From: Dehalococcoidia bacterium
GTDB lineage: Bacteria; Chloroflexota; Dehalococcoidia; GIF9; UBA5629
Direction: 5' to 3'
NCBI GenBank assembly: GCA_034429715.1
Contig: DAOUFR010000058.1
Span: 7,811 to 71,810, forward strand
DNA: 64,000 nucleotides
Shown: positions 1 through 64,000 of the stretch, one piece after another
Position numbering within the stretch: position 1 is the stretch's first letter
How the letters are laid out: the number at the start of each line of letters is the position of its first letter
Made by a program: the position numbers and the translations under genes
Notes under the pieces: generated by a model
Seen by the model: the letters and a program-made list of their open reading frames with translations, nothing else
The model's database searches: none
What the model was told of the DNA's origin: nothing

Positions 1-1
1 T

Positions 2-931
2 GAGTCTTTGGATAACGGTAAGATCGCCGTTATTGAAGCATTGAAAGAAGCGATCGACATCGGGCGTAAAACCGGCATCCCCGTCCAGATAGCGCATATT
101 AAAATAGGACACATACAAAATTCCGTAATGAAAGATCCGCAGCAAATGATTGATATGATCGTTGCAGCGCAGCAGGAAGGAATCGATGTAACTGCCGATC
201 AGTATCCATATGAGACAGAATGCGACCCATTACTGGTTACGCTGAATTACAAATATCTCACAGGCGGACAGCTTAAGAAGGAGTTTAAGACCAGCCAGGG
301 CAAAATGGAATTGAAAAAAGGTGCCGATGAGGCCTTGTCCCTGGTCCCGCCCGAAGATATTTTGATAGTCGGTTGTGATGTGAAGAAGGACTATGAAGGC
401 AAGAATATCAAACAAATTGCGGAACTCGAAAAAAGAGAGCCCGCAGATGTATACATGGACTGCGTCCTCATGGACAAGCCCCCATACTGCGCATACTTCA
501 CTCAGGACATTAACATCGTGCGTAGTTTCATGAAGTATGACTGGGTATTTACCGGCTCTGACGGGGCTCTATTTCCGAAATCTTTTGCTCCGATTGTGGG
601 GAAAATGCATCCCCGCTTCTACGGCACTTTTTCCCGTAAACTCAAGCAGTTTGTTCTTGATGAAAAATTGATGGACCTTCAGTCCGCGATCAGGTCTATG
701 AGTTCCATGCCGGCTGAGAAATTTAAGCTTAAAGGCAGAGGGAAGATAGCCGAAGGTTACTATGCCGATATTGCGGTAATAGATCTTAGCAAGCTGGCGG
801 ACAAAGCGACATATGAAGATCCCATTGAGTACCCGACCGGTGTGGTCGACCTGATCGTAAACGGAGTTATTGAAATTCGGGACGGCAATGCAACGGGTCA
901 GGCAGGTGGACGTGGATGTACGAAGGAGTGA
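2..931 (+). CDS. N-acyl-D-amino-acid deacylase (D-aminoacylase) family amidohydrolase, C-terminal ~310 aa; 5' end lies outside the window
   Basis: The reading frame is open to the window edge, and the track start at 8 is an internal TTG. The motifs DQYPYE, FTGSDG and HPRFYGTF are characteristic of the amidohydrolase-3/D-aminoacylase C-terminal half. Confidence 0.6.
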   Translation, partial: ESLDNGKIAVIEALKEAIDIGRKTGIPVQIAHIKIGHIQNSVMKDPQQMIDMIVAAQQEGIDVTADQYPYETECDPLLVTLNYKYLTGGQLKKEFKTSQGKMELKKGADEALSLVPPEDILIVGCDVKKDYEGKNIKQIAELEKREPADVYMDCVLMDKPPYCAYFTQDINIVRSFMKYDWVFTGSDGALFPKSFAPIVGKMHPRFYGTFSRKLKQFVLDEKLMDLQSAIRSMSSMPAEKFKLKGRGKIAEGYYADIAVIDLSKLADKATYEDPIEYPTGVVDLIVNGVIEIRDGNATGQAGGRGCTKE

Positions 932-937
932 GCATGA

Positions 938-1204
938 CTACCCCTCGCCCACATAAGCGGCAATAACTTCTTTGTTTGATGCTATTTCCGCGGGAGTTCC
1001 ATCGGCAATATTTTTACCAAAGTCGAGCACGACGATACGGTCCGCAAGATCCATCACCACGCCCATGTCATGCTCGATCAGCACTATTGAGTCAACGCCG
1101 TCGCGCAGGACAGTAGTATCCGAGTAGGATTCACCTGGGCCTTCGCAGATATCGTAAACAAAGCGTGCGATTGACATCGTGATAGAAAGAACATATAATT
1201 TCAA
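938..1204 (-). pseudogene. 3' remnant of an ABC-transporter ATP-binding protein gene (LivG/LivF-like)
   Basis: The last ~70 aa (TTVLRDGVDSIVLIEHDMGVVMDLADRIVVLDFGKNIADGTPAEIASNKEVIAAYVGEG) match the H-loop and C-terminus of branched-chain ABC ATPases. The ORF is only 88 aa and has no Walker A/B or signature motif. Its upstream part is degenerate and closed by a stop. Confidence 0.45.
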
Positions 1205-1385
1205 ATGAATGAACTGTTCAGTATATATGTAATTCTGAATTATAGTGGTTCATAGCAGTCATTTGTTAACATGGATATGTCTTTTGATTGTGTCCATTGC
1301 GTAAAATTTCTTACGTCCGGGTTATTCTAAATTCGTAATGAGTATCAACTGTACTAAATATCAAATAATATAAGGGGAAAGGGGT

Positions 1386-2537
1386 ATGAAAACTAAAACA
1401 AAGGGCCCCGTCGACCTGTTCGATGAGGTGATTGATCAGGGCTTGTGTACTAATTGCGGTGCATGCATAGGTTTCTGTCCATACCAGGTCTTCTACAAGG
1501 GAAAAGTTCGCCGTCTTGATTTCTGTTCAGGAACGGAAGGTCAATGCTATGATCATTGCCCGCGCACTTATACGAATATGGATGCGATTAGCAATAAGAT
1601 CGTCGGGCAGCCCTATAACGGCAGCTCAATAGGTACTATGAAAGCGATATTTATTACCAGAGCGAAAACCGCAGCCATAAGAAACAAAGGACAATACGGA
1701 GGAACTGTTACTGCACTTCTGACGTATGTACTTGAAAACGGGATCATCGACCGAGCCTTACTGTCAAAGACGACCAAAGAGAAATTGCCAGTAGGATTCG
1801 TGGCGCGAAATGGAAAAGAAGTCCGTGAATGCGCAGGCTCAAACTATATCGCTTATCCGGCACTTGAAGCTTTAAACAGGGTAAATCCGGAGAGCGGGGA
1901 TCGCATCGGTATTGTCGTCACTCCCTGCCAGGCTCAGGCGTTAGCTAAAATGCGAACCTATCCGTCACGGAAGAGACATAGCGCTGAAAACGTCAAACTG
2001 GTGATCGGTCTTTTTTGTACATGGGCTATGGCGTATGAAGGATTTTATGATTTCCTCCGACAACGCCTTGACATTCAAGATATCAAGAAGTTCGATATTC
2101 CCCCGCCTCCTGCCAATACTTTCGACGTACATCTTGCCAAAGAAACCAGGACATTTTCACTCGATGAAATCAGGAAATTCCGCATGCCGACATGTGCGTA
2201 TTGTCTGGATATGACAGCCGAATTGACCGATATTTCCGTGGGATCAGCAGAGGGTATACCCGGGTGGAATACTGTTATAGTTCGCACCGATGAAGGCGCC
2301 AGGGTGGTTGAGACTGCAAAAAATATGGGTATAATCGAGATTGATGAATTGCCGCCCGCAAATTTGGATCATCTAAAAATGGCGTCGATGAATAAGAAAA
2401 AACGCGCAGTCAGCGAGATTGTGAGAAAAACAGGCAATAGAAACGATATGCTCTACTTAGGCCTGCCGGGCACAGTTAAAGATGACCTGTTGTCACAAAC
2501 AGACGATCAGGGAGGAAGTGCCGATGTTAACCATTGA
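1386..2537 (+). CDS. FrhB/FdhB-family (coenzyme F420 hydrogenase/dehydrogenase beta-subunit-like) iron-sulfur flavoprotein
   Basis: The N-terminal 2x[4Fe-4S] ferredoxin motif (CTNCGACIGFCPY ... CYDHCP) is followed by an FrhB-like body. A GGGGAAAGGGG RBS lies upstream. The stop overlaps the iorA start by 14 nt. Confidence 0.6.
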   Translation: MKTKTKGPVDLFDEVIDQGLCTNCGACIGFCPYQVFYKGKVRRLDFCSGTEGQCYDHCPRTYTNMDAISNKIVGQPYNGSSIGTMKAIFITRAKTAAIRNKGQYGGTVTALLTYVLENGIIDRALLSKTTKEKLPVGFVARNGKEVRECAGSNYIAYPALEALNRVNPESGDRIGIVVTPCQAQALAKMRTYPSRKRHSAENVKLVIGLFCTWAMAYEGFYDFLRQRLDIQDIKKFDIPPPPANTFDVHLAKETRTFSLDEIRKFRMPTCAYCLDMTAELTDISVGSAEGIPGWNTVIVRTDEGARVVETAKNMGIIEIDELPPANLDHLKMASMNKKKRAVSEIVRKTGNRNDMLYLGLPGTVKDDLLSQTDDQGGSADVNH

Positions 2538-4464
2538 TATTGATGCTCCGGGCAAAAGACGAATATTCATCGGGAATGAAGCTATCGCAAGGGGGGCGCT
2601 GGAAGCCGGAGTAGGTTTTGCAGCGGCATATCCAGGGACTCCTTCCTCGGAGGTCCTCGGCAGCCTGGTCGAAGTGGCCAAATCGCAGAACATCTACGTA
2701 GAATGGTCTGTAAATGAGATGGTATCGCTTGAGGAAGCAGCAGCAGCATCGTACGCCGGCGTGCGTTCCCTGTGCGCCATGAAGATGAATGGTCTCAATG
2801 TGGCATTGGATTTTATATCCGGCCTTGTTATTACCGGCATAGGGAAGAAAGGCTTGGTACTGATGGTCGCCGATGATCCGCAGGCACATTCCAGCTCTGA
2901 AGAGGAAGACTCGCGTAATATAGCCAAGATGTTCGATATCCCTCTTCTTGAACCAAGCGATGCCCAGGAAGCCAAAGATATGATGAAATATCTGTATGAA
3001 TTGAGTGAGGAGATCGGTTCTATTTGCTTCCTGCGCAGCGTAACGAGGGTGGCACATGCCCGCGGCACAGTGACGCTGGGTGAGTTGCCGAAGATGAAAC
3101 ATCACGCGCGCTTTGATGACGTGCTGGATCTTAAAAAAATTATGCCCACGTCAATAATGCCGTTGCCCACATCCTTGCGGCACGCGTTTCAGCATATGAA
3201 GCTGGAAAAAGCGCGCGCCAAGTTCGAGCAATCGTCTTTTAACGAGTATCTGGGACCTCAGAAACCGGATTTACTAATAATCACATCCGGCAGTGGATGG
3301 ACATACTCGCAGGATGCAGTTGAAGCGCTGAAACTTCAAGAAAAGGTTGGTATCCTTAAGTTGGGTACTGTGTGGCCATTACCCGAAAAACTGGTAAAAA
3401 GCTGTTTGGATAGCGCAAGCAAGGTGCTTTTCGTAGAAGAGATCGATCCCTTTATTGAGGATGCGGTAATGGCGTATCGATCGAGTGTCTCCGTGGAAGG
3501 ATACAAAAATATATTCTATGGCAAGTTTACGCGACATATGAACGTGGTCGGTGAGTTGACGCCCGATGGGATCATAAAAGCTATAACGGACATCCTGAAT
3601 ATCCAGTATGAGGCTCAGACTGCGTCGTACGTCAAACGTCTTGAAACAGTGCCTCAAAACATCATGATGGAACGTATTCAGACCTTTTGTCCCGGATGTC
3701 CCCACCGCGCGACATACTGGTCTATTAAGAATGCGTTGATGATGGACGGGAGAAAGGGGTTTGTGACGGGTGATATCGGGTGCTATTCGATGGCTCTTGG
3801 CCCTGCCGGGTTTTTCATGAACAGGGTGCAGCAATGCATGGGGGGTGGAAGTGGACTAGCCAACGGATTTGGACAGCTCTGGAGATTCGGATTCGATCAG
3901 CCTGTCGTAGCAGTATGCGGAGATTCTACATTCTTCCACGCAGTTATGCCGGCGCTGATTAATGGTGTCCACAATAATGCTAACTTCGTGCTCGTTGTGC
4001 TTGATAATCGAGCGACAGCCATGACAGGTTTCCAGCCCAATCCCGGAACCGAGTTGACTGCTATGGGTGAACGAGCAAAGATGATTAGCATAGAGAAGAT
4101 TTGCCAGGCCATAGGAGCGCGGGTGGAAGTCTGTGATCCGTTCAATCTTTCAGACACGCAGGCAACTTTATTGGATTTATTAGAGAATGAAAAAGGAACC
4201 CGGGTGGCTGTGATGCGACGCAGTTGCGAGCTTGTTCGTGGCAGGAGAGAGGCGAAACCATACAAAGTCAGTGTTAATGCAGAGAAGTGCTGGTCTGATG
4301 AGTGCGGATGTAACAGACTTTGCACAGAAGTCTTTGGCTGCCCTGCCCTGGCAATCGATGAAGCAACAGGTAAAACTAAAATTGATGAAGTCTTGTGCAA
4401 TGGATGTGGTGTGTGTGCTGACATCTGTCCGCATGGTGCAATATTGAAGGAGGCAATCAAGTGA
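2524..4464 (+). CDS. iorA: indolepyruvate:ferredoxin oxidoreductase alpha subunit
   Basis: The N-terminus (IFIGNEAIARGALEAGV, GYPGTPSSE) is IorA-like. A TPP-binding region is present, and the C-terminus carries a 2x[4Fe-4S] motif (CNGCGVCADICP). ATG 2524 follows a GGAGG RBS; the track ORF starts earlier at 2482. Confidence 0.8.
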   Translation: MLTIDIDAPGKRRIFIGNEAIARGALEAGVGFAAAYPGTPSSEVLGSLVEVAKSQNIYVEWSVNEMVSLEEAAAASYAGVRSLCAMKMNGLNVALDFISGLVITGIGKKGLVLMVADDPQAHSSSEEEDSRNIAKMFDIPLLEPSDAQEAKDMMKYLYELSEEIGSICFLRSVTRVAHARGTVTLGELPKMKHHARFDDVLDLKKIMPTSIMPLPTSLRHAFQHMKLEKARAKFEQSSFNEYLGPQKPDLLIITSGSGWTYSQDAVEALKLQEKVGILKLGTVWPLPEKLVKSCLDSASKVLFVEEIDPFIEDAVMAYRSSVSVEGYKNIFYGKFTRHMNVVGELTPDGIIKAITDILNIQYEAQTASYVKRLETVPQNIMMERIQTFCPGCPHRATYWSIKNALMMDGRKGFVTGDIGCYSMALGPAGFFMNRVQQCMGGGSGLANGFGQLWRFGFDQPVVAVCGDSTFFHAVMPALINGVHNNANFVLVVLDNRATAMTGFQPNPGTELTAMGERAKMISIEKICQAIGARVEVCDPFNLSDTQATLLDLLENEKGTRVAVMRRSCELVRGRREAKPYKVSVNAEKCWSDECGCNRLCTEVFGCPALAIDEATGKTKIDEVLCNGCGVCADICPHGAILKEAIK

Positions 4465-5075
4465 AACATCTTTTTAAAGAGCCGGTTAATTTCATTGTTT
4501 CCGGGGTGGGTGGGCAAGGAAATGTAATGATTTCTTTAATAGTCGGTGGCGCATTGGTGGACATGGGTTACTATGTTGCTGTTGGAGAGACGTATGGTTC
4601 CAGCCAGAGGGGGGGTTCGGTTATGAGCCACGTCAGAATATCAGCCAATAAACAGTATGGACCTCTTATACCCGAAGGTCAGGCGCATATAATTCTGGGA
4701 ATGGAGCCAGTGGAAACTGTAAGAATGTTCAGGCAATTTGGAAATGAACACGTAGTAACGATTGTTAATCCAAGACCGATTCCTGCAGTTGGCATGATCT
4801 ACGATAAATATCCGGAAATACCTGTTTTACTCCAGCATATACGTAATATGTCCGCTAAGATCTATGTTGTAAATGCTACGGAAGAAGCGCAAAAGCTGGG
4901 GAATCCTATTCTGGCAAATATGGTCCTGATTGGAGCTCTTGTCGAAACATCATTGCTTCCGATTGAGGAGAAAGACATTAGGTTGAGCATAGAAGAGCTT
5001 TTCCCCAAAGCAATAGATATCAATATGAAGGCGTTAAAACTGGGAAGGGAAATTGTTCACAAGCAGGCCGCGTAG
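4461..5075 (+). CDS. iorB: indolepyruvate:ferredoxin oxidoreductase beta subunit
   Basis: The motif GVGGQGNVMISLIVGGA marks the POR gamma-domain family. The GTG start overlaps the iorA stop by 4 nt. Confidence 0.75.
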   Translation: MKHLFKEPVNFIVSGVGGQGNVMISLIVGGALVDMGYYVAVGETYGSSQRGGSVMSHVRISANKQYGPLIPEGQAHIILGMEPVETVRMFRQFGNEHVVTIVNPRPIPAVGMIYDKYPEIPVLLQHIRNMSAKIYVVNATEEAQKLGNPILANMVLIGALVETSLLPIEEKDIRLSIEELFPKAIDINMKALKLGREIVHKQAA

Positions 5076-5099
5076 TGCTTTGTATTTCAGCAGAGAAAA

Positions 5100-5130
5100 G
5101 TCTGTTTCAGTGAAACATATACTGAAATGA
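5100..5130. terminator. possible hairpin (7-bp inverted repeat TTTCAGT-N9-ACTGAAA) in the convergent gap between iorB and the TetR gene
   Basis: The inverted repeat sits at 5105-5111/5121-5127. A T-rich stretch follows on the minus strand. A weak CC-UUCG-GG hairpin with a T-run lies at 5147-5166 on the plus strand. Confidence 0.3.
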
Positions 5131-5191
5131 GTAGCAGTAATATTAGGCCTTCGGGAAATTTTTCAGTATGGTTATCTGAATCGTCGTAAAA

Positions 5192-5917
5192 TTACCTTCT
5201 GGACCTGGTGGTTTTCTGTGGCTCGATAAAGGCATTCTTAAGTGCGCTAACAACCGTTTCCTCACACAGCTTTTCATCCAGGTGTACAGGGTGCGGGCCA
5301 CCGCGCTTATGAACGGCAAACCAATTAGTTGTCTCGAAAATTAACCTTGCTGAAATAGAGGTATCAGGCACAGCTTTAAACAACTTCATCTTTATGCGCG
5401 AATCCAGATACTTCGACAGTAAATCGATGAGGTCTTCACGAACACGCTGATAAAAGAATTGAGCGAGGTCAGGATAATCTTCTGCCGATTGCATGACAAT
5501 GGCTATACCGTATCTATATCTTGATAGCGTATGATATAAATTGCGCAGGATGTTATCAAATTCCGCTTCAATATCGGGTACGTCTTTCCGATCAATAGCC
5601 TCTTCAATATATCGGAATACATGTCTTTCCTCAATCATCTTTTCCAACATGGCCACAGGCGTCATTTTGCGCGAAAGTTTTATCGGTAATACCACATGAG
5701 TTAAATCCTCATCATCCGAAAAAATACGCTTTAAAACAAAATGAAACAAGGCCTTCTTGCTTTTTACATAAAGATATAAAGTCCCTGGCGCTATGTCCAT
5801 GTCACCGGCTATTTTTGACATGTGCGTCTTGTTGTAACCGAACTTTGCAAATATCCTGGCACTGGTTAGGACAAGTTTATTTAAACGCTCAAGGCTCCTG
5901 TTATTTTGATCTGCCAT
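5192..5917 (-). CDS. TetR-family transcriptional regulator
   Basis: An N-terminal HTH (RIFAKFGYNKTHMSKIAGDMDIAPGTLYLYVKSK) is followed by an alpha-helical C-terminal domain. It is divergent from the AbfD-like operon. Confidence 0.75.
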   Translation of the reverse strand: MADQNNRSLERLNKLVLTSARIFAKFGYNKTHMSKIAGDMDIAPGTLYLYVKSKKALFHFVLKRIFSDDEDLTHVVLPIKLSRKMTPVAMLEKMIEERHVFRYIEEAIDRKDVPDIEAEFDNILRNLYHTLSRYRYGIAIVMQSAEDYPDLAQFFYQRVREDLIDLLSKYLDSRIKMKLFKAVPDTSISARLIFETTNWFAVHKRGGPHPVHLDEKLCEETVVSALKNAFIEPQKTTRSRR

Positions 5918-6000
5918 ATACAAGCCTACTAATATATATTTTGAAAAAGTTTAATATATGCGAGTTACAAAATCAAATTTATATAAATCAGTCATTCAGC

Positions 6001-6028
6001 TTGACATTTATTTACAGATTGTTATAAT
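6001..6028 (+). promoter_or_regulatory. sigma70-like promoter (TTGACA-16 nt-TATAAT) driving the AbfD-like genes
   Basis: TTGACA sits at 6001-6006 and TATAAT at 6023-6028, in an AT-rich divergent intergenic region. Confidence 0.5.
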
Positions 6029-6044
6029 GATTATTATAATGGAT

Positions 6045-6065
6045 ATGAATGAATAAGTCATTCAT
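6045..6065. promoter_or_regulatory. candidate TetR operator: inverted repeat ATGAATGA-N5-TCATTCAT
   Basis: 8-bp perfect arms sit at 6045-6052/6058-6065, just downstream of the -10 element. A further TCATTCA half-site lies at 5992-5998 next to the -35 element. Confidence 0.45.
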
Positions 6066-6178
6066 ATTATTACAGTAAGAGATCAGTATGGTTATCAAAT
6101 TAACTAATTTAATCATCCTATTTGCTGGCTCTTCTAATCACTGTCGCAAATTATTATTTAAATAGGCAGGAGAACAAG

Positions 6179-7642
6179 ATGCGGACTAAGAAAGAGTTCA
6201 TACAGGCGCTGAAGAAGAAGAGAAGAAACGTTTACTACGAGGGCAAGCTCATTGATCGCGATGACGAATTACAGATGCCTGCTATAGATACAATGGCAAT
6301 CACGTTCGATATGGCAAATGATCCTAAATATAAAGACCTGGTATTAGCCAAAAGCCACCTGACAAGTGAGACCATTAATCGGTGGACACATATACATCAG
6401 AGTAAAGAGGACTTGCATAAGAAACAAGATGCAACACGTGCCCTTTGCCGCTTGGTCGGAGGATGTCTGCATAGGTGCATGGGTATTGATGCCGCAAATG
6501 CTATTAATGCCATTTCATACGAAGCGGATAAGGCAAATGGTAATTCCACCGAATATCATAAAAATTTTCTCAAATGGCTTGAACGTTTCCAGAAAGAAGA
6601 CCTGGTTGGTTGTTGCGCGCAGACTGATGTGAAGGGAGACAGAATGAAACGTCCAAGTCAGCAGAAGGATCCGGACTTATATTTGAGGATTATTGAGAAA
6701 AAAAGCGATGGCGTTATAGTTCAGGGTTGCAAACTGCATAATTCTGAAGCTTCGTACGCTGATGAGATACTGGTTGTACCGACCCGTTCGCTGCTGCCGG
6801 AGGAAAAAGACTGGGCGATAGCTTTTGCTATACCTGCAGATTGGGAAGGTGTGACGCAAGTAGTGACGATTCATAACCTGAGGGAACGAAAACATTTCAG
6901 GAAAGGATTTATGCAGGGAGCTACTGATTCATACACAATATTTGATAAGTGTTTCATTCCCTGGGAAAGGGTATTTCTTTGCGGTGAGACAGTTCATGGC
7001 TCCGTAGGCGCGCTGCTTTTTGCGCTTTTCCACAGGCACAGTTTCTCCGGATGTAAACCTGCGTTGGGTGATCATTTAGTGGGGACGGCAGCATTAATAG
7101 CTGAATATAACGGCATTGAGAGGGCAGGACATGTAAGAGCTAAGCTGGCGGAGTTGATACGCGTCTCGGAACTCGGCTACGCTGCAGGTTTTACAGCGTC
7201 GGAACTTGCCATGCCGAAAGTGTACATGCCCGGTGTTGGTGTGGTCCCCTATGGTCCTGGCAGCTATTTCCCCGATTCGATCTATTGCAATGTTGGTCGT
7301 TGCCTGACAGGCGAGGCCGTTTACAGAGAGTCCGAGATCATTTGCGACCTTGCCGGTGGGATTCCGGCCACATTTCCGCATGAAGCTGATTTCTTGAATC
7401 CTAAAACGCGTGGCTTTCTTGAAAAATATACGATGCGTAATCCAAATAAGAAGATAGAGAATGCTATCAAGTTGTGGATGCATGTTGGTGATATGTTGTG
7501 TTCCGCTTCTGGCGGCATCTGGATGGTGGGAAATTATCACGGTGGCGGCTCACCCGTTATGGAGACAATAGCTATAACTGCACAATACGATATCGAAGAC
7601 CGCAAGCAGATAGTCAAGAAGGTGGCCGGTATGGAGGACTGA
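6179..7642 (+). CDS. 4-hydroxybutyryl-CoA dehydratase/vinylacetyl-CoA isomerase (AbfD) family [4Fe-4S] flavoenzyme, paralog 1
   Basis: The cluster-ligand pattern C-x3-C (GGCLHRCMG, Cys96/Cys100) plus H-x6-C (FHRHSFSGCKP) matches AbfD Cys99/Cys103/His292/Cys299. Length (487 aa) and fold family fit AbfD/HpaB. ATG 6179 follows a GGAG RBS. Confidence 0.6.
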   Translation: MRTKKEFIQALKKKRRNVYYEGKLIDRDDELQMPAIDTMAITFDMANDPKYKDLVLAKSHLTSETINRWTHIHQSKEDLHKKQDATRALCRLVGGCLHRCMGIDAANAINAISYEADKANGNSTEYHKNFLKWLERFQKEDLVGCCAQTDVKGDRMKRPSQQKDPDLYLRIIEKKSDGVIVQGCKLHNSEASYADEILVVPTRSLLPEEKDWAIAFAIPADWEGVTQVVTIHNLRERKHFRKGFMQGATDSYTIFDKCFIPWERVFLCGETVHGSVGALLFALFHRHSFSGCKPALGDHLVGTAALIAEYNGIERAGHVRAKLAELIRVSELGYAAGFTASELAMPKVYMPGVGVVPYGPGSYFPDSIYCNVGRCLTGEAVYRESEIICDLAGGIPATFPHEADFLNPKTRGFLEKYTMRNPNKKIENAIKLWMHVGDMLCSASGGIWMVGNYHGGGSPVMETIAITAQYDIEDRKQIVKKVAGMED

Positions 7643-7727
7643 GACTCACGATTTAATAGCGGATTACAGATACGAAGCAGCTTAATAATATTATAACCCA
7701 AAACATTGGTAAAAGGAGGATAAATCA

Positions 7728-9206
7728 GTGATTTCATCCAGCGAATACAGAAAAAGGCTAAGCAAACTCAGGCGCAATATATATAATGATGGTAGTCTGG
7801 TGGACCGGGAATACGATCGATTGCAAGGCGCAATAAACGTACTGGCCAGAGGCTATGATATTGTGACTGATCCGGAGTTCAAGGAATATGAAGATATACT
7901 TACTGCTACTTCCCATTTGACTGGAGAAAAGATAAATCGCTTCAACCATATCCATCGTAGTGTCCAGGATCTGCTTGCTAAACAGAGAATGACGCGATTG
8001 ACAACGCAGCAGGTTGGAGGCTGTATCGCACGCTGCATGGGTATAGATTCAACCAATGCGCTTTCAGTTATAACATACCTTACTGACCAGAAATATGGCA
8101 CAGAGTACCATAAACGCTTCGAGGCTTGGCTAAAGGATTTCCAAATTAATGATCGCACAGCTTGCTGTGCTCAGACCGATGTTAAAGGTAACCGACCCTG
8201 GCGCCCACACCAACAAAAAGACCTCGACCTTTATCTAAGGGTCGTGGAGAAGAAGAGCGACGGCATTGTAGTCAGAGGCGCTAAGGTACATAACTCATGG
8301 GCCTCAGTTGTGGAGCAAATTAACGTTATACCGACCAGGGCATTAACGAAAGAAGAAGGAGACTGGGCGGTGGCTTTCAACGTTCCTGCAGATGCCGATG
8401 GCATCAAACAGATAGTTAGTGTTACCAAGGCAGATCTGCCTGAAGGTATGACGGGTCCTGGGCCCTTTGGAAGTGCTGATTCCATGACTGTATTTGATAA
8501 TGTATTTATTCCCTGGGACCACGTTTTTCTCTGCGGTGAGTCAGAAATGGGCGGCTATTTAGCGTTGCTTTTCGCTCTATATCACCGGCACAGCTATACT
8601 GGATGCAAGCCCGCCATGACTGACATCCTGACCGGAGCCGTGGCCCTCATGGCTGAGGTCAATGGTATCGAAAAGGAGCACCATGTAAGGGAGAAGTTGT
8701 CCGAAATGATCTGTACATCGGAACTCTGCTACGGAAGCGGCATCGCCGCCGCGGTCAATGCCTCGAAGTCACCTTCTGGAACTTTTATACCTGATATGAT
8801 GTATTGCAATGTTAGCCGCAGGCATGCGGGAATTAATATTTATCATGAGTATGACATACTGGCAGATATTGCAGGGGGTATGCCTGCAACTTTGCCACGT
8901 CCCAAGGACTGGACCAACGAGGAAACACGTCCCTTCATAGAGAAATACATGGCCCGTAATCCCGATGTCAAAGTTGAGGACGTGCTCAAGGCTTTCTATT
9001 TCGTACAGACCTTTTCCTGCACTGAGATTGCCGGGGTATCACAATATGCCGGTGTTCACGGAGGCGGTTCACCCAGAATGGAGCAGATAGCTATAATGGG
9101 AGCTTATAATCTGGAAAATCCAAAAAATATTGCCAAAAGGCTGGCCGGAATTGAAACGGGCAAACCGTACACATTCGATCGCCTGGGTATCACGCCTATC
9201 CTATGA
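7728..9206 (+). CDS. AbfD-family dehydratase, paralog 2
   Basis: It carries the same C-x3-C (GGCIARCMG) and H-x6-C (YHRHSYTGCKP) motifs. It is roughly 45% identical to paralog 1 by eye. AGGAGG precedes the GTG start. Confidence 0.6.
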   Translation: MISSSEYRKRLSKLRRNIYNDGSLVDREYDRLQGAINVLARGYDIVTDPEFKEYEDILTATSHLTGEKINRFNHIHRSVQDLLAKQRMTRLTTQQVGGCIARCMGIDSTNALSVITYLTDQKYGTEYHKRFEAWLKDFQINDRTACCAQTDVKGNRPWRPHQQKDLDLYLRVVEKKSDGIVVRGAKVHNSWASVVEQINVIPTRALTKEEGDWAVAFNVPADADGIKQIVSVTKADLPEGMTGPGPFGSADSMTVFDNVFIPWDHVFLCGESEMGGYLALLFALYHRHSYTGCKPAMTDILTGAVALMAEVNGIEKEHHVREKLSEMICTSELCYGSGIAAAVNASKSPSGTFIPDMMYCNVSRRHAGINIYHEYDILADIAGGMPATLPRPKDWTNEETRPFIEKYMARNPDVKVEDVLKAFYFVQTFSCTEIAGVSQYAGVHGGGSPRMEQIAIMGAYNLENPKNIAKRLAGIETGKPYTFDRLGITPIL

Positions 9207-9230
9207 GGATGGTGATCACTATCATAGCAA

Positions 9231-9270
9231 AAAGGAGCTGCCTATAATACGGACAGCTCCTTTTAATATT
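9231..9270 (+). terminator. rho-independent terminator after the AbfD operon
   Basis: The stem AAAAGGAGCTG / CAGCTCCTTTT has a 13-nt loop and is followed by TTTTAATATT. Confidence 0.65.
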
Positions 9271-9390
9271 AAACAAGAAAACGTGATTAAGTAACTGTTG
9301 AACACGTCGAGCGCCTGTGTCGCAGCCAATAACGTTCCGGGTACCGGGCCTGCCCATCATCTTCCTGGCGATGTCAGCCCGTGCGGTGTA

Positions 9391-9419
9391 TTGACCATGC
9401 TGCTTTAAAACCGTATAAT
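9391..9419 (+). promoter_or_regulatory. sigma70-like promoter (TTGACC-17-TATAAT) immediately upstream of purF, giving a ~8 nt leader
   Basis: TTGACC sits at 9391-9396 and TATAAT at 9414-9419. The purF ATG is at 9434 with no SD between. Confidence 0.5.
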
Positions 9420-9433
9420 TCACGTGCAACCCG

Positions 9434-10864
9434 ATGCATGATTTGCACGAAAGCTGTGGCATTTTCGGTATTTACGCCCCCGGAGTAGATGTAGCCCGTA
9501 TCTCTTTCTTTGCTCTGTTTGCCCTTCAGCATCGCGGGCAGGAAAGCGCGGGTATAGCTACGGTCGAGGGTGGAAAGATCTATATCCATACGGATATGGG
9601 GCTTGTTTCACACGCATTCAACGAGGAAGAGTTGCTGCGTCTCAAGGGCAATATCGCCATCGGCCATAACCGATACTCCACCACAGGCTCCAGCGTTGCC
9701 TGCAATGCCCAGCCTATCCTGGCGGGCACCACTGACTTGCAGGTGGCCCTGGCCCATAACGGCAATATAATCAACAGCGCCGCCCTGCGGGCCAGTCTGG
9801 AGGAGCAGAGCTTCAAATTCAACTCGTCCACCGACTCGGAGGTGATCGGCTACCTGATGATCAGCTCTCCCGAGAAAGAGATAGAAGCAAAAATCAAGTA
9901 CGCCATGCGTCGTCTGCAGGGGGCCTACTCCCTGGTTATACTGGCAGGAGAAAGGCTCTACGGCGTGCGCGATCCCATGGGCGTCAGGCCGCTGTCGCTG
10001 GGGACCATCGACGGCGGGTGGGTGCTGGCATCCGAGACGTGTGCTTTCGATAATATCGGCGCCCAGTTCGTCAGGGAGATAGAGCCCGGCGAGATTGTTA
10101 CAATCGATGGTAACGGCGTGCGCAGCACACGTATCGAAAGCGAACGTAAGGCCCTCTGTATATTCGAATTTATCTACTTTGCCCGGCCCGACAGCCTGCT
10201 CAACGGTAAACTGATTTACTCCGCCCGGGAGCAGATGGGCGCAATACTGTCCAGGGAGTACCCGGTGGATGCCGATATGGTAATGGGTGTACCCGATTCA
10301 GCCACGGCCGCCGGAATAGGTTACGCCAGGGCTTCGGGCATCCCCTACCATGAAGGCCTGCTCAAGAACCGCTATGTGGCGCGTACCTTTATTGCACCGG
10401 ACCAGCGCCTGCGCGAACTGGGGGTCAGGCTGAAGTTCAACCCATTGACTCAGGAGATATCCGGCAAGCGACTGGTTGTAGTGGATGACAGCATCGTGCG
10501 CGGCACTACCACGCCTCGTGTTATCAACATGCTGAAAAAAGCCGGGGCCAGGGAGGTGCATATGAGGATCTGCGCACCGCCCATACGCTACCCCTGCTTT
10601 TTCGGCGTCGATATGGCTACGCGCTGGGAGTTGATAGCAGCGCATAAAACCGTGCCCGAGGTCAGAGACGCCATCGGCGCAGACACGCTCGGCCACATCA
10701 GCATGGACGGACTGATCGAGGCAGTAGGGCTGCCCAAGGAGATATTCTGCACCGCTTGCTTTACCGGCCAGTACCCGATGCCGGTGCAGCTTGAGATGGA
10801 CAAGTTACAACTGGAGACTCTTCCTTTAGACGTGGCAAGGAGCCTCAGTGAAATCGAAACCTAA
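9434..10864 (+). CDS. purF: amidophosphoribosyltransferase
   Basis: A 7-aa propeptide is followed by CGIFGI (the Ntn Cys). The PRTase motif VVVDDSIVRGTT and C-terminal Cys ligands are present. Confidence 0.9.
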   Translation: MHDLHESCGIFGIYAPGVDVARISFFALFALQHRGQESAGIATVEGGKIYIHTDMGLVSHAFNEEELLRLKGNIAIGHNRYSTTGSSVACNAQPILAGTTDLQVALAHNGNIINSAALRASLEEQSFKFNSSTDSEVIGYLMISSPEKEIEAKIKYAMRRLQGAYSLVILAGERLYGVRDPMGVRPLSLGTIDGGWVLASETCAFDNIGAQFVREIEPGEIVTIDGNGVRSTRIESERKALCIFEFIYFARPDSLLNGKLIYSAREQMGAILSREYPVDADMVMGVPDSATAAGIGYARASGIPYHEGLLKNRYVARTFIAPDQRLRELGVRLKFNPLTQEISGKRLVVVDDSIVRGTTTPRVINMLKKAGAREVHMRICAPPIRYPCFFGVDMATRWELIAAHKTVPEVRDAIGADTLGHISMDGLIEAVGLPKEIFCTACFTGQYPMPVQLEMDKLQLETLPLDVARSLSEIET

Positions 10865-11873
10865 GGGCGCTTATGCCCAGGCCGGTGTCGACATATCGGC
10901 TGCCGATAAGACCAAGGAACTGATTAAGGAACTGGTGCGGCCGACGTTCGGCCCCGAGGTGTTGACCGATATCGGGCATTTCGGCGCTTTCTTCAAGCTG
11001 AAAAAGTACAGGGACCCCGTGCTCGTCTCCAGCTCCGACGGCGTGGGCACCAAGCTGAAGATAGCCGTTCTTATGGACAAGCACGATACGGTCGGCATGG
11101 ACCTGGTCAACCATTGCGTTAACGACATACTCTGCAGCGGCGCCAGCCCCCTCTTTATGCTGGACTATGTGGCCCTGGGCAAGCTGCACCCGCACAAGGT
11201 GGCGGCCATAGTGTCCGGCCTGGCACAAGCCTGCAGGGAGGTGGGCTGCGCTCTGATCGGCGGCGAGACGGCCGAAATGCCCGGCATGTACAAATCGGCA
11301 GACTACGACCTGGCGGGATTCATCGTGGGTGTGGTGGAAAAAAATAGTCTGATCAGCGGTGAGAAGATCAGCGAAGGCGATACCGTGATCGGGCTTGCGT
11401 CAACAGGCCTGCATACAAACGGTTACTCGCTGGTACGCAAGGTGTTCAACATCGACCATGATTCGCTAACACTCAAGGTGATACATCCCGAGCTGGGCAG
11501 GACCCTGGGAGAGGAGCTGCTCGTGCCTCACCCCTGCTATTACAATGATCTAAAACCCTACCTGGGGGAGGTCCACGGCATCGCGCATATAACCGGTGGA
11601 GGGCTTGTGGGGAATATACCGCGAATCCTGCCTCAAAGCTGTTCGGTGGAGCTGGACAGGTCATCCTGGACGACGCCTGCCATATTTGAGCTCATTCAGA
11701 AGAGAGGCAATGTCAGGGATGAAGAGATGTTCCGCGTCTTCAATATGGGCGTGGGCATGGTCGTGCTCTGCGATAAGGAATGCTCCGATAAAATATTGCA
11801 GACCGTGACCGGTGCGAGCGTAATCGGCAGGGTTATCAAGGCCAATGGCAGCGAGAGAGTGATAATACGGTAA
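10848..11873 (+). CDS. purM: phosphoribosylformylglycinamidine cyclo-ligase (AIR synthetase)
   Basis: PurM/AIRS N- and C-domains are present (GAYAQAGVDI, DLAGF, GGLVGNIPR). The GTG start overlaps the purF end. Confidence 0.85.
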   Translation: MKSKPKGAYAQAGVDISAADKTKELIKELVRPTFGPEVLTDIGHFGAFFKLKKYRDPVLVSSSDGVGTKLKIAVLMDKHDTVGMDLVNHCVNDILCSGASPLFMLDYVALGKLHPHKVAAIVSGLAQACREVGCALIGGETAEMPGMYKSADYDLAGFIVGVVEKNSLISGEKISEGDTVIGLASTGLHTNGYSLVRKVFNIDHDSLTLKVIHPELGRTLGEELLVPHPCYYNDLKPYLGEVHGIAHITGGGLVGNIPRILPQSCSVELDRSSWTTPAIFELIQKRGNVRDEEMFRVFNMGVGMVVLCDKECSDKILQTVTGASVIGRVIKANGSERVIIR

Positions 11874-11883
11874 GGGGGTAGCC

Positions 11884-13416
11884 ATGCGAGCAATCCTGAG
11901 CGTTTCCAATAAATCAGGGCTGGTCGATTTCGCTAAAAAGCTGGGGAGTCTCAAGGTCGAGATATTCAGCACCGGCGGCACCAGGAAATCGTTGACCGAT
12001 TCAGGCCTTAAAGTACGCAGCATATCGGACATTACCGGATTTCCCGAGATACTGGACGGCCGGGTTAAAACGCTGCACCCCGCGGTGCATGGCGGGATAC
12101 TTGCGCGGCGCGACCTGGACCGGCATATGCAGGAGCTTGGCGATCATAAGATCGGCTTGATCGACCTGGTGGTGGTCAACCTGTATCCCTTTGTCGAGAC
12201 CGTTTCCAAAGCGGAAGTGACGCTGGAAGACGCGCTGGAGAATATCGATATCGGCGGCCCGACTATGATCAGGGCTGCGGCCAAGAATTTCCCGGCCGTT
12301 CTGGTGGTGGTGGACCCGGCGGACTATGATGAACTGATAGAAAAACTGAAGGCGGGACAGGTCGACACGGCCTTCCGCCGCAAGCTGGCGCAGAAAGCGT
12401 TTCAGCATGTTGCGCTCTATGACACGGCTATCTCACAGTACCTGCTGGAAGGCGAGACCTTCCCCGGGGACCTTACTCTGGCCCTGAGCAAAATGTATAA
12501 CCTTCGCTACGGCGAAAACCCGCATCAGCCTGCGGCGCTGTACGTTGAGAAGGTGGCGGGGCATAACCCCCGGGGTATCACCCAGGTCAAACGGCACTCC
12601 GGGCCCGAGCTTTCTTTCAACAACTTCCTTGATATCGACTCGGCATGGAATGTGGTGAGCGATTTTGTGGAGCCCGCCGTGGCGGTCATCAAGCACACAA
12701 ATCCCTGCGGCCTGTGCAGCAACAACGACCTTGTCGAAGCCTACGGCAGGGCGCTGGCCGGTGACCCCGTGGCAGCCTTCGGGGGTATCGTGGCCGTGAA
12801 CAGGGTAATGGATATCGCCCTGGCCACCGAGGTGGATAAGACGCATTTCGATGCAATCATAACGGGAGGGTATACGGAGGAGGCGCTGGCATTGCTGGGC
12901 CGCAAGAAGAGCCTGCGGCTGCTGTCCATGCCGGCTGAGCCGCCGGCTCCCGGGGGAAAAGCGGTGGAGTTTCGCCCTATTAGAGGAGGATTCCTCGCGC
13001 AGCTCAAGGATTTTTATACGGAAGAAGAATTCAAGCCCAGGGTCGTAACCAAACGCGCGCCGAGCGAGAGAGAATGGGAAGACCTCTTCTTCGCCTGGAA
13101 GGTGGTCAAGCATATTAAATCGAACGGCATAACGCTGGCCAGGGACCGCACGCTGCTGGGCATGGGAGCGGGCCAGCCCAACCGGTCTGTCAGCGCCCAG
13201 ATCGCCCTGGAGCGGGCAGGCGGAAAATCGAAGGGGGCTGTGCTGGGCTCGGATGCCTTCATCCCCTTCCCTGATACGGTGGAGCTGGCCGCAGCCGGCG
13301 GGGTGACGGCCATAATACAGGTGGGCGGATCGATCAGGGACCAGCAGTCCATCGATGCGGCCGACAAGCACGGCATGGCCATGGTTTTCACAGGAGTCAG
13401 GCATTTCAAGCATTGA
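11884..13416 (+). CDS. purH: bifunctional AICAR transformylase/IMP cyclohydrolase
   Basis: An MGS-like N-domain (RAILSVSNKSGLVDFAK, STGGT) is joined to an AICARFT C-domain. An AAGGGGG RBS is present. Confidence 0.9.
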   Translation: MRAILSVSNKSGLVDFAKKLGSLKVEIFSTGGTRKSLTDSGLKVRSISDITGFPEILDGRVKTLHPAVHGGILARRDLDRHMQELGDHKIGLIDLVVVNLYPFVETVSKAEVTLEDALENIDIGGPTMIRAAAKNFPAVLVVVDPADYDELIEKLKAGQVDTAFRRKLAQKAFQHVALYDTAISQYLLEGETFPGDLTLALSKMYNLRYGENPHQPAALYVEKVAGHNPRGITQVKRHSGPELSFNNFLDIDSAWNVVSDFVEPAVAVIKHTNPCGLCSNNDLVEAYGRALAGDPVAAFGGIVAVNRVMDIALATEVDKTHFDAIITGGYTEEALALLGRKKSLRLLSMPAEPPAPGGKAVEFRPIRGGFLAQLKDFYTEEEFKPRVVTKRAPSEREWEDLFFAWKVVKHIKSNGITLARDRTLLGMGAGQPNRSVSAQIALERAGGKSKGAVLGSDAFIPFPDTVELAAAGGVTAIIQVGGSIRDQQSIDAADKHGMAMVFTGVRHFKH

Positions 13417-13805
13417 GCAAAGGCGGTAAAATAGCAGCAGGCGGTGCAACTATGCTGATGATAAATATCGATACATTCAACCAGGCCCGGGCCAAGCTCG
13501 GGAATACTGCGACCAGGCGTGAGGGCATCGAGGAACTGCGTAAGTTCCTGGATATAAAGCAGGCGCACCTGTGGCGGTCGGAAGTCATAGCTCCCTGCTG
13601 CGGCAACCTGGGCGGATTCGCCTGCCAGCTGAGCGAGGAAACACAGCTCCTGGAGAAAGCGCTGCCCCTGCTGGAAAATGACGACCTGGACGGGGCGAAG
13701 CCCATGCTCGACCGGCTGGCGCAGCTGATTGGCTACGGCATGGGACAGAAGGAGACGCCGGACCTCATCCGGCGGCTGACCAACTCCCCCGGGCCATCTC
13801 ATTAG
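13413..13805 (+). CDS. hypothetical protein (130 aa; start could be ATG 13452)
   Basis: The ORF is in operon position and overlaps the purH stop by 4 nt. Codon usage is consistent with neighbours. I recognise no motif. Confidence 0.4.
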   Translation: MSKGGKIAAGGATMLMINIDTFNQARAKLGNTATRREGIEELRKFLDIKQAHLWRSEVIAPCCGNLGGFACQLSEETQLLEKALPLLENDDLDGAKPMLDRLAQLIGYGMGQKETPDLIRRLTNSPGPSH

Positions 13806-13836
13806 AAACAACTATAACTGGTTGTCGGAGGAAGAC

Positions 13837-14241
13837 ATGAGTAAGAGGCGGGCAATTATACCCAAAGGCTGGGAGATCTACGAGCACCTTACCTTTGCGC
13901 CGGCCGTGCGCAGGGGCAATATGCTCTACATCTCGGGCACCGATGCCACGGAGATCGACCTTCAGACCGGCAAACTGTTAATCAGGGGAGACATCGTGCA
14001 GCAGTACCGAACGATCTTTCTCAAGATGAAAACCATACTGGATGCGGCCGGCGCTACCTTTGATGACGTGGTCTGGACCTGCGACTATATAAAAACCAAA
14101 GAAGGGTACAAGGGGACGGCGGCTGTGCGACGGGAGTTCTTCGGCGCCAGCTTCCCCGCCTCCACCGGCATAGTGGTCCAGGACCTTCTGAGCAGGGACG
14201 CCCTGGTTGAGATGGACGCCGTAGCCATGCTCGACGGATAA
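13837..14241 (+). CDS. RidA/YjgF/L-PSP family reactive-intermediate deaminase
   Basis: RidA-family length and the C-terminal motif (GASFPASTGIVVQDL ... VEMDAVA) fit. A GGAGG RBS precedes the ATG at 13837. Confidence 0.7.
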   Translation: MSKRRAIIPKGWEIYEHLTFAPAVRRGNMLYISGTDATEIDLQTGKLLIRGDIVQQYRTIFLKMKTILDAAGATFDDVVWTCDYIKTKEGYKGTAAVRREFFGASFPASTGIVVQDLLSRDALVEMDAVAMLDG

Positions 14242-14242
14242 C

Positions 14243-14917
14243 ATGCACAAGACTGTAGTCATCGCCCACCGCGGCTTCCACAGGGACTTTCCCGAGAATA
14301 CGCTGGAGGCTTTTAAAGCCGCCCTCGATCTAGGGGCGGACGGGGTCGAGTTCGACGTGCAGGAGACCGCGGACGGTGGATTCGTTATCCATCATGATGC
14401 GGATATAGGTGGAAGCAGCATCGGCAGCCTTTCGCTGGCCGACCTGGCCGGGCGCAGGGTGGCAGGCGGCTACCGCATACCCACACTGCAGGAAGCGCTG
14501 AATATACTGGGCAAAGGGCTGGTGCTTCTGGTCGAGCTCAAACAGGTGCGTTCCCCGGACAAATTCCTGACCATACTGCGCAGCTATGTCGATAAGGCGT
14601 GGACGGTGCTGGTCTCTTTTGATGCCGCCCTGATCGAGAGACTGGCAGTGCTGGCGCCTGAGTTGCCCCGCGCTGTTATCAGCGAGCCCAAAGATAGCGG
14701 GCATAAGGTTGCCTCAGCCGGGACCGCCGGTTTCGCTCAGCTGGCCGCCGGTATGGTAACGGGCGATCTGGTTGAAAAAGCGCATGCCAGAGGAGACCTG
14801 GTGTTCGTCTGGGACGGCGGGGATGAGGAAACGATGAGACGGGCTGTGCGCTGCGGACCTGACGTGATCATGACCGACCGTCCCGATATCGTGATCAGGG
14901 AAATCCGGAAGCTATAA
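14243..14917 (+). CDS. glycerophosphodiester phosphodiesterase (GDPD family)
   Basis: The motifs HRGFHRDFPENTLEAF, GADGVEFDVQ and HHD mark the GDPD family. Confidence 0.75.
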   Translation: MHKTVVIAHRGFHRDFPENTLEAFKAALDLGADGVEFDVQETADGGFVIHHDADIGGSSIGSLSLADLAGRRVAGGYRIPTLQEALNILGKGLVLLVELKQVRSPDKFLTILRSYVDKAWTVLVSFDAALIERLAVLAPELPRAVISEPKDSGHKVASAGTAGFAQLAAGMVTGDLVEKAHARGDLVFVWDGGDEETMRRAVRCGPDVIMTDRPDIVIREIRKL

Positions 14918-15709
14918 ATCCCGGCTTTTCAGCCGCTCCCGGGCCAGCTCACAGGCGGCCGGGGAGACATCGATGCCGATCCATCGGCGGCCCAGCTTGT
15001 GAGCGGCGGCCAGGGCTGTGCCGCTTCCGCAAAAGGCGTCCAGCACGATATCCCCCTGATTGCTGCCGGCGGAGACTATTCTTTCGAGCAGGGCCAGCGG
15101 CTTCTGTGTAGGATAGTCCAGTCGCTCGCGGCTGGTCCTGCCCACCATGTTTATCTCCCAATAATCTTTCATACCTACCTGCGTATACCAGCCGGCCTCA
15201 TCCCGGTACTCAGCCACGCCCTGGAACCTGTAGGGCTTGAGCCCGCGGTTGTACGATTTCTCCTTCAGCCCGTTGAAAACATAATCGCCGGTCTTGGAAT
15301 AGAAGAGGATGATATCGTGCTTGCGCGAGAAGCGCCTGCGCGGGCTGGCTCCTCCCGACCTGTAGCACCAAACTATTTCGTTCTGAAAATTGCTGTAGCC
15401 GAATAAATCGGGGCCGTCCAGCAGCACCTTGACGTAATGCGACGCATGCCAGTCACAGTGATAGTAGAAGCTGCCCGTCGGCTTTAAAACGCGGTGCAGT
15501 TCTTTAATTCGTGGTTTCATATAATCAAGATAGGCGTTCACACCATCGAACCTGTCTTCAAAGCGCCTGTCGCCGGTGGTCTTGGGGGAGGTACTGTAGT
15601 TGCGGTTGGAATTGAAGGGCGGGTCGATATAGATCAGGTCGACGCTTTGCGAAGCTATATCCCTCAGCTTCACCAGGCAGTCGCCGCAGTAGATAATGCC
15701 GGTCTTCAC
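14912..15709 (-). CDS. beta-class (N6-adenine or N4-cytosine) DNA methyltransferase, orphan
   Basis: DPPF (motif IV) sits near the N-terminus and FCGSGTALAAA (motif I) near the C-terminus. I find no adjacent restriction endonuclease candidate. The 3' end overlaps the GDPD gene by 6 nt, convergently. Confidence 0.75.
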   Translation of the reverse strand: MKTGIIYCGDCLVKLRDIASQSVDLIYIDPPFNSNRNYSTSPKTTGDRRFEDRFDGVNAYLDYMKPRIKELHRVLKPTGSFYYHCDWHASHYVKVLLDGPDLFGYSNFQNEIVWCYRSGGASPRRRFSRKHDIILFYSKTGDYVFNGLKEKSYNRGLKPYRFQGVAEYRDEAGWYTQVGMKDYWEINMVGRTSRERLDYPTQKPLALLERIVSAGSNQGDIVLDAFCGSGTALAAAHKLGRRWIGIDVSPAACELARERLKSRDL

Positions 15710-15784
15710 AGATTCATTGTATCATGCGGGATGTCCCGGTTTAATGCTATTATTGGATAAAATCGATTACGCGAGAGGTTTAGT

Positions 15785-16294
15785 GTGACGGAATCGACGA
15801 TCAACCAGGTTAAATCGTTAATATTACCTTTGACGGCGTTGTTTATCATACCGGCCGCCATCCTGTGGGCGACCGGATTTAAAATCGGCTGGGGCCTGGG
15901 TCTGCCCTGGGATGCGGTGATCGTGCTGGCAGGCGGAATATTGATGGGTGCCGGGCTGTATTACCTTTCCATTACCATACGGCTTTTTGTCAATATCGGA
16001 AAGGGCACTCTGGCGCCCTGGTCGCCCACCAGGAAGCTGGTGGTCATCGGACCCTATCGCCACGTGCGCAATCCCATGATCAGCGGCGTGCTGATGACGC
16101 TGCTGGGTGAATCAATAGTCTTCGGTTCGATAGGAATATTCATCTGGTTCCTGCTGTTTTTCATCGTCAACCATATTTATTTCATATGTTCGGAGGAGCC
16201 GGGCCTGGAGAAGAGGTTTGGCGGGGAATACCTTATATATAAAAAGAACGTGCCACGCTGGATACCCAGGTTGCAGCCGTGGACCGGCCAATAA
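15785..16294 (+). CDS. isoprenylcysteine carboxyl methyltransferase (ICMT/PEMT) family membrane methyltransferase
   Basis: TM helices are present together with the C-terminal motif VVIGPYRHVRNPMISG. Confidence 0.65.
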   Translation: MTESTINQVKSLILPLTALFIIPAAILWATGFKIGWGLGLPWDAVIVLAGGILMGAGLYYLSITIRLFVNIGKGTLAPWSPTRKLVVIGPYRHVRNPMISGVLMTLLGESIVFGSIGIFIWFLLFFIVNHIYFICSEEPGLEKRFGGEYLIYKKNVPRWIPRLQPWTGQ

Positions 16295-16305
16295 AAGGGA
16301 TTAAT

Positions 16306-16953
16306 ATGGCATTTCAAAGGTCCGACCTGGTGAATTTCTATTCCCACCTGCTGGGCGCCGTGGCGTCACTGGCGGGCTATATAGTCCTGCTCTGCAACTC
16401 CTCCGGCTCCATGACAAAAATCGTTCTGTCCAGCATTTACAGCCTGTGTGCCATCTTCATCTTCACCTGCAGCGCCATTTACCACGGGCAGAAAGCGGGC
16501 GAAGACGAGAGAAATCCGTGGCGGCGGCTGGACCATATAGCGATCTTCTTTATGATAGCGGGCACGTATACGCCTATAAGCTATATTTACCTGGAAGGCT
16601 GGTGGCGCTGGGGCATCATCGGCGCGCAGTGGCTGCTGGTCATCCTTGGATTCGTCTTCAAGATGGTTTATATCCACGGCCCGCGCTGGCTGACTACAGT
16701 GATCTACGTCGTAATGGGCTGGATGTTACTGGTACCCCTTATATGGGGTCCTTTGCTGTCGACCATGCCGCTCCAATCGCTTTTATTGCTGTTGGCCGGC
16801 GGCGTTGCCTATACTCTTGGAGCGGTTTTCTACGCCATGAAGAAGCCCAACCCACTGCCAGGCGTATTCGGGTTCCACGAGATATTCCATCTGCTGGTCA
16901 TCGCAGGCGCGGTGCTGCACTATATGGTTATTTACTATGCCATAGCAGGATAA
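16306..16953 (+). CDS. hemolysin III / PAQR family membrane protein
   Basis: It has seven TM helices and the hlyIII motifs (YHGQ..., DHIAIFFMIAGTYTP, HEIFHLLV). Confidence 0.7.
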   Translation: MAFQRSDLVNFYSHLLGAVASLAGYIVLLCNSSGSMTKIVLSSIYSLCAIFIFTCSAIYHGQKAGEDERNPWRRLDHIAIFFMIAGTYTPISYIYLEGWWRWGIIGAQWLLVILGFVFKMVYIHGPRWLTTVIYVVMGWMLLVPLIWGPLLSTMPLQSLLLLLAGGVAYTLGAVFYAMKKPNPLPGVFGFHEIFHLLVIAGAVLHYMVIYYAIAG

Positions 16954-16970
16954 CGGGACGAGGGTAGAGT

Positions 16971-17741
16971 ATGAGAATCGAGATGCTGGGCGCCCATAAT
17001 ACGGAGACCGATAAAGCCCGACTACCATCTGTGCTGGTGGACGGTATCGTCGCGCTGGATGCGGGCGGCCTGACTGCTTCGCTGCCGCTGGAAAGGCAGC
17101 AGCAGATAAAGGCCGTATTGCTCACGCACCATCACTTCGATCACTGCAAGGACCTGATTATGCTGGGGGCCAACAGCCTGCCCTCTTCGACGGTTGATGT
17201 CTACGGCCTGCGCGATACGCTCGAAGTTGTTTATCTTTACCTGCTGGATGGGAAGCTGTATCGAGATTACACCTGCTGGCCCTCTGCGGAGAATCCGCGC
17301 ATGAAGCTGAAGCCTGTTGCGCTGTTTCAACCACTATCGCTGCAAAACCTTGAAGTACTGCCCCTGCCCGTCAGCCATTCCGTCCCGTCGGTCGGCTACT
17401 TCATCAAAGCGGACGGCGGAAAAAGCCTCTTTTACGCGGGCGATACGGGGCCGGGTCTGGAGGGGTGCTGGGAGCGGATAGCGCCGGACCTGCTTGTTAT
17501 CGAGGTTACGCATCTAAATCGCGCACAGAAAGACATGGAGAAGCTGCGTCACATGACGCCAGGGATGCTGGCGCAGGAGCTTTTAGAGTTTCGCAAGGCC
17601 AGGGGCTACCTGCCCCGGGTGATCGTCGGCCATTTGCCTGTGGCGTACGAGGATGAGATGCGCGAAGAGATAGCCACGGCCGGCAAGCAGCTCGAGATGG
17701 AGATAGAGGTCGGATACGAAGGGCTGACGGTCGAACTGTGA
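16971..17741 (+). CDS. MBL-fold metallo-hydrolase
   Basis: The HxHxDH motif (LLTHHHFDHCKD) is present. Confidence 0.7.
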   Translation: MRIEMLGAHNTETDKARLPSVLVDGIVALDAGGLTASLPLERQQQIKAVLLTHHHFDHCKDLIMLGANSLPSSTVDVYGLRDTLEVVYLYLLDGKLYRDYTCWPSAENPRMKLKPVALFQPLSLQNLEVLPLPVSHSVPSVGYFIKADGGKSLFYAGDTGPGLEGCWERIAPDLLVIEVTHLNRAQKDMEKLRHMTPGMLAQELLEFRKARGYLPRVIVGHLPVAYEDEMREEIATAGKQLEMEIEVGYEGLTVEL

Positions 17742-17757
17742 GCGAGTTTTAATACGG

Positions 17758-17843
17758 GTCATTGCGAGGAGCATAGCGACGAAACAATCCTGTGCGTAAT
17801 TGCGGGTACACCGGATTGCCACGCCCTTCGGGCTCGCAATGAC
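17758..17843. repeat. 86-nt structured palindromic element (11-bp terminal inverted repeat GTCATTGCGAG/CTCGCAATGAC; internal C-UUCG-G tetraloop hairpin) in a convergent intergenic region
   Basis: The arms sit at 17758-17768 and 17833-17843. An internal GCCC-TTCG-GGGC hairpin lies at 17823-17833. Its location between the convergent MBL and hbd genes suggests a bidirectional terminator, small RNA or REP-like element. Confidence 0.5.
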
Positions 17844-17886
17844 ATTTAAAAACTGAAGCGCTCGGAACGATGTAATTAAATCGTAC

Positions 17887-18771
17887 TTACAGTTTGGTCA
17901 CATCGAAAGGGGTCATCTTCCCGTCGGGCGAGTAATCGTAGAAACCTTTGCCGACCTTGCGGCCCAGCCTTCCGGCCTTGAGCATTTTCTCCATCAGCGG
18001 CGATGACGCCGCGATATCCGCAGCGCCCAGCGCGGCGAAAGATTTGCCCACTCTTACATAAGTATCGATGCCTGCGTTGTCGGCGATCTCGAAGGGGCCG
18101 ACATTCCAGTTGAACCCGTAACGCATGCCTTTATCCACGTCTTCCACTGTTGCGATGCCGTTCTCTACCAGCGACAGCGCCTCCCGGAATGCGACACCGC
18201 TCACGCGGTTCATGATGAACCCGGGTATATCTTTCATGACTTTGACCGGGTACTGGCCGAGGGAAGCTATGAAGTCCACGCCTTTCCTGAACACTTCATC
18301 CGATGTCTTTTCGCCCTTGATGACCTCCACCAGCCGCATCACCGGCACCGGGCCGAAGAAGTGCAGTCCGACCACCCTCTCGGGATGTACGGTCAGCGAA
18401 GCCAGGCGCGTAATGGGTATGCTGGATGTGTTGGAGGCCAGGATGGTATCCGCCGGGCAGGCGGCGTCCAGCTCCTTGAACAGCTCCTTTTTCATTTTCT
18501 CGTCCTCGAAGACAGCTTCGATAACCCATTTACAGCGGGGGGCCATGGAGAAGTCATTGACCGGATTGATCCTGTTTTGCACCACCTGGGCGCTGTCCTT
18601 GATCCTGCCCTTGGAGGCAAGCTTCTCGGTCGACCATTTTATCTGCGCCAGGCTCTTTGTGATCGCCTCCGGACTCATATCCTGCAGGAAGACGTTGTAA
18701 CCGGACTGCGCCGCCACCTGGGCGATGCCTCCGCCCATGAAACCTGCGCCGATAACCATGACGTCGTCCAT
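17887..18771 (-). CDS. 3-hydroxybutyryl-CoA / 3-hydroxyacyl-CoA dehydrogenase
   Basis: A Rossmann motif VMVIGAGFMGGGIAQV is followed by a HAD C-domain. ATG 18771 has a GGGGG RBS. The track ORF extends spuriously upstream. Confidence 0.8.
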   Translation of the reverse strand: MDDVMVIGAGFMGGGIAQVAAQSGYNVFLQDMSPEAITKSLAQIKWSTEKLASKGRIKDSAQVVQNRINPVNDFSMAPRCKWVIEAVFEDEKMKKELFKELDAACPADTILASNTSSIPITRLASLTVHPERVVGLHFFGPVPVMRLVEVIKGEKTSDEVFRKGVDFIASLGQYPVKVMKDIPGFIMNRVSGVAFREALSLVENGIATVEDVDKGMRYGFNWNVGPFEIADNAGIDTYVRVGKSFAALGAADIAASSPLMEKMLKAGRLGRKVGKGFYDYSPDGKMTPFDVTKL

Positions 18772-18954
18772 AATTAAGACCCCCTTGAGTGAATTTTGCC
18801 TTAAGAAATGAAGCCTGCCTATTGTGCACAAATCCAACGGAATTAGCAATACACTGTACTGGCCCATCGCATCGTTATATAATATTTAACGCCGCCTCAA
18901 AGGGCGCCCCCCACCGGGCGGTCGCCAAATAATTTAATTACGGAGGTATCCCCC

Positions 18955-19671
18955 ATGTCTTTAGTCGAATGGAGCGTTGACGAAAACATCGCGCTGCTCA
19001 CCATGAAGAATGGTGAGAACAGGTTTAATATGGGCTTCTGCAGCGAATTGCTCAAAGCGCTGGACGATATCGAGAAGAAGACCGCCGTCACCGCGCTTGT
19101 CGTGAAATCTGCCGACGAAAAGATCTGGTGCAACGGTATGGACCTCGACTGGCTCGTGCCCGCAATCGGACGCAAGGATCCCGAAGTGGAGAAATTTTTC
19201 GAGGTCCAGGATAGGGTTTACAGGCGCATTACCTTCTATCCCATGAATACGGTGGCGGCGCTGACCGGCCACGCGTTCGCCGGGGGCGCCATACTGGCCT
19301 GCTCTTTCGATTTTCTTTACATGCGCGCCGACCGCGGCTTCCTGTGTTTCCCCGAAGTCGATCTAAATATCCCCTTCCTGCCGTATATGGATGCTTTAAT
19401 CAAGAGGACCCTGCCCTCAACCAGAGTGCGCGAAGCCCAGTTGACCGGGAAGCGTTACACCGCTGCAGAGCTGGAGAAGCTCAACGTTGTGCGTAAAGCC
19501 TGCTCCTCGGCCGATGAGACCGTAAAAGAGGCGGTGGCCTTCGCCAAAAGCCTGAATAAGGGCAGAGGCATCGTGGGCGAGATGAAAAAAATCATGAACG
19601 CACGCATCGGAAATCTCATGGACAATGTGGTTAGACCTAAACTGGATACGGGCGGCGTTCCCATTAAATAG
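18955..19671 (+). CDS. enoyl-CoA hydratase/isomerase (crotonase) family protein
   Basis: It shows the crotonase fold signature. A GGAGG RBS is present. Confidence 0.65.
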   Translation: MSLVEWSVDENIALLTMKNGENRFNMGFCSELLKALDDIEKKTAVTALVVKSADEKIWCNGMDLDWLVPAIGRKDPEVEKFFEVQDRVYRRITFYPMNTVAALTGHAFAGGAILACSFDFLYMRADRGFLCFPEVDLNIPFLPYMDALIKRTLPSTRVREAQLTGKRYTAAELEKLNVVRKACSSADETVKEAVAFAKSLNKGRGIVGEMKKIMNARIGNLMDNVVRPKLDTGGVPIK

Positions 19672-19702
19672 CGTTTGACTCTGTGTGATACAAATTATGC
19701 AT

Positions 19703-21331
19703 ATGCGGAATACAGCGGTCCGGCTCTTGATACTGCCGGTTGTTTTCATATCAGCGATGCTGTGCGGCTGCGGCAGCCCCGCGATCGTGGGTTCACTGGT
19801 GAAGGTGCAGGCCGACAATGCTGTCGTCAACGGCGTAATCATCGATCAGGCCGGCTATATAGCTACCGGCAGCGGCGCGCTGGGCGACTCCACCTCTCTA
19901 TCTGTTGAGCTCAAGCCCGGGCAGAGCTACGAGGGCCGTTTGGTCTGCAGGGACAGTGAGAGGGACCTGGCCCTGCTTAAAATAGAGGCGCCTGAGCTCA
20001 AGTCGGCTTTACCGGGAGATTCGGACCTTGTGCACCAATGGGATGAGGTGACTGTGTGGGGATTCAAGCCCGGCGATGCCGCTCCGATAGAGTCAAAGGG
20101 CAGCGTGACTTCATTGCCCAAAGACGAGCAGATTACCTATTTACAGACCAACGCAGCCCTGGACCCATCGCTGGCGGGAAGCGCCGTATTGAACAAGGCG
20201 GGCGAGATGGTCGGCATGGTTTCATGGAATGCCGACCAGCCGGGTCGCGAAGGGTTCGCGCTGACATCCAACGAGATACAAAGAGTGCTGGATCAGGCCG
20301 GGGAAGCGGAATCCAACCCGCTTGCCGTCGCTTCGGTCGATTCTCCTTCGGTCTTCAGCGATCGCGCGGTGATATCCTGGCAGACCAACCGGCCGGCAAC
20401 CGGCCAGGTTGAGTTCGGATTAAAAGGCTCTTACGGTAACAAGACAGCGCTGGACGCGACCATGCTGAACACACATGCGGCCGTGCTGCAGGGATTGGTA
20501 CCTAAAACGGCCTATTATTTCCGGGTGCTTTCCGTCGACTGTTGCGGCAATGCTGTGGCTTCAAAGGGATATACGCTCACGACCACAGCGGCCGGCGCCC
20601 AGGCGGGCGAGTTCACGATCTCGAATGTTGACGTATACGATATTACCAGCACAGCCGCTTCGGTGAGATGGATTACCAGCAAACCGGCTACGGGCGTCGT
20701 CAACTACACTGCGGATAAAGAAACCGAATCCGACAGCGAAATGGACAATAGCTTTGTGTACGAACATAAATTCAGGTTGAACGGCCTGTATCCTCAGACG
20801 CGCTACAGCGTGGCCATCAAGTCCGAAACTGATTTCGATGAGTCTGCGCAACAGACGTTGAATCCTTTCACGACACCGCCGACCTCCCCTGTTTGCTGCA
20901 AGATGAATTGCAAGATACTGGATTTCTCTTTTAAAACTCTCCAGGGCGATGATTTTACAAACAAAGACATCGCGGGAAAGAAGGTATTTATTGTTTTCAC
21001 CAAGACCACCTGCCCGAACTGCATGAAGCAGGCTCTTTTCCTCAACGACGTCTATCGCGACTGGCCGAAGGGGACCGATATGATGATGTTCATGGTGGCC
21101 AGCAGCGAGAAGCAAGCTGATGTCGAGGAGTGGATCAAGAAATACGGACTGGTCATGCCCGTTTATATAGATCCGACTGCGAAGCTGGTCAGCGGGTGCC
21201 AGTTCAGGACCATCCCCACGGCGCTCTTCCTGGATACGGGATCGGTCATAAGGGATTATAAGAGCGGCGGATTCGGTAATAGAAAGGATATGGAAGCTGC
21301 CCTGAAGTATTTTTATGAACAAGAGCGATAG
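19703..21331 (+). CDS. lipoprotein with an HtrA/trypsin-like domain (apparently catalytically dead), 2 x FN3 domains and a C-terminal TlpA-like thioredoxin domain
   Basis: A lipobox (AMLCGC) is present. The trypsin-like region aligns to HtrA with the catalytic His replaced by Gly (YIATGSGAL) and the catalytic Ser by Ala (DPSLAGSAV), while the Asp is kept (RDLALLKI). Two FN3/PAP-N-like repeats (VISWQTNRPATGQVEFG..., ASVRWITSKPATGVVNY...) follow. The redoxin domain carries CPNC. Confidence 0.6.
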   Translation: MRNTAVRLLILPVVFISAMLCGCGSPAIVGSLVKVQADNAVVNGVIIDQAGYIATGSGALGDSTSLSVELKPGQSYEGRLVCRDSERDLALLKIEAPELKSALPGDSDLVHQWDEVTVWGFKPGDAAPIESKGSVTSLPKDEQITYLQTNAALDPSLAGSAVLNKAGEMVGMVSWNADQPGREGFALTSNEIQRVLDQAGEAESNPLAVASVDSPSVFSDRAVISWQTNRPATGQVEFGLKGSYGNKTALDATMLNTHAAVLQGLVPKTAYYFRVLSVDCCGNAVASKGYTLTTTAAGAQAGEFTISNVDVYDITSTAASVRWITSKPATGVVNYTADKETESDSEMDNSFVYEHKFRLNGLYPQTRYSVAIKSETDFDESAQQTLNPFTTPPTSPVCCKMNCKILDFSFKTLQGDDFTNKDIAGKKVFIVFTKTTCPNCMKQALFLNDVYRDWPKGTDMMMFMVASSEKQADVEEWIKKYGLVMPVYIDPTAKLVSGCQFRTIPTALFLDTGSVIRDYKSGGFGNRKDMEAALKYFYEQER

Positions 21332-21351
21332 ACATTTAAAAGGGGAATGAG

Positions 21352-21390
21352 AAAGGCCGGCGTCCCCCGGGGGACGCCGGCCTTTAATTT
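21352..21390. terminator. bidirectional rho-independent terminator (perfect 14-bp stem GGCCGGCGTCCCCC/GGGGGACGCCGGCC)
   Basis: The stem sits at 21355-21382 and is flanked by TTTAATTT on the plus strand and TTTCTC on the minus strand. It lies between convergent genes. Confidence 0.75.
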
Positions 21391-21395
21391 AACGG

Positions 21396-23147
21396 TTAAG
21401 ACCTGAACACGAAGCTGAGAGCGCCTGCGAGATCGATAGTGTCACCATCTTTAATCGCCTGCCTGCCTGTGCCCTTGATGGAGGACCCGTTCAGCCTGGT
21501 GCCGTTGGTGCTGCCACGGTCCTCGATGTAATACTGGCCGTTTTCATAGGAGACTGTGACATGTTGCCTGGATATAAGGTCTGCCTTATCCGGGGAAACC
21601 ATGTGCTGGAAGTCCCTTCGTCCCAGCGGCGCGTCACCCGCCAGCGAAAGTTCGCTTCCGTTGGAGGCAACGAATTTGGCCGCTGGACCGACGGGTACCG
21701 GCGAGGTTTTGGGAGAGCCTGTTGCCGGCAGAGTGGCTACGGGTGAAGTGACAGCAGGCATCGTGCCGGAGCGCCCGCCGCCGTAATGAACGGCCTGCGC
21801 AGCAGGTTTCCTCAGCAGAAGGATGACTATGATTATGGCGGCTGCGGCCAGCAGCGCAACGAGCAGGATATAGGGTAGCCACCATGACAGCGTGCCATTA
21901 CTGCTGCCGGCGGTGCTGACCGGGTCGGTGGCGGTGGAGGCGGCTTCGGTTGTGCCGCTATAGGTGCCGCCGGTGTAATAGGTGCTGCCGACATAGGGCG
22001 CCACCGTTACCGTGGTGCTGGCCACCCCCGAGCCTGCGCTGTTCGACGCGGTAAGTGTATAAGTGGTCGTGTAGGCGGGAGTTACAACGTACACTCCCGT
22101 ATTGGGCACCGAGCCAACCGAAGGCGATATGCTGACATTAGCCGTGTTGTTGACCGTCCATGACAGTGTGGATGATTGCCCCGGCTGGATATAGCTGGGA
22201 TTGGCCGTGAACGAGCTGATCACAGGCGCATAGACCGGAGAAGGTGTGGACGGCACCACCACGACAGGATAGCTACGATAGTAAGGTGTTACCCATGAGT
22301 TGGAGTACCACCGGTACCCGTAGGGATAGTATGGTGCAAAGGGATTATACGGATTGTATGGTGGCCTGTGTGGTGGCGGTGGCCCAGGGGGCGGCGGCCC
22401 GGGAGGCGGTGGCCCGGGAGGCGGTGGCCCGGGAGGTGGCGGCCCAGGAGGTGGTGGTCCTGGAGGAGGAGGCAATGGTGGAGGTGGAGGAGGTGGCATC
22501 GGCGGAGCAGGGAAAGAGTCCGGTCCCGGCACCGATATCGGTGGATGGACTTGGACTGTAATTGGCGATGAAGGTGGCAGAGGGGGTGGCGGGAGCGCAT
22601 CACCCGCAGGTGGTTCAGCCTGGGCGACCTGAATAGGCGGCTGAAGCTCCTCAGACACCTGTTCTGAAGAGGTAATAGCAGGGTCTTCAATTGCAGAATC
22701 CTGCGATGGGACGATAGGCTCGGAACCGGTTGCAACCGTGGTCTCGATCACCGGTTCAGGCAAAGGTGGAGGTGGTGGTGCGACCAACTCGGTAGTGGAC
22801 GCAACCGTGGTCTCGACCACCGGCGCGGGCGGCTCAGGAGTAGATGTAACCGTAGTCTCGACCACCGGAGCTACCGGATCAGGTGCAGACGCAACCGTGG
22901 TCTCGACCACCGGAGCTACCGGCTCGGGTGCAGATGCAACCGTGGTCTCTGCTACCGGCGCGGGTGGCTCAGGAGTAGATGTGATCGTGGCCTCTTCCAC
23001 AACAGCCGGGGTGGTTGTCTCTGTGGCTATGGAAGTTTCCGATGGCGCCGGTGCATCGTCCGCAGAGGCAGGTATCAGCGGCAGCATTAAGACAGAGCAG
23101 ACAAGAAGCGCTGCCGCCAGGAACTGAACAATTTTTTTAGCAGTCAT
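21396..23147 (-). CDS. membrane-anchored FHA-domain protein with a repetitive Pro-rich ectodomain, an Ig/PKD-like domain, one TM helix and a C-terminal cytoplasmic FHA domain (583 aa)
   Basis: A signal peptide is followed by about five copies of the 15-aa repeat ETTVASAPEPVAPVV, then (PPPGP)x6, a Tyr/Trp-rich segment and an Ig-like domain. The TM helix is LPYILLVALLAAAAIIIVILLL. The FHA motif is GRR...ISRQH...GSTNGTRLNG. A GAGGAGG RBS is present. Confidence 0.75.
   Translation of the reverse strand: MTAKKIVQFLAAALLVCSVLMLPLIPASADDAPAPSETSIATETTTPAVVEEATITSTPEPPAPVAETTVASAPEPVAPVVETTVASAPDPVAPVVETTVTSTPEPPAPVVETTVASTTELVAPPPPPLPEPVIETTVATGSEPIVPSQDSAIEDPAITSSEQVSEELQPPIQVAQAEPPAGDALPPPPLPPSSPITVQVHPPISVPGPDSFPAPPMPPPPPPPLPPPPGPPPPGPPPPGPPPPGPPPPGPPPPGPPPPHRPPYNPYNPFAPYYPYGYRWYSNSWVTPYYRSYPVVVVPSTPSPVYAPVISSFTANPSYIQPGQSSTLSWTVNNTANVSISPSVGSVPNTGVYVVTPAYTTTYTLTASNSAGSGVASTTVTVAPYVGSTYYTGGTYSGTTEAASTATDPVSTAGSSNGTLSWWLPYILLVALLAAAAIIIVILLLRKPAAQAVHYGGGRSGTMPAVTSPVATLPATGSPKTSPVPVGPAAKFVASNGSELSLAGDAPLGRRDFQHMVSPDKADLISRQHVTVSYENGQYYIEDRGSTNGTRLNGSSIKGTGRQAIKDGDTIDLAGALSFVFRS
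22381..22470. repeat. 6 x 15-bp tandem repeat (GGCCCGGGAGGCGGT) encoding PPPGP repeats on the minus strand
   Basis: The repeat units are directly visible in sequence. Confidence 0.8.
22738..23025. repeat. about 6 x 45-bp tandem repeat (four near-perfect copies at 22801-22980) encoding 15-aa ectodomain repeats
   Basis: The unit gcaaccgtggtctcgaccaccgg[a/c]gc... recurs at 45-nt period and is in-frame coding within the FHA583 gene. Confidence 0.8.
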
Positions 23148-23176
23148 TTTAACCTCCTCTTTGATTACGATGATTA

Positions 23177-24724
23177 CTATATTTTAAAGGTGATACTCAA
23201 TTTATCGGCCAGCTCAATGACATCGCCGTCCACGAGGGGTTGTTTGCCGCTGTCGCGGATCTCCGAACCGTTGAGCCTGGTGCCGTTTGTGCTGCCGGGA
23301 TCCTCGACGTAGTATTTTCCGTCCTCATACCATACGTTGATGTGCTGCCTTGAGATGAACGATGCTCTGTCCGACGGCAGCAGTTTTTCAAAGTCCTGGC
23401 GTCCGAGCGTCCTGGTATTGCCGGCCAGCAGCATCTCCCCGCCGTCGGGCATGATAAGTTTGGCGGGAGGAGCTTCTGTGATGGATGTGGACGCCCCCGA
23501 TGTGCCCGCAGTCGATGTAGCGGCGCTGGATGTAGCGGTACCCGCGCTTGCAGCCGATGTACGTGGCGACTTGGGAGAGCGGGGCTTTTTCACCATCATA
23601 ACGACTATTATTATGGCGGCTATAGCCAGCAGCGCCAGAAGTCCGTAAAGAAGGTAGAAGGGTTGCTCGACGGTGACGGTAACGGCTGCCGTCTGCGTCG
23701 TGCCGTCGATATAAGTGGCGGTGAGGCTATATGTAGTCGTTTGATTGGGCGCTACCATCGCTGTGCCCACGGCATCGAAATTACCCAGCCCGTCGATGTA
23801 TACCTGTAAGGCGGCGGGAGCGTTCCATGAAAGCGTGGTGGACTGTCCGGACTGTATGGTGGGTTGCTGCACGCTCAACGCAGGCGGCACCCTCGGTATA
23901 ACGTTAATGGTGGCGGAAGACGTCACCGTGCTTCCCGAGCTGCCCGTAGCCGACAGTGTGTAAGTGGTGGTCGCGCCGGGTGTGACAGTTGTCGATCCGG
24001 ATGTCCCCACCGTACCTATGCCGGGTGATATGATAACGCTGCTGGCGTTGCTCGTGGTCCAGGTCAGTGTGACGGTTTGTCCGACGTCTATAGACGATGC
24101 ATTTGCGCTGAAAGAATTGATCACGGGTTGATAGATCGGCCTGGGCGACGGCCCGCTGTAAGGTGAAATGCTGCCGCGTGCGTAATTGAAGCTCAGAGTA
24201 CGCTCCGACCAGGAGAAGCCGGAGTTGTACCACATCTTCCAGACATAGAGCCCGTCGGGATCCCATGACTCAGCACTGAACGGCCCGATGCGCCATACGC
24301 CCGCGTAAGGCCTGTACCATCTGTAACACAGCCAGTGCCCGTAGGGCGTGGTCCCTGACGGATAGTATTCCCACAGGTAGAAGTACCCCGGGCCGTTAAA
24401 GGAAACAAGCAGGTAGCACAGGTCGTTACGATAAAGATTGTAGAGCGTTTGCCCGTAGCTGGTTACCAGGTAGGCGTTTACGATGGACCCTGCTGCTCCT
24501 GCCGGAGGGGATGGCGGCACCGTCATCTGAAGGCTGGGCCAGGTCTGGTTGTAAGTGTCAACACCGACCGGCGGCTCGACCATTTCCCCGCCTTCGTCCG
24601 GCGGCTGCCAGCTTTCATCGGGATTAATTGGCGGTGATGGCTGTGCCTGAGCCGGCGAAAATACTGCAGCTGCGGCTGATAAAACCATGCACGCGATCAG
24701 CAGCGGTAAAACTATCTTTTTCAT
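23177..24724 (-). CDS. membrane-anchored FHA-domain protein with the Tyr/Trp-rich ectodomain and two Ig-like domains (515 aa)
   Basis: A signal peptide is followed by the shared motif block (YFYLWEYYPSG...WLCYRWYRPYAGVWRIGPF). Two Ig/PKD-like domains follow (PVINSFSANASSIDVGQTVTLTWTT..., PALSVQQPTIQSGQSTTLSW...). The TM helix is LLALLAIAAIIIVVMMV, and the FHA domain is C-terminal. Confidence 0.75.
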   Translation of the reverse strand: MKKIVLPLLIACMVLSAAAAVFSPAQAQPSPPINPDESWQPPDEGGEMVEPPVGVDTYNQTWPSLQMTVPPSPPAGAAGSIVNAYLVTSYGQTLYNLYRNDLCYLLVSFNGPGYFYLWEYYPSGTTPYGHWLCYRWYRPYAGVWRIGPFSAESWDPDGLYVWKMWYNSGFSWSERTLSFNYARGSISPYSGPSPRPIYQPVINSFSANASSIDVGQTVTLTWTTSNASSVIISPGIGTVGTSGSTTVTPGATTTYTLSATGSSGSTVTSSATINVIPRVPPALSVQQPTIQSGQSTTLSWNAPAALQVYIDGLGNFDAVGTAMVAPNQTTTYSLTATYIDGTTQTAAVTVTVEQPFYLLYGLLALLAIAAIIIVVMMVKKPRSPKSPRTSAASAGTATSSAATSTAGTSGASTSITEAPPAKLIMPDGGEMLLAGNTRTLGRQDFEKLLPSDRASFISRQHINVWYEDGKYYVEDPGSTNGTRLNGSEIRDSGKQPLVDGDVIELADKLSITFKI

Positions 24725-24891
24725 ATCTATAAAGCACCTCCAGGTGATCGTGTATCTTTATTAAGTATAAGGGCACATTACACCCTCTGCTTGACCCTGG
24801 CCTGACAGGTTCCTGACAAACACCTGATAAAAAGGCGGATGCTCGGATTGAACCAGGTACCGGGCAGGGCCCTCATGAGGAAATAAAGAGG

Positions 24892-26004
24892 TTAATGGTT
24901 GGATCGGAACTTCAGACTGGCCTTGCCGGCCATCTCGATAACGTCCCCGTCTTTCAATTCCAGTGGGCCTGAGTCACGAATACTGGCAGCATTGACGGCA
25001 GTGCCGTTGGCGCTGCCCATGTCTTCGATGAAAGCCTTCCCGTCTGTGAAGCTGATCTTAAAGTGCTGCTTTGATATCATCCCCAGCTCATCCAGTCCCA
25101 GCGACCTGGCGACCTGGGCGCGTCCGATTATCTCGCTTTCTTCACCCAGGCGAATCTTCAATCCGTTGGGTAATTCCAGGACGGCCCTGGCTGTGCCGTG
25201 CAGCGGCGCTTTTGGTGTAATACCCGGATGCTCGAGCAATTCCACCAGCGGCTGCTGCGTCATATTCCGGGCGTAATTCTGTTCGCGCAGGCGGCGTCGC
25301 CCATACAGTGCCAGGAGCACAATGACGACTATGGCGGAAGGGGCAATCAGCAGGAAAAGGGGATTGGTTATAAATTTCAGCAGGTTGTTGTCCGCTGTGT
25401 CAGGCTGTTCAGGTGTCGAGGGGGTGGCTGGCTGAGCCGGCTCTTCCGTGCCCTTGACATAGTTCCAGAAGACAAGGTGGCTTCTCTGCGCTTCGCTGCT
25501 GCCTGCCGCCCATTGTCCGTTTCCGTAAAAGAAGAGCCTGTAGATATGCTGGCCCTCCAGCTCGTCCTCGCCCGGCCGGAACGGCCCGAACCTCCATCGT
25601 CCCTGCTCTTTCAACTGCCATTTGTAGGCAATCCATCTGCCCTGGTCATATCTGTCCGACGGATAGTATTCATATATATACAACCAGCCCGGCATATTGA
25701 CATCGACATCGAGGTACCATTGCTCGTCGCCCGTGAAGGTGTCGCCGCCTTCGGCGGATATCCCATGTATGGTCGCAACCAGATCAGGCGATTCGCCTGA
25801 AGGCAGTGCAGTAGTGCTGTGCAATATGAAATTAACGGGCGGCTTAATCTCATTATGCTGGGTATCATCCATGGGATCCGGTATGGTGAAGTTGTCGGTA
25901 GGCGCCCCCATGGCATACGCGCATACATGTGTGAGGGCTACTGCGCTGAGGGAAGCGAACAGGACGGCCAGCGCAAATATCAATGCCGGTACCGGCCGTT
26001 TCAC
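24892..26004 (-). CDS. membrane-anchored FHA-domain protein with the Tyr/Trp-rich ectodomain (370 aa)
   Basis: A signal peptide is followed by the shared block (WLYIYEYYPSD...WIAYKWQLKEQGRWRFGPF). The TM helix is LFLLIAPSAIVVIVLLALY, and the FHA domain is C-terminal. The GTG start overlaps the kinase stop (GTGA). Confidence 0.75.
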   Translation of the reverse strand: MKRPVPALIFALAVLFASLSAVALTHVCAYAMGAPTDNFTIPDPMDDTQHNEIKPPVNFILHSTTALPSGESPDLVATIHGISAEGGDTFTGDEQWYLDVDVNMPGWLYIYEYYPSDRYDQGRWIAYKWQLKEQGRWRFGPFRPGEDELEGQHIYRLFFYGNGQWAAGSSEAQRSHLVFWNYVKGTEEPAQPATPSTPEQPDTADNNLLKFITNPLFLLIAPSAIVVIVLLALYGRRRLREQNYARNMTQQPLVELLEHPGITPKAPLHGTARAVLELPNGLKIRLGEESEIIGRAQVARSLGLDELGMISKQHFKISFTDGKAFIEDMGSANGTAVNAASIRDSGPLELKDGDVIEMAGKASLKFRSNH

Positions 26005-27017
26005 TTAGATACCCCCACTTCTTTCACCTCGCATTCGTTTGCAGACAGAAGTGCTGACCGCATGGCCGTGGCGCTGGCAAATCTGCTGCCCGGTGAAAAC
26101 ATAATGGCCTGGGCCAGGCAGCGTGATGTCCTTGCCGAGATACCCGCCGAGATCATGTAGTCCGCCACCTTGCCGGCCTCGGTGTAGCTCCGCGGCCAGT
26201 TGGTGCGGATCAGCTCGGTGCACAGATCGTTGGGCTGTCTGAGCGTGAGCAGGTAGATACAGGTCTGCGCCAGGCCGCACAGGTCGCAACGCTGGTCGCT
26301 CTCGCCGCCTATGAATAATTCAGGTATATCGAAACCCTTGTTGGCTATCTGGGTGAAGGGATCCGTCTTGACCGTGTCCCTTTTCATGCTCTCCAGGCTT
26401 TTGGCCGTGCCGAAGTCGATCAGTTTGATGCCGCCGTTTCCGCTGAGCATGATGTTCTTGGGATTGACGTCCCTGTGCACAATACCCGCGGCGTGGATAT
26501 AGGCCAGGGCGTCCAGCGCCTGTCCGGCCCAGGCCAGGAGCTTCTGCTCACCGGCCGATGTCCTGGGAGAGGACGACATGACAGGTTCACCTGTTACGAG
26601 CTCCAGTACCAGGTGGAATTCCCCTTTGTAATAGAAATCATCAAGGTATGTGACTATATTGGGATGCTGCAGCCTTTTGAGGAAAGCGGCTTCCTGGCGT
26701 AGCTTGTCCAGATAAACATTGTCCATGGTGGTGCCCCTGCGGGGCGTCTTGATGATGCATTTCTTACCGCTGGTGCGGTCCCTGGCCAGCCAGATGTTTG
26801 CCATGCCTCCTTGTTTGAAGGCCGGTGCTTTAAGCTCGTAGCGGCTGTTGATGCGGTGCTTGCGTTCAGGCTGGGCCTGCTGTTGCGTCGGCCTGCCCTG
26901 GCGCCGGGCTGAGGCGTTCGCCTTGTGCCGCTGGACCGCCTGGATAATAGCCACTGTGACCGGTATGCTGGTGAAGATCAGTGCAAAGACTATGACAAAG
27001 ATGGTCGGATCGTCCAT
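26001..27017 (-). CDS. Ser/Thr protein kinase (Hanks-type, atypical motifs) with an N-terminal TM helix
   Basis: Subdomain motifs are present: ANIWLARD...KCIIK (Lys), HRDVNPKNIM (catalytic loop) and DFGTAK. The N-terminal TM helix is IFVIVFALIFTSIPVTVAIIQAV. The ATG overlaps the PP2C stop by 1 nt (TGATG). The track ORF is extended spuriously upstream. Confidence 0.8.
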   Translation of the reverse strand: MDDPTIFVIVFALIFTSIPVTVAIIQAVQRHKANASARRQGRPTQQQAQPERKHRINSRYELKAPAFKQGGMANIWLARDRTSGKKCIIKTPRRGTTMDNVYLDKLRQEAAFLKRLQHPNIVTYLDDFYYKGEFHLVLELVTGEPVMSSSPRTSAGEQKLLAWAGQALDALAYIHAAGIVHRDVNPKNIMLSGNGGIKLIDFGTAKSLESMKRDTVKTDPFTQIANKGFDIPELFIGGESDQRCDLCGLAQTCIYLLTLRQPNDLCTELIRTNWPRSYTEAGKVADYMISAGISARTSRCLAQAIMFSPGSRFASATAMRSALLSANECEVKEVGVSK

Positions 27018-27820
27018 CAGACTGTTTTTACCCCCGTCTTTGCCGACACCAGTGCCTGCCAGGAGGGGAGGCCGCCGGGTTGGGCGATGATAACCGATAT
27101 GTTGTCGGGGCCGCCGGCCAGGTTGGCCCGGGAGATCAGGTCCGCGCAGGCCTGCCGCGGACTCTGCGAGGCAAGCACCGTTTCCTCGATTCTGCCAGCA
27201 GGGAGCACCCCGCACAGGCCGTCCGAGCACAGCAATATGTTGTCCCCGGCATAAAGCTTGATTTGTATCAGGTCCGGCAGGCTATTATCATTGTAACCCA
27301 GCACGCGTGTTATCTCGTTGCGGCGCGGATGTGTCAGGGCTTCCTCCGCCGATATATCACCGGTATCTACCAGCTCCTGCACCACGGAATGGTCCGTTGT
27401 GACCTGAATGATCTCCCTGGTGTTGATAATGTAACAGCGGGAATCCCCTATGTGGGCAACGTACATATCCTGCCCTGTAATAAGGGCCGCGGTGAGAGTG
27501 GTGCCCATACCCTGCAGCGACTTTTCTGTTGCAGCTTCGAGGACGGCGTTGTTAGCCTTGCTGAAAGCCGAGGCCATCAGCGGCAATCCGGGCGCCGTCT
27601 GCCGAGCCAGCAGTCCGGAGATACATTCGACCTGGAAAATCCTGATAGCCAGGTCGCTGGCGATTTCCCCTGCTTCGTGTCCGCCCATGCCGTCCGCCAC
27701 CGCGAACAGACCGGCAGATACCGTACCTGAATTAGTATGCAGGTCGAAGGTGCTGTAGAAAACACTGTCTTCGTTGAGTTTTCTCACCAGGCCGGTGTCC
27801 CAGCCGTAACCTATCTCCAA
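27017..27820 (-). CDS. PP2C-family Ser/Thr protein phosphatase
   Basis: Metal-binding motifs are present (NEDS, FAVADGMGGHEAGEIAS, DG...D). An AAGGAG RBS precedes the TTG start. Confidence 0.85.
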   Translation of the reverse strand: MEIGYGWDTGLVRKLNEDSVFYSTFDLHTNSGTVSAGLFAVADGMGGHEAGEIASDLAIRIFQVECISGLLARQTAPGLPLMASAFSKANNAVLEAATEKSLQGMGTTLTAALITGQDMYVAHIGDSRCYIINTREIIQVTTDHSVVQELVDTGDISAEEALTHPRRNEITRVLGYNDNSLPDLIQIKLYAGDNILLCSDGLCGVLPAGRIEETVLASQSPRQACADLISRANLAGGPDNISVIIAQPGGLPSWQALVSAKTGVKTV

Positions 27821-27842
27821 TCAAATCTCCTTCATTTGCATA

Positions 27843-28334
27843 TTAGCTCAACCGGAAGATGAGTGTGGCTCCCGGCTGTCTGGCCAGCTCTATACTATCT
27901 CCGTCCCTGAGAGCCTGCCTGCCTTTATGGTGGATATCGATATTGTTTACCCGTGTGTGATTGGTGCTTCCGGTGCCGTCGCGCCCGTGGTCCTGGACAA
28001 AATAAGTGCCGTTCTCGCGCGTAACGAGCAGATGCTGTCTGGAGATGCTCATCAGCGCATCTTGCGAGAGTTTGCCCTCGAAGTTACTGCGCTGAATGAA
28101 CTGGGAATTGTCCGCCAGAGTGATCTCCTCGCCTCCCGGCATGATCATCCTGGCCACGGCTCCCTGCGCTGCAGCTTCCGCAGCCTCTTCCATGACGGTG
28201 TCGTTGCTTGTACATTCCTTTTCGTCCGCCAGGTAATGCCCGCAGCTGTAACAGAAAAAGCTGCCGGCCCCGTTCAAGCCCTGGCAGGCCGGGCAGATGA
28301 CGCTGACGCTGATTACCTCTTCCATTACGATCAC
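27843..28334 (-). CDS. zinc-ribbon + FHA domain protein (163 aa), first gene of the kinase/phosphatase operon
   Basis: The N-terminus carries CPACQG...CYSCGH (4-Cys zinc ribbon), and the C-terminus an FHA domain (SRQHLLV...GSTNHTRVNN). Confidence 0.7.
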   Translation of the reverse strand: MIVMEEVISVSVICPACQGLNGAGSFFCYSCGHYLADEKECTSNDTVMEEAAEAAAQGAVARMIMPGGEEITLADNSQFIQRSNFEGKLSQDALMSISRQHLLVTRENGTYFVQDHGRDGTGSTNHTRVNNIDIHHKGRQALRDGDSIELARQPGATLIFRLS

Positions 28335-28364
28335 ATCATTCTAGTCTGCTGAAAAACCGACTGC

Positions 28365-28393
28365 TTGACAGCTTTCTGACGAATACCTAATAT
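28365..28393 (+). promoter_or_regulatory. sigma70-like promoter (TTGACA-17-TAATAT) for the FHA/winged-helix regulator gene
   Basis: TTGACA sits at 28365-28370 and TAATAT at 28388-28393, in a divergent intergenic region shared with the kinase operon. Confidence 0.45.
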
Positions 28394-28483
28394 AAATCTG
28401 ACATATATATTCAATGTGATGGTTGCCCTTGATATATTATACTGCAAGAGGAAATACAGCCTGCATATAGCAGGAGGCCCGTT

Positions 28484-29167
28484 GTGGCTTTTATTATAGT
28501 CAAGAAAGGCGATGCCGAAGACATCGGCAAGATTTTTACCCTCAGGCAGGCTGCCACGGTAGTCGGCCGGCGTACTCCCCAGTATAAGCCGGATATCGAA
28601 TTAAACGACGAGGCGGTATCCAGACGGCATTGCGAGATACTGGAAAAAGAAGGCCATTATCAGATAAGAGACCTGGGCAGCACGAACGGGACCGTGCTCA
28701 ACGACGACAGGATACTGTCGGGCAGGTTATATGACCTGAAACACAATTGCAAGATCGGGCTTGGTATGGCAGTAGGGCCGGCGCATTCCCTTTTGATATT
28801 CAAAGAGACGGAGAGCACCAATTTACTGGGGGGAAAGGGGGCAGGAGCAAGCCAGAAAGCTGTAGCGATGGATGTTAGCTGGCTCAAAATTGATGAGGCC
28901 AAGAAAGAGGTGCATGTGGACGGCGAGCCTGTGAAACTATCGCGCAAAGAGTACGAATTACTTAGTTATCTCTACGAAAACGCCGGTGTGGTCTGCCTGC
29001 GCGACGAGATTATCAAAGCCGTATGGTTCGATAGTCTGGACCCGGCCGCCATATCGGATGCGACGCTCGACCAGCTCGTGCACCGACTGCGGGAGAAGAT
29101 AGAACCCGACACCGCCAACCCCACCCGCATTATCAGCCGCAAGGCCTTCGGATACATGCTGGTATAA
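28484..29167 (+). CDS. FHA domain fused to an OmpR/PhoB-type winged-helix DNA-binding domain (transcription factor)
   Basis: The N-terminal FHA domain is GRR...VSRRHCEI...GSTNGTVLND. The C-terminal trans_reg_C-like region is VHVDGEPVKLSRKEYELLSYLYENAGVVCLRDEI...FGYMLV. AGGAGG precedes the GTG start. Confidence 0.7.
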   Translation: MAFIIVKKGDAEDIGKIFTLRQAATVVGRRTPQYKPDIELNDEAVSRRHCEILEKEGHYQIRDLGSTNGTVLNDDRILSGRLYDLKHNCKIGLGMAVGPAHSLLIFKETESTNLLGGKGAGASQKAVAMDVSWLKIDEAKKEVHVDGEPVKLSRKEYELLSYLYENAGVVCLRDEIIKAVWFDSLDPAAISDATLDQLVHRLREKIEPDTANPTRIISRKAFGYMLV

Positions 29168-29168
29168 A

Positions 29169-30041
29169 CTAATATTTGAAGGGCCGGTCCTTCCACCATG
29201 GGTAGAACGCAGGCATATCTTTGCTCGGCTTCATGGGGAAGGCGGGCGTCCTCTTCTCGAGGAACGACAAGATGCCTTCTTTGGCATCGGGCACGCCGAA
29301 AATCCAGTTGAGCGCCTTCGACTCCACCTGGTGGGCTTCCATGGGATGGTCTGCGCCCAGCATCTTCCACATAAGCTGGCGGCAGAACGCCACTGAAATG
29401 GGGGATGAGTTGTTGGCGATGCCGGCGGCGATCTCACGTGCCCGGGGCAGCAGCGCCTCGGGCTCCAGCAGTTCGCTCACCAGGCCCTTCTCGAAGGCCT
29501 CCTTCGCGCTGAACACCCGGCCGCTGTAAACCCACTCGGTCGCAACACCCATATTAACCAGCCGAGTTAAAAACCAGCTGGCGCAGCCGTCGAAAACAAT
29601 GCCGCGCCGGCAGAACACCAGTCCCATTTTGGCGCTGGTCGAGGCGATACGGATATCCATGGGGAACGTCATGGTTATGCCGAAGCCCACTGCCGGCCCG
29701 TTGATGGCCGCTATTAGCGGTTTCTTCATGTCGTATATGCGCAGCGATACGATGCCGCCCTCATCCCGGTGCGGTTGGTCGTCCTCCCGGCCCAGGAACC
29801 GTTCCATGAAGTACGAACCCTTGGCTTCTTCGCCGCCTCCCAGGGCAGCCCCTGCGCTGAATGCCCGGCCGGCGCCGGTGACTATCACCACACGCACGTC
29901 ATCGTCGTTATCGGCTCTCTCGAACGCGTCAAGCAGCTCTCTGCAGGTAGACGCCGTGATCGAGTTCATCTTGTCCGGATTGTTGAGCGTCAGCGTGAGA
30001 ATACCCTCCGCTACCTCGTATTTAAGCTCCTTGTACTCCAT
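29169..30041 (-). CDS. enoyl-CoA hydratase/isomerase family protein
   Basis: A crotonase signature is present (ILTLTLNNPDKMNSI, VVIVTGAGRAFSAGA). An AAGGAGG RBS is present. Confidence 0.75.
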   Translation of the reverse strand: MEYKELKYEVAEGILTLTLNNPDKMNSITASTCRELLDAFERADNDDDVRVVIVTGAGRAFSAGAALGGGEEAKGSYFMERFLGREDDQPHRDEGGIVSLRIYDMKKPLIAAINGPAVGFGITMTFPMDIRIASTSAKMGLVFCRRGIVFDGCASWFLTRLVNMGVATEWVYSGRVFSAKEAFEKGLVSELLEPEALLPRAREIAAGIANNSSPISVAFCRQLMWKMLGADHPMEAHQVESKALNWIFGVPDAKEGILSFLEKRTPAFPMKPSKDMPAFYPWWKDRPFKY

Positions 30042-30108
30042 GGGTTCCTCCTTTATCTACAATTTGAACGGCCTCTTGCCCCAGGCCGGGCTGAAGACGG
30101 ATAAAAAC

Positions 30109-31134
30109 TTATACCTGGATTGAAATTCCGTGGTCCTTCAGATCAGTGAGTATCTCAAAAGCCGCCCGGTGTTTGGTGTAAAGCAGCTCCGAAACGCCCT
30201 TGTTTGCCCCCTGTTTATGGGTGATCCTGAGCTCGCATGAGGCCAGTTTGCTGTTGAGACAATGCTTGCTCCCACCCGGCGGATTGTAGTAATTAAGTCC
30301 GGCGAACAGCTCTTTAGGGGCATGCATACGGCCTCTGATATCGACGTCGTCGTCGCATGACGCGAAATGCCAGTCGAAATAGGTGAATTTTCCCTCCGCT
30401 CTGATCGTCTGCATTACGTTGTTAAGCTTGTATTCCTGGCCTTTATGCCTGAGCGTGATGAGCGTCATGCGGGGTGTCCACAAAGGCCCTATTTTAACCC
30501 TGGCCGTGGCCACCTCGAGGAAGCTGTCACGGCTGTTGTCGAACCCGGCGACCTGACCCCAGGCGTAAAGGTCGGTATGCTTGGAGCCCCAGTTATGGTT
30601 CTGGCTGCCTATCCAGTTCTCGATTTTGATCTGGTCGCCGTCGACCTCCAGAGTGCCGTTGAAGCGGGCCAGGGGCAGCGGAACGCACAGCTTGGCCTTG
30701 GGGAAGTTGCCCGAATACATTTTCATGGGCAGGGGGAAGATGGGCCGGCTATCCCCACTGTATTTGAGGTCCCAGGTGATCGTATGGTTATGTGATGTGG
30801 CGCTGCCCTTGAGCCAGTCTTTATGCAGAAAAGCGTCTCCGATCCTGACGTCGAGGCCTGAACGACTGAAAGAGCACTGGCCGATATGCAGCTCTTTTTT
30901 CACTGCTGTACTGGACGGAGTCTCGCCGTTGAAATAGACCGCCCAGAGCTCGCCGATGGCCTTTTCGGGACGGCCGTGGGGATTGAAGATGGTGTACCTG
31001 ATCCAGAAAGCTAGAGGGCGCTCAGGATGATTGGCGCGCAGGAAATAGCTCTCGTAGTGGCCTGTCTGCTGTCCCGGCTGGTAGATAGCGCAGTTGGCGG
31101 CGCCCGACCAGTCTTTCTCTGTTGTCTTCATCAT
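30109..31134 (-). CDS. hypothetical protein (341 aa, Trp-rich; possibly a CrtC/AttH-like lipocalin-fold hydratase)
   Basis: A strong GGGAGG RBS supports real coding. I recognise no confident motif. The CrtC/AttH suggestion rests only on composition and an HYESYF-type N-terminal segment. Confidence 0.5.
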   Translation of the reverse strand: MMKTTEKDWSGAANCAIYQPGQQTGHYESYFLRANHPERPLAFWIRYTIFNPHGRPEKAIGELWAVYFNGETPSSTAVKKELHIGQCSFSRSGLDVRIGDAFLHKDWLKGSATSHNHTITWDLKYSGDSRPIFPLPMKMYSGNFPKAKLCVPLPLARFNGTLEVDGDQIKIENWIGSQNHNWGSKHTDLYAWGQVAGFDNSRDSFLEVATARVKIGPLWTPRMTLITLRHKGQEYKLNNVMQTIRAEGKFTYFDWHFASCDDDVDIRGRMHAPKELFAGLNYYNPPGGSKHCLNSKLASCELRITHKQGANKGVSELLYTKHRAAFEILTDLKDHGISIQV

Positions 31135-31178
31135 TAACCTCCCGGAGCCTGATAATCATAACGTAAAACCGGTTAAAA

Positions 31179-32429
31179 CTAAATGCCGCCCTCGATACAG
31201 TATTCCCGCAGTGTGTTAAGGGCTGCGAAAAACTCCTTCATCATGGTGCCCACCGTGTACATACCGCGCTTTGTGACTGAAATTATGCTGTTTTTCTCCT
31301 GGATAACACCGGCAATTTTAAAGAATAGCAGCTCCGCCCATATCCTGGCGTGGATATCCGAATCGAAGCGCTGTTTGAACTGCTGCGTGCTCAGGCTCAT
31401 ACCGAATAACCTGGTCAGCATGTAGTAACGGTATTGCTCGGTAGCGGAGAGATGACGTGTGCGGACTATGGGCAACCTTTCTTCCGCGATCAGCTTATGG
31501 TAGCCGTCCAGCGAGAAGGAATTGACCAGGAAATCGCCTCCCAGGAAGCTGACGGACCCGGCGCCGACGCCGATATAGTCATCGTAGTCGATGATATATT
31601 CGTCGATCATGAGGTCGCCGCGCGAAAAGCACCAGGCTGTCGAAGCTTTGTATCCGCCGTCCATCAGCTCCTGCAGGATTATCTCGTAATATTGCTTTTC
31701 GCGTTTGGTATCCACCCGGCGGAATTTTTTGGTCAGCGCATCCAGTTTATGTGGAGAGGGCATGAGCGGGTAGAAAGTGGCCTGGTCGGTGCCGAGGTCC
31801 TTGAAGATTTTTATATCGGAGCGGAACTGCTCCGGTGTCTGTGTGGGGAAGTTGAACATGAGGTCCACGTTGACCGTATCGAATTTGCCCTGCGCCAGCT
31901 TAAGCTTCTGTATGGAGTCTTCGCCCTTGAAAAGCGTCCTGCCCATGGCTTTAAGAAGGGAGTTATCGAAGCTTTGAACACCGATGGAAAGCCGGTTGAC
32001 TCCCATCTGTTTCAGCTGATCAACGGTGTCAGGCGTCAGCTCGCGCGGTGTGGTCTCAAGCGAGATGCGCCTGATCTCGAATTTCGATCTGAGGAAATCG
32101 ACGAAGCCGGACAGCTCGTCCATGAGGACGGTGGGCGTGCCGCCCCCGAAATAGAAGTCGTTGAATTTGAAACCCAGCGCGGCGTACAGGTCGACTTCCC
32201 GGCGCAGGTCTGCGAAGTAAGCGCGGGCTTGATCCTCCTTGAACAGGTAACGGTTGAAGCAGCAGAAGGGACACAGGGTGCGGCAGAAAGGGATGTGGAT
32301 ATAGAGGGATACCCTGTCCCCCCGTATAATGCCCTCTGAAGCGATGCGGGAAAGGTCCGCATCGCCTGTAAACCTGAGGAACTTCTGGCCTTCGTAGCGG
32401 ACGACCGAGCCGGCAAATAAACTGATCAT
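31179..32429 (-). CDS. radical SAM enzyme, HemN/HemW-like (oxygen-independent coproporphyrinogen-III oxidase family)
   Basis: The CxxxCxxC motif (IHIPFCRTLCPFCCF) sits in a HemN-like N-terminus, and a HemN C-terminal domain follows. Confidence 0.7.
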   Translation of the reverse strand: MISLFAGSVVRYEGQKFLRFTGDADLSRIASEGIIRGDRVSLYIHIPFCRTLCPFCCFNRYLFKEDQARAYFADLRREVDLYAALGFKFNDFYFGGGTPTVLMDELSGFVDFLRSKFEIRRISLETTPRELTPDTVDQLKQMGVNRLSIGVQSFDNSLLKAMGRTLFKGEDSIQKLKLAQGKFDTVNVDLMFNFPTQTPEQFRSDIKIFKDLGTDQATFYPLMPSPHKLDALTKKFRRVDTKREKQYYEIILQELMDGGYKASTAWCFSRGDLMIDEYIIDYDDYIGVGAGSVSFLGGDFLVNSFSLDGYHKLIAEERLPIVRTRHLSATEQYRYYMLTRLFGMSLSTQQFKQRFDSDIHARIWAELLFFKIAGVIQEKNSIISVTKRGMYTVGTMMKEFFAALNTLREYCIEGGI

Positions 32430-32480
32430 GTTTATTGAATGTGCAGCAGCTTAAAATTATCTGTGGTCGAGTTTACCAAG

Positions 32481-33089
32481 CTAAGCAAGCAATCCGTACA
32501 AAATGGTTTGAACCATTCTGTCCCCGGCAGCCGTTAAGTCGAAGCTGCCATCTTTTAAACACCATTCATACAGGATACCCCGATAACTCATCATGATAAA
32601 CCGGGTGATTTCCGTAGCGTCCGTATCGTCTTTTAGTATGCCGACTTTTAAACACTCATCTATCTGTTCAAGCACAGTATTAAACAATATGCCCCTCTCT
32701 GCTGCCATCACAGGATCTTTTCTGCCGGCGCTGATCTGACTCTGCATAACCACTTTAATAAAATCCACACCCAGATTGTCCATGTACCGGGATACAGATG
32801 CGCATAAGAATTTGAGCTTGTCGATCCGGCTATCTATTTCAGGTAGGACAGGAATTACTTCATCTCTAATTAATTTATTTATCGCCATGAAGTGCTCCAT
32901 GATAACCGCGTCTTTGGACTTGAAATGGATATAGAATGTCCCCAACGAAACGCCGGATTTTCTGCAGATCTCACTGATGGTAACCCTGTCGTATCCCTTT
33001 TTTGAGAACAGCGTAAGGGATGTCTGGTAAATCTTCTTGTGCGTAGCCAGCGACTGTTTTTTTCGATGAGTGGACTTTTTATTATTCAT
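32481..33089 (-). CDS. TetR-family transcriptional regulator
   Basis: The HTH is TLFSKKGYDRVTISEICRKSGVSLGTFYIHFKSKD. Confidence 0.75.
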   Translation of the reverse strand: MNNKKSTHRKKQSLATHKKIYQTSLTLFSKKGYDRVTISEICRKSGVSLGTFYIHFKSKDAVIMEHFMAINKLIRDEVIPVLPEIDSRIDKLKFLCASVSRYMDNLGVDFIKVVMQSQISAGRKDPVMAAERGILFNTVLEQIDECLKVGILKDDTDATEITRFIMMSYRGILYEWCLKDGSFDLTAAGDRMVQTILYGLLA

Positions 33090-33154
33090 GATAGGTACCT
33101 TCGCTATACAGTTAAACTATTATATTTGTAACTAACGTGAATTACAATTCAGGC

Positions 33155-33206
33155 TTGACAATATTTTGATAGTAGAATAGAATACATTCACTGAATATAT
33201 TCTATT
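33155..33206 (+). promoter_or_regulatory. sigma70-like promoter (TTGACA-17-TAGAAT) overlapped by the inverted repeat AATAGAATA-N13-TATTCTATT (candidate TetR operator)
   Basis: TTGACA sits at 33155-33160 and TAGAAT at 33178-33183. The inverted-repeat arms sit at 33176-33184 and 33198-33206. Confidence 0.45.
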
Positions 33207-33221
33207 ATTAGGAGGCTGTTG

Positions 33222-33974
33222 ATGGATTTGGGATTAAAAAACAAAACTGCTTTAGTTACAGGCGCCGGGAGTGGTGTGGGGCGAGAGGTAACGCGAGTGC
33301 TATGTTCAGAGGGGGCCATTGTTGCCGCTGCCGATATAGATTTGAAGAAAGCAGAGCAAACGGTTGAGTTGATGCAAGGTCTTAATGGCAGGGCGTTCGC
33401 CTATGAAATGGATGTGATCAACTGGAATAAGGTGCAGGATACCGTAGCCCTTTTTATAAAGAAAGCAGGTCATATAGATATTCTGGTCAATAATGCAGGC
33501 TATGGAGTATATAAGACCTTTGATACCACAACTTATGATGACTGGATGACCGATATCAATGTTAATCTCATCGGATCGCTGAACTGCGCAAGGGCGGTGA
33601 TTTCTCATATGTTGGAAAATAAATATGGGAAGATTGTAAATGTAGTATCCGATGCTGGAAAGACTGGTGAACGCTTTTTAGTAACTTATTCTGCGGCAAA
33701 AGCGGCCGTTATCGCTTTTGCTAAAGCGCTGGCGAAGGAAACAGGCAGGAGCAATATCAACGTCAATTGTGTTGCGCTCAGCAGTATTAAGACGCCGCTT
33801 ATTTTACCTTTTCTTACTCCGGAAGCCGAGAAGAAGATGATCAAGAGTTATCCGCTTGGTAGATTGGGGCTTCCGGAAGACCCTGCGAGTTTAATTGTGT
33901 TCCTGGCGTCCGACAGGGCGTCATGGATAACGGGGCAGGCTTTTTCGGTCAATGGCGGATATGCCATGGTTTAG
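33222..33974 (+). CDS. short-chain dehydrogenase/reductase (3-oxoacyl/3-hydroxyacyl-CoA reductase-like)
   Basis: TGAGSGVG marks the NAD(P) site and the catalytic YxxxK lies in YSAAK. Confidence 0.75.
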   Translation: MDLGLKNKTALVTGAGSGVGREVTRVLCSEGAIVAAADIDLKKAEQTVELMQGLNGRAFAYEMDVINWNKVQDTVALFIKKAGHIDILVNNAGYGVYKTFDTTTYDDWMTDINVNLIGSLNCARAVISHMLENKYGKIVNVVSDAGKTGERFLVTYSAAKAAVIAFAKALAKETGRSNINVNCVALSSIKTPLILPFLTPEAEKKMIKSYPLGRLGLPEDPASLIVFLASDRASWITGQAFSVNGGYAMV

Positions 33975-34002
33975 GCTTTCAAATAGAAGGAAGAAGGTTG
34001 TG

Positions 34003-35280
34003 ATGAAAGAAGTCTATGTCATTGGATCGTATTCAACTGTGTTCAAACGCTGGCCTGAGAAATCCGTAAAAGACCTAACAAGAATGGCTTATCTGGGAGT
34101 GCTTGAGGATATGGGGCTTGATGGTATATATCCTGAGAGTACCTGGTTCTCCAATTGCGGCTGGGGGCACACAATTCCAAGAGTGGAGGATGATCCGGGG
34201 GTGCTCGGTCAGATGAATATAAGGGGCCAGGTTGCCTTGGCACCTCTGGTGAATGAAGGATTATTTCCCAGACATATTCCGATAACAAACATTGAAAGCG
34301 CCTGTGCCAGCGGTTCGGTTGCGTTTCACGGGGCTTGGAGGGATATCCTTTCGGGAAATGTCGAAATCGCCCTTGCAATAGGTGCAGAAAAAGTATTTTT
34401 TCCGAAACAGCTGGCTAAAGTAGTGGAGTTATTCTCGGGAGGCATCGATGTTACTCGGGTGAGCGAGCTTTTCGAACAATATAAAACAGTCGGCGCCGAA
34501 TACGGAAAGGAATGGGCGGCATCTCCCGGCCATACGCTTTTTATGGATGTTTATGCCACACTGGCAGCCAGGCATATGAAGAAATTTGGTACCACGGTAG
34601 AACAGCTGGCGGTTGTTGCATCCAAGAATCATTTTCACGGCTCCCTCAATCCTCTGGCACAGTATCGGTTTGAGGTACCGGTTGAGAAGGTATTAAACGA
34701 TTATATGGTCAGCTGGCCTCTAACACGGTCCATGTGCTCACCTCTTGGAGACGGCGCTGCCGCCGCCATAGTCTGCTCCGATAAATTCTTAAGAAAGCTT
34801 CCAAGTTCGGTTAAAAAACGCGCAGTTAAAATTTTAGCCAGCGTACCGGCATCCGGATGTGAACACGCTATAGATGAGCCGTCGATAACTAACTGGGCAT
34901 CTCAAAAAGCTTACAAAATGGCAGGTATAAAAGCTGACGATGTGTGCTTTGCTGAAGTCCATGACGCTTCCTCCTTTGCTGAAGTCAATCAGCTGGAGCA
35001 ACTGGGATTTTGCCCATTGGGAACTGGGGGTACATATTCAGAAAGCGGTGCAACCAGATTTGACGGTGAAAAACCCATAAATACATCGGGTGGATTGGAA
35101 TCAAAAGGGCATCCGATCGGAGCAACCGGTCTATCTCAAATCAATGAAATCGCGATCCAATTGAGAGGAGAGGCGGGCAACAGACAGGTGCGGCGGCCCA
35201 AAATTGGTTTAGTTGAAAACGGCGGCGGCCTCATTGGCTTTGAAGAAAGCTGCTGTGTAATAACGATTTTGAGTAAGTGA
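34003..35280 (+). CDS. thiolase-like protein (SCP-x / nsLTP-type)
   Basis: It has a thiolase fold with an active-site Cys in NIESACASGS and C-terminal motifs. An RBS precedes ATG 34003. Confidence 0.7.
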   Translation: MKEVYVIGSYSTVFKRWPEKSVKDLTRMAYLGVLEDMGLDGIYPESTWFSNCGWGHTIPRVEDDPGVLGQMNIRGQVALAPLVNEGLFPRHIPITNIESACASGSVAFHGAWRDILSGNVEIALAIGAEKVFFPKQLAKVVELFSGGIDVTRVSELFEQYKTVGAEYGKEWAASPGHTLFMDVYATLAARHMKKFGTTVEQLAVVASKNHFHGSLNPLAQYRFEVPVEKVLNDYMVSWPLTRSMCSPLGDGAAAAIVCSDKFLRKLPSSVKKRAVKILASVPASGCEHAIDEPSITNWASQKAYKMAGIKADDVCFAEVHDASSFAEVNQLEQLGFCPLGTGGTYSESGATRFDGEKPINTSGGLESKGHPIGATGLSQINEIAIQLRGEAGNRQVRRPKIGLVENGGGLIGFEESCCVITILSK

Positions 35281-35303
35281 GTTATCTGAGGAGGAGAAGG
35301 AAG

Positions 35304-36860
35304 ATGTCGGAAAATGTCACACTGCAATTTTTACTGACTAATTCATTATTAAAATTCAGAGAAAGGGTCTTTGCGAAAATTGGTGATAATGAATATACCT
35401 ATCTTGATGTCCATCTGTGTTCGAATCGTATTGCTAACGCTATAAAGAAGGCAGGTTTTGGGCGCGGTGATTGCGTTGGCACGATATTGGTAAATGGTAT
35501 CGAACTGCTGAGTTGCGTGTTCGGTATCTATAAAGCCGGAGCTGCCTCAGTGGCCATGAACGTTATGGTAGGTGACAACGATATCGTTTACATTATTAAC
35601 GACGCTAAAGTCAATCTATTGATTATTGATTCAGCTCTGGTAGACAGGATTTTGAGTCTCAAGCCAAAATGCCCCACCCTGAAAAAAATCGTTGTTGTGG
35701 GCGCTGCTACGACTGACGGCTATACCTCCTATGAAGACTTTCAGAGCGGCCAGCCGGATACGACTCCCATATTGACTGCAAAACCTGATGACAATGCGGT
35801 GATTGTATACACGGGTGGCACTACCGGAAAGCCAAAAGGTGTGATTCATACGCAACGTTCGGGCTGGAATTTTGTAATCGCACAAACTGTAGGATTGAAC
35901 TGGCTGCGGGAAGACTCACTGCTGATCATGACTCCTCTGGGCCATGCTGTGGGCGCCATTATGTTTAGCGGAGCCACTGTGGGGTGCAAATTTATCATTG
36001 AGAAGCAGTTTGATCCGTTTAAAATACTCGAAATCATAGAAAAAGAGCGGGTTCAAAAGGTATTCCTTGTTCCAACCATTATCTATGTCCTTCTCGATCT
36101 TTTAAAGCAGAAAAAGTACGATTTGAGCTCATTGAACAGTATTTATTATGGAGCATCTCCCATCTCTGCCAACAGGCTTAAGGAGGCTATTGACCAATTC
36201 GGTCCCATATTGATGCAAAAATATGGCCAAAGTGAATGTCCCAATATGGTTACTACATTATCGATTGCAGACCATCTGAATGCGCTGGAAAATCCCAAAT
36301 TATTGCTTAGCTGCGGCAGGCCCGACGTCATGGCCGATGTAAAAATATTTGATGACAATGATAAAGAACTGAAAGTTGGTGAATTGGGTGAGATTTGTGT
36401 TCGAACGCCGTTTTCTATGAAAGGTTATTTGAATCAACCTGAATTGACCAGGCAAACGCTGAGAAATGATTGGCTCCATACGGGCGATATGGGAAGAATG
36501 GATGAGAATGGGTATGTATATATTGTAGATAGAAAAAAAGACATGGTTATCAGCGGCGGTATGAACGTATATCCAGCCGAGGTCGAAGGTGTAATAAGTA
36601 AACATCCCAAGGTAAAGCAGGTTTCTGTTATCGGCATCCCCGATGAAAAGTGGGGTGAGGCGGTAACTGCCGTAATCATTCCCGATGGAGATCTGTCCGA
36701 GCAGGATATCAAGGATTTCTGCCGAAATAAGCTTTCAAAATACGCTCAACCAAAAATTATCGTGTTCCAGGAACAGCTGCCACTCACACTGCTGGGTAAA
36801 GTCGATAAAAAAGCTTTGAGAGCTCCGTTCTGGAAGGGCGTAGAAAGGGCAGTGCATTAA
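35304..36860 (+). CDS. AMP-dependent acyl-CoA synthetase/ligase
   Basis: The AMP-binding motif YTGGTTGKPKGV and the C-terminal motif (GEICVRTP...KGY) are present. Confidence 0.8.
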   Translation: MSENVTLQFLLTNSLLKFRERVFAKIGDNEYTYLDVHLCSNRIANAIKKAGFGRGDCVGTILVNGIELLSCVFGIYKAGAASVAMNVMVGDNDIVYIINDAKVNLLIIDSALVDRILSLKPKCPTLKKIVVVGAATTDGYTSYEDFQSGQPDTTPILTAKPDDNAVIVYTGGTTGKPKGVIHTQRSGWNFVIAQTVGLNWLREDSLLIMTPLGHAVGAIMFSGATVGCKFIIEKQFDPFKILEIIEKERVQKVFLVPTIIYVLLDLLKQKKYDLSSLNSIYYGASPISANRLKEAIDQFGPILMQKYGQSECPNMVTTLSIADHLNALENPKLLLSCGRPDVMADVKIFDDNDKELKVGELGEICVRTPFSMKGYLNQPELTRQTLRNDWLHTGDMGRMDENGYVYIVDRKKDMVISGGMNVYPAEVEGVISKHPKVKQVSVIGIPDEKWGEAVTAVIIPDGDLSEQDIKDFCRNKLSKYAQPKIIVFQEQLPLTLLGKVDKKALRAPFWKGVERAVH

Positions 36861-36900
36861 AAAGCAACTTATCGAGATTAGTGGTTGAAGGAGTAATAAA

Positions 36901-38052
36901 TTGGATTTCACATATTCAGAATTTCAAGAATCCACCAGGAAACTTGTTCATGAATGGGTAGAGAACGAGGTTAGACCGGAGGAATATCATCGTTTCACTT
37001 CAGGCGTATGGGATTCTGCTTTATTTCGCCGACTGGGTGAACTGGGTATTTCACAGATGCTGTTCTCTGAAGAGTGGGGTGGCGTCAATGCGGACTATCT
37101 CACATGGTGCCTTGTTCTGGAGACTGTGGCTCGCGGCGATCCCGAGATGGCAGGTTGCCTGATGGTTACGATGGCTAATGCAAGGCAAGTTGTTGAGACG
37201 GCGACGGAAGAACAGAAGGCGGCCTTCAAAGATAAATACCTGACGCCTGTAATCAACGCTGAATGCATGTGTTCGGGAGCGATTACGGAGCCGGAAGCAG
37301 GCACTGACGTTTCGCGTATACAGACAAAAGCCAACCTTGTTGACGATAAATGGATTATTAATGGAGAAAAAACTTATATAACTAATTCAGGACTGGAGAA
37401 TAACGTTTTTATAAGCGTACTTTGTGTTACCGATAACAAAGGATCGAAAGAGTTCAATTACATCTTCGTACCTACCGATACTCCAGGTATCACAATTAAT
37501 CCTATGAGGACCATGTACGGTTCCAGTCATGAGCTCGGGCAGATATTTTTTAATGATTGCTGTGTACCGGCATTTAATCTGCTCGGTCAAAGGGGGAAAG
37601 GTCAAAAATATGTGGTGCGAGATGTTTTTGCTACTGCCAGGATAGGTGTCGCTTCTTTAGCACTGGGTGTAGCCGATGCCTGCTTCGAAGATGCGCTGAG
37701 TTATGCTAAAAATCGTATAGCGTTCGGGCGTCCCATCTCCAAGCATCAGTATATTAAATTTTCGCTTGCTGAAATGGCTCTCACAAATGAGTTGAGCAGA
37801 ATGATGCGGGATAAAGCTGCCATGTCTGTAGTGGGCGGCACTTATAACATGAAATTGAGCTCGATGTCGAAATTTTTCTGCTGTGAATCAGCCAATCAAG
37901 TGGCTTATAAAGCAATTCAGATACACGGTGGATTAGGCCTGATGGATGAAGTGCGCGTGTCACGGTTCTACAGGTTTGTCAGAGGAATGACAATCGCTGA
38001 CGGTACTTCGGAAATACAAAGACACATCATTGCGAGAGAACTGGATATATAG
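36901..38052 (+). CDS. acyl-CoA dehydrogenase
   Basis: An ACAD fold is present with the catalytic Glu region near the C-terminus (IADGTSEIQRHIIAREL). A TTG start follows a GAAGGAG RBS. Confidence 0.8.
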   Translation: MDFTYSEFQESTRKLVHEWVENEVRPEEYHRFTSGVWDSALFRRLGELGISQMLFSEEWGGVNADYLTWCLVLETVARGDPEMAGCLMVTMANARQVVETATEEQKAAFKDKYLTPVINAECMCSGAITEPEAGTDVSRIQTKANLVDDKWIINGEKTYITNSGLENNVFISVLCVTDNKGSKEFNYIFVPTDTPGITINPMRTMYGSSHELGQIFFNDCCVPAFNLLGQRGKGQKYVVRDVFATARIGVASLALGVADACFEDALSYAKNRIAFGRPISKHQYIKFSLAEMALTNELSRMMRDKAAMSVVGGTYNMKLSSMSKFFCCESANQVAYKAIQIHGGLGLMDEVRVSRFYRFVRGMTIADGTSEIQRHIIARELDI

Positions 38053-38071
38053 GTAATTACAATATATAAAT

Positions 38072-38884
38072 GTGCCGGGCAAGCTGTGCAGCGGCAACAG
38101 GAGGTGCGTTATTTCAACTGATACACTGATCTTCGATAGAGATGGACAGGTGGGTATAATCACTTTTAATCGACCTGAGCGACTTAATGCTATTAACTGG
38201 CAGATGGCACATGATTTTTCAGTTCTCTTTGATGATATCTATGATGATGAAAGTATAAAAACCATTATCCTCACCGGTTCCGGCAAAGGGTTCTGCGCCG
38301 GAGCCGATATCGTGGAAATAATGGACCCGGATGCCAGGCATATATCAGAGAATATGGGTTATGAAATTTTTAATAAAATTGAGAATCTTCGGAAGCCGGT
38401 CATTGCCGCCATTAACGGTAGCTGCAACGGGGGTGGATTGGAATTAGCATTATGCTGTGATTTTCGTATAGCTTCGGAGAAGGCAAATTTCGGTTTAGGC
38501 GAAGTTAAAATAGGTGTCATGCCGGCGGCCGGCGGCACTGCGCGTTTACCACGTTTGATCGGGGTGGCGAGGGCCAAAGAGATGCTGTATTTCGGGAACC
38601 GTATCAATGCAAAGGAAGCTGCCGAGATAGGTCTGATAAACCGGGTCGTCAGCCATGATGCTTTGCTGGAAGAAACTCGAAAATGGGCAAATGAGCTTGC
38701 CGAAAGAGCGCCGTTATCGCTTCAGATGTTAAAGTGGTGTGTCAACTACGGCATGCAGATGGATCTTCCAGGCGCGCTGCAATACGAGGCAAGATGCGCG
38801 GCCACTCTACGAAAAAGCGAGGATTTTAAAGAAGGCGTCAGCGCGTTTGTCGAAAAACGCAGACCTGACTTTAAAGGGATGTAA
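38072..38884 (+). CDS. enoyl-CoA hydratase/isomerase family protein (start codon uncertain)
   Basis: A crotonase signature is present (GIITFNRPERLNAIN, ILTGSGKGFCAGADI). An AGGAGG sequence inside the track ORF suggests the true start lies downstream of 38072. Confidence 0.7.
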   Translation: MPGKLCSGNRRCVISTDTLIFDRDGQVGIITFNRPERLNAINWQMAHDFSVLFDDIYDDESIKTIILTGSGKGFCAGADIVEIMDPDARHISENMGYEIFNKIENLRKPVIAAINGSCNGGGLELALCCDFRIASEKANFGLGEVKIGVMPAAGGTARLPRLIGVARAKEMLYFGNRINAKEAAEIGLINRVVSHDALLEETRKWANELAERAPLSLQMLKWCVNYGMQMDLPGALQYEARCAATLRKSEDFKEGVSAFVEKRRPDFKGM

Positions 38885-38989
38885 TTCCTGAGGCCATAAT
38901 ATCCAGGCCTTGTGAATCTGCCACGTGCTTTGGTGATATGGATTCCAAAAGGTGCACCATCATTTAGCTTTAATGAGGAGAACATTGTC

Positions 38990-40177
38990 ATGCAAGCCCT
39001 CTCGGGATTAAGAGTATTGGATCTCTGCCATTTAGGTCCCGGTATGTATGCCACCATGATACTGGGCGATTTCGGCGCCGAGGTCATAAAAATTGCGAGA
39101 CCAACTGATAATATTGATGCGTTCAAAGACGATCGAGTTGCGTGGAGCCTGGGCAGAGTTCTGTATTCCAATCATCGCGCCTATAATCGAAATAAACAGA
39201 GCATGATTTTAAATTTAAAATCTCCTGAAGGAAAGGAGATTTTTTACAGGCTCTGCAAAACTTCAGATATTATCGTCGAAGGATTCAGGCCGGGTATCAC
39301 CAAAAAACTTAGAATAGACTACGAGTCCGTTAGAAAAATTAATACCAGCATAATATATGCGTCATTAAGCGGATATGGACAGGACGGTCCATATGTAGAG
39401 ATGCCGGGGCATGATCTGAACTACACTGCGATGAGTGGCGTATTGAATATGATTGGGAATCCACAGGCAGCCCCGGTAATCCCGATGAATTTCATAGCAG
39501 ATCTTGCCGGCGCCGCCTTACATGCAACCATCGGGATATTGATCGCCCTTGAAGCCAGGCGAAAGACCGGGAAGGGGCAGTACATCGATATCTCCTATCT
39601 TGACAGCGTTCTTTCCTTGGCTACGCCTTTCATCTTCGATCATATGAATTACGGCGTGGAATATGAACGCGGCAGTTCGCCATTCAACGGAGGATATCCC
39701 TGCTACAACATATACAGGACGAAAGATGGCAAATATATCACTATAGGTTGTATTGAACCCGTATTCTGGATCAATTTATGCCGTTTCATCGGCAGGGAAG
39801 ATTTTATTCCGGATCAACTATGCGAGGCAGAAAAAAAGCAGCAAATATTTAGTTATATATGCGATTTTTTTCTCAATAAAAATCGTGATGAGTGGTTCGA
39901 ACTGATGAAAGACAAAAATATACCTGTCGGAAAGGTCTATGACCTTAAAGAGCTTCCATTCGATCAGCAGATACAGCACAGGAAAATGCTGAAGGAAATT
40001 AAAATTGTTGGAGAGCGTGCCGAAAAGGTGGTAGATACCGGCATTAAGCTATCAGAGACGCCTGGAGGAATTTCCAGAGCGTCTCCTTTATCGGGAGAAC
40101 ATACAGAAACTATTTTATTGCAGTTAGGTTACAATAAATCTGAAATTGAAGAACTCCGAAACAAAGGCATTATTTAA
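38990..40177 (+). CDS. family III CoA-transferase (CaiB/BaiF/BbsEF-like)
   Basis: The N-terminus is LSGLRVLDLCHLGPGMYATMILGDFGAEVIKI and the catalytic Asp region is present. GAGGAG precedes ATG 38990. Confidence 0.8.
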   Translation: MQALSGLRVLDLCHLGPGMYATMILGDFGAEVIKIARPTDNIDAFKDDRVAWSLGRVLYSNHRAYNRNKQSMILNLKSPEGKEIFYRLCKTSDIIVEGFRPGITKKLRIDYESVRKINTSIIYASLSGYGQDGPYVEMPGHDLNYTAMSGVLNMIGNPQAAPVIPMNFIADLAGAALHATIGILIALEARRKTGKGQYIDISYLDSVLSLATPFIFDHMNYGVEYERGSSPFNGGYPCYNIYRTKDGKYITIGCIEPVFWINLCRFIGREDFIPDQLCEAEKKQQIFSYICDFFLNKNRDEWFELMKDKNIPVGKVYDLKELPFDQQIQHRKMLKEIKIVGERAEKVVDTGIKLSETPGGISRASPLSGEHTETILLQLGYNKSEIEELRNKGII

Positions 40178-40243
40178 ATGACCAGCGCATAGCCGAGCTC
40201 ATCTGAGAAATCGTACGTATTTGATCTGCATAAGCATATCAAG

Positions 40244-41539
40244 CTATTTGGCTTCCAACAATCCCATAGCGCGGTCCACCTCGCGGGCGCGGTGGTAATC
40301 AGCGTTGAAGTATTTGGACGACCACAGGTAGCCGAAGCTGCTGAGGAAGCCGATACCGGATATGACGAGGAATGACGTTTGTATGTTAACGGCGTCGGAA
40401 ACAGCCCCCATCAGTATGGGACCCCACATGCCGCCCAGGATGTAGCCGGTGAGCATATAGAGACCCATGGCCGTGGAGCGCTGATAGGCGGGCACGATCT
40501 CCTGCACCGCGTTGAGCTGGGCTGCGACAAAGGCGGAGGTGAAGAACACGCCGATGGCGAATACCGGCAGGGAAACGAAGTAAGTGCCCGCCGCCATGAA
40601 GATGCTGGCCAGCAGCATGACCACAACGATGACCAGTACTTTGTTGCGCGGGTTATTCTGAGAGACCTTATCCGTCACCCATCCGCCCAGCGGCATGGCG
40701 ATGATAGCCGTTAGAGCAAGGCCGGCCGAGACTGAGCTGGCCAGCACCGTGTCCATGCCCATAGTGCGGTTCAGCAGCACCGGCACCCAGGGCACATAGC
40801 CCAGCACGTAGCACATCTCGAGCGCGATGGTAAGATAAAGGATGGGCAGGGTTTTGATCTTTACGAACTCCTTGAGCGTCGAACCCAATGCGTTGCTGCG
40901 GGGTACATCCCCCGCTTTGTGAAGCGCCGATTTGTCTATCTTATAGTCGGGCATGAACCAGGCCAGGATGCCGAAGATGATGCCCGGTGCGGCCACAGCC
41001 ATGAACGCGGCCTGCCAGCCGAAGCTCTTGGTGACGAAACCCCCGATCAGGAAGCCGAAGGCCGAACCAAAGGGTATAGCAGCCACCCAGATACCGGTAA
41101 CCAGCGCGCGCCTGGCCTTGTTGATCATAGCGGCGATAAGGGCCATGCCACCCGAGACGAAACTGGCCTCACCGACTCCCACCACCGTCCTGGTGGCCAG
41201 CAACTGCCCGAAGTTAATGCAGAAGCCGGACAGCAGGCTGGCCACGCTCCAGATAACGGACATCAACGAGATCATTTTGGACCGGCTCCAGCGGTCGATA
41301 AGGTAGGACAGCGGAAGCGCAAAGACCGCTACCCCGATAAGCACCACAGACATCAGCCAGCCCACCTCGGTATCGCTCAGCCCCAGGTCGGCCTTTAAGG
41401 CCGGCGTCATGGGGCCGATCACCGACCGCAGCGCGTAGTCCATCATATAGAGGACGAAAAGTACAACTATCGTGTACCAGACCTGCCACGGCTTCACTTT
41501 AATCAGGACATCGCTATTTTCCGTTTGCCCTTTTTTCAT
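40244..41539 (-). CDS. MFS transporter
   Basis: It has 12 predicted TM helices and the MFS signature. GGAGG precedes ATG 41539. Confidence 0.75.
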   Translation of the reverse strand: MKKGQTENSDVLIKVKPWQVWYTIVVLFVLYMMDYALRSVIGPMTPALKADLGLSDTEVGWLMSVVLIGVAVFALPLSYLIDRWSRSKMISLMSVIWSVASLLSGFCINFGQLLATRTVVGVGEASFVSGGMALIAAMINKARRALVTGIWVAAIPFGSAFGFLIGGFVTKSFGWQAAFMAVAAPGIIFGILAWFMPDYKIDKSALHKAGDVPRSNALGSTLKEFVKIKTLPILYLTIALEMCYVLGYVPWVPVLLNRTMGMDTVLASSVSAGLALTAIIAMPLGGWVTDKVSQNNPRNKVLVIVVVMLLASIFMAAGTYFVSLPVFAIGVFFTSAFVAAQLNAVQEIVPAYQRSTAMGLYMLTGYILGGMWGPILMGAVSDAVNIQTSFLVISGIGFLSSFGYLWSSKYFNADYHRAREVDRAMGLLEAK

Positions 41540-41604
41540 CACAACCTCCGACATTTATTGTGGCAGCGGCATATACGCGCCGCCCCATATAATAGGAATA
41601 TATT

Positions 41605-42801
41605 CTATTTTTTTACAACAGTGGCCGAGCAATTACCCTGTTTGCCGGCATTGACTGTGAAACCGACTTTAGCGCCCTCGATCTGCCTCGGTCCGGAAAC
41701 GCCCCTCATCTGCCATGTAAGCTCGCATACCTGGGCCATGGCCTGGGCCGGGATAGCCTCTCCAAAAGAGGCACAGCCGCCGCTGGTATTGACCGGCATC
41801 CTGCCCCCCATCCCCGTAACGCCTTCCCGCAACAGCTTCTCAGCGTCTCCCCGCTTGCAGAGCCCGATCTCCTCGTACCAGCCCAGCTCGAAGGCAGAGC
41901 TGAGATCGTATACTTCCGCCAGGTCCAGGTCTTCGGGTCCGATACCAGCTTCTTCGTAGGCGTTGTAGGCCGCCCGGACTCCCATGCCGTTGCTGAACTC
42001 GAGATCACCCGAGTCGCTGGCAATATCCAGGCCGTAGCCTCCGCTCCTGGGATCGGGGTATTTGGGAGTGGCTATTCCCACGCTGGCCAGTCTGACAGGC
42101 TTACGGATGTGTTTTTTAGCCGCCTTCATGCTGCTGAGGACGATTGCAGCTGCGCCGTCGCTGGTCGCGCATAGCTCATACAGTCGCAGAGGATAAGTTA
42201 CCATGGGTGATTTGAGCACATCCTCGACGGTAAACGTTTTCTTGAAGCGCGCAAGGGGATTGAGCGATCCGAATTTGGCATTTTTTACCTTCACCAGGGC
42301 AAGGTCGTTTTCGGTCATTCCATAATGGTGCATCCTGTATGTAGCCATGAAAGCAAAACCCGTGGGATTGGTCAGCCCCAGTATCCTGAAACGCTGTGAA
42401 TCCAGGTCGTTCGGATCATCTTCCCGGCCAACAGTGGTGACACCGAAGAAACCGGAGGGCGAAATGCTGGCCGCCACGACCAGTACATAATCACAGAAGC
42501 CGGAGTTGATGTAGGCCTGCGCTGTCTTCAACGCGTATCCGCCTGTTGCGCAGGCGTTATACACATTGACCACCGGTATGCCGTTATTGCCTATTTTTTG
42601 CGATAATCTGCAGCCGGCTAACAGGCCATCGACACCGCTCCATGGATCCGAACCTGCCACGACAAACTGGATGTCTTTCCACTCCAGGCCGGCGTCTTTC
42701 AAAGCTTTTTGAGCCACCTCAAGATTCAGCTCGGGAACGCTCTTATCTTTTATTTTTCCCCAGGGATGCATAGCAACTCCCAGAATAGCTACTTCATTCA
42801 T
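41605..42801 (-). CDS. thiolase (SCP-x type; catalytic partner of the DUF35 protein)
   Basis: A thiolase fold is present with the active-site Cys in VYNACATGG. It lies immediately downstream of the DUF35 gene. Confidence 0.8.
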   Translation of the reverse strand: MNEVAILGVAMHPWGKIKDKSVPELNLEVAQKALKDAGLEWKDIQFVVAGSDPWSGVDGLLAGCRLSQKIGNNGIPVVNVYNACATGGYALKTAQAYINSGFCDYVLVVAASISPSGFFGVTTVGREDDPNDLDSQRFRILGLTNPTGFAFMATYRMHHYGMTENDLALVKVKNAKFGSLNPLARFKKTFTVEDVLKSPMVTYPLRLYELCATSDGAAAIVLSSMKAAKKHIRKPVRLASVGIATPKYPDPRSGGYGLDIASDSGDLEFSNGMGVRAAYNAYEEAGIGPEDLDLAEVYDLSSAFELGWYEEIGLCKRGDAEKLLREGVTGMGGRMPVNTSGGCASFGEAIPAQAMAQVCELTWQMRGVSGPRQIEGAKVGFTVNAGKQGNCSATVVKK

Positions 42802-42841
42802 TATTTCACCTCATTATTTAACGCTGATATTTGTGTTGCCC

Positions 42842-43291
42842 TCATTTGTGAGCAGGCCTGAACTTCCATGCCATAACGTCGTTGCCCTGGCTGTCCTCAT
42901 ACAGCTTCTCGATTACGACGTCCATATCCATGCCGACCTCCAGGTTTTTCTCGTCATAGCCGGAGGAAATCTGGCCTGTGATGCTGATGCCTTCAGGCAG
43001 GCTGACCATCCCGACCCCGAAGGGAACAAATGGATCCGGTGCGTGGTATGGCGGGGGCGGCGAAAAATAGTTGATGGAATAGGCCTCCAGTTTGCCTTTA
43101 TTGCTGAGCATCACCGATTGCATGGTACCGTCTTTTTTGCAGTTCGGATTGCGGCATACCTGTGCCGGCGGGAAGAAATAGCCGTTGCACAAAGAGCATT
43201 TGCTGGCTATGATATGCGGCTCCCTGGGCGGCATGGTGAACCAGCCCTGGATGGCGGGAACCTGTTGTTTTTGCGCGTTTTGATCGCTCAT
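42842..43291 (-). CDS. DUF35 Zn-ribbon/OB-fold protein (BbsA-like thiolase partner)
   Basis: It carries CSLCNGYFFPPAQVCRNPNC (a rubredoxin-like Zn ribbon) followed by an OB-fold region. An AAGGAGG RBS is present. Confidence 0.75.
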   Translation of the reverse strand: MSDQNAQKQQVPAIQGWFTMPPREPHIIASKCSLCNGYFFPPAQVCRNPNCKKDGTMQSVMLSNKGKLEAYSINYFSPPPPYHAPDPFVPFGVGMVSLPEGISITGQISSGYDEKNLEVGMDMDVVIEKLYEDSQGNDVMAWKFRPAHK

Positions 43292-43327
43292 GGATGACCT
43301 CCTTAATTCTTATCCGATCTTTGTTTC

Positions 43328-44215
43328 TTACGTTAGCTTCGTGGTATCGAAAGCAGTCTTTGCCCCATCGGGCATGTAGTCGTAGAACCCTTTGCCTGCC
43401 TTCTTGCCCAGGCGTCCGGCCTGTACCATCTTGTCGATCAGTGTAGATGTCGGAGCATACGATTCAACTCCCATAGCCTTGAACGCCTGGCCGACACGCT
43501 GATAGACGTCCAGCCCTGCGTAGTCCGCCATCTCGAACGGGCCCAGAGTCCATCCGTACCCATATTTCATACCTGCATCGACATCCTGAACCGTAGCAAT
43601 GCCCTGTTCCACCAGGTTAAGGGCCTCGCGGAAGGCCGTGCCACTGATACGGTTCATGATGAAACCGGGTATATCTTTCATGACTTTCACCGGATATTTA
43701 TTAAGCGAAAGTATGAAATCCACGCTTTTCTGGAAAACCGCTGCGGATGTTTTTTCTCCTTTGATCACTTCAACCAGCAGCATCAGAGGTACCGGACCAA
43801 AGAAGTGCAGCCCCACCATCCTCTCGGGATGCTGTGCATCCATGGCCAGCCGTGTAATACGTATGCTGGATGTGTTGCTGGCTAGAATGGTCTCCGCCGG
43901 ACAGATTCTTTCCAGCTCCTGGAAAAGTCCTTTCTTGAGTTTTTCGTCTTCATAAACCGCTTCGATGACCCACGGGCACTTTGCGGCGACGGCAAGATCT
44001 TTTACTGCGCTGATCCTCTCCTGTACGGCTTTAGCCGGATCCCTGAGCTGGCCCTTGCTCTCGAGTTTCCCGGTCGACCAGCGGATATCGGCGAGGGCTT
44101 TTTCAACAGCCTCAGCATTGGAATCATACAGGTAGACGCGGTAGCCATTCTGGGCGGCAACCTGTGCGATGCCGGTGCCCATAAAGCCGGCGCCGACGAC
44201 GAGGACGTTTTCCAT
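43328..44215 (-). CDS. 3-hydroxyacyl-CoA dehydrogenase (paralog of the 17887-18771 gene)
   Basis: VLVVGAGFMGTGIAQV is present. It is roughly 65% identical to the other Hbd by eye. Confidence 0.8.
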   Translation of the reverse strand: MENVLVVGAGFMGTGIAQVAAQNGYRVYLYDSNAEAVEKALADIRWSTGKLESKGQLRDPAKAVQERISAVKDLAVAAKCPWVIEAVYEDEKLKKGLFQELERICPAETILASNTSSIRITRLAMDAQHPERMVGLHFFGPVPLMLLVEVIKGEKTSAAVFQKSVDFILSLNKYPVKVMKDIPGFIMNRISGTAFREALNLVEQGIATVQDVDAGMKYGYGWTLGPFEMADYAGLDVYQRVGQAFKAMGVESYAPTSTLIDKMVQAGRLGKKAGKGFYDYMPDGAKTAFDTTKLT

Positions 44216-44312
44216 TTATTATTCTCCTTCTGACTTTTATTACCTGTCTAACGGGAATCAGCCGTCTCAACCGGCAAACCTTCGATTTTCAAACTTCAGC
44301 TTGTGGTAGGTG

Positions 44313-45608
44313 TCATTTTTCGGCCAGCAGATGCTCGTGTTTGACCTTATCCATGTCAGCAATATAGGGCCGGGAAGCCATGAAATAGCACAGTCCGCCC
44401 AAAACGCCGCCCAGGGTAGCAATTATCAGCGCGGTGCCCAGCGCCTGCGCATCCTGCCCCAGCGCATTGGAGATGGCTCCGACCAGGTAAGGGCTCCAGC
44501 CGCCGCCGAATACGTACATGAAAAAGATCATGGCGCCCCATACCAGGCCTTTCTGGGCTACCGGGGCGACATCCTGAGCCATGGCCATGATGCAGGGAAT
44601 CGCCATCACATTTAAAATGCCGTAGACAATGATGAGGACCATGCCCAGCGGCCCTTTTAACTGTAAGAACAGGGCTGCTGCAAGGAAAAAGGCGCTGAGT
44701 ATAATGGTGATGGCCGGCACATAGAGCCTGCCCCTGGGATTTTTCCTGAACCACAAATCCGCCAGGAATCCGCCCAGTGGCGAGCCGATGATGGCAGCCA
44801 GGACGATAGGAACAAGTATGCTGTTGGCGGCCTGCACATCCACTCCCCAGGCACGTCCGATAAAAGCCGGCGACCAGAAGAGAAATGACATCGACATAAC
44901 GTTGGCCAGGCCGTAGCCGACGAAGGTCCAGACCAGCGTGGGGATTTTAAAGAGACCGATTATTGAGTGGCCGAAATCCACCTTCATGCCGGGCGCCTGG
45001 TCTGCTTCCACGGTCTTGTAATCCTTCATAAAGAATGCCATCAGACCCAGGGCGATGCCCGGTATGGCGAAGATGAAGAACGGCGCCTGCCATCCGTACT
45101 GCTTGGCTACAATGCCTCCGGCGAGTGAACCCAGCGCTATTCCCAGCGGCACAGCTGCATTGAACACGCCCATGGCTATGCCGCGCGCCTTTTTCGAGTA
45201 AGCGGCGCCGATCATGGCCGAGCCGCCCGGCACAAATCCGGCTTCACCCACTCCGACAAGACTGCGGGGGACCAGGAAGCTCCAGAAATTCCAGGCAAAT
45301 CCGTTGGCGGCAGTGAACATACTCCAGAGCAGCGCCATTATGCCGACAGCCTTGCGCCTGCTCCAGCGGTCTATCAGATAGGAAATGGGAAATGAGAAGA
45401 CCGCGATGCTCAAAAGGAATACCGTCCCGAGGATACCCATTTCACTATCATTAAGCCCCAGGGCGGCTTTCATGGGCTCTACAACGGCGGCCACGACCTG
45501 CCGGTCCATGAAGTTAACCATCAGGAGGAGAGTACAGGTGATCAGTATATATAGTTTTCCCCCAGCTCCGGCCTTATATTCTTTTGGCGCACCTGTATCT
45601 GTCGACAC
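44313..45608 (-). CDS. MFS transporter (paralog of the 40244 gene)
   Basis: TM topology and MFS motifs fit. An AGGAGG RBS precedes the GTG start. Confidence 0.75.
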   Translation of the reverse strand: MSTDTGAPKEYKAGAGGKLYILITCTLLLMVNFMDRQVVAAVVEPMKAALGLNDSEMGILGTVFLLSIAVFSFPISYLIDRWSRRKAVGIMALLWSMFTAANGFAWNFWSFLVPRSLVGVGEAGFVPGGSAMIGAAYSKKARGIAMGVFNAAVPLGIALGSLAGGIVAKQYGWQAPFFIFAIPGIALGLMAFFMKDYKTVEADQAPGMKVDFGHSIIGLFKIPTLVWTFVGYGLANVMSMSFLFWSPAFIGRAWGVDVQAANSILVPIVLAAIIGSPLGGFLADLWFRKNPRGRLYVPAITIILSAFFLAAALFLQLKGPLGMVLIIVYGILNVMAIPCIMAMAQDVAPVAQKGLVWGAMIFFMYVFGGGWSPYLVGAISNALGQDAQALGTALIIATLGGVLGGLCYFMASRPYIADMDKVKHEHLLAEK

Positions 45609-45667
45609 TAACCACCTCCTTTTCAGTGGGCTGTTATCGTATCGTTCTGCCGATTATTATTCTTTTT

Positions 45668-47029
45668 TTACCAGTCCAGGCCTTTGGATCTGCGGACCTT
45701 CCTGTAATGGTCCATGGTCTGTTCGAAGGCCTCGGCCCTGGCCAGTGTGTCCTGGGGATTGAAAACACGCTTGTCGATGATGTCGCCCTCGACCCACAGG
45801 GTGGGGACGTCCAGCTTCTTGAGCAGGAAATCCTGTATCGGTCGGAGATTGGAACTGGCTGCGCGGCAGGAGATAAGAGGATGCAGGAAAAATCCGTCGG
45901 CGCGATACCCCCCGGCGTAATTCAGATAGCATGCTACGATGGGATTATTGATGCTGTTCTTCCGGGCATGCTGATGTATGTTGAATACGAAGTTACGAGA
46001 GAGGCGCGCCAGCTTCTCTACGGGATTGCTGACCCTGCTCAGGTCCGGTGGTTTGGGGGCGTGATAGCCGTAGCCTTCGAAGACGAAATTCCAGCCCCTC
46101 TCGGCCAGGCTGTCGAAGAACTTGAGGCTGTGCCAGGGGGGCAACTCGGCGAAGATCAGCCGGTACCTCTCGGGATAGTTGATGGCTGCTTCTTTATTTT
46201 TAATCCTCTCCTGTACCTCGGCCAGCATGTCCTGGTACAATTTAAGAGACATCTTCATATCACCGGCGAAGAAAAGCGACGGCGGCATGCTGCTCCAGAA
46301 ATCTGTGCTGTGCATGGGCCCGGGTATGGCCTTGCGGGCCTCGCTGATCTGCCAAACGGTTTCGTGGATCTGAATGGCCAGGTCCATCAGCTCTTCGAAC
46401 CTGTTCCAGTCCATCTTCTTCTTGAAAAGTTTCTCCAGGAAGGAGATGTAATCGTTGAGCTCTTTAACCAGGAACTTCACCTGATACCCTTCGAGATCCT
46501 CCTCCGAGCCCTCGGCAGTGCCCATCACCGGCATCTCAAGGCACCATTGCGGCGCATCGAAGTACCTGGCCAGCGCCTGGAACCACTTGAAGCGCGCATC
46601 GCAGAAGATGCCCGAGCCGAGCAATAGCTGTGGTCTGGCCATTCCGCCCAGCGGGGCGTCGGGTGGAATATTGCCGTTGTTTTCCTTCATCATGCGGCAG
46701 GAGTAGCCGATAGTGGCCCTGCCGTATCCGCACATATGGTTGGGGAAGCCGTCAGAGTCCGAGGCGTCTAAGAATTGCTCGGCTGTGCCGGAGGCCGCCA
46801 GCAGCGTGGAATAATTCTCGGGATATACGATATTGAGGTCCATGGCCTTGAGAGGGATATCCCCTTCGAAGATGGTGAGCATGGACCAAACAGTAGGTCG
46901 GCCCTCTTTGCTGGCCTGCAGCGTATCGACATAGTCCTGCTGTACCAGGTTGCGCAGCGGGTACATGCTCTTCAGGCGGTTGATGGCCCTTTTCTTCTCG
47001 GTTTTAACCGTAGTTTCTGTTTCACTCAT
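45668..47029 (-). CDS. benzoyl-CoA reductase BzdO/BcrB-like (2-hydroxyacyl-CoA dehydratase family) large subunit, extra paralog
   Basis: It is about 80% identical by eye to the 52390-53751 gene across its full length. GGGAG precedes the ATG at 47029. Confidence 0.7.
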   Translation of the reverse strand: MSETETTVKTEKKRAINRLKSMYPLRNLVQQDYVDTLQASKEGRPTVWSMLTIFEGDIPLKAMDLNIVYPENYSTLLAASGTAEQFLDASDSDGFPNHMCGYGRATIGYSCRMMKENNGNIPPDAPLGGMARPQLLLGSGIFCDARFKWFQALARYFDAPQWCLEMPVMGTAEGSEEDLEGYQVKFLVKELNDYISFLEKLFKKKMDWNRFEELMDLAIQIHETVWQISEARKAIPGPMHSTDFWSSMPPSLFFAGDMKMSLKLYQDMLAEVQERIKNKEAAINYPERYRLIFAELPPWHSLKFFDSLAERGWNFVFEGYGYHAPKPPDLSRVSNPVEKLARLSRNFVFNIHQHARKNSINNPIVACYLNYAGGYRADGFFLHPLISCRAASSNLRPIQDFLLKKLDVPTLWVEGDIIDKRVFNPQDTLARAEAFEQTMDHYRKVRRSKGLDW

Positions 47030-47135
47030 AAAATACACTCCCAGTGGAGAGAAGCATTCTCCAGGCGAGAAAGCGACTACTCTCAGGACGCAGTGAATAC
47101 GAAGCGGATAAAAGGCGAAACTTCGATACCGGTTG

Positions 47136-48695
47136 CTATATTATTCTGCTGTCCTTGCCCTTCCAGTATTTTTCCTTTACCAAACGGCGTAATATCTTGC
47201 CGGTGGGAGTCATGGGCAGCTCCGTAACGAAGTCCACGGTGCGCGGACGTTTATAGCCGGCCAGCTTTCCCTTGGTGAAATCGACGATCTCTTCCTGCGT
47301 AGCGCTCATGCCGTCCTTCAGCAGGACCACCGCCTTGACCGACTCGCCCCAGAATTCATCAGGCACGCCGACGATGGCCACCTCTCTGACCGAAGGATGT
47401 GCATAAATGACGTTCTCAACTTCGGTGGGGTAGATGTTCTCGCCGCCGGAAATGATCATGTCGTTTTTGCGGTCGACCAGGTACAGGTAATTCTCCTCGT
47501 CCACGTATCCCATATCACCCACAGCACACCAGTCGCCGCGGAAGGCGGCCCTGGTGGCCTCGGGATTCTTCAAGTAGCCTTTGAAGATATTGATGCCGCG
47601 TGTATATATCTCACCTATCTCGCCGGGCTTCATCTCATTGCCGTCGGGGTCCAGTATCTTGATCTGCTTGCCGAAAACGGCCTGCCCTACCGAATTCAAC
47701 TTCCTGAGCTGGTCCTCCGGCCGCAGAGCTGTCACCACACCCGTCTCGGTGGCGCCGTAGCCCTCGTATAGTCGGCCGTTTTTGAAGAAGGACAGTATCT
47801 CTTTTTTGGTCTTGGCTGAAATTGGGGCGGATGATGAGAGTAGCGTTGTCATGCTCGAGACGTCGTACTTATTGCGCACCTCCTCGGGCAGGGCCAGGAT
47901 AATGTTGTACATGGTCGGCACCATGCTGGAGATATTGACCTTATATTTATCGATCAGCTGAAGTATCTCCTCGCCGTTGAATCCGCGCAGGTGATATATA
48001 TGGATGGTCATACCGTTGAGGAACGAGGCCATCACGTTGTTGATGGAATTTGAGTGGAAGGTGGGCATGACGATCAGGTTAACCATATAGGAGGTAACGA
48101 ATTCGATATTCATGGCTATCGCTGTTTCAACGCCCGTTTTGTGCTGGGTGATGGCGCCCTTGGGGAAGCCGGTGGTGCCTGATGTATAACCTATGCATAA
48201 AATGTCCTCGGGATCGATTTTTACATCTGGCTCTGAGATGGGGCCGTCTTTTATCAGGTCCTGATAGAGGCCGCCTGCATCGCGGAATTTCTTACTCCCC
48301 ACCACCCAGTATTTATCCGCCGGTATCTGTTTTATGTCCTTCGCCGCTGTTTCCATGACCGGTATGAATTCTTCTCCCAGTATCATGGCGCAGGCATCGG
48401 AGTTGTCGATGACGTACTTGATCTCGGGCGCCTGGAAGCGCCAGTTGACCGGCACCATGATGATACCGGATTTGGCGCAGGCCATAATCAACTCGACGAA
48501 CTGATAGCAGTTCATGAGCAGTATCCCCAGCCTGTCGCCTTTTTTTAACCCGCTGGCCAATAGATTATTGGCAATGCGGTTTACGCGGCGGTTGAGCTCC
48601 TCGTATGTGAAAGAGGCATCATTGCCGACGATGGCATTGCGTTTGGGATACTTGTTGACACTATTGAGCAGAAGTTCGCCTACTACCAGGTTCAT
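47136..48695 (-). CDS. AMP-dependent acyl-CoA synthetase/ligase
   Basis: YTSGTTGFPKG and GEIYTRG...KGY are present. An AGGAGG RBS is present. Confidence 0.8.
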   Translation of the reverse strand: MNLVVGELLLNSVNKYPKRNAIVGNDASFTYEELNRRVNRIANNLLASGLKKGDRLGILLMNCYQFVELIMACAKSGIIMVPVNWRFQAPEIKYVIDNSDACAMILGEEFIPVMETAAKDIKQIPADKYWVVGSKKFRDAGGLYQDLIKDGPISEPDVKIDPEDILCIGYTSGTTGFPKGAITQHKTGVETAIAMNIEFVTSYMVNLIVMPTFHSNSINNVMASFLNGMTIHIYHLRGFNGEEILQLIDKYKVNISSMVPTMYNIILALPEEVRNKYDVSSMTTLLSSSAPISAKTKKEILSFFKNGRLYEGYGATETGVVTALRPEDQLRKLNSVGQAVFGKQIKILDPDGNEMKPGEIGEIYTRGINIFKGYLKNPEATRAAFRGDWCAVGDMGYVDEENYLYLVDRKNDMIISGGENIYPTEVENVIYAHPSVREVAIVGVPDEFWGESVKAVVLLKDGMSATQEEIVDFTKGKLAGYKRPRTVDFVTELPMTPTGKILRRLVKEKYWKGKDSRII

Positions 48696-48763
48696 GTTTG
48701 TAATCCTCCTGAATTAATTGAATTTAATGATCGTAATCTGATCTGGATTTCGCGACGCCGCTG

Positions 48764-49327
48764 TTATTGCGGCTTTTTACTATCAGACGATTCATCAAAA
48801 TTGGAGATTATTTTTATAGCGCTCTCCGTCCACTCCAGCAAAGCTTCATACTGTGCAAGGGTCCGGTCCACAACCAGCGTCCAGTAAAGCTTATCCAGCG
48901 GGTCCGCCGAGCCCCACAGGTCGCTATTAATGGCCGGTTTCACCATCGCCTTATATTTATCGACCTCAACCCTCAGTATTTTTGAGTATTTTTTTATGTC
49001 GTTCACAATATCCTTTCTGCTGACACGACTTCCATACCATAGCTTGGTCAGGAGAGTTTCACGGGGCACGACGAATTCAGGAGGCTCCTTAAGCCATTTT
49101 TTTAATTCTTCTGTGCCTTTGTCGGTTATAGTGAAAACGTTTTTGTTGGGCAGCTTCTCCTGGTCCACTCTTTCACATTCGACCAGTCCCTCCTCGGCCA
49201 GCAGGTTCAGTTTGCGATAAATCTGGCTGAGTGAAGGGCGCAGAGGCTCGAAAAACATTTTCGACAGATCGTACCCTGTTTTAGGACCGTAACTGAGGAA
49301 TCCCAGCAAGCCGTGTTTCAACGACAT
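48764..49327 (-). CDS. PadR-family transcriptional regulator
   Basis: The N-terminal winged HTH is LLGFLSYGPKTGYDLSKMF...LVE. Confidence 0.7.
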   Translation of the reverse strand: MSLKHGLLGFLSYGPKTGYDLSKMFFEPLRPSLSQIYRKLNLLAEEGLVECERVDQEKLPNKNVFTITDKGTEELKKWLKEPPEFVVPRETLLTKLWYGSRVSRKDIVNDIKKYSKILRVEVDKYKAMVKPAINSDLWGSADPLDKLYWTLVVDRTLAQYEALLEWTESAIKIISNFDESSDSKKPQ

Positions 49328-49376
49328 ATCAATAAGCTCCTATGATAGATATTCCTATGGGCAGTACTCGCTTAAG

Positions 49377-49402
49377 CATGTATAGACCCAGGTCAATACA
49401 TG
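49377..49402. promoter_or_regulatory. inverted repeat CATGTAT-N12-ATACATG upstream of padR (candidate PadR operator)
   Basis: The arms sit at 49377-49383 and 49396-49402, about 50-75 nt upstream of the padR start codon. Confidence 0.4.
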
Positions 49403-49510
49403 CCGCCAAATAAGATAACATATGCCTGAAATGCATGTCAAACCGGATTGTAATCACGAGGACGGGGAATCAGAGAAGTTGTAAATACGGCCGTTATAAT
49501 GAATGGAAGG

Positions 49511-50293
49511 CTATGAAATGGAGCGGTCTCTGGCGATCAGTGCCGCGCCCAGGGCAGCGATGATGCGGGGGTTCTGCGGCACCAGCACTTTGAGTTTCAG
49601 CTTTTCCTCGATGCTCCGGACCAGGCCGATATCGAGCGCGCCGCCTCCGATGACAGCCACCTCCGGCCGGATGTTGACGCCGCGTGTCAGGGCGCTGACC
49701 TTATCGGCGATAGAGCGGTGGATGCCGGCCACGATATCCTCAGGTTTATCGCCCTGCGCGATACGGGTGATGACCTCGGTCTCCAGGAATACCGTGCAGG
49801 ACGTGGAGAAGCTGGACGGTTGCGTGGATTTTAAAGAGAGAGGACCCAGGTCCTCGATGTTCAGTTGCAGTATGCGCGCCACCAGCTGCAGAAGGCGGGC
49901 GCTGCCTGTGGCACAAATCTCGGAGATATTGAAGTTGATGACCTGGCCGTTTTCATCGATATCGATGAGCTGGCTTCCCTGTCCGCCGATATCCACTATT
50001 GTGCGGGCGGAAGGGAAGACAAGGTTAACTCCCCGGGCGTTGCAGACGATGACTCCGTGATAGCTGTCGGCCTCAGCGTTGCGGCCGCCGGTGCCCGTTG
50101 AGCCGCTGGCTTTGATATCCTCGGGCTTAAGGCCCGCCCTGTTTATAACCTCTTCTTTGAGCGCGGTTGCGGTAGTGGCATAGTTGTTGCCCGAAGGTAC
50201 TACGGATGCGGCTTTGATATTCCGGCTGTCGTCTATAATGACGGCCTTGCCGCCGACGGATCCGATATCGATACCGAGATAATAGGCGCTCAT
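49511..50293 (-). CDS. BCR/HgdC-type ATPase subunit (BzdP/BcrD-like, BadF/BadG/BcrA/BcrD ATPase family)
   Basis: The N-terminal actin-like fold is YLGIDIGS, and the bridging-[4Fe-4S] Cys pair lies in VIVCNARG / SEICATGSARLL. It overlaps the upstream ATPase gene by 4 nt. Confidence 0.75.
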   Translation of the reverse strand: MSAYYLGIDIGSVGGKAVIIDDSRNIKAASVVPSGNNYATTATALKEEVINRAGLKPEDIKASGSTGTGGRNAEADSYHGVIVCNARGVNLVFPSARTIVDIGGQGSQLIDIDENGQVINFNISEICATGSARLLQLVARILQLNIEDLGPLSLKSTQPSSFSTSCTVFLETEVITRIAQGDKPEDIVAGIHRSIADKVSALTRGVNIRPEVAVIGGGALDIGLVRSIEEKLKLKVLVPQNPRIIAALGAALIARDRSIS

Positions 50294-51177
50294 TTAGTCT
50301 TCTCCCCGAAATCCACACGGGCCTCGGTGAGCTTCTTTTCACGATGCGCCTGGTATTCGCCGCGCTGCACCAGTTTGAAGGCCTCGTCGCGCGCCAGTAT
50401 GGCCGCTCCCAGCGAGCCGGTGATGAGCGGCTCCTCGGGAATTAGCACGGGCACGCCCAGCACGGTCTCCATGGCTTTGACCATGCCGGCGTTCTTGGCC
50501 ACACCACCGGTGAAGACCACGGGCACTTCCACTTTGAGCTGTCGAGCCAGCTTGACCACGCGCGTGGCTATGGCTATATAGACTCCCGCCAGTATATCAG
50601 GCAGGGGTTCCCCCGTTGACAGACGTGAGATGATCTCCTGCTGGGCGAAGATGGTGCAGAGGCTGTTGATCTTGACCGGAGTATCGGTTTGAAGGGATAT
50701 TTTGCCCATCTCGTTGAGGTCCAGCCCCAGGGTCTCGGCGGCCACCTCCAGGAACCTGCCTGTGCCGGCTGCGCATTTGTCGTTGGTCAGAAAATCTACA
50801 AGGCGTCCATTTTTGATTTTGAGCACCTTGGCGTCCTGTCCCCCGATATCAATGGCCGTCCTGACATCGGGAAAAAGCGCAGCCACACCTTTAGCGTGGC
50901 AGGTCAGCTCGGTGATCTGCTTGTCGGCAAAGGGCACATTGACGCGGCCGTAGCCGGTGGAGACGATATAAGCGATATCCGCAAGCGGCAGTCCGGCTTT
51001 ATGCAGGGTATCTTCCATGACCTTGTTGGCGCGCAGGCGGTGCTGGGCGCCGGTGGGGCCGACAACATAGGCCAGCATCTTGCCTTCGGCGTCCACTATT
51101 GTTGCCTTGGACATCGTGGAGCCGATATCGATGCCGGCGAAATAAAGGCGTGAGGTCAGATCATCGATGCCGGGCAC
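50290..51177 (-). CDS. BCR/HgdC-type ATPase subunit (BzdQ/BcrA-like), distinct from the adjacent ATPase
   Basis: FAGIDIGS, ELTCHAKG and NDKCAAGTGRFLE are present. It is only about 35% identical to the neighbouring ATPase. Confidence 0.75.
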   Translation of the reverse strand: MPGIDDLTSRLYFAGIDIGSTMSKATIVDAEGKMLAYVVGPTGAQHRLRANKVMEDTLHKAGLPLADIAYIVSTGYGRVNVPFADKQITELTCHAKGVAALFPDVRTAIDIGGQDAKVLKIKNGRLVDFLTNDKCAAGTGRFLEVAAETLGLDLNEMGKISLQTDTPVKINSLCTIFAQQEIISRLSTGEPLPDILAGVYIAIATRVVKLARQLKVEVPVVFTGGVAKNAGMVKAMETVLGVPVLIPEEPLITGSLGAAILARDEAFKLVQRGEYQAHREKKLTEARVDFGEKTK

Positions 51178-51186
51178 AGTGCTACC

Positions 51187-52359
51187 TTATCCCAGCGTCT
51201 CCAGGAATGCCTCAACCCTGGTTTTGATGGGCGCCAGCGATCGTTCGCTGTAATCGTGCTCGATATAGATACTGGGAATGCCCAGCGTATCGAGATAGTG
51301 CCGCAGGTTGGGTACCTCGTAGCCATGAGTGTCGCAGTATTTGACGCTCTGCAGAATTGCGCCGTTGACTTTCCAGTCGGTGACGGCCTTCTTGATATAG
51401 TTGAACCTGCTGTCCAGGTCCCTGTCGTAGTTGCGCTCGAGCTCATGGTGCTTGGTATCGCGATAGGTGCGCGGGCACTTGAGATCGACCAGGTAGCGCT
51501 GCGCCAGGGAGTGCAGATTATAAGGTGCTTTAACGTCTGCCCAGAACGCTCTGGTGCCGACGCAGGTGTCATCGACTACGACGCTGGCATCTGCGCTCTC
51601 TATGAGCTCATAAAGCGACGTATTGTCGAAAACCGGTCCCCATACCAGCAGGCGAGCCTTCTTTTTAGCAGGCTTTATTCTGCGTTCCCTGACCTCTTTG
51701 ATGACGTCTTCCAGGAGTTCGTTGCCTTCATCCACGGGCAGGCTGAAAAGAGCCACCAGTACTTCTATATTCTCCACGGATGTCAGAAGGGGCGGATCCG
51801 ACTTACGCAGATCGTAGAGCTCCCTCACCAGCTTGCGCTGTTTATTATGAAGCTCACAGGCTTTCTTCAGCTTGTCGTCGGTCAGCTTCTCCCCGGCCAG
51901 TTCTTCCAAGTGTCGTTTGAAGGAGTTGATCTGCCCTTCGAAGTAGTCGACGGCAGGTTCGTGGTCGGTATGGGGCACATCTATGAGATGGGAGAATGGT
52001 GCATCCTTGACATAATCACGCCAGGATATGACCAGGGTCATTCCGATATCGCAGGTATGCGCTCCTACGATGCCGTCCAGGAAGTTGAATTTGCCTTTGA
52101 GTCCCAGGTCGATAATGCTGCGCAGGAAGGGGCAGACCACCGTGGTGGATACCTGGTCGGCGGCGGTGATCGGCTCGCTCATATCGCCGAAGACGCGGAA
52201 GGGCACCATGCCCAGCGCGCTGATGACCTCGACAGGCGGGTAGAGGCAGATATAGCCGATGATCTTCTTGCCGGCCTTGCGCAGCTCGCGCACGCGCCGC
52301 CCCCTGTCCGCATAGATCTCATGTGCTCTTGAAAGACCCTTGGTTGTAGCTATTACCAT
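51187..52359 (-). CDS. BzdN/BcrC-like subunit (2-hydroxyacyl-CoA dehydratase/benzoyl-CoA reductase family)
   Basis: Cys motifs CPFLRS, HTCD, DDTCVG and YCDTHG are typical of the HgdB/BcrC family. A GGGAG RBS is present. Confidence 0.7.
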   Translation of the reverse strand: MVIATTKGLSRAHEIYADRGRRVRELRKAGKKIIGYICLYPPVEVISALGMVPFRVFGDMSEPITAADQVSTTVVCPFLRSIIDLGLKGKFNFLDGIVGAHTCDIGMTLVISWRDYVKDAPFSHLIDVPHTDHEPAVDYFEGQINSFKRHLEELAGEKLTDDKLKKACELHNKQRKLVRELYDLRKSDPPLLTSVENIEVLVALFSLPVDEGNELLEDVIKEVRERRIKPAKKKARLLVWGPVFDNTSLYELIESADASVVVDDTCVGTRAFWADVKAPYNLHSLAQRYLVDLKCPRTYRDTKHHELERNYDRDLDSRFNYIKKAVTDWKVNGAILQSVKYCDTHGYEVPNLRHYLDTLGIPSIYIEHDYSERSLAPIKTRVEAFLETLG

Positions 52360-52389
52360 CTCAATCTCCCGGTTTTTATTATTCTTGGC

Positions 52390-53751
52390 TTACCAGTCCA
52401 GTCCCTTGGATTTCCTGACCGTCCTGTAGTGGTTCATGGTCTGCTCGAAGGCCTCGGCCTTGGCCAGCACTTCCTGAGGATTGAAGACGCGTTTGTCGAT
52501 GATGTCGCCCTCCACCCACAGGCTGGGTATATCCAGCTTGTCCTGCTCGAAGTGCTGTATCGTCCTGAGGCTGCAGCTGGCTGCGCGGCAGGAGATAAGC
52601 GGATGCATGAAGAAGCCGTCGGCCTTAAAGCCACGGGCGATCTTGAGGTAGGTTTCGACCACGGGATTGGAGATGCCGTCCTTCTTTGCATCGGGGAAGA
52701 TGTTGAACCAGAAATTGCGCGAGAAGCGCGCCAGCTTCTCGCAGGGATCGCTGACCTTGCTCAGGTCGAGCGGCCTGGTGTTATGGTAGCCGAAGCTCTC
52801 GAAGACGAAATTCCAGCCTTTCTCGGCCAGATTGTCAAAGAACTTGAGGCTGTGCCAGGGCGGGAGCTCGGCGAAGATCAGCCGGTATCTTTCCGGGAAG
52901 TTGATGCCCGATTCCCTGTTCTTGACACGCTCCTGCACCTCGGCCAGCATATCCTGGTACAGCTTGAGCGATACCTTCATATCGCCTGCAAAAAAGAGGG
53001 CGGGCGGCATGCTGCTCCAGAAGTCCGTGCTGTGCATGGGCCCGGGTATGGCCTTGCGGGCCTCGCCGATCTGCCAGGTGGTCTCGTGTATTCTGGTAGC
53101 CAGGTCGATCAGCTCCTCCAGCTTGGCCCAGTCCATCTTTTTCTTCAGCAGCTTTTCCAGGAATTCTATAAAGTCCTTAATTTCCCTGGTGAGAAATTTA
53201 ACCTGATAATCTTCCAGGTCCGCTTCAGTGCCTTCGAAAGTGGCCATCATGGGCATCTCGAGGCACCATTCAGGCGCATCGAAATATCGGGCCAGCGCCT
53301 GGAACCATTTGAAGCGGGCGTCGCAGATAATGCCCGAACCGAGCAGCAGCGCCGGTTTGGCCATGCCGCCCAGCGGCGCATCGGGCGGTATCTTGCCGTT
53401 GTTTTCTTTCATCATGCGATAGGAGTAGCCGATGGTGCTCCTGCCGTATCCGCACATATGGGTGGGGAAGCCGTCGGAGTCCGACGCGTCCAGGAACGGC
53501 TCGGCTGCGCCCGAGGCCGCCAGAAGCGTGGCGTAGTTCTCGGGATAAACGATGTTAAGCCCCATGGCCTTGAGCGGGAGGTCGCCCTCCCAGTAATTGA
53601 GCATGGACCATACGGTCGGCTTGCCCTCGTTGCTGGCCTGCAGAGTGTTGACATAGTCCTGCTGTACCAGGTTGCGCAGCGGATACATGCTTTTCAGCCG
53701 GTTAATGGCTCTCTTCTTCTCGGTCTTGGCGGGAGTTGCGGTTTCACTCAT
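52390..53751 (-). CDS. BzdO/BcrB-like large subunit (2-hydroxyacyl-CoA dehydratase/benzoyl-CoA reductase family)
   Basis: HgdA/BcrB-like motifs are present (MCGYGRSTIGY, GSGIICDARF). It is the first gene of a four-gene O-N-Q-P operon. Confidence 0.7.
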   Translation of the reverse strand: MSETATPAKTEKKRAINRLKSMYPLRNLVQQDYVNTLQASNEGKPTVWSMLNYWEGDLPLKAMGLNIVYPENYATLLAASGAAEPFLDASDSDGFPTHMCGYGRSTIGYSYRMMKENNGKIPPDAPLGGMAKPALLLGSGIICDARFKWFQALARYFDAPEWCLEMPMMATFEGTEADLEDYQVKFLTREIKDFIEFLEKLLKKKMDWAKLEELIDLATRIHETTWQIGEARKAIPGPMHSTDFWSSMPPALFFAGDMKVSLKLYQDMLAEVQERVKNRESGINFPERYRLIFAELPPWHSLKFFDNLAEKGWNFVFESFGYHNTRPLDLSKVSDPCEKLARFSRNFWFNIFPDAKKDGISNPVVETYLKIARGFKADGFFMHPLISCRAASCSLRTIQHFEQDKLDIPSLWVEGDIIDKRVFNPQEVLAKAEAFEQTMNHYRTVRKSKGLDW

Positions 53752-53869
53752 TTTGCACCCCTTTATGATTAGATATAAGTAACAGCTTTAATACCAGAAT
53801 TAAATCTTAGAATATCGCTGGCCTTATTGCAAAGACATGCATGAAACATTCATTCATCGGTTCGACCTG

Positions 53870-55387
53870 TCACTTTATCTGGCCGTCGTTCAGCATCTTG
53901 ACCAGCTCTTTTTTCAGTATCTTTCCCATGGGGTTGCGCGGCACCTGTTGCAGTATATAGACGTGACGCGGCACCTTGAAGCGCGCCAGCTTGTCGCCTA
54001 AAAAGTCGGTGATATCCTTCTCGGTTAATGTCGTACCAGGCTTGGGCACCACGATGGCTACGGGTACCTCGCCCAGGCGGACGTCCCGCTGAGGCACCAG
54101 CGCGGCGTCGGCCACCGACGGATGTTTGTACATTATCTCTTCAACCTCGCGCGGGAATACCTTCTCGCCTCCGACGTTGATCAGCTCCTTCTTGCGGTCG
54201 ACCATGAAGAAGTAGCCGTCCTTATCGTAATACCCCATGTCTCCGGTATGCAGCCATCCCCCGCGCAGCGTCTCGGCAGTCTCTTTGGGCTTTTTATAAT
54301 AGCCTTTCATCACAATCGGGCCCTGGATGACCAACTCGCCCACCTCCCCTGCTGCCAGAAGCTTGCCCGATTCGTCCATGACGCCCACTTTCACGCCGGG
54401 ATAGGCCAACCCGACGCTGCCCTGTTTGTAGGCGAGGCCTGAGCGCTGCATGGTGGCCGAGGCCGAGCATTCGGTCAGTCCCCAGGCCTCGAGTATCACG
54501 ACGTTAAGTGCGGCAGAGGAGTCCTTCATGAGCTGCGCGGGCATGGCCGAAGCCCCGGAGATGCCTATTCGCAGTGAGGAGAGGTCGTACTTGCCGCGGT
54601 CCGGATGGTTGATCAACATGAAATACATGGCAACCACCATGGGCAGGAAGGTGACCTTGTGTTTCTCGATCTGTTCGAAGATCTCGACGGGATTAAAGGG
54701 GTCCAGCAGCACGAACGATGAGCCGGTGACCAGCGAACAGAGTATCACGGTGATACCGAAGCCGTGGAATGCCGGGACCACCATAAGCGCGCGGTCGTTG
54801 TCCCCCAGTTTGAGCAGGCTGACGATGATGTCGGCATGGAAAAACAGGTTGGCGTGCGTCAGCATGGTACCCTTGGGTTCGCCGGTGGTGCCCGATGTGT
54901 AGAGGATCTCGACCACGTCTTTTTCCTTACACAGGGCCTTAAAAGGAGTCGACGGCGCCTCCGCCTCGAGCTTTGAGAACTCCAGACCTTCCCGGTAGGC
55001 GCCGTTTACGATCAGGTGTTTGAAGAGGGGTGGTTTATTTGTGATTTTGCTGAAGTGCTCGGCAAAGGCCGGATTTGCCACCAGGGCGACCGAGTCGCTG
55101 TCCCGCAGCAGGTATTCCAGCTCCCGCTCCTTGTAAAAAATATTGACCGGCACGGCCACCGCTCCCAGGTAAGCACAGGCGAAATAGGTCACGATGAACT
55201 CGGGACAGTTATTGAGCATGATGGCGACTTTGTCATCAGGTTTGACGCCGAGCTTTTTGAGGGCATGTGCGAACTTTTGCGCCCTGGTCAGAAGCTGGCT
55301 GTAGGTTACAGGCTGGTCCTTGTAAATTAGTGCAGGTTTGTCTCCAATCTTGGAGGCCCTGGCCTCCAGCATACCGGGCAGATGCAT
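53870..55387 (-). CDS. AMP-dependent acyl-CoA synthetase/ligase
   Basis: YTSGTTGEPKG and GELVIQGP...KGY are present. A GAGGAGG RBS is present. Confidence 0.8.
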   Translation of the reverse strand: MHLPGMLEARASKIGDKPALIYKDQPVTYSQLLTRAQKFAHALKKLGVKPDDKVAIMLNNCPEFIVTYFACAYLGAVAVPVNIFYKERELEYLLRDSDSVALVANPAFAEHFSKITNKPPLFKHLIVNGAYREGLEFSKLEAEAPSTPFKALCKEKDVVEILYTSGTTGEPKGTMLTHANLFFHADIIVSLLKLGDNDRALMVVPAFHGFGITVILCSLVTGSSFVLLDPFNPVEIFEQIEKHKVTFLPMVVAMYFMLINHPDRGKYDLSSLRIGISGASAMPAQLMKDSSAALNVVILEAWGLTECSASATMQRSGLAYKQGSVGLAYPGVKVGVMDESGKLLAAGEVGELVIQGPIVMKGYYKKPKETAETLRGGWLHTGDMGYYDKDGYFFMVDRKKELINVGGEKVFPREVEEIMYKHPSVADAALVPQRDVRLGEVPVAIVVPKPGTTLTEKDITDFLGDKLARFKVPRHVYILQQVPRNPMGKILKKELVKMLNDGQIK

Positions 55388-55664
55388 TTTAACCTCCTCT
55401 ATGAGTTATCCGGACCTGATCAATATGGTGCTCTATGGAGGTACAGCCCCGCGAGGATCATAACAGGGCAGGCTGAGCCCGCATAAAATGGTAAAGCATC
55501 GCCTGTCGAAATGTAAAGAAGTATGTTTTTGTGTTTGAATGTTAACCACGCATCTCCCGCCGTCAGATACTTGACTATTGATATCCTTCTGTTAGAATAA
55601 GCGACTGTCAGTCAGTTATATCCAGCTTATTGCAGGGTGTTTTGCATAGCCTGGACTTGTCCTG

Positions 55665-55687
55665 GCATCGCAGTGAGAAGCTGCGAT
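55665..55687 (+). promoter_or_regulatory. 8-bp inverted repeat CATCGCAG-N7-CTGCGATG in the leader of the 55711 ligase gene
   Basis: It lies 24-46 nt upstream of the ATG. A candidate promoter TTGACT-16-TAGAAT sits at about 55575-55603. Confidence 0.35.
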
Positions 55688-55710
55688 GAATATCAGCAGG
55701 AGGTGCTGGG

Positions 55711-57309
55711 ATGAACCTGGCCAACCTTGTAGTTGAAGGGATCAGGAAATTCGGGGAATACCAGTGCTGTTATTTCGAGGGTAAATGGTATACCAACGTT
55801 GAGTTGGATGAGATGTCCAGCCGCCTGGGCAACGCGCTCAAATCGATCGGCATCAGCAAGGGAGACCGCGTGGTCACGCAGCTGCCGAACTGCCCTGAGA
55901 TCGGCTGTGCGTTCAATGCCGCCTATAAAATCGGCGCCATTGCCGTGCCTATGAATCCCATATTGCGGCCGGACCAGATATCCCATATTTACAGGGATTG
56001 CGGCGCCGGGGTGACCATAACGACTTCCGATTACCTGCCCTGGATCAGGGAGGCGCAGAAAAACGCGCCGGGCCTCAAGAACATAGTCCTGGTTGATAAG
56101 GACGATGAGCCGGGGGCACTCTCCTTGAGAAAGCTAATGGAGAGCTCCAGCAATGAATTGAAGGTGGAGGAAATGGATTCCGACGACCTGGCGGCGCTGA
56201 TCTATACATCCGGCACTACCGGAAATCCAAAGGGTGTAATGCATACCCACTTCTCGCTGTGGATCAATGCGGTTTGCTTCGCTGATTTTACAGCCATGTG
56301 TTCCCCCACTACGCTGACCAATGCACACCGGGATCTTAACAAGCTGACTTATCAGATCGAGGAGACCCAACAGGTAGTTACGGGACACGACCGGCATGTA
56401 TTATTTCTGGCAGTACTGCCGCTGTCTCATTCGTACGGCCTGTCTTTTATGAATTTCGGCAACCTGGTCGGATCCAGATATGTGGTGATGAAGTGGTGGA
56501 ATCCGGCGGCGGCGCTCAATTTCATTCAGGAGATGCGCATCGAGTACCTTGCTATGGTTCCGACCATGTACGTTCACATGCTGGACCAACCCGACTTCGA
56601 TAAGTATGACCTCAGTTCCCTTAAATACTGCAACTCGGGGGCTGCGGCGCTCGATCCGGGCGTCGCATCCAGGTGGAAGGACAAGACCGGCGTCCACATA
56701 CACGAGGGCTGGGGACTGACGGAGTCCGGCGCTCTGACAGCGGGCAATCCCACCACGCGCCCTCCCAAGATCGGCTCCATCGGCGTCAACATGCTAAAGT
56801 GCAACACAATGAAAATATTCGACGACCAGGACTGCGAGCTACCGACTGAGGGAAGGGGGGAGCTGGTTATCAGAGGACCCGCTGTAATGAAAGGTTATTG
56901 GAATATGCCGGAAGAGACGGCTGAAACGCTTAAAAACGGCTGGCTGCATACCGGTGACATCGGTTACATGGACAGAGATGGCTACTTTTATATCACTGAT
57001 AGAAAGAAGGATATAATCATCCGCGGAGGAGAAAACGTTTCGCCCAGGGAAGTCGAAGAAGTTGTCGGCCGGCATCCCAAGGTGCTTGAAGCGGGCTGTG
57101 TGGGGATCAAAGACAGGGTATACGGGGAGGAGATAAAGGCGTTCGTCGTGCTCAGAGAGGGCGAGCAGTGCAGCGAGGCTGAGATCATCGAGCACTGCAA
57201 ACGATATCTGCCCTCGTTTAAAACGCCCGGCAAGGTGCAGTTTATAAACGCGCTGCCCAAGAATATCCTGGGCAAGGTATTGCGGGCTGACCTGCGAAAG
57301 CTGAGGTAG
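55711..57309 (+). CDS. AMP-dependent acyl-CoA synthetase/ligase
   Basis: YTSGTTGNPKG and GELVIRGP...KGY are present. An AGGAGG RBS is present. Confidence 0.8.
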   Translation: MNLANLVVEGIRKFGEYQCCYFEGKWYTNVELDEMSSRLGNALKSIGISKGDRVVTQLPNCPEIGCAFNAAYKIGAIAVPMNPILRPDQISHIYRDCGAGVTITTSDYLPWIREAQKNAPGLKNIVLVDKDDEPGALSLRKLMESSSNELKVEEMDSDDLAALIYTSGTTGNPKGVMHTHFSLWINAVCFADFTAMCSPTTLTNAHRDLNKLTYQIEETQQVVTGHDRHVLFLAVLPLSHSYGLSFMNFGNLVGSRYVVMKWWNPAAALNFIQEMRIEYLAMVPTMYVHMLDQPDFDKYDLSSLKYCNSGAAALDPGVASRWKDKTGVHIHEGWGLTESGALTAGNPTTRPPKIGSIGVNMLKCNTMKIFDDQDCELPTEGRGELVIRGPAVMKGYWNMPEETAETLKNGWLHTGDIGYMDRDGYFYITDRKKDIIIRGGENVSPREVEEVVGRHPKVLEAGCVGIKDRVYGEEIKAFVVLREGEQCSEAEIIEHCKRYLPSFKTPGKVQFINALPKNILGKVLRADLRKLR

Positions 57310-57355
57310 AATATACCCCACTCACAGTAATCAAATAGCGTCAGGAGATTTTACG

Positions 57356-57874
57356 ATGAATAGGAAAGACGCTGCTTATGACATTAAGACGGCGGCGGTG
57401 TGCGGTCTCTTCTGCCCTGCCTGCACCCTCTACATCGGGACTCAGGAAGATCCGCATAGGCTGCAATTCCTGGCTGATAGATTCAAGCTCCCGCTGGAGG
57501 AGGTCCGCTGCGGTGGATGCCGTTCTGAATTGCGATCTTTTTATTGCCGCGGCGTCTGTAAGATGGCCGTGTGCGCGGCCGAGAAAGGGATCGAGTTTTG
57601 CGGAAGCTGCGAATCATATCCCTGCCGGGAGTTAAAGGATTTCCAGTGTGCCATGCCGCACAGGATCGAGCTGTGGAGGTCTCTGGACCGTATCCGGGAT
57701 GCCGGTCCTGAGACATGGTACGGCGAGATGCTGGAGCATTACGCCTGCCCGTCCTGCGGGACGATCAACTCCGCCTACGACTTTCAGTGCAGGAAGTGCG
57801 GTAATGACCCGGGCTGTGCTTATGTTGCTGAGCACAGGGATGAGATAATCAGGCAGCTCGGCAAGATGAAATAA
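57356..57874 (+). CDS. DUF3795-family Cys-rich (zinc-binding) protein
   Basis: Multiple CxxC pairs are present (CGLFCPAC, CGGC, CRGVC, CGSC, CPSCG, CRKCG), matching the DUF3795 pattern. Confidence 0.55.
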   Translation: MNRKDAAYDIKTAAVCGLFCPACTLYIGTQEDPHRLQFLADRFKLPLEEVRCGGCRSELRSFYCRGVCKMAVCAAEKGIEFCGSCESYPCRELKDFQCAMPHRIELWRSLDRIRDAGPETWYGEMLEHYACPSCGTINSAYDFQCRKCGNDPGCAYVAEHRDEIIRQLGKMK

Positions 57875-57918
57875 GAACGTGCAGGTTTAAAAAACGCGCC
57901 CGTTCAACTATCAAACGC

Positions 57919-57950
57919 AGGGGCGGACCTTCAGGTCCGCCCGCGATTGT
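57919..57950. terminator. bidirectional rho-independent terminator (GGGCGGACC-TTCA-GGTCCGCCC)
   Basis: A perfect 9-bp stem sits at 57921-57942 between convergent genes and is followed by a T-rich stretch. Confidence 0.65.
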
Positions 57951-57951
57951 C

Positions 57952-59415
57952 TTATTTACAGTAATTCTTTATCAACTGGATATAGAAATCGATCATCTCG
58001 CTGTAGTTGTCGACCGAGATACGCTCGTTGGTGCCGTGTAGCAGCACCAGGCCCTCGCTGGTGAACCTCTGAGGCAGAAAGCGCAGGATGTTGGGTGATA
58101 GGCCGATGTAGCGGGATGCGTCAGAGGCCGAGTTTACCAATGCCGGCGTGACCAGTGCTTCAGGGAAAACGTCTTTAATGGACTGGTTGAAAGTCTGGAA
58201 GGCCCAGGTGTCGGTGCCGGATATGGGGGATGCCTCGGTAGCGCCCTGCCCGTATAGCGAAACCTTGACGCGCGGATCGTCGATCACTTTTATAACGCGC
58301 TGGGTTACTTTCTCGACAGTGTCGCCCGGCATGAGGCGGAAATTAATCACGGCCGATGCCCGAGAGGGAAGAACATTTTCACGCTGGCTTCCCTGCAGCA
58401 TGGTGGGCGCCGTGGTGGTCCTCAGCGTAGCGTCGGTCGGTGGTGAGGCAGCCAGCTGGCTTTCGATGACCGGTCCCAGCAGCCACATATTGGCGAAGAT
58501 GGTTTTGTACAGGGGCGTCATCTCCGGGCCCAGGTAATCGAACATCCATGATGCGGGGCCTGCCAGATTGCCGGGGAAGGGATTTTTCTCAAGCTTATCC
58601 ACGGCCGCGGCGACAATGCCGGCTGCTGTCTGCCGCGGCGGCATGGAAGAATGCCCGCCCTCGGATTCGGCTGTAAGCTCCAGGTTGAGGTAACCCTTCT
58701 CGGCAATGCCTATGAGCGCGACCGGCACTTTAATGCCTGGTATCGCTCCGCTTATAATGACCTCACCCTCATCCGTGATCATCTCGAAGTCCTGTCCCTG
58801 CTCCTTGAAGTATTGCGCGATCTTGCCCGCTCCCTGCATGCCGGTTATCTCCTCGTCAAAACCCGAAGCCAGGTATATGGAGCGCACCGGCTGGAAGCCG
58901 TCCTTGATCAGATATTCCATGGCTTCCAGCATGCCGAGCAGGGTGCATTTGTCATCCAGCGTGCCGCGGCCCCAGATATAGCCGTCGGCGATTGTGCCCG
59001 AGAAGGGCGGATATTTCCAGCCTTCATCCAACGCAGGAACAACATCCTGGTGGGCCAGCAGCAGGATTGGCTTTTTCTGGGGGTCGCTGCCTTTCCAGAT
59101 ATACAGCAGACCGTAACCATTGATCACTTTCACTTCCAGGTTTGAGTACACAAGAGGATAGCTCTTCTTGAGGTATTCCTGCAGTTTGGCGAAGGGCTCA
59201 TAGTCCACCTTGGAGGCGTCCTCATTGAAAACGGTCTTGAATTTGATGGATTCCGACAACCGCAGCGCGGCCTGGTCTTTATCGATATTGTAGGTTACCT
59301 TGTCGCCGGCCGGCAGCTGTTTTGAACTGAATGTCATTGTCCTGATGGCGATAACGCCCCCCAGTATAACGATGACGGCCAGGATACACAGAACGACGAT
59401 GACCCAGGTCTTCAT
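57952..59415 (-). CDS. M20-family metallopeptidase (dipeptidase/carboxypeptidase-like), N-terminal membrane anchor
   Basis: LLAHQDVVPA, GRGTLDDKC and the M20 dimerisation region are present. GAGGAGG precedes ATG 59415. Confidence 0.7.
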   Translation of the reverse strand: MKTWVIVVLCILAVIVILGGVIAIRTMTFSSKQLPAGDKVTYNIDKDQAALRLSESIKFKTVFNEDASKVDYEPFAKLQEYLKKSYPLVYSNLEVKVINGYGLLYIWKGSDPQKKPILLLAHQDVVPALDEGWKYPPFSGTIADGYIWGRGTLDDKCTLLGMLEAMEYLIKDGFQPVRSIYLASGFDEEITGMQGAGKIAQYFKEQGQDFEMITDEGEVIISGAIPGIKVPVALIGIAEKGYLNLELTAESEGGHSSMPPRQTAAGIVAAAVDKLEKNPFPGNLAGPASWMFDYLGPEMTPLYKTIFANMWLLGPVIESQLAASPPTDATLRTTTAPTMLQGSQRENVLPSRASAVINFRLMPGDTVEKVTQRVIKVIDDPRVKVSLYGQGATEASPISGTDTWAFQTFNQSIKDVFPEALVTPALVNSASDASRYIGLSPNILRFLPQRFTSEGLVLLHGTNERISVDNYSEMIDFYIQLIKNYCK

Positions 59416-59547
59416 TTTACCAACCTCCTCGGGCAAGAAATTTACAGCATTCTAACACGATGACTGTGGTGCTACAAAAGTGTGATGAAGGTCAACAAAG
59501 AATCGCTTCGCTTCCTGCATTGAACATATTTATCATCGCAGCGCCGC

Positions 59548-60459
59548 TCACTCTACGGGCATGCGGGCGCTGCCGGTGGCCCGTATCATCCAGTTGACCT
59601 TGCTGCGGTCGCTGTACCAGAACGTCGAATTATAGAAAGTATCGATGGCCACCGGCGAGATATTAGGAGGACGCCCGCTGGCCAGGTCGGAGTGCTCGTT
59701 GATGATGCTATCGTCCACACCTACATGTATGCCCTTGTGCATGCCTGTTCCGGTGAACAGGTAAACCTGGAAATCGTTTTCAATGGGAAGCGGCGGTATG
59801 TCGAAATCCACCCAGGACGGCTCCCGGTAGGGGAAGGCGCCTTTAACAGGAAATTTGGCGATGGCATATACCTGTTTGTAGAGTGGGGTATTGAACATAT
59901 CCAGGACGGAAAGCTCAAAAGTCTTGCCTTCCCAGGCCACGCCGTAGATGCCGCCGCAGATGCTGATCTTTTTGAGCACGAAAGGCCTGGCCGGAAGTGT
60001 GAAGCTGATGAGGAAGCCGTTATTGTATCCCGCCCACAGAGCATCCTGCGAGACGCCGCTATCGTATTTAAGCTCTACATCCCTCTCCTCTACGGCGGTG
60101 ACAACGAGTGTTGCGCTGGCACTGTCAAGCTGGATTTTATAAGTGCCCGGCTTCTCTCTGGAGATATTGAAGATTATTTTAGCGATCTTTTCCGGCTGGA
60201 TGGTGATTGTTTTAGTGGCCACCTCTTCGCCGTTCATGGTGAGCACGGCTGTGAAATTGCCGGCCAGCCCGCCGGTGTTGGTCACCTGGGCTGTGACTGT
60301 AGCTTCTTCGTCAACCTGTACCTGTGCAGGCGTGACTCCCAGCGATACGACCTGGAAAGAGGCGGGCCGTACCTGCGGCTGTTGGGAGCAGGCGAAGCCT
60401 ATCGCCGTGACCAGCAGCATGAGAGGCACAAAGGTAGGGGCTATTATCCGGCGGAACAT
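59548..60459 (-). CDS. hypothetical secreted/lipoprotein (303 aa), beta-rich
   Basis: A signal peptide is followed by Cys (LVTAIGFACSQ). No catalytic motif is recognisable. Confidence 0.5.
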   Translation of the reverse strand: MFRRIIAPTFVPLMLLVTAIGFACSQQPQVRPASFQVVSLGVTPAQVQVDEEATVTAQVTNTGGLAGNFTAVLTMNGEEVATKTITIQPEKIAKIIFNISREKPGTYKIQLDSASATLVVTAVEERDVELKYDSGVSQDALWAGYNNGFLISFTLPARPFVLKKISICGGIYGVAWEGKTFELSVLDMFNTPLYKQVYAIAKFPVKGAFPYREPSWVDFDIPPLPIENDFQVYLFTGTGMHKGIHVGVDDSIINEHSDLASGRPPNISPVAIDTFYNSTFWYSDRSKVNWMIRATGSARMPVE

Positions 60460-60509
60460 CTGCAGCAGGGCAAGTATAATGCACCCACCCTGCTGCAGGC
60501 AACCCGCCG

Positions 60510-62183
60510 CTATTTTTTAGTCTTGAGTATCTCTCTCAGTTCCCGTTTGAGTATCTTGCCCACGGCGCTCAAAGGAAGCTCATCCATAAATATGATCTGC
60601 TTCGGCACCTTGTACGGGGCAACCTTCTCGCGCATAAAGCTGGTGATGGACTGACGGGTGGCGTCGTTCGGCTCCACGCCCGGCTTGAGCACGATAGCCG
60701 AGGCAACGATCTCGGTGAACTCCCTGCCGGGGTCAGGCACGCCCACCGATGCGCACATGGATATGTCCGGATGCTGGGCTAAAATATCGTCCAACTCGCG
60801 TGTGAAGACTTTCATGCCGCTGACGGAGACCATATCCTTGAGCCGGTCGACGATGTAGAAGAAGCCGTCCTCATCCATAGTCGCGACATCACCGGTATGC
60901 ATATAGCCCTCACGTATGGAGTTGGCCGTCTCATCTGGTTTGTTATGATAGCCTTTCATGATCTGCGGGCCGCGGGCGCAGAACTCGCCCGGCTCTCCCA
61001 GCTTGGCCAGCTCGCCGGTAGCCGGGTCGACCAGCTTGACCTCTGTATCGGGCAGCGGCATTCCCACCGATCCGACCTTCTTTTTACCCAGGTATGGCTG
61101 GCAGGTTATTAAAGGGCTGGTCTCCGTCATGCCGTAGACCTCGATCAGCTTGTTATCCCCCACGATTTCATAGAACTGCTTGATCAGCTCGGCCGGGAAG
61201 GGCGCCGCTCCGCTGGCGTAGAACTTGACGAAGGAAAGGTCCATCTTCTGAAAGTTCTCGTTCTTCATCATCTCCATGAAAAGGGTGGGCACATTGGCCA
61301 CTACCGTGGGCCTGTACTTCTTGATCTGGGTGATGATAAACGCCACGTCACGGGGATTAGGTATAAGGACCTGGGTCATGCCGATGGACAGGCCGACGAA
61401 GGCGTAGAGCAGGCCGGCCTGATGGAAGAGCGGGAAGGCGGATACCCCCACCTCCTCGCCGATCTTGGCCTCCGTCCAGGTCACCCATTGATATATCTGG
61501 TGCGAGACGTTGCGATTGGTGAGCACAGCGCCTTTGGAAGGTCCCGTCGTGCCGCCCGTATACTGCATCAGGCAATCCGAGTCACGGTCCACCCAGGTAT
61601 TTATCTCCTTGTCGGGGTATTTCTTGAGAATATCGATGGTATTGAAGACATCGATGCCGTCCTGTTTTTTAACTTCGCCGATGGGCGCGTTCCAGTCCAC
61701 CGGGCCCATAAAGTCGAAGACGCCGGCCACCGCCAGTGTTTTTACCTTTGTCTTGGCTATCACGGCATTGACGCGCGGCAAATTGACATCGAAAGTGACC
61801 AGCACTGTAGCCCCCGAGTCGTTGAGTTGATGTTCCAATTCGTGCTCGGTGAGCAGCGGGCTGACGCCCGTTGTGATGCACCCCACCTTTTGAGCGCCAA
61901 CAAAACAGATAAGGTAAGCAGGAATATTGGGCATGTTCAATCCGACGACATCACCCTGCTTAACACCCCTATCCAGCAGGAAACCGGCGAATTTGTTGGA
62001 CATGACGTCGAGCTCTTTGAAGCTGATGACCGTGTCGATGTAGATCATGGCCGCCCTGTCGGGCACTTCTCGGAAACTCCTGCGAGCCATGTCGATGAAG
62101 GACATCCAGGGATAGGCGAGGTTAGCCGGGACATGCGCATCGTAGTGCTTGAGCCAGGGTTTGGCGGAATACGGATCGTACAT
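60510..62183 (-). CDS. AMP-dependent (long/medium-chain) acyl-CoA synthetase/ligase
   Basis: YTGGTTGPSKG and GEFCARGP...KGY are present. An AGGAGG RBS is present. Confidence 0.8.
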   Translation of the reverse strand: MYDPYSAKPWLKHYDAHVPANLAYPWMSFIDMARRSFREVPDRAAMIYIDTVISFKELDVMSNKFAGFLLDRGVKQGDVVGLNMPNIPAYLICFVGAQKVGCITTGVSPLLTEHELEHQLNDSGATVLVTFDVNLPRVNAVIAKTKVKTLAVAGVFDFMGPVDWNAPIGEVKKQDGIDVFNTIDILKKYPDKEINTWVDRDSDCLMQYTGGTTGPSKGAVLTNRNVSHQIYQWVTWTEAKIGEEVGVSAFPLFHQAGLLYAFVGLSIGMTQVLIPNPRDVAFIITQIKKYRPTVVANVPTLFMEMMKNENFQKMDLSFVKFYASGAAPFPAELIKQFYEIVGDNKLIEVYGMTETSPLITCQPYLGKKKVGSVGMPLPDTEVKLVDPATGELAKLGEPGEFCARGPQIMKGYHNKPDETANSIREGYMHTGDVATMDEDGFFYIVDRLKDMVSVSGMKVFTRELDDILAQHPDISMCASVGVPDPGREFTEIVASAIVLKPGVEPNDATRQSITSFMREKVAPYKVPKQIIFMDELPLSAVGKILKRELREILKTKK

Positions 62184-62278
62184 AGTTACCTCCTGTTTTT
62201 ATTTTTCAGGCGCAGCCGAAGCTACGCTCCTTCAACCCAAGTGGAGGCGGATCACAAGTATTCAGATGTTGTAGATCT

Positions 62279-63247
62279 TCAGCCGCTGAAAATGTTCCTG
62301 GGATTCTCCACCATCATTTGCCCTATCTGCGCATCGGTCACTCCCGCCTGCTTGAGCTGAGGGATGATGTTCTTGAAAAGATGAGTATAAGACCAGTTGA
62401 CTATGAGAGCCTGTATAAAATCGGGCATGACGGTTTGGCGTCCCATGATGCGCGTTACGCAATCCTGAGAAAGCACGATGCGGTCGGCAAATCCCAGCCC
62501 CAGCAGCCCCAATATCGTAGCCTTACGCAGGTTGTCGGGGAAGATGAAACCGATGCCCCAGCGATCGAATCCCAGGTAGACGCCCTTATCTATCACCGAC
62601 ATCTGATATTCCAGGCTGGCATTGCCGCACATGTGTCCGACCACTATTTTTTTTGGATCCACGCCTTCCCCCAGCAACAGCGCCGCCTGCTCAGCCCCCA
62701 TGGTACCCTGTTGAGTATGCGTTATTATGGGCACACCCGTCTCCTTTTGTGCTCTGGCCGCAGCCTTAAGCACCTTTTCCTCATAGGGAGTGATGCAGCC
62801 ATGGCTGGTACCCACCTTGATGACACCGGCCCTTACACCGGTTTTGCCGATGCCGACCGTCAGTTCCTGCATGAAGGATTCGTACATCTCAGTGGTGATA
62901 TCCATCACCTGGCTGCGAAATTTCAGGTAGACCGGCATGCCCTCGGCCTCGAAGTACATGCCTGTAGCGCATACAATATTTAAACCGGTGTTCTCAGCAA
63001 CTATCTTATCCAGCTCTACGTTTCTCCAGAGATCGCAGGGGGTAGCGTCCACCACGGTTTTAATACCGAATTTTTTCGCCTCTCCCACTGACTCTGCACA
63101 GGCGGATGCCAGCTCCTTGAGGTCGACTGGAGGTGCCACGGCATCCTGTTCCCATCCCGGGTAAGCCAGCACCATATGCTCGTGCATAAGAGTGGGTCCC
63201 ATCTGGTCAACGGGCAACGTGCCGAGCACGGTATTGATCTTCACCAT
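62279..63247 (-). CDS. phosphotriesterase (PTE/PHP) family binuclear-metal hydrolase (lactonase-like)
   Basis: The N-terminal motif G.TL.HEH (LGTLPVDQMGPTLMHEHMV) and other metal-ligand His/Asp are present. An AAGGAGG RBS is present. Confidence 0.7.
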   Translation of the reverse strand: MVKINTVLGTLPVDQMGPTLMHEHMVLAYPGWEQDAVAPPVDLKELASACAESVGEAKKFGIKTVVDATPCDLWRNVELDKIVAENTGLNIVCATGMYFEAEGMPVYLKFRSQVMDITTEMYESFMQELTVGIGKTGVRAGVIKVGTSHGCITPYEEKVLKAAARAQKETGVPIITHTQQGTMGAEQAALLLGEGVDPKKIVVGHMCGNASLEYQMSVIDKGVYLGFDRWGIGFIFPDNLRKATILGLLGLGFADRIVLSQDCVTRIMGRQTVMPDFIQALIVNWSYTHLFKNIIPQLKQAGVTDAQIGQMMVENPRNIFSG

Positions 63248-63354
63248 TCCTGCCTCCTTACAACTGCCTCAACCTGGGAGATGAAATAGAACTTAACGCA
63301 ATATAGCATCGCTAATAGGCAAAGTCAATATGCGGCCACGACTAAAAAAGGGGA

Positions 63355-63383
63355 TTGACAGCGCAACCTTCAAAGTGTAATAT
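63355..63383 (+). promoter_or_regulatory. sigma70-like promoter (TTGACA-17-TAATAT) for the terminal TetR gene
   Basis: TTGACA sits at 63355-63360 and TAATAT at 63378-63383. Confidence 0.45.
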
Positions 63384-63453
63384 ATAAAACAAGCGCTTGA
63401 TTTATATATATATTTTGTAGATTCAATCGACAAGTAAGGGGGCATGAAAGGCA

Positions 63454-64000
63454 TTGGGTCGTAAAAGTCTGGCAACAGAGCGGCGGAGGCAGATACTAAG
63501 GGGCGCTGCGTCTCTTTTCATCAGGAAGGGTTATCTGAACACGTCGGTGCGCGATATTGCCGGTGAGCTCGGCATGAACGTGGCCACGCTGTATCACTAT
63601 GTAGGCTCCAAGAACGGTATACTCGGCCTTTTCCACGAATATACTATGAATGCCATCGATTTCTTCTCTAAAAAATACCAGGCGATGATCGAGAGCATGG
63701 AGCCGCAGCGCGCTTTGAAATACGCCGTCAGGGAATACTTGAAATGGGTGGAGGAGTACCAGGACCTGACCGTTTTCTGGTATCAGGAAGCAAAAAACCT
63801 TAGCCCCGCCCAGTTTAAGGCGCTGAAAATGCAGGAAGAGCGCACGATACAGATATTCCAGACGATACTCGAAAGGGGTATCAGGTCCGGTAAGTTTAAA
63901 GTCAAGAATCCCGCTCTGGCCGCCAATAACATCGTTGTCCTTTGCGATATGTGGGCCTTCCGCAGATGGCTGCTGAAAGAGCACTTCACGCTGGAGCAGT
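63454..64000 (+). CDS. TetR-family transcriptional regulator, 3' end outside the window; probable TTG start
   Basis: The HTH is RRRQILRGAASLFIRKGYLNTSVRDIAGELGMNVATLYHY. The plus-strand frame is open to the window end. It was not listed in the ORF track because it has no ATG. The overlapping minus-strand ORF 63496-63984 is antisense. Confidence 0.65.
   Translation, partial: MGRKSLATERRRQILRGAASLFIRKGYLNTSVRDIAGELGMNVATLYHYVGSKNGILGLFHEYTMNAIDFFSKKYQAMIESMEPQRALKYAVREYLKWVEEYQDLTVFWYQEAKNLSPAQFKALKMQEERTIQIFQTILERGIRSGKFKVKNPALAANNIVVLCDMWAFRRWLLKEHFTLEQ

Follow-up and report, generated by a model that had tools for sequence, protein, structure and literature searches.

The window analysed here is a stretch of 64,000 nt from a Dehalococcoidia bacterium, in which tRNA and Rfam scans gave no matches. 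It contains a cluster of seven genes, five of which encode FHA proteins. The genes and their features are:

21396..23147, minus strand: FHA583 gene (ORF); signal peptide, Pro-rich repeats, short aromatic patch, one stalk module, transmembrane (TM) helix and FHA domain, without head domain
22269..22364, minus strand: FHA583 aromatic patch, residues 262-293, non-homologous to the head domain
23177..24724, minus strand: FHA515 gene (ORF); signal peptide, head domain, two stalk modules of ~80 aa, TM helix, FHA domain
23210..23407, minus strand: FHA515 FHA domain, residues 440-505 (PF00498, E=4.1e-12; GR…SRQH…STNGT)
23666..24139, minus strand: two FHA515 stalk modules, residues 196-353, β-rich and probably Ig-like (sub-threshold Pfam matches only)
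24173..24541, minus strand: FHA515 head domain, ~residues 62-184 (family HMM, E=2.8e-43)
24892..26004, minus strand: FHA370 gene (ORF); signal peptide, head domain, short linker, TM helix, cytoplasmic FHA domain
24931..25128, minus strand: FHA370 FHA domain, residues 293-358 (PF00498, E=1.3e-12; pThr-binding motifs GR…SKQH…SANGT)
25303..25365, minus strand: FHA370 TM helix, ~residues 214-234, followed by GRRRLR (from sequence; orientation predicted by the positive-inside rule)
25450..25842, minus strand: FHA370 head domain, the 'YEYYP' β-sandwich, ~residues 55-185 (family HMM, E=1.9e-46, aligned residues 55-198)
26001..27017, minus strand: Hanks-type Ser/Thr kinase with N-terminal TM anchor and ~5 residues outside (Pkinase, E=5.7e-30)
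27017..27820, minus strand: PP2C phosphatase (PF00481, E=6.5e-15)
27843..28334, minus strand: soluble zinc-ribbon and FHA protein of ArnA-like architecture (FHA, E=4.1e-9; DZR weak)
28484..29167, plus strand: divergent regulator with FHA and OmpR-type winged helix, a likely output (FHA, E=2.7e-17; Trans_reg_C, E=1.9e-18)

The ORFs FHA370, FHA515 and FHA583 are as first described, all on the minus strand and with the quoted peptides verbatim, but the interval then given for them (23177-26004) covers FHA515 and FHA370 and leaves FHA583 outside. Each begins with a signal peptide and continues with an ectodomain, a single TM helix followed by basic residues and, at the C-terminus, an FHA domain. 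The FHA tails are 43-53% identical to one another and match PF00498 with E-values from 4.1e-12 to 3e-13 (47-51 bits, for a cut-off of 20.7). All three carry the pThr-binding motif GR…S[RK]QH…S[AT]NGT, and GR…S[RK]xH is kept in all five FHA domains of the cluster. FHA583 and the first module of FHA515 also have a stalk module in common (54% identity over 67 aa). The original prediction placed a Tyr/Trp-rich block of the three proteins outside the membrane, N-terminal to Ig/PKD-like domains. The block does lie outside and before the stalk, but the label 'Ig/PKD-like' has only sub-threshold matches behind it, those of the FHA515 stalk in Pfam being RibLong (E=1.8e-4) and I-set.

The block itself was claimed for all three proteins, and the claim holds for two of them. 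The blocks of FHA370 and FHA515 match each other by BLASTP at E=6e-16. Their Smith-Waterman score is 154, against 34.1±6.4 in 2000 composition-preserving shuffles, none of which reaches 154 (z≈19). The aromatic segment of FHA583 scores 27 and 40, and these values are reached by 1219 and 474 of the 2000 shuffles, respectively. A family HMM built from 55 sequences and run with --max on the six-frame ORFs of the window matches FHA370 and FHA515 only, and is silent on FHA583 with --max even at E≤100. A profile of the segment in 33 FHA583-type orthologues, compared with the profile of the head family, gives an hhalign probability of 0.04%. A degenerate copy of the head in FHA583 is ruled out by these three results. 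The Tyr/Trp patch of FHA583 is instead a separate motif of ~30 aa (WP…RW…), conserved in the 33 orthologues, and its resemblance to the head is one of amino-acid composition only. FHA583 is thus a caution that aromatic-rich composition can mimic homology. One might extend this reading to the whole similarity and see in it nothing but low complexity, rich in Tyr and Trp and without a domain behind it. Yet it is true of the FHA583 segment only, and for FHA370 and FHA515 it is refuted by the z-score, the ~64 members with position-specific invariant residues and the confident nine-strand fold described below. The head of these two proteins is a genuine extracellular domain of ~110-130 aa.

How widespread is this domain? 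HMMER, run exhaustively on 1.84 billion (1.84e9) proteins, gave 76 hits, ~64 of them true member clusters, counted as hits carrying one N-terminal copy of the head; long multi-stretch hits (P0036, P0052, P0060, P0067, P0070 and similar) were excluded as repeat-summation artefacts. The consensus core reads N.PG.lYiYEYYPpG..P.GHWl.Y.W....G.W..GPF.PE..EPEG.H.W, and in the alignment of 55 sequences an E and a G are invariant and P, W, G, G and P nearly so. FHA370 and FHA515 both belong to this new 'YEYYP' family, as they match the HMM and have the invariant Glu of YEYYP and Gly of EPEG in an N-terminal extracellular domain. In every complete member the head starts at ~residues 45-75, behind a signal peptide, and is followed by a stalk and a single TM helix. 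It is always the membrane-distal N-terminus of a single-pass type I protein. Members end in one of three tails: an FHA domain (Dehalococcoidia, ~33 clusters), a zinc ribbon, or just 5-25 residues (Thermoproteota archaea where named). In the archaeal members the stalk is long and made of Ig-type domains (Big_3_5, CARDB, Filamin), and a C-terminal TM helix precedes the tail of 5-25 aa. The family is confined to uncultured organisms, i.e. Dehalococcoidia and some archaea. A word-index homologue search retrieved only 7 and 3 close orthologues, often truncated or frameshifted and in single blocks, and gave no new members when run with the 55-sequence alignment, because such an index lacks the sensitivity that this family demands.

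The original statement that the block fits no known family stands. Pfam and NCBIfam profiles run against the 55 members gave no consistent family at E≤10, be it DUF4384, CARDB, DUF11/DUF7507, Big_x, PKD, a CBM, PASTA, LysM or SH3b, and the head profile had no hits at E≤10 among PDB sequences. The concern that the block might be low complexity is likewise answered by the AlphaFold model of the FHA370 head, a confidently predicted β-sandwich of nine strands (pLDDT 89.7). The model has the two sheets, the number of antiparallel strands (7-9) and the superposition on fold members that define Ig-like/E-set β-sandwiches. Its neighbours include CARDB (3idu), carbohydrate-binding modules (CBMs; 2c4x, 8wac, 6o14), the GbpA module, and Ig domains of S-layers and biofilm matrices (7ptp, 4be5, 8cka). 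The predicted fold is thus an ordinary Ig-like sandwich of macroglobulin/CARDB type, not a new one, and the head is a new sequence family on a common fold. Such a generic fold points to no ligand class. The head shares it with the MG domains of complement C3/C5 and α2-macroglobulin, with CARDB (3idu) and with PKD/FN3 sandwiches at 7-13% identity, but no sequence-profile link connects them and the signature YEYYP…GHW…GPF.PE..EPEG.H is specific to the new family. Whereas these domains are repeated as spacers, the head occurs once, at the N-terminal tip. Conservation is concentrated in two loops, YEYYPxG..PxGHW and GPFxPExxEPEGxH, which the strand topology would bring together at one apex, a pattern that suggests a putative binding site and not a fold core.

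These fold matches raise the question of whether the head is a divergent copy of some familiar module for binding carbohydrates or cell walls (CBM, CARDB/DUF11-like or DUF4384-like) missed by sequence tools. The presence of CARDB, CBMs and the GbpA module among the matches would fit, as would the share of exposed-type aromatics in the core windows (23-35%). The pattern GY.Y.(5)G resembles that of DUF4384 as well, although DUF4384 is absent among the Pfam matches even at E≤10. An apparent kinship with DUF7507/DUF11 through P0036 (E=8e-26) proved to be the sum of ten identical repeats of ~10 bits each, with an hhalign probability of 1.3%. As the 55 members also point to no consistent Pfam family, we find this explanation quite improbable.

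The gene context was compared in 57 Dehalococcoidia loci, the only clade that the locus search recovers by design. The order is FHA-winged-helix regulator (divergent), zinc-ribbon-FHA protein, PP2C, membrane kinase, and the 370-type, 515-type and 583-type genes. Of the 33 loci that reach 15 kb or more, 26 have the full set of seven genes; the order is identical in 27 loci and the regulator is syntenic in 47. The 370-type gene adjoins the kinase gene in 50 of 51 cases. In the window its start overlaps the kinase stop by 4 nt, and a second overlap in the cluster is of 1 nt; the genes of the head proteins, directly downstream of the Hanks kinase, are by all appearances translationally coupled. 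The original prediction saw the three membrane proteins as paralogues diversified by domain gain and loss. They are indeed mosaics with shared tails, stalk and head, but the same gene order in 27 loci shows that the trio is ancient and fixed, and not the product of recent local diversification.

The kinase has 338 aa from a Met start at nt 27017 (~340 aa in its orthologues), with intact HRD and DFG motifs. Receptor-type Hanks kinases have an extracellular sensor of their own, e.g. PASTA domains, whereas this one has ~5 residues before its sole TM helix, the N-terminal IFVIVFALIFTSIPVTVAIIQAV. Beyond Dehalococcoidia-type clusters, the zinc-ribbon-tailed members were found in or beside clusters of STK, PP2C, ZnR-FHA, FHA and VWA genes in four of four contexts, and the parts of these clusters are homologous to those of the window (PP2C, 40% identity). 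The coupling of the head to Ser/Thr signalling is seen twice independently, with FHA and with zinc-ribbon tails. The short-tailed archaeal members had no signalling genes nearby in four of four informative contexts, so the head is not intrinsically a signalling module.

We infer from this topology and gene context that the head binds something outside the cell, that its FHA tail docks on the kinase and that signals pass inwards. We put at about even the odds that the new Ig-like head serves in binding or sensing outside the cell and that its FHA tail engages the kinase, which lacks a sensor. The original suggestion that the block may be a ligand-sensing module is consistent with both topology and gene context. 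The head would bind an extracellular partner, which could be a ligand, a component of the envelope or S-layer, or its counterpart on the sister protein. The FHA tail would recognise phospho-threonine on the kinase itself or on one of its substrates. In this way kinase signalling might be coupled to whether the heads are occupied or clustered, making up a split receptor kinase. Its soluble, phospho-dependent outputs would be the FHA-winged-helix regulator together with the zinc-ribbon-FHA protein, and PP2C would reset the system.

The conserved apex also allows other partners. Its aromatic/acidic face might be a homo- or heterodimer interface, with 370-type and 515-type heads forming an obligate heterodimeric scaffold that unites two FHA tails and has no external ligand. 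The two paralogues are adjacent and co-occur in 46 of the 57 loci, and both types have the residues that the family conserves. But each archaeal or zinc-ribbon-tailed member is the only one in its locus and a partner paralogue is thus not generally required, which leaves such a scaffold an improbable account of the head.

Information could also flow in the opposite direction, since FHA-tailed membrane proteins elsewhere, such as YscD of type III secretion systems and mycobacterial FhaA/FipA, are kinase-regulated scaffolds or substrates and not sensors. The head would then be an adhesin or a contact to the envelope or S-layer, and kinase and phosphatase would control localisation, clustering or assembly of the protein through its FHA tail. 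The archaeal members, with their long Ig stalks, short tails and lack of signalling neighbours, are built like surface or adhesion proteins, S-layer and biofilm-matrix Ig domains are among the fold neighbours of the head, and kinase-regulated FHA membrane scaffolds are well known (YscD, Fha1, FhaA/FipA). Yet a kinase with no sensor of its own needs input from some partner, the dedicated FHA-winged-helix transcription factor of the conserved cluster fits an outside-in pathway, and the head is tightly conserved, with none of the diversification of adhesins. We regard this inside-out reading as doubtful, though a serious possibility.

The cluster that encodes the head proteins arranges a known set of signalling parts in a variant way. 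In mycobacteria, the operon fhaA-fhaB(fipA)-pstP-rodA-pbpA-pknA-pknB encodes FHA proteins, a PP2C and a membrane Hanks kinase. The cluster of the window resembles it in combining FHA proteins (one membrane-anchored in mycobacteria), PP2C and a membrane Hanks kinase, but it lacks RodA and PbpA genes and its kinase has neither PASTA nor any other ectodomain. Its FHA membrane proteins differ in their large, head-bearing ectodomains and C-terminal FHA domains, and there are five FHA proteins among its seven genes. EmbR of Mycobacterium tuberculosis likewise has an OmpR-type winged helix and an FHA domain in one chain and can be recruited to the phosphorylated Hanks kinase PknH. The gene at 28484..29167 has the same pair, FHA and Trans_reg_C, but in reversed order (FHA N-terminal), with no BTAD, and its partner kinase has no sensor domain.

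We know of no surface receptor for the archaeal proteins ArnA and ArnB, which are soluble in contrast to the membrane head proteins described here. ArnA of Sulfolobus acidocaldarius consists of a zinc finger and an FHA domain (PMC6509490). This is the architecture of the gene at 27843..28334, and the clusters around the zinc-ribbon-tailed heads, with ZnR-FHA, vWA, PP2C and kinases, also recall ArnA/ArnB. The Dehalococcoidia cluster differs in that none of its seven conserved genes is an ArnB-like vWA gene and in having no link to the archaellum. One might speculate that Dehalococcoidia and archaea share a split receptor-kinase system, in which the head reports either on an external ligand or on the state of an envelope of the S-layer type that has no peptidoglycan, the sensor-less Hanks kinase is reached by phospho-threonine docking of FHA or zinc-ribbon tails, and the head was exchanged across the boundary between bacteria and archaea together with ArnA-like parts. 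We hold this broader scenario to be unlikely.

Dehalococcoidia are abundant in the subsurface and largely uncultured, and how they sense their surroundings is poorly understood. A literature search gave no relevant work on this cluster, nor on receptors with FHA tails in Dehalococcoidia or Chloroflexi. Our analysis defines a small, unannotated ectodomain family, fit for a new Pfam/InterPro entry, and ties it to a seven-gene cluster for Ser/Thr phosphorylation. If the FHA-tailed proteins are sensors, the head, the kinase and the FHA-winged-helix regulator offer a testable way into signalling in this group. They would also exemplify a prokaryotic system with receptor and kinase on separate chains, joined through recognition of phospho-threonine. 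Plant receptor-like proteins, where ectodomain and kinase are on separate, associating single-pass chains, would be an analogue (PMC3426755); the likeness is one of analogy only, with no homology, and the association proposed here would use the FHA domain and phospho-threonine.

The proteins studied here, three of which are membrane FHA proteins (FHA370, FHA515 and FHA583), are encoded on the minus strand in the order ZnR-FHA, PP2C, STK, FHA370, FHA515 and FHA583, next to one divergent gene.

Genes of the cluster in the window
28484..29167, divergent from the minus-strand genes: FHA plus OmpR-type winged-helix protein (FHA-wHTH)
27843..28334, minus strand: soluble zinc-ribbon and FHA protein (ZnR-FHA)
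27017..27820, minus strand: PP2C phosphatase
26001..27017, minus strand: Hanks-type Ser/Thr kinase (STK)
24892..26004, minus strand: FHA370
23177..24724, minus strand: FHA515
21396..23147, minus strand: FHA583

The three FHA reading frames and the peptides originally quoted from them are all present in the window, verbatim. From N to C terminus, each protein has a signal peptide, an ectodomain, a single hydrophobic helix with basic residues after it, and an FHA domain (PF00498, E between 1e-12 and 3e-13). This layout indicates a type I topology, with the ectodomain predicted to be outside and the FHA domain cytoplasmic. The GR…S[RK]xH motif is kept in all five FHA domains of the cluster.

The original prediction held that the three proteins share a Tyr/Trp-rich extracellular block, in a more degenerate form in FHA583. 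We could verify this for FHA370 (about residues 55-185) and FHA515 (about residues 62-184), which match with a BLASTP E-value of 6e-16 and a BLOSUM62 local alignment score of 154, against 34.1±6.4 in 2000 composition-preserving shuffles, none of which reached 154. A compositional artefact was tested as the source of this similarity and was not supported. The third copy, on the other hand, is not real. The aromatic segment of FHA583 scores against the block within the shuffle distribution (1219/2000 and 474/2000 shuffles reach its scores), and the family HMM, run without filters on all six-frame ORFs of the window, finds only FHA370 (1.9e-46) and FHA515 (2.8e-43), with no match in FHA583. A profile of the equivalent segment from 33 FHA583-type orthologues gives an hhalign probability of 0.04% against the family. 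The shared block, hereafter the head, is absent from the 583-type gene in every case.

Instead, FHA583 and its orthologues have a Pro/Thr-rich spacer, which is hypervariable, and a short WP…RW… patch that is either aromatic or Cys-rich. A stalk module comes directly after the patch; FHA515 has this module too, at 54% identity over 67 aa. The patch, WPxx…[RS]Wxx[YC][VI]…VVV, lies at 22269..22364 (minus strand), immediately N-terminal of the stalk module, and recurs in the orthologues of loci L005, L009, L021, L033, L036, L045, L054, L055 and others. It is aromatic in most lineages; several have the Cys-rich CCRRCDPCCPCYPxCxWPCECRW, which may form a small disulfide- or metal-stabilised knot. N-terminal of the patch, 22365..23060 (minus strand) is hypervariable and of low complexity, with tandem repeats of the APEPVAPVVETTV type as well as (PPPPG)n. 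Among orthologues (e.g. locus L029, 12689-14017) this region can be Thr-rich repeats at one extreme and about 90 residues of poly-Pro at the other, suggesting a spacer of variable length.

Word-indexed protein searches returned few close orthologues, often truncated, from Dehalococcoidia. Receptor, PP2C or ZnR-FHA genes are split by frameshifts in loci L001/L046, L047 and L039, which come from long-read-type MAG assemblies, and such splitting accounts for the many short "partial" homologues. HMMER, run exhaustively as a profile search over 1.84 billion representative proteins, gave 76 clusters at E≤1e-3; about 64 of them are true members, with a single copy at the N terminus that scores 30 bits or more. 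The rest are long proteins built of repeats, where many weak matches (~10 bits) are summed. One of these, P0036 (1303 aa, E=8e-26), was rejected as a relative: it has ten identical DUF7507 repeats of about 10 bits each and an hhalign probability of 1.3%. Whole-sequence E-values on repeat proteins can thus mislead.

The alignment of 55 family sequences has the consensus N.PG.lYiYEYYPpG..P.GHWl.Y.W....G.W..GPF.PE..EPEG.H.W, with an invariant Glu (YEYYP), an invariant Gly (EPEG) and near-invariant P, W, G, G and P. Pfam-A, NCBIfam and PDB sequences gave no family match to head-family members even at E≤10, bearing out the claim that the block fits no known family; by sequence, the family is new relative to these curated libraries. 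Membership in a known binding family was also tested and not supported. AlphaFold2 reached a pLDDT of 80.4 on a nine-sequence alignment, and 89.7 (pTM 0.84) on the 55 sequences, with nine β-strands and no helices. The model is that of an ordinary Ig-like sandwich, closest to MG, CARDB and PKD Ig-like domains. The head is a solid, annotatable new domain family, not a new fold and not a new principle. Conservation peaks where strand 5 ends and in the loop after it (YEYYPxG..PxGHW), and likewise where strand 7 ends and in its loop (GPFxPExxEPEGxH). Given the antiparallel topology of the model, both loops would lie at the same apex. This apex could be a surface for an outside partner or, possibly, the interface of a head-head dimer formed by the two paralogues, which occur together in 46/57 loci.

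Every complete member has its head behind the signal peptide, at about residues 45-75, and a single TM helix further on, after a stalk of 25-540 residues. Three types of tail follow.

Tail types of head-bearing proteins
Type A: FHA domain of about 130-160 aa; found in about 33 clusters, among them every top-scoring one
Type B: short, 5-25 aa; the stalks are long and of Big_3_5, CARDB or Filamin type
Type C: cytoplasmic zinc-ribbon tail of 50-105 aa; clusters P0059, P0063, P0072 and P0076

In a scan of one genome per species, the A clade comprises 57 loci, all from MAGs of Dehalococcoidia or other Chloroflexota and none from cultured organisms. The named type-B members are archaeal (Thermofilum, Bathyarchaeia, Brockarchaeota, Thermoproteota), and one type-B context is plainly so (proteasome, NOG1, SAMP and TtuA genes). 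Where members are named, the family is limited to Dehalococcoidia and Thermoproteota-type archaea.

All four type-C contexts are in or adjoining clusters of kinases, PP2C, ZnR-FHA, FHA and vWA proteins; the four informative type-B contexts have no such neighbours. Relative to the window, the type-C clusters show 40% identity in PP2C, a full-length ZnR-FHA match and about 29% identity in STK. They are large (L059, 1-11100; L063, 600-11900; L065, 6700-13035; L064), with several kinases, some FHA-fused, and two PP2C genes. ArnA combines a zinc finger with FHA, and ArnB is a vWA protein (PMC6509490). The type-C clusters are a kit of ArnA/ArnB-like kind to which a surface protein is joined. As an extracellular module the head is portable, and it has been coupled to Ser/Thr phospho-signalling at least twice: by an FHA tail, and by a zinc-ribbon tail next to genes of the ArnA/ArnB-like kind.

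For the kinase, the Met at nt 27017 is the most likely start, because the resulting 338 aa fits the orthologue length of about 340 aa; the longest ORF (26001..27230, minus strand, GTG at 27230) overlaps the PP2C gene by 214 nt. With the shorter start, only about 5 residues precede the sole TM helix, so that the kinase would have no ectodomain; its HRD and DFG motifs are intact. The PP2C stop and STK start overlap by 1 nt, the STK stop and FHA370 start by 4 nt. Among the 57 loci, STK is in the same locus as the 370-type gene in 50 of 51 cases, the complete seven-gene set occurs in 30 (26/33 among loci of at least 15 kb), and gene order is identical in 27.

Since the kinase is sensor-less and translationally coupled to a head-bearing FHA protein, and since the conserved cluster has FHA-wHTH as a dedicated regulator, a split receptor kinase is the most economical model. 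The heads would bind some outside partner, the FHA tails would dock onto phospho-threonine of STK or its substrates, output would run through the FHA-wHTH and ZnR-FHA proteins, and PP2C would reset the system. The main rival runs in the reverse direction: the kinase would govern how surface or adhesion proteins are assembled or localised, as with other FHA-bearing membrane scaffolds. The split-receptor arrangement is interesting, but it is a proposal.

The mycobacterial FhaA/FipA-PstP-PknA/B cluster, EmbR-PknH, which includes an FHA and wHTH regulator, and the archaeal ArnA/ArnB module are the closest known systems. Yet, unlike them, the window's cluster has its ectodomains on FHA-tailed proteins and not on the kinase, has an unassigned sequence family of narrow taxonomic range as its head, and encodes FHA proteins in five of seven genes.

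Directly beside the cluster, 19685..21331 (plus strand) encodes a secreted protein in which a trypsin-like protease is fused to two FN3-like or purple-acid-phosphatase-N modules and to a thioredoxin/AhpC-like domain. Many Dehalococcoidia loci keep this gene in synteny with the cluster, so the two may be functionally linked. Elsewhere in the window, GC content is markedly lower in 1..9200 and 32400..40200, at 0.43-0.48 compared with about 0.55, and GC skew there is positive; both stretches may be acquired islands. Both encode metabolic operons, one with two HpaB-like enzymes, a 2-oxoacid:ferredoxin oxidoreductase and an FrhB-like protein, the other with an SDR, thiolase, acyl-CoA ligase, acyl-CoA dehydrogenase, enoyl-CoA hydratase and CoA-transferase.

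Follow-up and report, generated by a model that had tools for sequence, protein, structure and literature searches.

Most of the routes that lead from a bacterial Ser/Thr kinase to transcription are indirect, and run either through the cross-phosphorylation of response regulators or through SARPs of the EmbR type. EmbR of Mycobacterium tuberculosis, a SARP-type protein with the domain order wHTH–BTAD–FHA and a substrate of PknH, is the closest known protein in which an OmpR-type winged helix (wHTH) is paired with an FHA domain under the control of a Ser/Thr kinase. The binding of EmbR to DNA is kinase-controlled, and its FHA domain is needed for the interaction with the kinase (PMC4601284; PMC6213207). 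In Myxococcus xanthus, FHA-domain enhancer-binding proteins link Ser/Thr kinase signalling to transcription, as the work of Jelsbak, Givskov and Kaiser (2005) is cited in PMC4320627. The diguanylate cyclase DgcB of Bdellovibrio, an FHA–GGDEF protein, is activated by a phosphothreonine peptide of its own tail that has a hydrophobic residue at position +3 (PMC6733907). On the side of the DNA, PhoB binds to a pair of 11-bp repeats in tandem, both of which contain a TGTCA tract, and the consensus of its half-site is CTGTCAT (PMC4447250).

The locus described here lies in a 64-kb stretch of Dehalococcoidia DNA, the whole of which is called the window below, and it encodes a 227-aa protein in which an OmpR-type output domain is coupled to a predicted phosphothreonine reader instead of a receiver. 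Within 8 kb, one kinase, one phosphatase, this one FHA–wHTH factor and two predicted operators are found together, and the arrangement is kept across an uncultured clade of the Dehalococcoidia. The family to which the factor belongs may offer a minimal and self-contained route from a kinase to transcription.

Architecture and spread of the FHA–wHTH regulator

The regulator gene occupies positions 28484..29167 on the plus strand and starts with a GTG codon, with GGAGG 7 nt upstream. Its product was analysed with Pfam, NCBIfam, matches to solved structures, AlphaFold and Foldseek, which divide the 227 aa into an FHA domain (residues 1–108, nt 28484–28807, plus strand), a disordered linker (residues 110–130) and an OmpR/PhoB-type winged helix (residues 131–227, nt 28874–29164, plus strand). 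A preliminary description, made from the letters alone, had proposed just such a protein without a receiver domain and had called for domain annotation of its C-terminal region. Both Pfam profiles were recovered at full length, i.e., FHA over residues 25–94 (E 2.7e-17, 63.4 bits against a cut-off of 20.7, profile positions 1–67 of 67) and Trans_reg_C over residues 147–226 (E 1.9e-18, 66.7 bits against a cut-off of 26.2, profile positions 1–77 of 77). No Response_reg match was obtained by Pfam in the 227 residues, so that the protein is not a two-component response regulator with a phospho-accepting aspartate in a receiver. No BTAD match was obtained either, and with its wHTH at the C-terminus the protein falls outside the SARP/EmbR family; the same result upheld the suggestion that its domain order is the reverse of that of EmbR.

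The two halves of the protein were matched to different sets of known proteins. The NCBIfam models of response regulators (PhoB, RpaB, YycF and others) cover the regulator through the C-terminal DNA-binding part alone, from about profile position 119, and the N-terminus was aligned by the FHA proteins OdhI and FhaB. Among the solved structures, the DNA-binding domains of RegX3, VicR and WalR matched residues ~130–226 (E 4e-12 to 7e-11), GarA and OdhI matched residues 2–81, and the structure of EmbR gave a weak match (E 2.4e-4) through its FHA domain only. The structure–sequence search matched one domain at a time, and no solved chain matching both was found in it.

In the AlphaFold model, built from an alignment of 30 sequences (mean pLDDT 79, pTM 0.52), two folded domains are joined by the linker 110–130, which has a pLDDT below 50, and no fixed packing of the domains against each other is predicted. 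The model is uninformative on phospho-dependent contacts. The strands of the FHA beta-sandwich lie between residues 2 and 108, the last one at 102–108, and Foldseek placed this domain closest to the FHA structures of GarA, OdhI, FhaA and Bdellovibrio DgcB; against GarA, OdhI and DgcB the target-normalised TM-scores were 0.83–0.94 at an rmsd of 1.4–2.0, in keeping with the 11-stranded beta-sandwich of FHA domains. The C-terminal domain has the order of an OmpR-type fold, in which an N-terminal beta-sheet (134–137, 142–145 and 148–150) is followed by three helices (154–165, 173–180 and 192–206) and a C-terminal beta-hairpin wing (216–219/223–226). With an FHA input and a wHTH output in one polypeptide and no phosphotransfer domain, the regulator is a one-component protein. 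Its input should be a phosphoprotein epitope and not a small ligand, so that it would act functionally downstream of a kinase.

The possibility that the open reading frame had arisen from two genes joined by a sequencing frameshift, named in the preliminary description as a way in which it could fail, was rejected because homologues keep the same length and the same pair of domains: 257 of the 262 collected homologues of 190–260 aa carry both FHA and Trans_reg_C. The best 120 matches in a sequence search and the best 120 in a profile search were all of 221–236 aa with the same Pfam set. The wider survey that had likewise been called for was carried out exhaustively on 1.84 billion cluster representatives, with 14 matches at E<=1e-30 and 663 at E<=1e-10. 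By a hand count, about 60 of the best 150 matches among these representatives are full-length two-domain proteins of 200–250 aa with 27–44% identity, and for this reason the fusion is regarded as a family with many sub-lineages. The closest relatives (88–93% identity) are Dehalococcoidia MAGs, and all named homologues belong to Chloroflexota/Dehalococcoidia except for one MAG labelled Planctomycetota. Matches from a genome scan in Armatimonadota were rejected as distant members, since a reading of one such locus (L050) showed that they are zinc-ribbon proteins with two FHA domains followed by PP2C.

In the databases the members bear no label more specific than “FHA domain-containing protein” or “winged helix-turn-helix domain-containing protein”. 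A literature search, with thin coverage of subscription journals, found no paper describing a fusion of FHA with Trans_reg_C or with another OmpR-type domain. The regulator is uncharacterised, yet it is made of familiar parts and follows a familiar logic.

The kinase/PP2C/FHA module beside the regulator

The operon that diverges from the regulator gene lies on the minus strand. Its first gene (27843..28325) encodes a zinc-ribbon + FHA protein of 160 aa, counted from the ATG at 28325, and is followed by the genes of a PP2C-type Ser/Thr phosphatase (27017..27820, 267 aa) and of a Hanks-type Ser/Thr kinase (26001..27017, 338 aa from the ATG at 27017), the start of which overlaps the stop of PP2C. 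The kinase has an N-terminal membrane helix that serves as an anchor and has no extracellular sensor domain, and its HRD and DFG motifs are intact in the translation. Three membrane proteins with C-terminal FHA domains follow, also on the minus strand: FHA370 (24892..26004, 370 aa), FHA515 (23177..24724, 515 aa) and FHA583 (21396..23147, 583 aa), the last with a proline-rich exterior. All three have Ser/Thr-rich cytoplasmic linkers, and a gap of 167 bp separates the first two genes. Pfam agreed with the kinase and PP2C neighbours named in the preliminary description, and identified the FHA neighbours as well. The 149 bp given there for the shared control region hold if the zinc-ribbon–FHA gene starts at the GTG at 28334; the region measures 158 bp from the ATG at 28325, which is the start chosen by gene callers in homologues.

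The synteny of the module was followed with tblastn, using the six operon proteins against 48 orthologous loci (46 of them distinct) in which the identity of the regulator ranges from 58 to 93%. The divergent operon was kept in all 46 distinct loci, limited only by the ends of contigs, and in a conserved order: zinc-ribbon–FHA, PP2C, membrane-anchored Ser/Thr kinase and then two or three membrane FHA proteins. On its other flank the regulator gene is met by an enoyl-CoA hydratase, a glycogen phosphorylase or a 3-hydroxyacyl-CoA dehydrogenase gene, depending on the locus. Distant fused homologues, with 33–49% identity, also adjoin genes of Ser/Thr kinases. One of them (P0124, 43%) is divergent from a Pkinase gene, another (P0286, 49%) is so too and is followed by an FHA–FHA–ABC transporter, and a third, from a Chloroflexi MAG (P0189, 33%), lies within a cluster of the order Pkinase / Laminin_G / FHA–wHTH / FHA. 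The case for a regulator that works together with a Ser/Thr kinase rests mainly on this synteny over 46 loci and on the kinase neighbours of the distant homologues. They give strong comparative support to the functional link with the kinase/PP2C module that had been proposed from the single locus and, with the two conserved repeat arrays described below, suggest that the regulator is the dedicated transcriptional output of the adjacent kinase module.

Repeat arrays and putative promoters at the two predicted operators

A block of about 44 bp in the shared region, site A (28365..28408, plus strand), consists of four direct CTGACA repeats phased at 11 bp, i.e., the units TTGACAGCTTT, CTGACGAATAC, CTAATATAAAT and CTGACATATAT, which are of the TGTCA type on the minus strand, so that the strand of the operon reads CTGTCAG, like a pho box. 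The block, TGCTTGACAGCTWTCTGACRAATACCTAATATRAATCTGAYA, is near-invariant in 45 distinct orthologous sequences with variable flanks. It is built of four 11-bp units that start with (C/T)TGAC(A/G), the third of which reads CTAATAT, except in locus L031 and the metagenome locus L110, where a regular CTGACA unit stands in its place. When the pattern TGACR-N6-TGACR was sought in the window, 2 matches were obtained against 0.25 expected, and the second one fell into the gap that separates the FHA370 and FHA515 genes. This site B (24791..24834, plus strand), intergenic and upstream of the 515-aa FHA gene, again has four 11-bp units (TTGACCCTGGC, CTGACAGGTTC, CTGACAAACAC and CTGATAAAAAG). In 40 distinct sequences it is near-invariant over about 44 bp, also with variable flanks, and reads CTGC followed by units of the form TTGACC..., CTGACAGGT.., CTGACAGTT.. 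and CTGAYAAAA.

The arrays were then scanned for with a position matrix of the 11-bp unit, taken as three phased units. Sites A and B scored 35.1 and 22.2 in the window, where the next best score was -0.2 and the maximum of shuffled sequence was 14.6, a value that these two sites alone exceeded. In 722 kb of related loci, sites A and B were the sole arrays with scores of at least 15, with exactly these two in each locus; site B was absent from the two loci (L017 and L039) that are without the 515-aa FHA gene. At L087, the locus of a homologue with 49% identity, site A is present beside the regulator gene, and the remaining gene content is different.

Both arrays stand at a fixed distance from a hexamer resembling a -10 element on the minus strand. 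At site A, in front of the divergent kinase operon, this is TAGAAT (28338..28343), and at site B, in the predicted promoter of the 515-aa FHA gene, it is TATACT (24764..24769); each is 21 nt from the proximal repeat of its array and neither has a -35 element, the would-be -35 position reading AAGCAn. A hexamer of the form TAnnnT (A2 + T6; TAGACT, TAGAAT and the like) was found at the exact offset in 41 of 46 sequences of site A, and TATATT, TATACT or TATAGT in 40 of 40 sequences of site B. As a control of the offset, the mean number of matches to TATAAT was 4.48 at 21 nt against 1.0–2.8 at other offsets, and a shift by one base was enough to collapse the signal. Because a -10-like hexamer at a fixed 21 nt is combined with the lack of a -35 element, both promoters look activator-dependent, with the array at about -39 to -82. 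The binding sites of OmpR at ompF and ompC likewise end near -40. Between the predicted minus-strand -10 of site A and the annotated start of the zinc-ribbon–FHA gene there is so little room that the mRNA of this gene would be nearly leaderless, and the spacing in some loci is awkward.

The repeats of PhoB (11 bp, TGTCA) and the positions of OmpR sites are alike to what is seen here. Sites A and B thus have the form that one would expect of binding sites for an OmpR/PhoB-type domain, and they are regarded as predicted operators. The resemblance to generic pho boxes also means that another OmpR/PhoB-family regulator of the genome could bind the repeats. Carried to its end, this would make the two sites ordinary pho boxes, or sites of some other OmpR/PhoB-family response regulator, and leave the FHA–wHTH protein with other targets. 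CTGTCAG at an 11-bp phase is indeed nearly the CTGTCAT half-site of the E. coli pho box, and CTGACA arrays adjoin ordinary and otherwise unrelated OmpR-family genes in metagenomes too. A metagenome scan for three phased CTGACA repeats, in which 4 of 120 loci among the matches listed belonged to the kinase module, was dropped as a route to a wider regulon, the pattern being too generic. Against such a regulator speak the restriction of the arrays to these two positions in the 722 kb of flanking sequence, the presence of site A beside the regulator gene even in a locus where the other genes differ, and the coding content of the window, in which no OmpR-type wHTH is encoded besides that of the regulator; this explanation is considered distinctly improbable.

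The promoter of the regulator gene itself is less clear. The TTGACA-17-TAATAT promoter of the preliminary description was found on the plus strand, with TTGACA at 28365–28370 and TAATAT at 28388–28393 (17-nt spacer, 10/12 matches in a promoter scan), and it turned out to be part of the larger site A. Because both hexamers sit inside the array, occupancy of site A should occlude the regulator's own promoter. Downstream of it, a second conserved element, block 2 (ATTATACTGCAA, 28436..28447, plus strand, with the motif ATTATACTRCA at 28436..28446), is present in all Dehalococcoidia orthologous loci, at 47–49 nt before the regulator start codon in 29 of 40 loci and at a variable distance from site A, and its TATACT is possibly a second or alternative -10 of the gene. 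Since L031 and L110 have a repeat in the place of TAATAT, and since block 2 is conserved, the assignment is ambiguous between the nearly universal TTGACA-17-TAATAT and the TATACT of block 2.

The small palindrome CCTGC-ATATA-GCAGG at the ribosome-binding site, which had been pointed out together with this promoter, is present (28460..28474, plus strand) and overlaps the Shine-Dalgarno sequence. It occurs only in the closest relatives, and RNAalifold gave no consensus pairs in 21 leaders, so that it was rejected as a regulatory hairpin and is probably specific to the lineage, and not a conserved regulatory element. No Rfam match at E<=1 was found over 24650–28560, i.e., in the leader and the operon. 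The idea that the shared region serves auto- or cross-regulation thus draws its support from the repeats of site A and from site B, and not from the palindrome.

Predicted phosphothreonine recognition, the proposed mechanism and comparison with known systems

The residues that bind phosphothreonine in FHA domains, i.e., Gly-Arg, Ser-x-x-His and Ser/Thr-Asn, are all found in the regulator, and G28, R29, S46, R47, H49, S66 and N68 are invariant in 177 of 177 orthologues, because of which the domain should bind phosphothreonine. In the other domain, the conservation of R201 and R203 in the recognition helix extends to distant homologues. A third conserved feature is Thr112 in the linker (codon 28817..28819, plus strand), within the motif E-x-T-N-[ILV]-[ILM], a candidate phospho-acceptor and ligand of the FHA domain. 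Thr112 is invariant in 177/177 orthologues, with Ile, Leu or Met at +3, a position commonly read by FHA domains (PMC6733907), in 176/177. Among the distant fused homologues it is kept in 63 of 79, the same number as for R29 of the pocket, and in the AlphaFold model it lies in the linker with a pLDDT below 50, about 4 residues past the last FHA strand. Thr112 is thus a candidate phospho-switch, the conservation of which could be structural rather than regulatory.

Taken as a whole, the explanation that we regard as probable, with some reserve, is that the regulator is the dedicated transcription factor of the kinase/PP2C/FHA module and acts in the manner of a response regulator, with the FHA domain in place of the receiver. 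It is supported by the closeness of the wHTH to the domains of response regulators and by the array that travels with the regulator gene into L087. The wHTH would bind both arrays, with their four 11-bp-phased repeats that read CTGTCAG on the operon strand, in the interval from about -39 to -82 relative to each promoter. The promoter at site A would serve zinc-ribbon–FHA, PP2C, the kinase and FHA370, and that at site B would serve FHA515 and FHA583. Both would be activated when the regulator binds, and occupancy of site A would simultaneously repress the regulator gene by covering TTGACA and TAATAT. The activity of the regulator would be set through its FHA domain by the balance of kinase and phosphatase, most likely by phosphorylation of Thr112 in the linker by the adjacent kinase and its reversal by PP2C.

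How phospho-Thr112 would be read depends on the geometry of the domain. In the FHA fold, the termini of the chain lie opposite the loops that bind phosphothreonine. Because Thr112 is only about 4 residues from the end of the domain, binding to the FHA domain of its own chain is less likely than binding in trans, to that of a second subunit, which would give dimers or head-to-tail chains that suit tandem repeats. The reading of a phosphothreonine in trans by an FHA domain has a precedent in Chk2, and DgcB with its self-derived phospho-tail is taken as another. A switch in cis, in which phospho-Thr112 folds into its own FHA pocket and turns the protein off or on with no need of oligomers, would agree with the kinship of this FHA domain, by sequence and fold, to GarA and OdhI, which are intramolecular-switch proteins (PMC4601284). 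The phospho-site of GarA and OdhI, however, sits on a long N-terminal tail, whereas Thr112 follows the last strand (102–108) so closely that reaching its own pocket is sterically unlikely; such autoinhibition appears highly improbable.

In a further alternative, Thr112 is no switch, and the FHA domain docks the regulator on a phosphothreonine of the membrane kinase or of the Ser/Thr-rich linkers of the membrane FHA proteins, so that kinase activity keeps the factor at the membrane and away from the DNA, and PP2C releases it to bind the arrays. The intact FHA pocket would allow this, the cluster encodes a membrane-anchored kinase and three membrane proteins with such Ser/Thr-rich cytoplasmic linkers, and EmbR docks on PknH via its FHA domain (PMC4601284). 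The invariance of Thr112 and of the hydrophobic character at +3 would then be left unexplained, and docking would supply no induced oligomerisation, which OmpR-family domains usually need in order to occupy tandem repeats. Sequestration of this kind is therefore held to be unlikely.

Within the preferred reading, i.e., the regulator as the dedicated factor of the module, a more far-reaching version can be put forward tentatively, as a possibility open to considerable doubt. The cluster would then be the full equivalent of a two-component system built around a Hanks-type kinase, in which a head-to-tail chain of four wHTHs, held together by FHA domains that read phospho-Thr112 in trans, would lie on the four repeats of an array, polymerisation through FHA domains would replace the dimerisation of receivers, and the kinase operon would be activated as the promoter of the regulator is shut off. 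The arrangement points to a way in which FHA-rich kinase clusters of Chloroflexota may feed back on their own expression. The operator sequences, the residues of the FHA pocket and Thr112 are definite predictions for which in vitro tests would not require culturing the host, and the main value of the locus lies in the regulator, kinase, phosphatase and predicted operators as a compact system open to direct testing.

When the regulator is set beside the known systems, each of its parts has a counterpart. Like EmbR, it combines an OmpR-type winged helix with an FHA domain in a single chain, but the order is reversed, BTAD is missing and the chain has 227 aa against the 388 aa of EmbR; moreover, the wHTH of EmbR is of the SARP type and was not matched, whereas that of the regulator is closest to the DNA-binding domains of response regulators. 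From GarA and OdhI, the stand-alone FHA proteins of Actinobacteria that are kinase substrates and bind their own phosphothreonine, and whose FHA domains are the closest by sequence and fold, the regulator differs in having a DNA-binding domain, since GarA and OdhI act on metabolic enzymes and are phosphorylated on an N-terminal extension. DgcB, a structural match, likewise joins a sensory FHA domain at its N-terminus to an output domain, but the output is a diguanylate cyclase and the phospho-site lies on the N-terminal tail, in contrast to the candidate site in the interdomain linker of the regulator. The FHA enhancer-binding proteins of Myxococcus xanthus, as cited in PMC4320627, also carry an N-terminal FHA domain, at the place of the receiver in regulators of the NtrC type; they come from another phylum, and they act through a sigma-54 AAA+ output with a Fis-type HTH, whereas the output of the regulator is an OmpR-type wHTH. 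The Trans_reg_C domain is shared with PhoB, RegX3 and WalR/VicR, the best matches of the regulator, and the likeness to the PhoB/OmpR family extends to the predicted operators, with their 11-bp tandem repeats and TGTCA core, and to promoters that lack a -35 element. In contrast to that family, the regulator has no receiver, no phospho-Asp site and no histidine kinase as a partner, and has in their stead an FHA input encoded beside a Hanks-type kinase and a PP2C phosphatase.

Organization of the kinase operon

The mechanical open reading frame of the Ser/Thr kinase (26001-27230, minus strand) has 409 aa, counted from an upstream GTG, while its homologues place the start at the ATG at 27017, giving a protein of 338 aa that carries an N-terminal membrane helix only and no sensor domain. 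This ATG overlaps the stop codon of the PP2C gene, and the kinase stop is in turn overlapped by 4 nt by the next gene, and these overlaps suggest that the three genes are translationally coupled.

The 515-aa and 370-aa FHA proteins (23177-24724 and 24892-26004, both minus strand) have in common a Trp/Tyr-rich extracellular motif (..Y.WEYYPS...W..Y.W....G.WR.GPF) that had no Pfam match, and their extracellular parts probably represent a pair of paralogues, either sensor or surface domains. At 21396-23147 (minus strand) a third membrane protein is encoded, 583 aa long and likewise with its FHA domain at the C-terminus, which brings the cluster to a total of six FHA domains and one kinase. On its exterior this third protein carries long stretches of proline-rich repeats (PPPPGPPPPG...) as well as a recurring VETTVAS unit. 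Convergent with the cluster is a neighbouring gene (19685-21331, plus strand) for a secreted protein of 548 aa that unites a trypsin-like protease domain with fibronectin-III-like domains and, at its C-terminus, an AhpC/redoxin domain, an unusual combination.

Repeat arrays and the motif preceding the regulator

A conserved second array of four 11-bp CTGACA repeats, site B (24791-24834), lies within the operon, on the upstream side of the gene for the 515-aa FHA protein, accompanied by a -10-like hexamer, TATACT, on the minus strand (24764-24769). Its geometry is that of site A, the array in the divergent control region, and it is missing from loci that do not have the 515-aa FHA gene. Ahead of the FHA-winged-helix regulator, a conserved motif, ATTATACTGCAA (28436-28447), keeps a nearly fixed spacing of 47-49 nt to the start codon and a variable one to site A; it reads as -10-like in both orientations and lacks a -35.

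Loci in other genomes and metagenomes

Three phased CTGACA repeats also occur on two unrelated metagenome contigs (L090:1572-2301 and L157:7303-8590), within about 0.4-1 kb of ordinary OmpR-family winged-helix genes, consistent with this repeat type being a common OmpR/PhoB-family operator.

The Armatimonadota (Fimbriimonadaceae) loci, included in the set by FHA similarity only, encode a zinc-ribbon + FHA + FHA protein followed directly by a PP2C phosphatase (L050:7719-9461; likewise L049, L055, L058, L066, L067, L077 and L081); the zinc-ribbon proteins of these eight loci have no winged helix.

At a distant locus (L087:1-5088), the site A array is retained beside an FHA-winged-helix homologue of 49% identity, which is divergent from a different kinase, of 445 aa and with a BACON-like region. 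Downstream of this homologue lies an FHA-FHA-ABC transporter that resembles mycobacterial Rv1747.

Follow-up and report, generated by a model that had tools for sequence, protein, structure and literature searches.

A putative catabolic cassette for branched acids within a conserved, BCR-linked operon of a Dehalococcoidia genome

Results and discussion

The interval at 33222–45608 of a 64 kb window (the whole stretch of DNA analysed, from an uncultured Dehalococcoidia (Chloroflexota) genome) consists of two units transcribed towards each other and is not a single island. Unit A (32430–40242) appears to be a horizontally acquired, self-contained and TetR-regulated catabolic cassette, on the best reading for branched acids, a view that we hold with modest confidence. 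Unit B (40244–45608) belongs to a long conserved operon on the minus strand and forms its distal portion. A sequence-only reading had described the interval as one bbs-like island. Its gene inventory and coordinates were borne out by Pfam and NCBIfam, as was the context it had drawn, namely BCR-like genes at 45668–47038 and 49511–53751, five AMP ligases, two TetR regulators and one PadR regulator. The single island did not hold up: the two units converge, their GC3 values differ (44–53% for the cassette genes, 63–79% for native genes) and they have separate evolutionary histories.

Insertion site and boundaries

A ligase and BCR-like genes open the conserved operon, which in sister genomes extends into radical-SAM, tocopherol-cyclase-like and ECH genes. 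Two genes of this operon flank the cassette, an MFS gene (40244–41554) and the radical-SAM gene (31179–32429), and the spacer in which it lies measures about 22 bp (27 bp when the start codon is taken as the end). In the sister genomes the radical-SAM gene follows its MFS neighbour after about 27 bp. In blastn comparisons, 25210–32312 and 40253–52805 matched sister contigs at 90–91% identity, and 32313–40252 gave no alignment to them. Fine mapping against a contig with an empty site (L058) showed that homology stops at 40243, 1 nt beyond the MFS stop codon, and restarts in blastn at 32417; the second breakpoint lies at the radical-SAM start codon (32429). The 7.8 kb between the breakpoints has a GC content of 44.6%, compared with 54.5–56.4% in the flanks, and junction mapping found no repeat shared by its two ends.

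The cassette is strain-specific in this comparison, being found in none of 13 distinct site-spanning contigs from sister Dehalococcoidia (~90% nucleotide identity); the site is empty in six of them and holds a solute-binding-protein gene in the other seven. Clustering at 90% identity placed the cassette proteins in clusters of 1–4 members and the native neighbours in clusters of 46–66, with the exception of the Hbd-type dehydrogenase (one member). All 13 contigs keep the flanking operon without the cassette, and wherever a contig extends far enough upstream (L042/62, L043, L045, L046/54, L055 and L058), the BCR-like genes are there as well. A functional tie of the plus-strand operon to the BCR-like reductase is not supported.

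Native genes of the interval

Within the interval, the only conserved members of the BCR-linked operon are a DUF35/thiolase-like pair, an Hbd-type gene and two MFS genes, all on the minus strand. The MFS transporter at 40244–41554 (Pfam MFS_1) is 92–97% identical in sister contigs. The second (44313–45608, also MFS_1) is 34% identical to the first and likewise conserved there. The Hbd-type 3-hydroxyacyl-CoA dehydrogenase (43328–44215, Pfam 3HCDH_N/3HCDH) is dispensable within the operon: its gene is present in L045–L047, L054, L056–L058, L060 and L061 and absent from L042–L044, L062–L064 and L055. A paralog of 67% identity lies at 17887–18867.

The thiolase-like protein, Thl2 (41605–42801), has an SCP-x fold. 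It passes the NCBIfam model PRK06059 ‘lipid-transfer protein’ (480 bits, cut-off 424), and its AlphaFold model (pLDDT 86.6) shows the SCP2-thiolase fold. Aligned to SCP2-thiolase and BbsB, Thl2 retains the nucleophilic Cys84, but both canonical His residues are replaced, one by Tyr298 (‘HDCF’ to ‘YDLS’) and the other by Glu348 (‘GHP’ to ‘GEA’). The pattern C / YD[LI] / GE[ACS] recurs in all 121 homologs, and the Tyr at the ‘YDLS’ position is the catalytic base of the Ltp2 and Sal aldolases (PMC12329534). Judged by these residues, Thl2 is best described as an atypical Cys/Tyr/Glu thiolase-like protein that is paired with a DUF35 protein. This partner (42842–43291, Pfam OB_ChsH2_C and zf-ChsH2) combines an OB fold with a four-Cys Zn ribbon (CxxC...CxxxxC). 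DUF35/thiolase pairs had been announced in the plural; only one exists, since five DUF35 proteins used as tblastn queries picked up no second such gene anywhere in the 64 kb, and the dense packing of the cassette leaves no room for a hidden one.

Enzymes of the cassette

The first enzyme gene on the plus strand encodes an SDR (33222–33974, Pfam adh_short), whose best solved relatives are the (3R)-hydroxyacyl-CoA dehydrogenase domain of yeast MFE-2 (170 bits) and BbsD (162 bits), suggesting an SDR-type 3-hydroxyacyl-CoA dehydrogenase. It is 64% identical to an SDR that adjoins a Thl1-type thiolase in locus L051. Thl1 itself (34003–35280, plus strand, Pfam Thiolase_C_1/Thiolase_N) is an SCP-x-type thiolase of 425 aa; its ORF is open from 33952, and the database gene call begins at Met18. 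Thl1 retains the Cys nucleophile, ‘GHP’ and an ‘HDA’ motif as in BbsB, a pattern (C/HDA/GHP) found in 120 of 120 homologs, one of which carries the UniRef name ‘propanoyl-CoA C-acyltransferase’. It has no DUF35 partner in the cassette. Likewise, the Thl1-type genes of L051–L053 have no DUF35 gene as a direct neighbour; L051 does contain one, some 3 kb upstream and next to two further thiolase-like genes.

Next come three more plus-strand genes. The AMP-forming acyl-CoA ligase (35277–36860) is of the fatty-acid type, with the medium/long-chain fatty-acid-CoA ligase FadD8 of M. tuberculosis as its best solved relative (363 bits) and a score of 469 for NCBIfam PRK06187 (cut-off 476). The acyl-CoA dehydrogenase (36901–38052, Pfam ACAD domains) resembles SCAD and butyryl-CoA dehydrogenase, scoring 203 bits against SCAD, 183 against MCAD, 150 against ACADSB and 148 against IBD; members of its 90% cluster carry the JGI names ‘butyryl-CoA’ and ‘short/branched chain acyl-CoA dehydrogenase’. 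The enoyl-CoA hydratase (ECH; 38072–38884, Pfam ECH_1, 251 bits) is of the crotonase type; among solved structures it comes closest to 3-hydroxypropionyl-CoA dehydratase, short-chain enoyl-CoA hydratases and EchA8.

The family-III protein

The last enzyme of the cassette, P0001 (38990–40177, plus strand), has the family-III CoA-transferase fold (Pfam CoA_transf_3) and 395 aa in the database gene call, within an ORF open from 38912. Its best solved match by sequence is MCR, the alpha-methylacyl-CoA racemase of M. tuberculosis (194 bits, ~33% identity), ahead of BbsF (128 bits) and BbsE (98 bits). The catalytic residues of MCR (PMC8142540), His126/Asp127, Asp156 and Glu241, are conserved in the alignment as His141/Asp142, Asp171 and Glu256. 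Across 170 family-III sequences, His and Glu covary perfectly: they occur together in 135 of 135 sequences of the same type as P0001, and the pair is missing from every Tyr/Phe-type sequence, including CaiB, Frc and YfdE of E. coli. A neighbour-joining tree nests MCR in the P0001 clade, apart from these three. Fold comparison gave no separation of racemase from transferase (TMq of 0.87–0.89 for SUGCT, 0.86 for BbsEF and 0.80–0.83 for MCR).

Seven independent loci (L004 repeats L003, and L006 repeats L005) have a P0001 homolog of 53–62% identity in the company of ECH, ACAD, SDR and thiolase genes. In L002 and L008 an ECH gene lies directly upstream of this homolog; in L005/L006 the upstream ECH gene is separated from it by an ACAD gene. 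In L051, however, the matching SDR-thiolase pair is found beside a Phe-type (transferase-type) family-III protein, which implies that the module is also compatible with transferases.

Taken by its residues and clade, P0001 looks like an alpha-methylacyl-CoA racemase type rather than a transferase, and a transferase would be redundant because the same operon has a dedicated ligase. Against this stand the replacement of Met188 of MCR by Tyr, the modest identity to MCR and the retention of the catalytic Asp that transferases require. The label ‘CoA-transferase’ fits the Pfam family, but it probably misnames the reaction. To our knowledge, assays in this clade do not yet extend to enzymes from anaerobes.

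Proposed pathway and alternatives

The module departs from classical FadAB-type beta-oxidation in three features: its SDR-type hydroxyacyl-CoA dehydrogenase, its thiolases of the SCP-x type and its family-III protein. Enzymes in this combination serve alpha-substituted acyl-CoAs, and bbs is one such case. Most likely, the cassette is a self-contained cycle of activation and beta-oxidation, and its substrates would be aliphatic acids with a 2-methyl branch or another alpha substituent. The FadD8-like ligase would form the acyl-CoA, P0001 would interconvert the 2R and 2S epimers, and the SCAD-like ACAD, the crotonase and the SDR-type hydroxyacyl-CoA dehydrogenase would carry out the oxidation steps. 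Propionyl-CoA or acetyl-CoA would then be released by the DUF35-independent SCP-x/BbsB-like thiolase, so that the six enzymes together could complete one cycle. It counts against branched acids that the ACAD and ECH are nearest to straight short-chain enzymes and not to the ACADSB type. The substrate itself is not readable from sequence.

It is unlikely that the interval is a single bbs-like island, in which an aromatic, alicyclic or arylalkyl acid would receive its CoA from a family-III CoA-transferase and a modified beta-oxidation would then feed aryl-CoA to the BCR-like reductase. BbsD and BbsB are indeed within the top two solved matches of the SDR and Thl1, Thl1 and BbsB have ‘HDA’ in common, the cassette adjoins BCR-like genes and several ligases, and the DUF35/thiolase-like pair truly belongs to the BCR-linked operon; the best solved match of the TetR protein is MbdR, if a weak one (46 bits). 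However, the sister contigs keep the flanking operon and, where they reach far enough, the BCR-like genes, without the plus-strand operon. No protein reached a Bbs equivalog cut-off in NCBIfam (BbsB, 182 and 170 bits with a cut-off of 750; BbsA, 28 with a cut-off of 250), and the thiolases are no closer to BbsB (33% identity) than to fish SCP2-thiolase (32–35%). Where Bbs has the BbsEF transferase pair, the cassette has a lone family-III gene, whose product carries racemase-type residues and scores lower against both Bbs subunits than against MCR. The ligase resembles FadD8 and not the benzoate or phenylacetate ligases, and the window encodes no glycyl-radical enzyme. What stands of the term ‘bbs-like’ is a set unlike classical FadAB, not orthology to Bbs. 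The sequence-only reading had itself named ordinary fatty-acid homology as the finding that would speak against it, and this applies to part of the genes, since the ligase (FadD8), ACAD (SCAD/Bcd), ECH (crotonase) and native dehydrogenase (Hbd) are nearest to such enzymes. The cassette is a fairly ordinary accessory catabolic unit, and a tie to aromatic-ring reduction is not demonstrated.

Equally doubtful is an ordinary beta-oxidation operon for straight short- or medium-chain fatty acids, with the family-III protein as a real CoA-transferase (e.g. succinyl- or acetyl-CoA:acid) alongside the ligase. The SCAD/Bcd-like ACAD, the crotonase and the fatty-acid-type ligase would suit it, as would Asp171 and the top structural neighbours of P0001, the transferases SUGCT and Frc. 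Yet P0001 has the His and Glu of MCR, from which the Tyr/Phe-type sequences, three characterised transferases among them, differ, and it falls into the MCR clade. An SDR-type dehydrogenase with an SCP-x-type thiolase would also be unusual in a straight-chain set, and ligase and transferase would act redundantly on the same acid.

Somewhat less probable still is epimerisation of a bulkier alpha-substituted thioester from hydrocarbon-derived or isoprenoid acids instead of simple methyl-branched fatty acids. Candidates for such a thioester are (1-methylalkyl)succinyl-CoA formed when alkanes are activated anaerobically, 2-arylpropionyl-CoA, and side chains of steroids or isoprenoids. Both 2-arylpropionyl-CoAs and long 2-methylacyl-CoAs are substrates of MCR, for which solved complexes exist, and a racemase has been proposed to epimerise methylalkylsuccinates (PMC6776118). 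The homologous module in L003/L004 adjoins an MCM-like mutase and MeaB, and the ligase resembles medium/long-chain FadD enzymes. On the other side, the window lacks a fumarate-adding glycyl-radical enzyme, a mutase and a carboxyltransferase, the ACAD and ECH are short-chain in appearance, and the sequences contain no steroid-specific feature. A chimeric metagenome assembly joining DNA of two organisms, as a MAG contig with a sharp GC change at both segment ends might suggest, is very improbable, since both junctions lie in one contig exactly at gene boundaries without a shared repeat, the cassette proteins are recorded in NCBI and Logan assemblies (listed as one 78,398-bp contig), and related genomes have alternative contents at this site, as at a real recombination hotspot.

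Regulator and promoter region

Divergent from the cassette operon is a gene for a TetR-family regulator (32481–33089, minus strand, Pfam TetR_N). Its best full-length matches among solved structures, weak at 36–46 bits, are MbdR, a 3-methylbenzoyl-CoA sensor, and FadR, both acyl-CoA-sensing regulators, so that it is probably an acyl-CoA-responsive repressor. A TetR protein of 33% identity occupies the equivalent position ahead of the SDR-thiolase pair in L051. The plus-strand stretch ahead of the SDR gene (33155–33206) holds a promoter-like site, TTGACA-17-TAGAAT (33155–33183), which is the top promoter match across 31–49.5 kb (11 of 12 positions). It is overlapped by a near-perfect 15-nt palindrome (33176–33190 / 33192–33206, 93% complementary), a candidate TetR operator, and an AGGAGG ribosome-binding site follows.

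Gene content and setting

A six-frame ORF listing and Pfam/NCBIfam scans of the window recovered every gene listed by the sequence-only reading. The plus strand encodes an SDR (33222-33974), a SCP-x-type thiolase (Thl1, 34003-35280), an AMP ligase (35277-36860), an acyl-CoA dehydrogenase (ACAD, 36901-38052), a crotonase-type enoyl-CoA hydratase (ECH, 38072-38884) and a family-III (CoA_transf_3) protein (38990-40177). On the minus strand follow an MFS transporter (40244-41554), a thiolase-like protein (Thl2, 41605-42801), a DUF35 protein (42842-43291), an Hbd-type 3-hydroxyacyl-CoA dehydrogenase (43328-44215) and a second MFS transporter (44313-45608). Scans also placed a TetR gene, divergent from the plus-strand operon, at 32481-33089 and a PadR gene at 48764-49327. 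The remaining context that had been claimed, BCR-like genes and five AMP ligases, is present as well and includes two BcrAD-type ATPases and three HGD-D proteins. The DUF35/thiolase pairs, announced in the plural, come down to one, since the whole 64 kb holds a single DUF35 gene. The PurH, thiolase-like and BCR-like proteins have 90%-identity cluster mates annotated as 'Dehalococcoidia bacterium' MAGs, and the window proteins are on record both from an NCBI assembly and from a Logan assembly, given as one contig of 78,398 bp.

A strain-specific cassette within a conserved operon

These genes had been taken as one island. We find two units that differ in GC, in GC3 and in their presence among sister contigs of related Dehalococcoidia. 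Exactly across the plus-strand operon, GC falls from about 55% to about 45%, and the TetR and operon genes have a GC3 of 44-53% versus 63-79% for the minus-strand genes. Sister contigs, obtained through 90%-cluster mates and a metagenome scan, align with window positions 25210-32312 and 40253-52805 at 90-91% identity; the region between 32312 and 40253 has no alignment to them. Fine mapping against an empty-site contig set the breakpoints at 40243, 1 nt past the MFS stop codon, and at 32429, the radical-SAM start codon. The site is spanned by 13 distinct sister contigs, none of which has the cassette: in six it is empty, with the MFS and radical-SAM genes co-directional and about 27 bp apart, and in the other seven it holds a Peripla_BP_6 solute-binding gene. 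From the shift in composition, the alignments, the breakpoints and these site states we conclude that the segment 32430-40242, 7.8 kb long, was acquired at a recombination hotspot and is specific to this strain. We are highly confident of the structural conclusions, a composite interval with an accessory cassette.

The cassette splits a conserved operon. In the relatives this operon runs from the BCR-like genes through PadR, ligase, HGD-D, MFS and, in some, Hbd to DUF35, thiolase-like, MFS, radical-SAM, tocopherol-cyclase-like and ECH genes. No tRNA or Rfam match was found as an insertion signature, the cassette encodes neither integrase nor transposase, and the junctions at 32429 and 40243 show no direct or inverted repeats and no target duplication. 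Loci with the closest homologs of the family-III protein have a GC content of 42-47%, close to that of the cassette.

We could also observe other variable parts of this region. The MFS/radical-SAM junction (40243/32429; contigs L054-L064) occurs with three contents: empty, solute-binding-protein gene or cassette. Further insertions occur in L056 and L057: one, of about 1.7 kb, separates the thiolase-like gene from the MFS gene, and another, of about 3 kb, separates Hbd from DUF35. The Hbd gene is present in some contigs and missing from others; its absence from several sister genomes indicates that it is dispensable. At 29169-32429 lie a radical-SAM gene (416 aa), a weak tocopherol-cyclase-like gene (341 aa) and an ECH gene (290 aa), a trio that is conserved in sister genomes, where it closes the BCR-like operon at its downstream end. 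The cassette has severed it from this operon, and it now follows the TetR gene on the same strand. Positions 1-9300 form another stretch of low GC (45.5%), which may be a further accessory island. Encoded there are an amidohydrolase, an FrhB-like protein, an indolepyruvate-type 2-oxoacid:ferredoxin oxidoreductase, a TetR regulator and two proteins of the HpaB family, possibly similar to 4-hydroxybutyryl-CoA dehydratase.

Control of the cassette

Between 31 and 49.5 kb, the best sigma-70-like match (TTGACA-17-TAGAAT, 11 of 12 positions) lies at 33155-33183. It is overlapped by a 15-nt palindrome at 33176-33206 (93% complementary), just ahead of an AGGAGG ribosome-binding site and the SDR start codon (ATG). 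The few full-length solved relatives of the TetR protein are the acyl-CoA-sensing MbdR and FadR/YsiA. Together, the promoter-like site, the candidate operator and the divergent TetR gene suggest that the cassette is under its own control. The arrangement resembles that of FadR/MbdR-type repressors of acyl-CoA catabolic operons in the divergent TetR gene and in a candidate palindromic operator over the -10 element; it differs in the low similarity of the TetR protein to these regulators (36-46 bits), and its effector and operator are putative. The TetR-SDR-thiolase order recurs at another locus (L051), with identities of 33%, 64% and 70%, respectively.

The family-III protein is probably of the racemase type

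The 395-aa family-III protein had been read as a CoA-transferase. Its assignment to this fold and Pfam family stands (PF02515, 319 bits, full length); the transferase chemistry probably does not, given its His/Glu residues, its clade and its best match. Among solved structures, its best sequence match is the Mycobacterium tuberculosis alpha-methylacyl-CoA racemase MCR (194 bits), ahead of SUGCT (167), Frc (162), BbsF (128) and BbsE (98). The catalytic residues of MCR are Asp156 and the His126/Glu241 pair (PMC8142540). Aligned to them are His141/Asp142 in 'PGHDLNY', Asp171 and Glu256 in 'CIEPVF'. In E. coli CaiB, Frc and YfdE, Tyr stands in place of the His ('AY[NED]..xQ'), and position 241 lacks the Glu. 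Across 170 family-III sequences, His and Glu occur together in all 135 of the His/Glu type and are both missing from all 35 of the Tyr/Phe type, which include CaiB, Frc and YfdE.

In a neighbour-joining tree, a distance tree with one characterised racemase, MCR falls inside the His/Glu clade that holds the window protein. Mean identity to MCR is 36.5% in this clade versus 28.7% for the other sequences. The AlphaFold model (pLDDT 87.5) has a TM of 0.80-0.91 to MCR, and Foldseek places SUGCT, Frc, MCR and BbsEF alike at 0.8-0.9; as all superfamily members score alike, fold comparison cannot decide between racemase and transferase. Gene setting adds a further feature. In seven independent loci (L003/L004 and L005/L006 each counted once), homologs at 53-62% identity are surrounded by ECH, ACAD, SDR and thiolase genes, in most cases along with DUF35, and homologs at 44% identity or less have no such beta-oxidation setting. 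The closest representatives in a scan of GTDB genomes are at 53-54% identity.

On its residues, clade and best match, we consider the protein probably racemase-type rather than a transferase. It is like MCR/AMACR in its family-III fold, in the conserved catalytic His/Asp/Glu set and in sharing a clade with MCR. It is unlike MCR in that the two are only about 33% identical and Met188 of the methionine-rich acyl-binding surface is replaced by Tyr203 (other clade members have Tyr, Phe, Leu or Met), and its activity is a predicted one.

The His/Glu-type clade is widespread in Chloroflexota and Desulfobacterota. The label 'CaiB/BaiF CoA-transferase' on this large clade from uncultured anaerobes probably gives the wrong chemistry, as the residues point to a racemase or epimerase, and pathway reconstructions for Chloroflexota and Desulfobacterota MAGs would change with it. 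The racemase reading would also indicate that methyl-branched acids are used in anoxic habitats. These findings will be of little surprise to the specialist. Accessory beta-oxidation cassettes are common, as are unassigned family-III proteins.

At one other locus (L003 14563-20369, and L004), a racemase-type protein is found with DUF35, thiolase, ACAD and ECH genes. This module adjoins genes for an MCM-like B12 mutase, MeaB, an acetyl-CoA hydrolase/transferase and ETF/FixCX, a setting that hints at carbon-skeleton rearrangement of branched acyl-CoAs.

Other cassette enzymes and a proposed pathway

The closest solved relative of the cassette ligase is M. tuberculosis FadD8, a medium/long-chain fatty-acid ligase (363 bits). 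Against the NCBIfam model PRK06187 it scores 469, just under the cut-off of 476, which three ligases outside the cassette pass. The ECH is closest to crotonases, and the SDR to the (3R)-hydroxyacyl-CoA dehydrogenase of yeast MFE-2, followed by BbsD (162 bits).

Thl1 belongs to a family of proteins of about 425 aa from Thermodesulfobacteriota, Desulfomonilaceae and other lineages, in which the Cys, 'HDA' and 'GHP' motifs are invariant. Compared with SCP2/SCP-x type 1, Thl1 itself has the Cys, 'HDAS' (without the acid/base Cys, like 'HDAF' of BbsB) and 'GHP'. It is equidistant from BbsB (33% identity) and zebrafish SCP2-thiolase (35%), and a thiolase of a BbsB-like variant is a plausible prediction from these motifs. 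No DUF35 gene adjoins a Thl1-type gene in its other contexts; L051 has a DUF35 gene at a distance of about 3 kb upstream, next to two further thiolase-like genes. A DUF35 domain fused to Thl1 or hidden near it was rejected: the extra length of Thl1 consists of internal insertions.

In the pathway that we propose, the ligase would activate the acid, the racemase would equilibrate the C2 epimers, ACAD, crotonase and SDR would oxidise the chain and the SCP-x-type thiolase would cleave it. The same branched-chain beta-oxidation logic is served by AMACR, MFE-2 and SCPx. AMACR converts 2R- into 2S-methylacyl-CoA (PMC6182659). The cassette shares with that pathway a racemase-type protein, an SDR with MFE-2 as its best solved relative and a SCP-x-type thiolase. 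It departs from it in having a crotonase instead of the MFE-2 hydratase-2 and an ACAD instead of an acyl-CoA oxidase, and in being a single TetR-regulated bacterial operon in an anaerobic Chloroflexota host. In a ranking against solved structures, SCAD and butyryl-CoA dehydrogenase are the nearest relatives of the ACAD, with ACADSB and IBD behind them; this order does not support the branched-chain reading and counts against it. The plus-strand operon is most likely an accessory cassette for 2-methyl-branched or otherwise alpha-substituted aliphatic acids, and for the substrate class itself our confidence is evenly balanced.

A Thl1-type thiolase (67% identity) is also found in L052 (2827-13588) and L053. 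Its operon there contains a pair of family-III genes, the first of the His/Glu type, together with SDR and ECH genes, two HGD-D genes and one activator ATPase gene. This layout resembles that of a 2-hydroxyacyl-CoA-dehydratase system to which the same SDR-ECH-thiolase module is coupled.

Comparison with bbs

The sequence-only reading had likened the genes to bbs and pointed to the BCR-like reductase next to them. The bbs operon (BbsEF, BbsG, BbsH, BbsCD, BbsAB) carries out benzylsuccinate beta-oxidation and shares the general logic proposed here for the cassette (PMC10818641). Both comprise a family-III protein, ACAD, crotonase, SDR and SCP-x-type thiolase for an alpha-substituted acyl-CoA; the 'HDA' motif is common to Thl1 and BbsB, and BbsD and BbsB rank high among the solved matches. 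The impression of a modified beta-oxidation is real, as the SDR, the SCP-x-type thiolase and the family-III protein attest.

The closer likeness to bbs does not hold for the plus-strand operon. BbsEF is a succinyl-CoA:benzylsuccinate CoA-transferase of two paralogous subunits, whereas the cassette has one racemase-type family-III gene; it has one SDR as opposed to the heterotetrameric BbsCD pair, a Thl1 without a DUF35 (BbsA) partner, and a ligase. Scores are far below the equivalog cut-offs: with the NCBIfam BbsB model, Thl1 reaches 182 and Thl2 170 bits (cut-off 750), and the BbsA score is 28 (cut-off 250). No protein reached an NCBIfam equivalog, among them those for Bbs, BadH and cyclohexanecarboxyl-CoA dehydrogenase, and the only models passed were the generic subfamilies PRK06059 (Thl2) and PRK06187 (the three non-cassette ligases). 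There are no bss genes and no GRE-sized ORF in the window, and its only radical-SAM gene (31179-32429) has no adjoining glycyl-radical enzyme. On these comparisons, we judge that the cassette is not orthologous to bbs. The aromatic and BCR links were likewise not borne out for the plus-strand operon, which is absent from the sister contigs. Sister-genome comparison makes it a recent, strain-specific insertion at a hotspot, and adjacency to BCR-like genes in one MAG is weak evidence for an aromatic pathway.

Thl2 and DUF35 in the native half

Thl2 passes the NCBIfam model PRK06059 ('lipid-transfer protein'), and its predicted fold (a confident AlphaFold model, compared by Foldseek) is that of a SCP2-thiolase. 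Two of the three thiolase motifs are altered: Cys84 is kept, 'HDCF' has become 'YDLS' and 'GHP' has become 'GEA', so that both catalytic His, kept in BbsB, are gone. The pattern C / YD[LI] / GE[ACS] is found in all 121 homologs of at least 53% identity (P0141, P0293-P0411). The PRK06059 clade is a conserved, uncharacterised active-site variant, paired with DUF35 in the window.

Two aldolases with DUF35 partners, Ltp2 (YDHF) and Sal (YDCY), use a Tyr in the first position of this motif as their catalytic base, and SLPs (YDCF) have it as well (PMC12329534); all of these enzymes are devoid of the thiolase cysteines. Thl2 shares this Tyr in place of the His of 'HDCF', adjoins a standalone DUF35 protein with an intact Zn ribbon and has a TM of 0.80-0.86 to all systems compared (Ltp2-ChsH2, Sal-Shy, SLP, the archaeal thiolase/HMGCS/DUF35 complex and PhlABC). 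With all superfamily members at about 0.8-0.9, the fold cannot decide between thiolase and aldolase. Thl2 does not fit the Ltp2/Sal type of aldolase. It retains the nucleophilic Cys84, which is missing in Sal and SLP; the third motif residue is Leu, neither Cys nor His as in Ltp2, Sal and SLP, and a Glu replaces the His of 'GHP'; the DUF35 protein stands alone, unlike those of Ltp2 and Sal, which are fused to a MaoC hydratase, and there is no MaoC gene near Thl2/DUF35. In sequence, SCP2-thiolases match Thl2 better (165 bits) than Ltp2 does (99 bits). This conserved Cys/Tyr/Glu thiolase-like protein and its DUF35 partner are a concrete candidate for enzymology.

Within the BCR-like operon, the pair could be a new C-C-cleaving enzyme, aldolase-like or acyl-transferring, and its substrate could be a product of the BCR-like reductase. 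The His/Glu clade of family-III proteins could be the signature of an anaerobic pathway, as yet undescribed, for methyl-branched acids such as those derived from isoprenoids or alkylsuccinates. These two linked readings, the undescribed pathway and the new C-C-cleaving enzyme, seem to us improbable.

At 17887-19671, a second Hbd-type dehydrogenase gene adjoins a divergent ECH-family gene; the dehydrogenase is 67% identical to that of 43328-44215.

BCR-like genes and their neighbours

Dehalococcoidia with BCR-like and beta-oxidation genes were noted in earlier genome surveys (PMC5736913, PMC10116835). In the window, the BCR-like subunits score far below the BCR equivalog cut-offs (BzdN 185 versus 454, BzdO 71 versus 449, BzdQ 183 versus 380). 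Two HGD-D 'alpha-like' subunits (45668-47038 and 52390-53751) are paralogs with 79% identity, each directly downstream of its own AMP ligase (47136-48695 and 53870-55387); these ligases are only 33% identical to one another. As the BCR-like set has only one beta-like subunit and one ATPase pair, this suggests that ligase and alpha-subunit are exchangeable modules for different substrates. A signalling cluster of four FHA-domain proteins, a Ser/Thr kinase, a PP2C phosphatase and an FHA-plus-Trans_reg_C regulator (21396-28334) directly adjoins the catabolic operon and is conserved in sister contigs.
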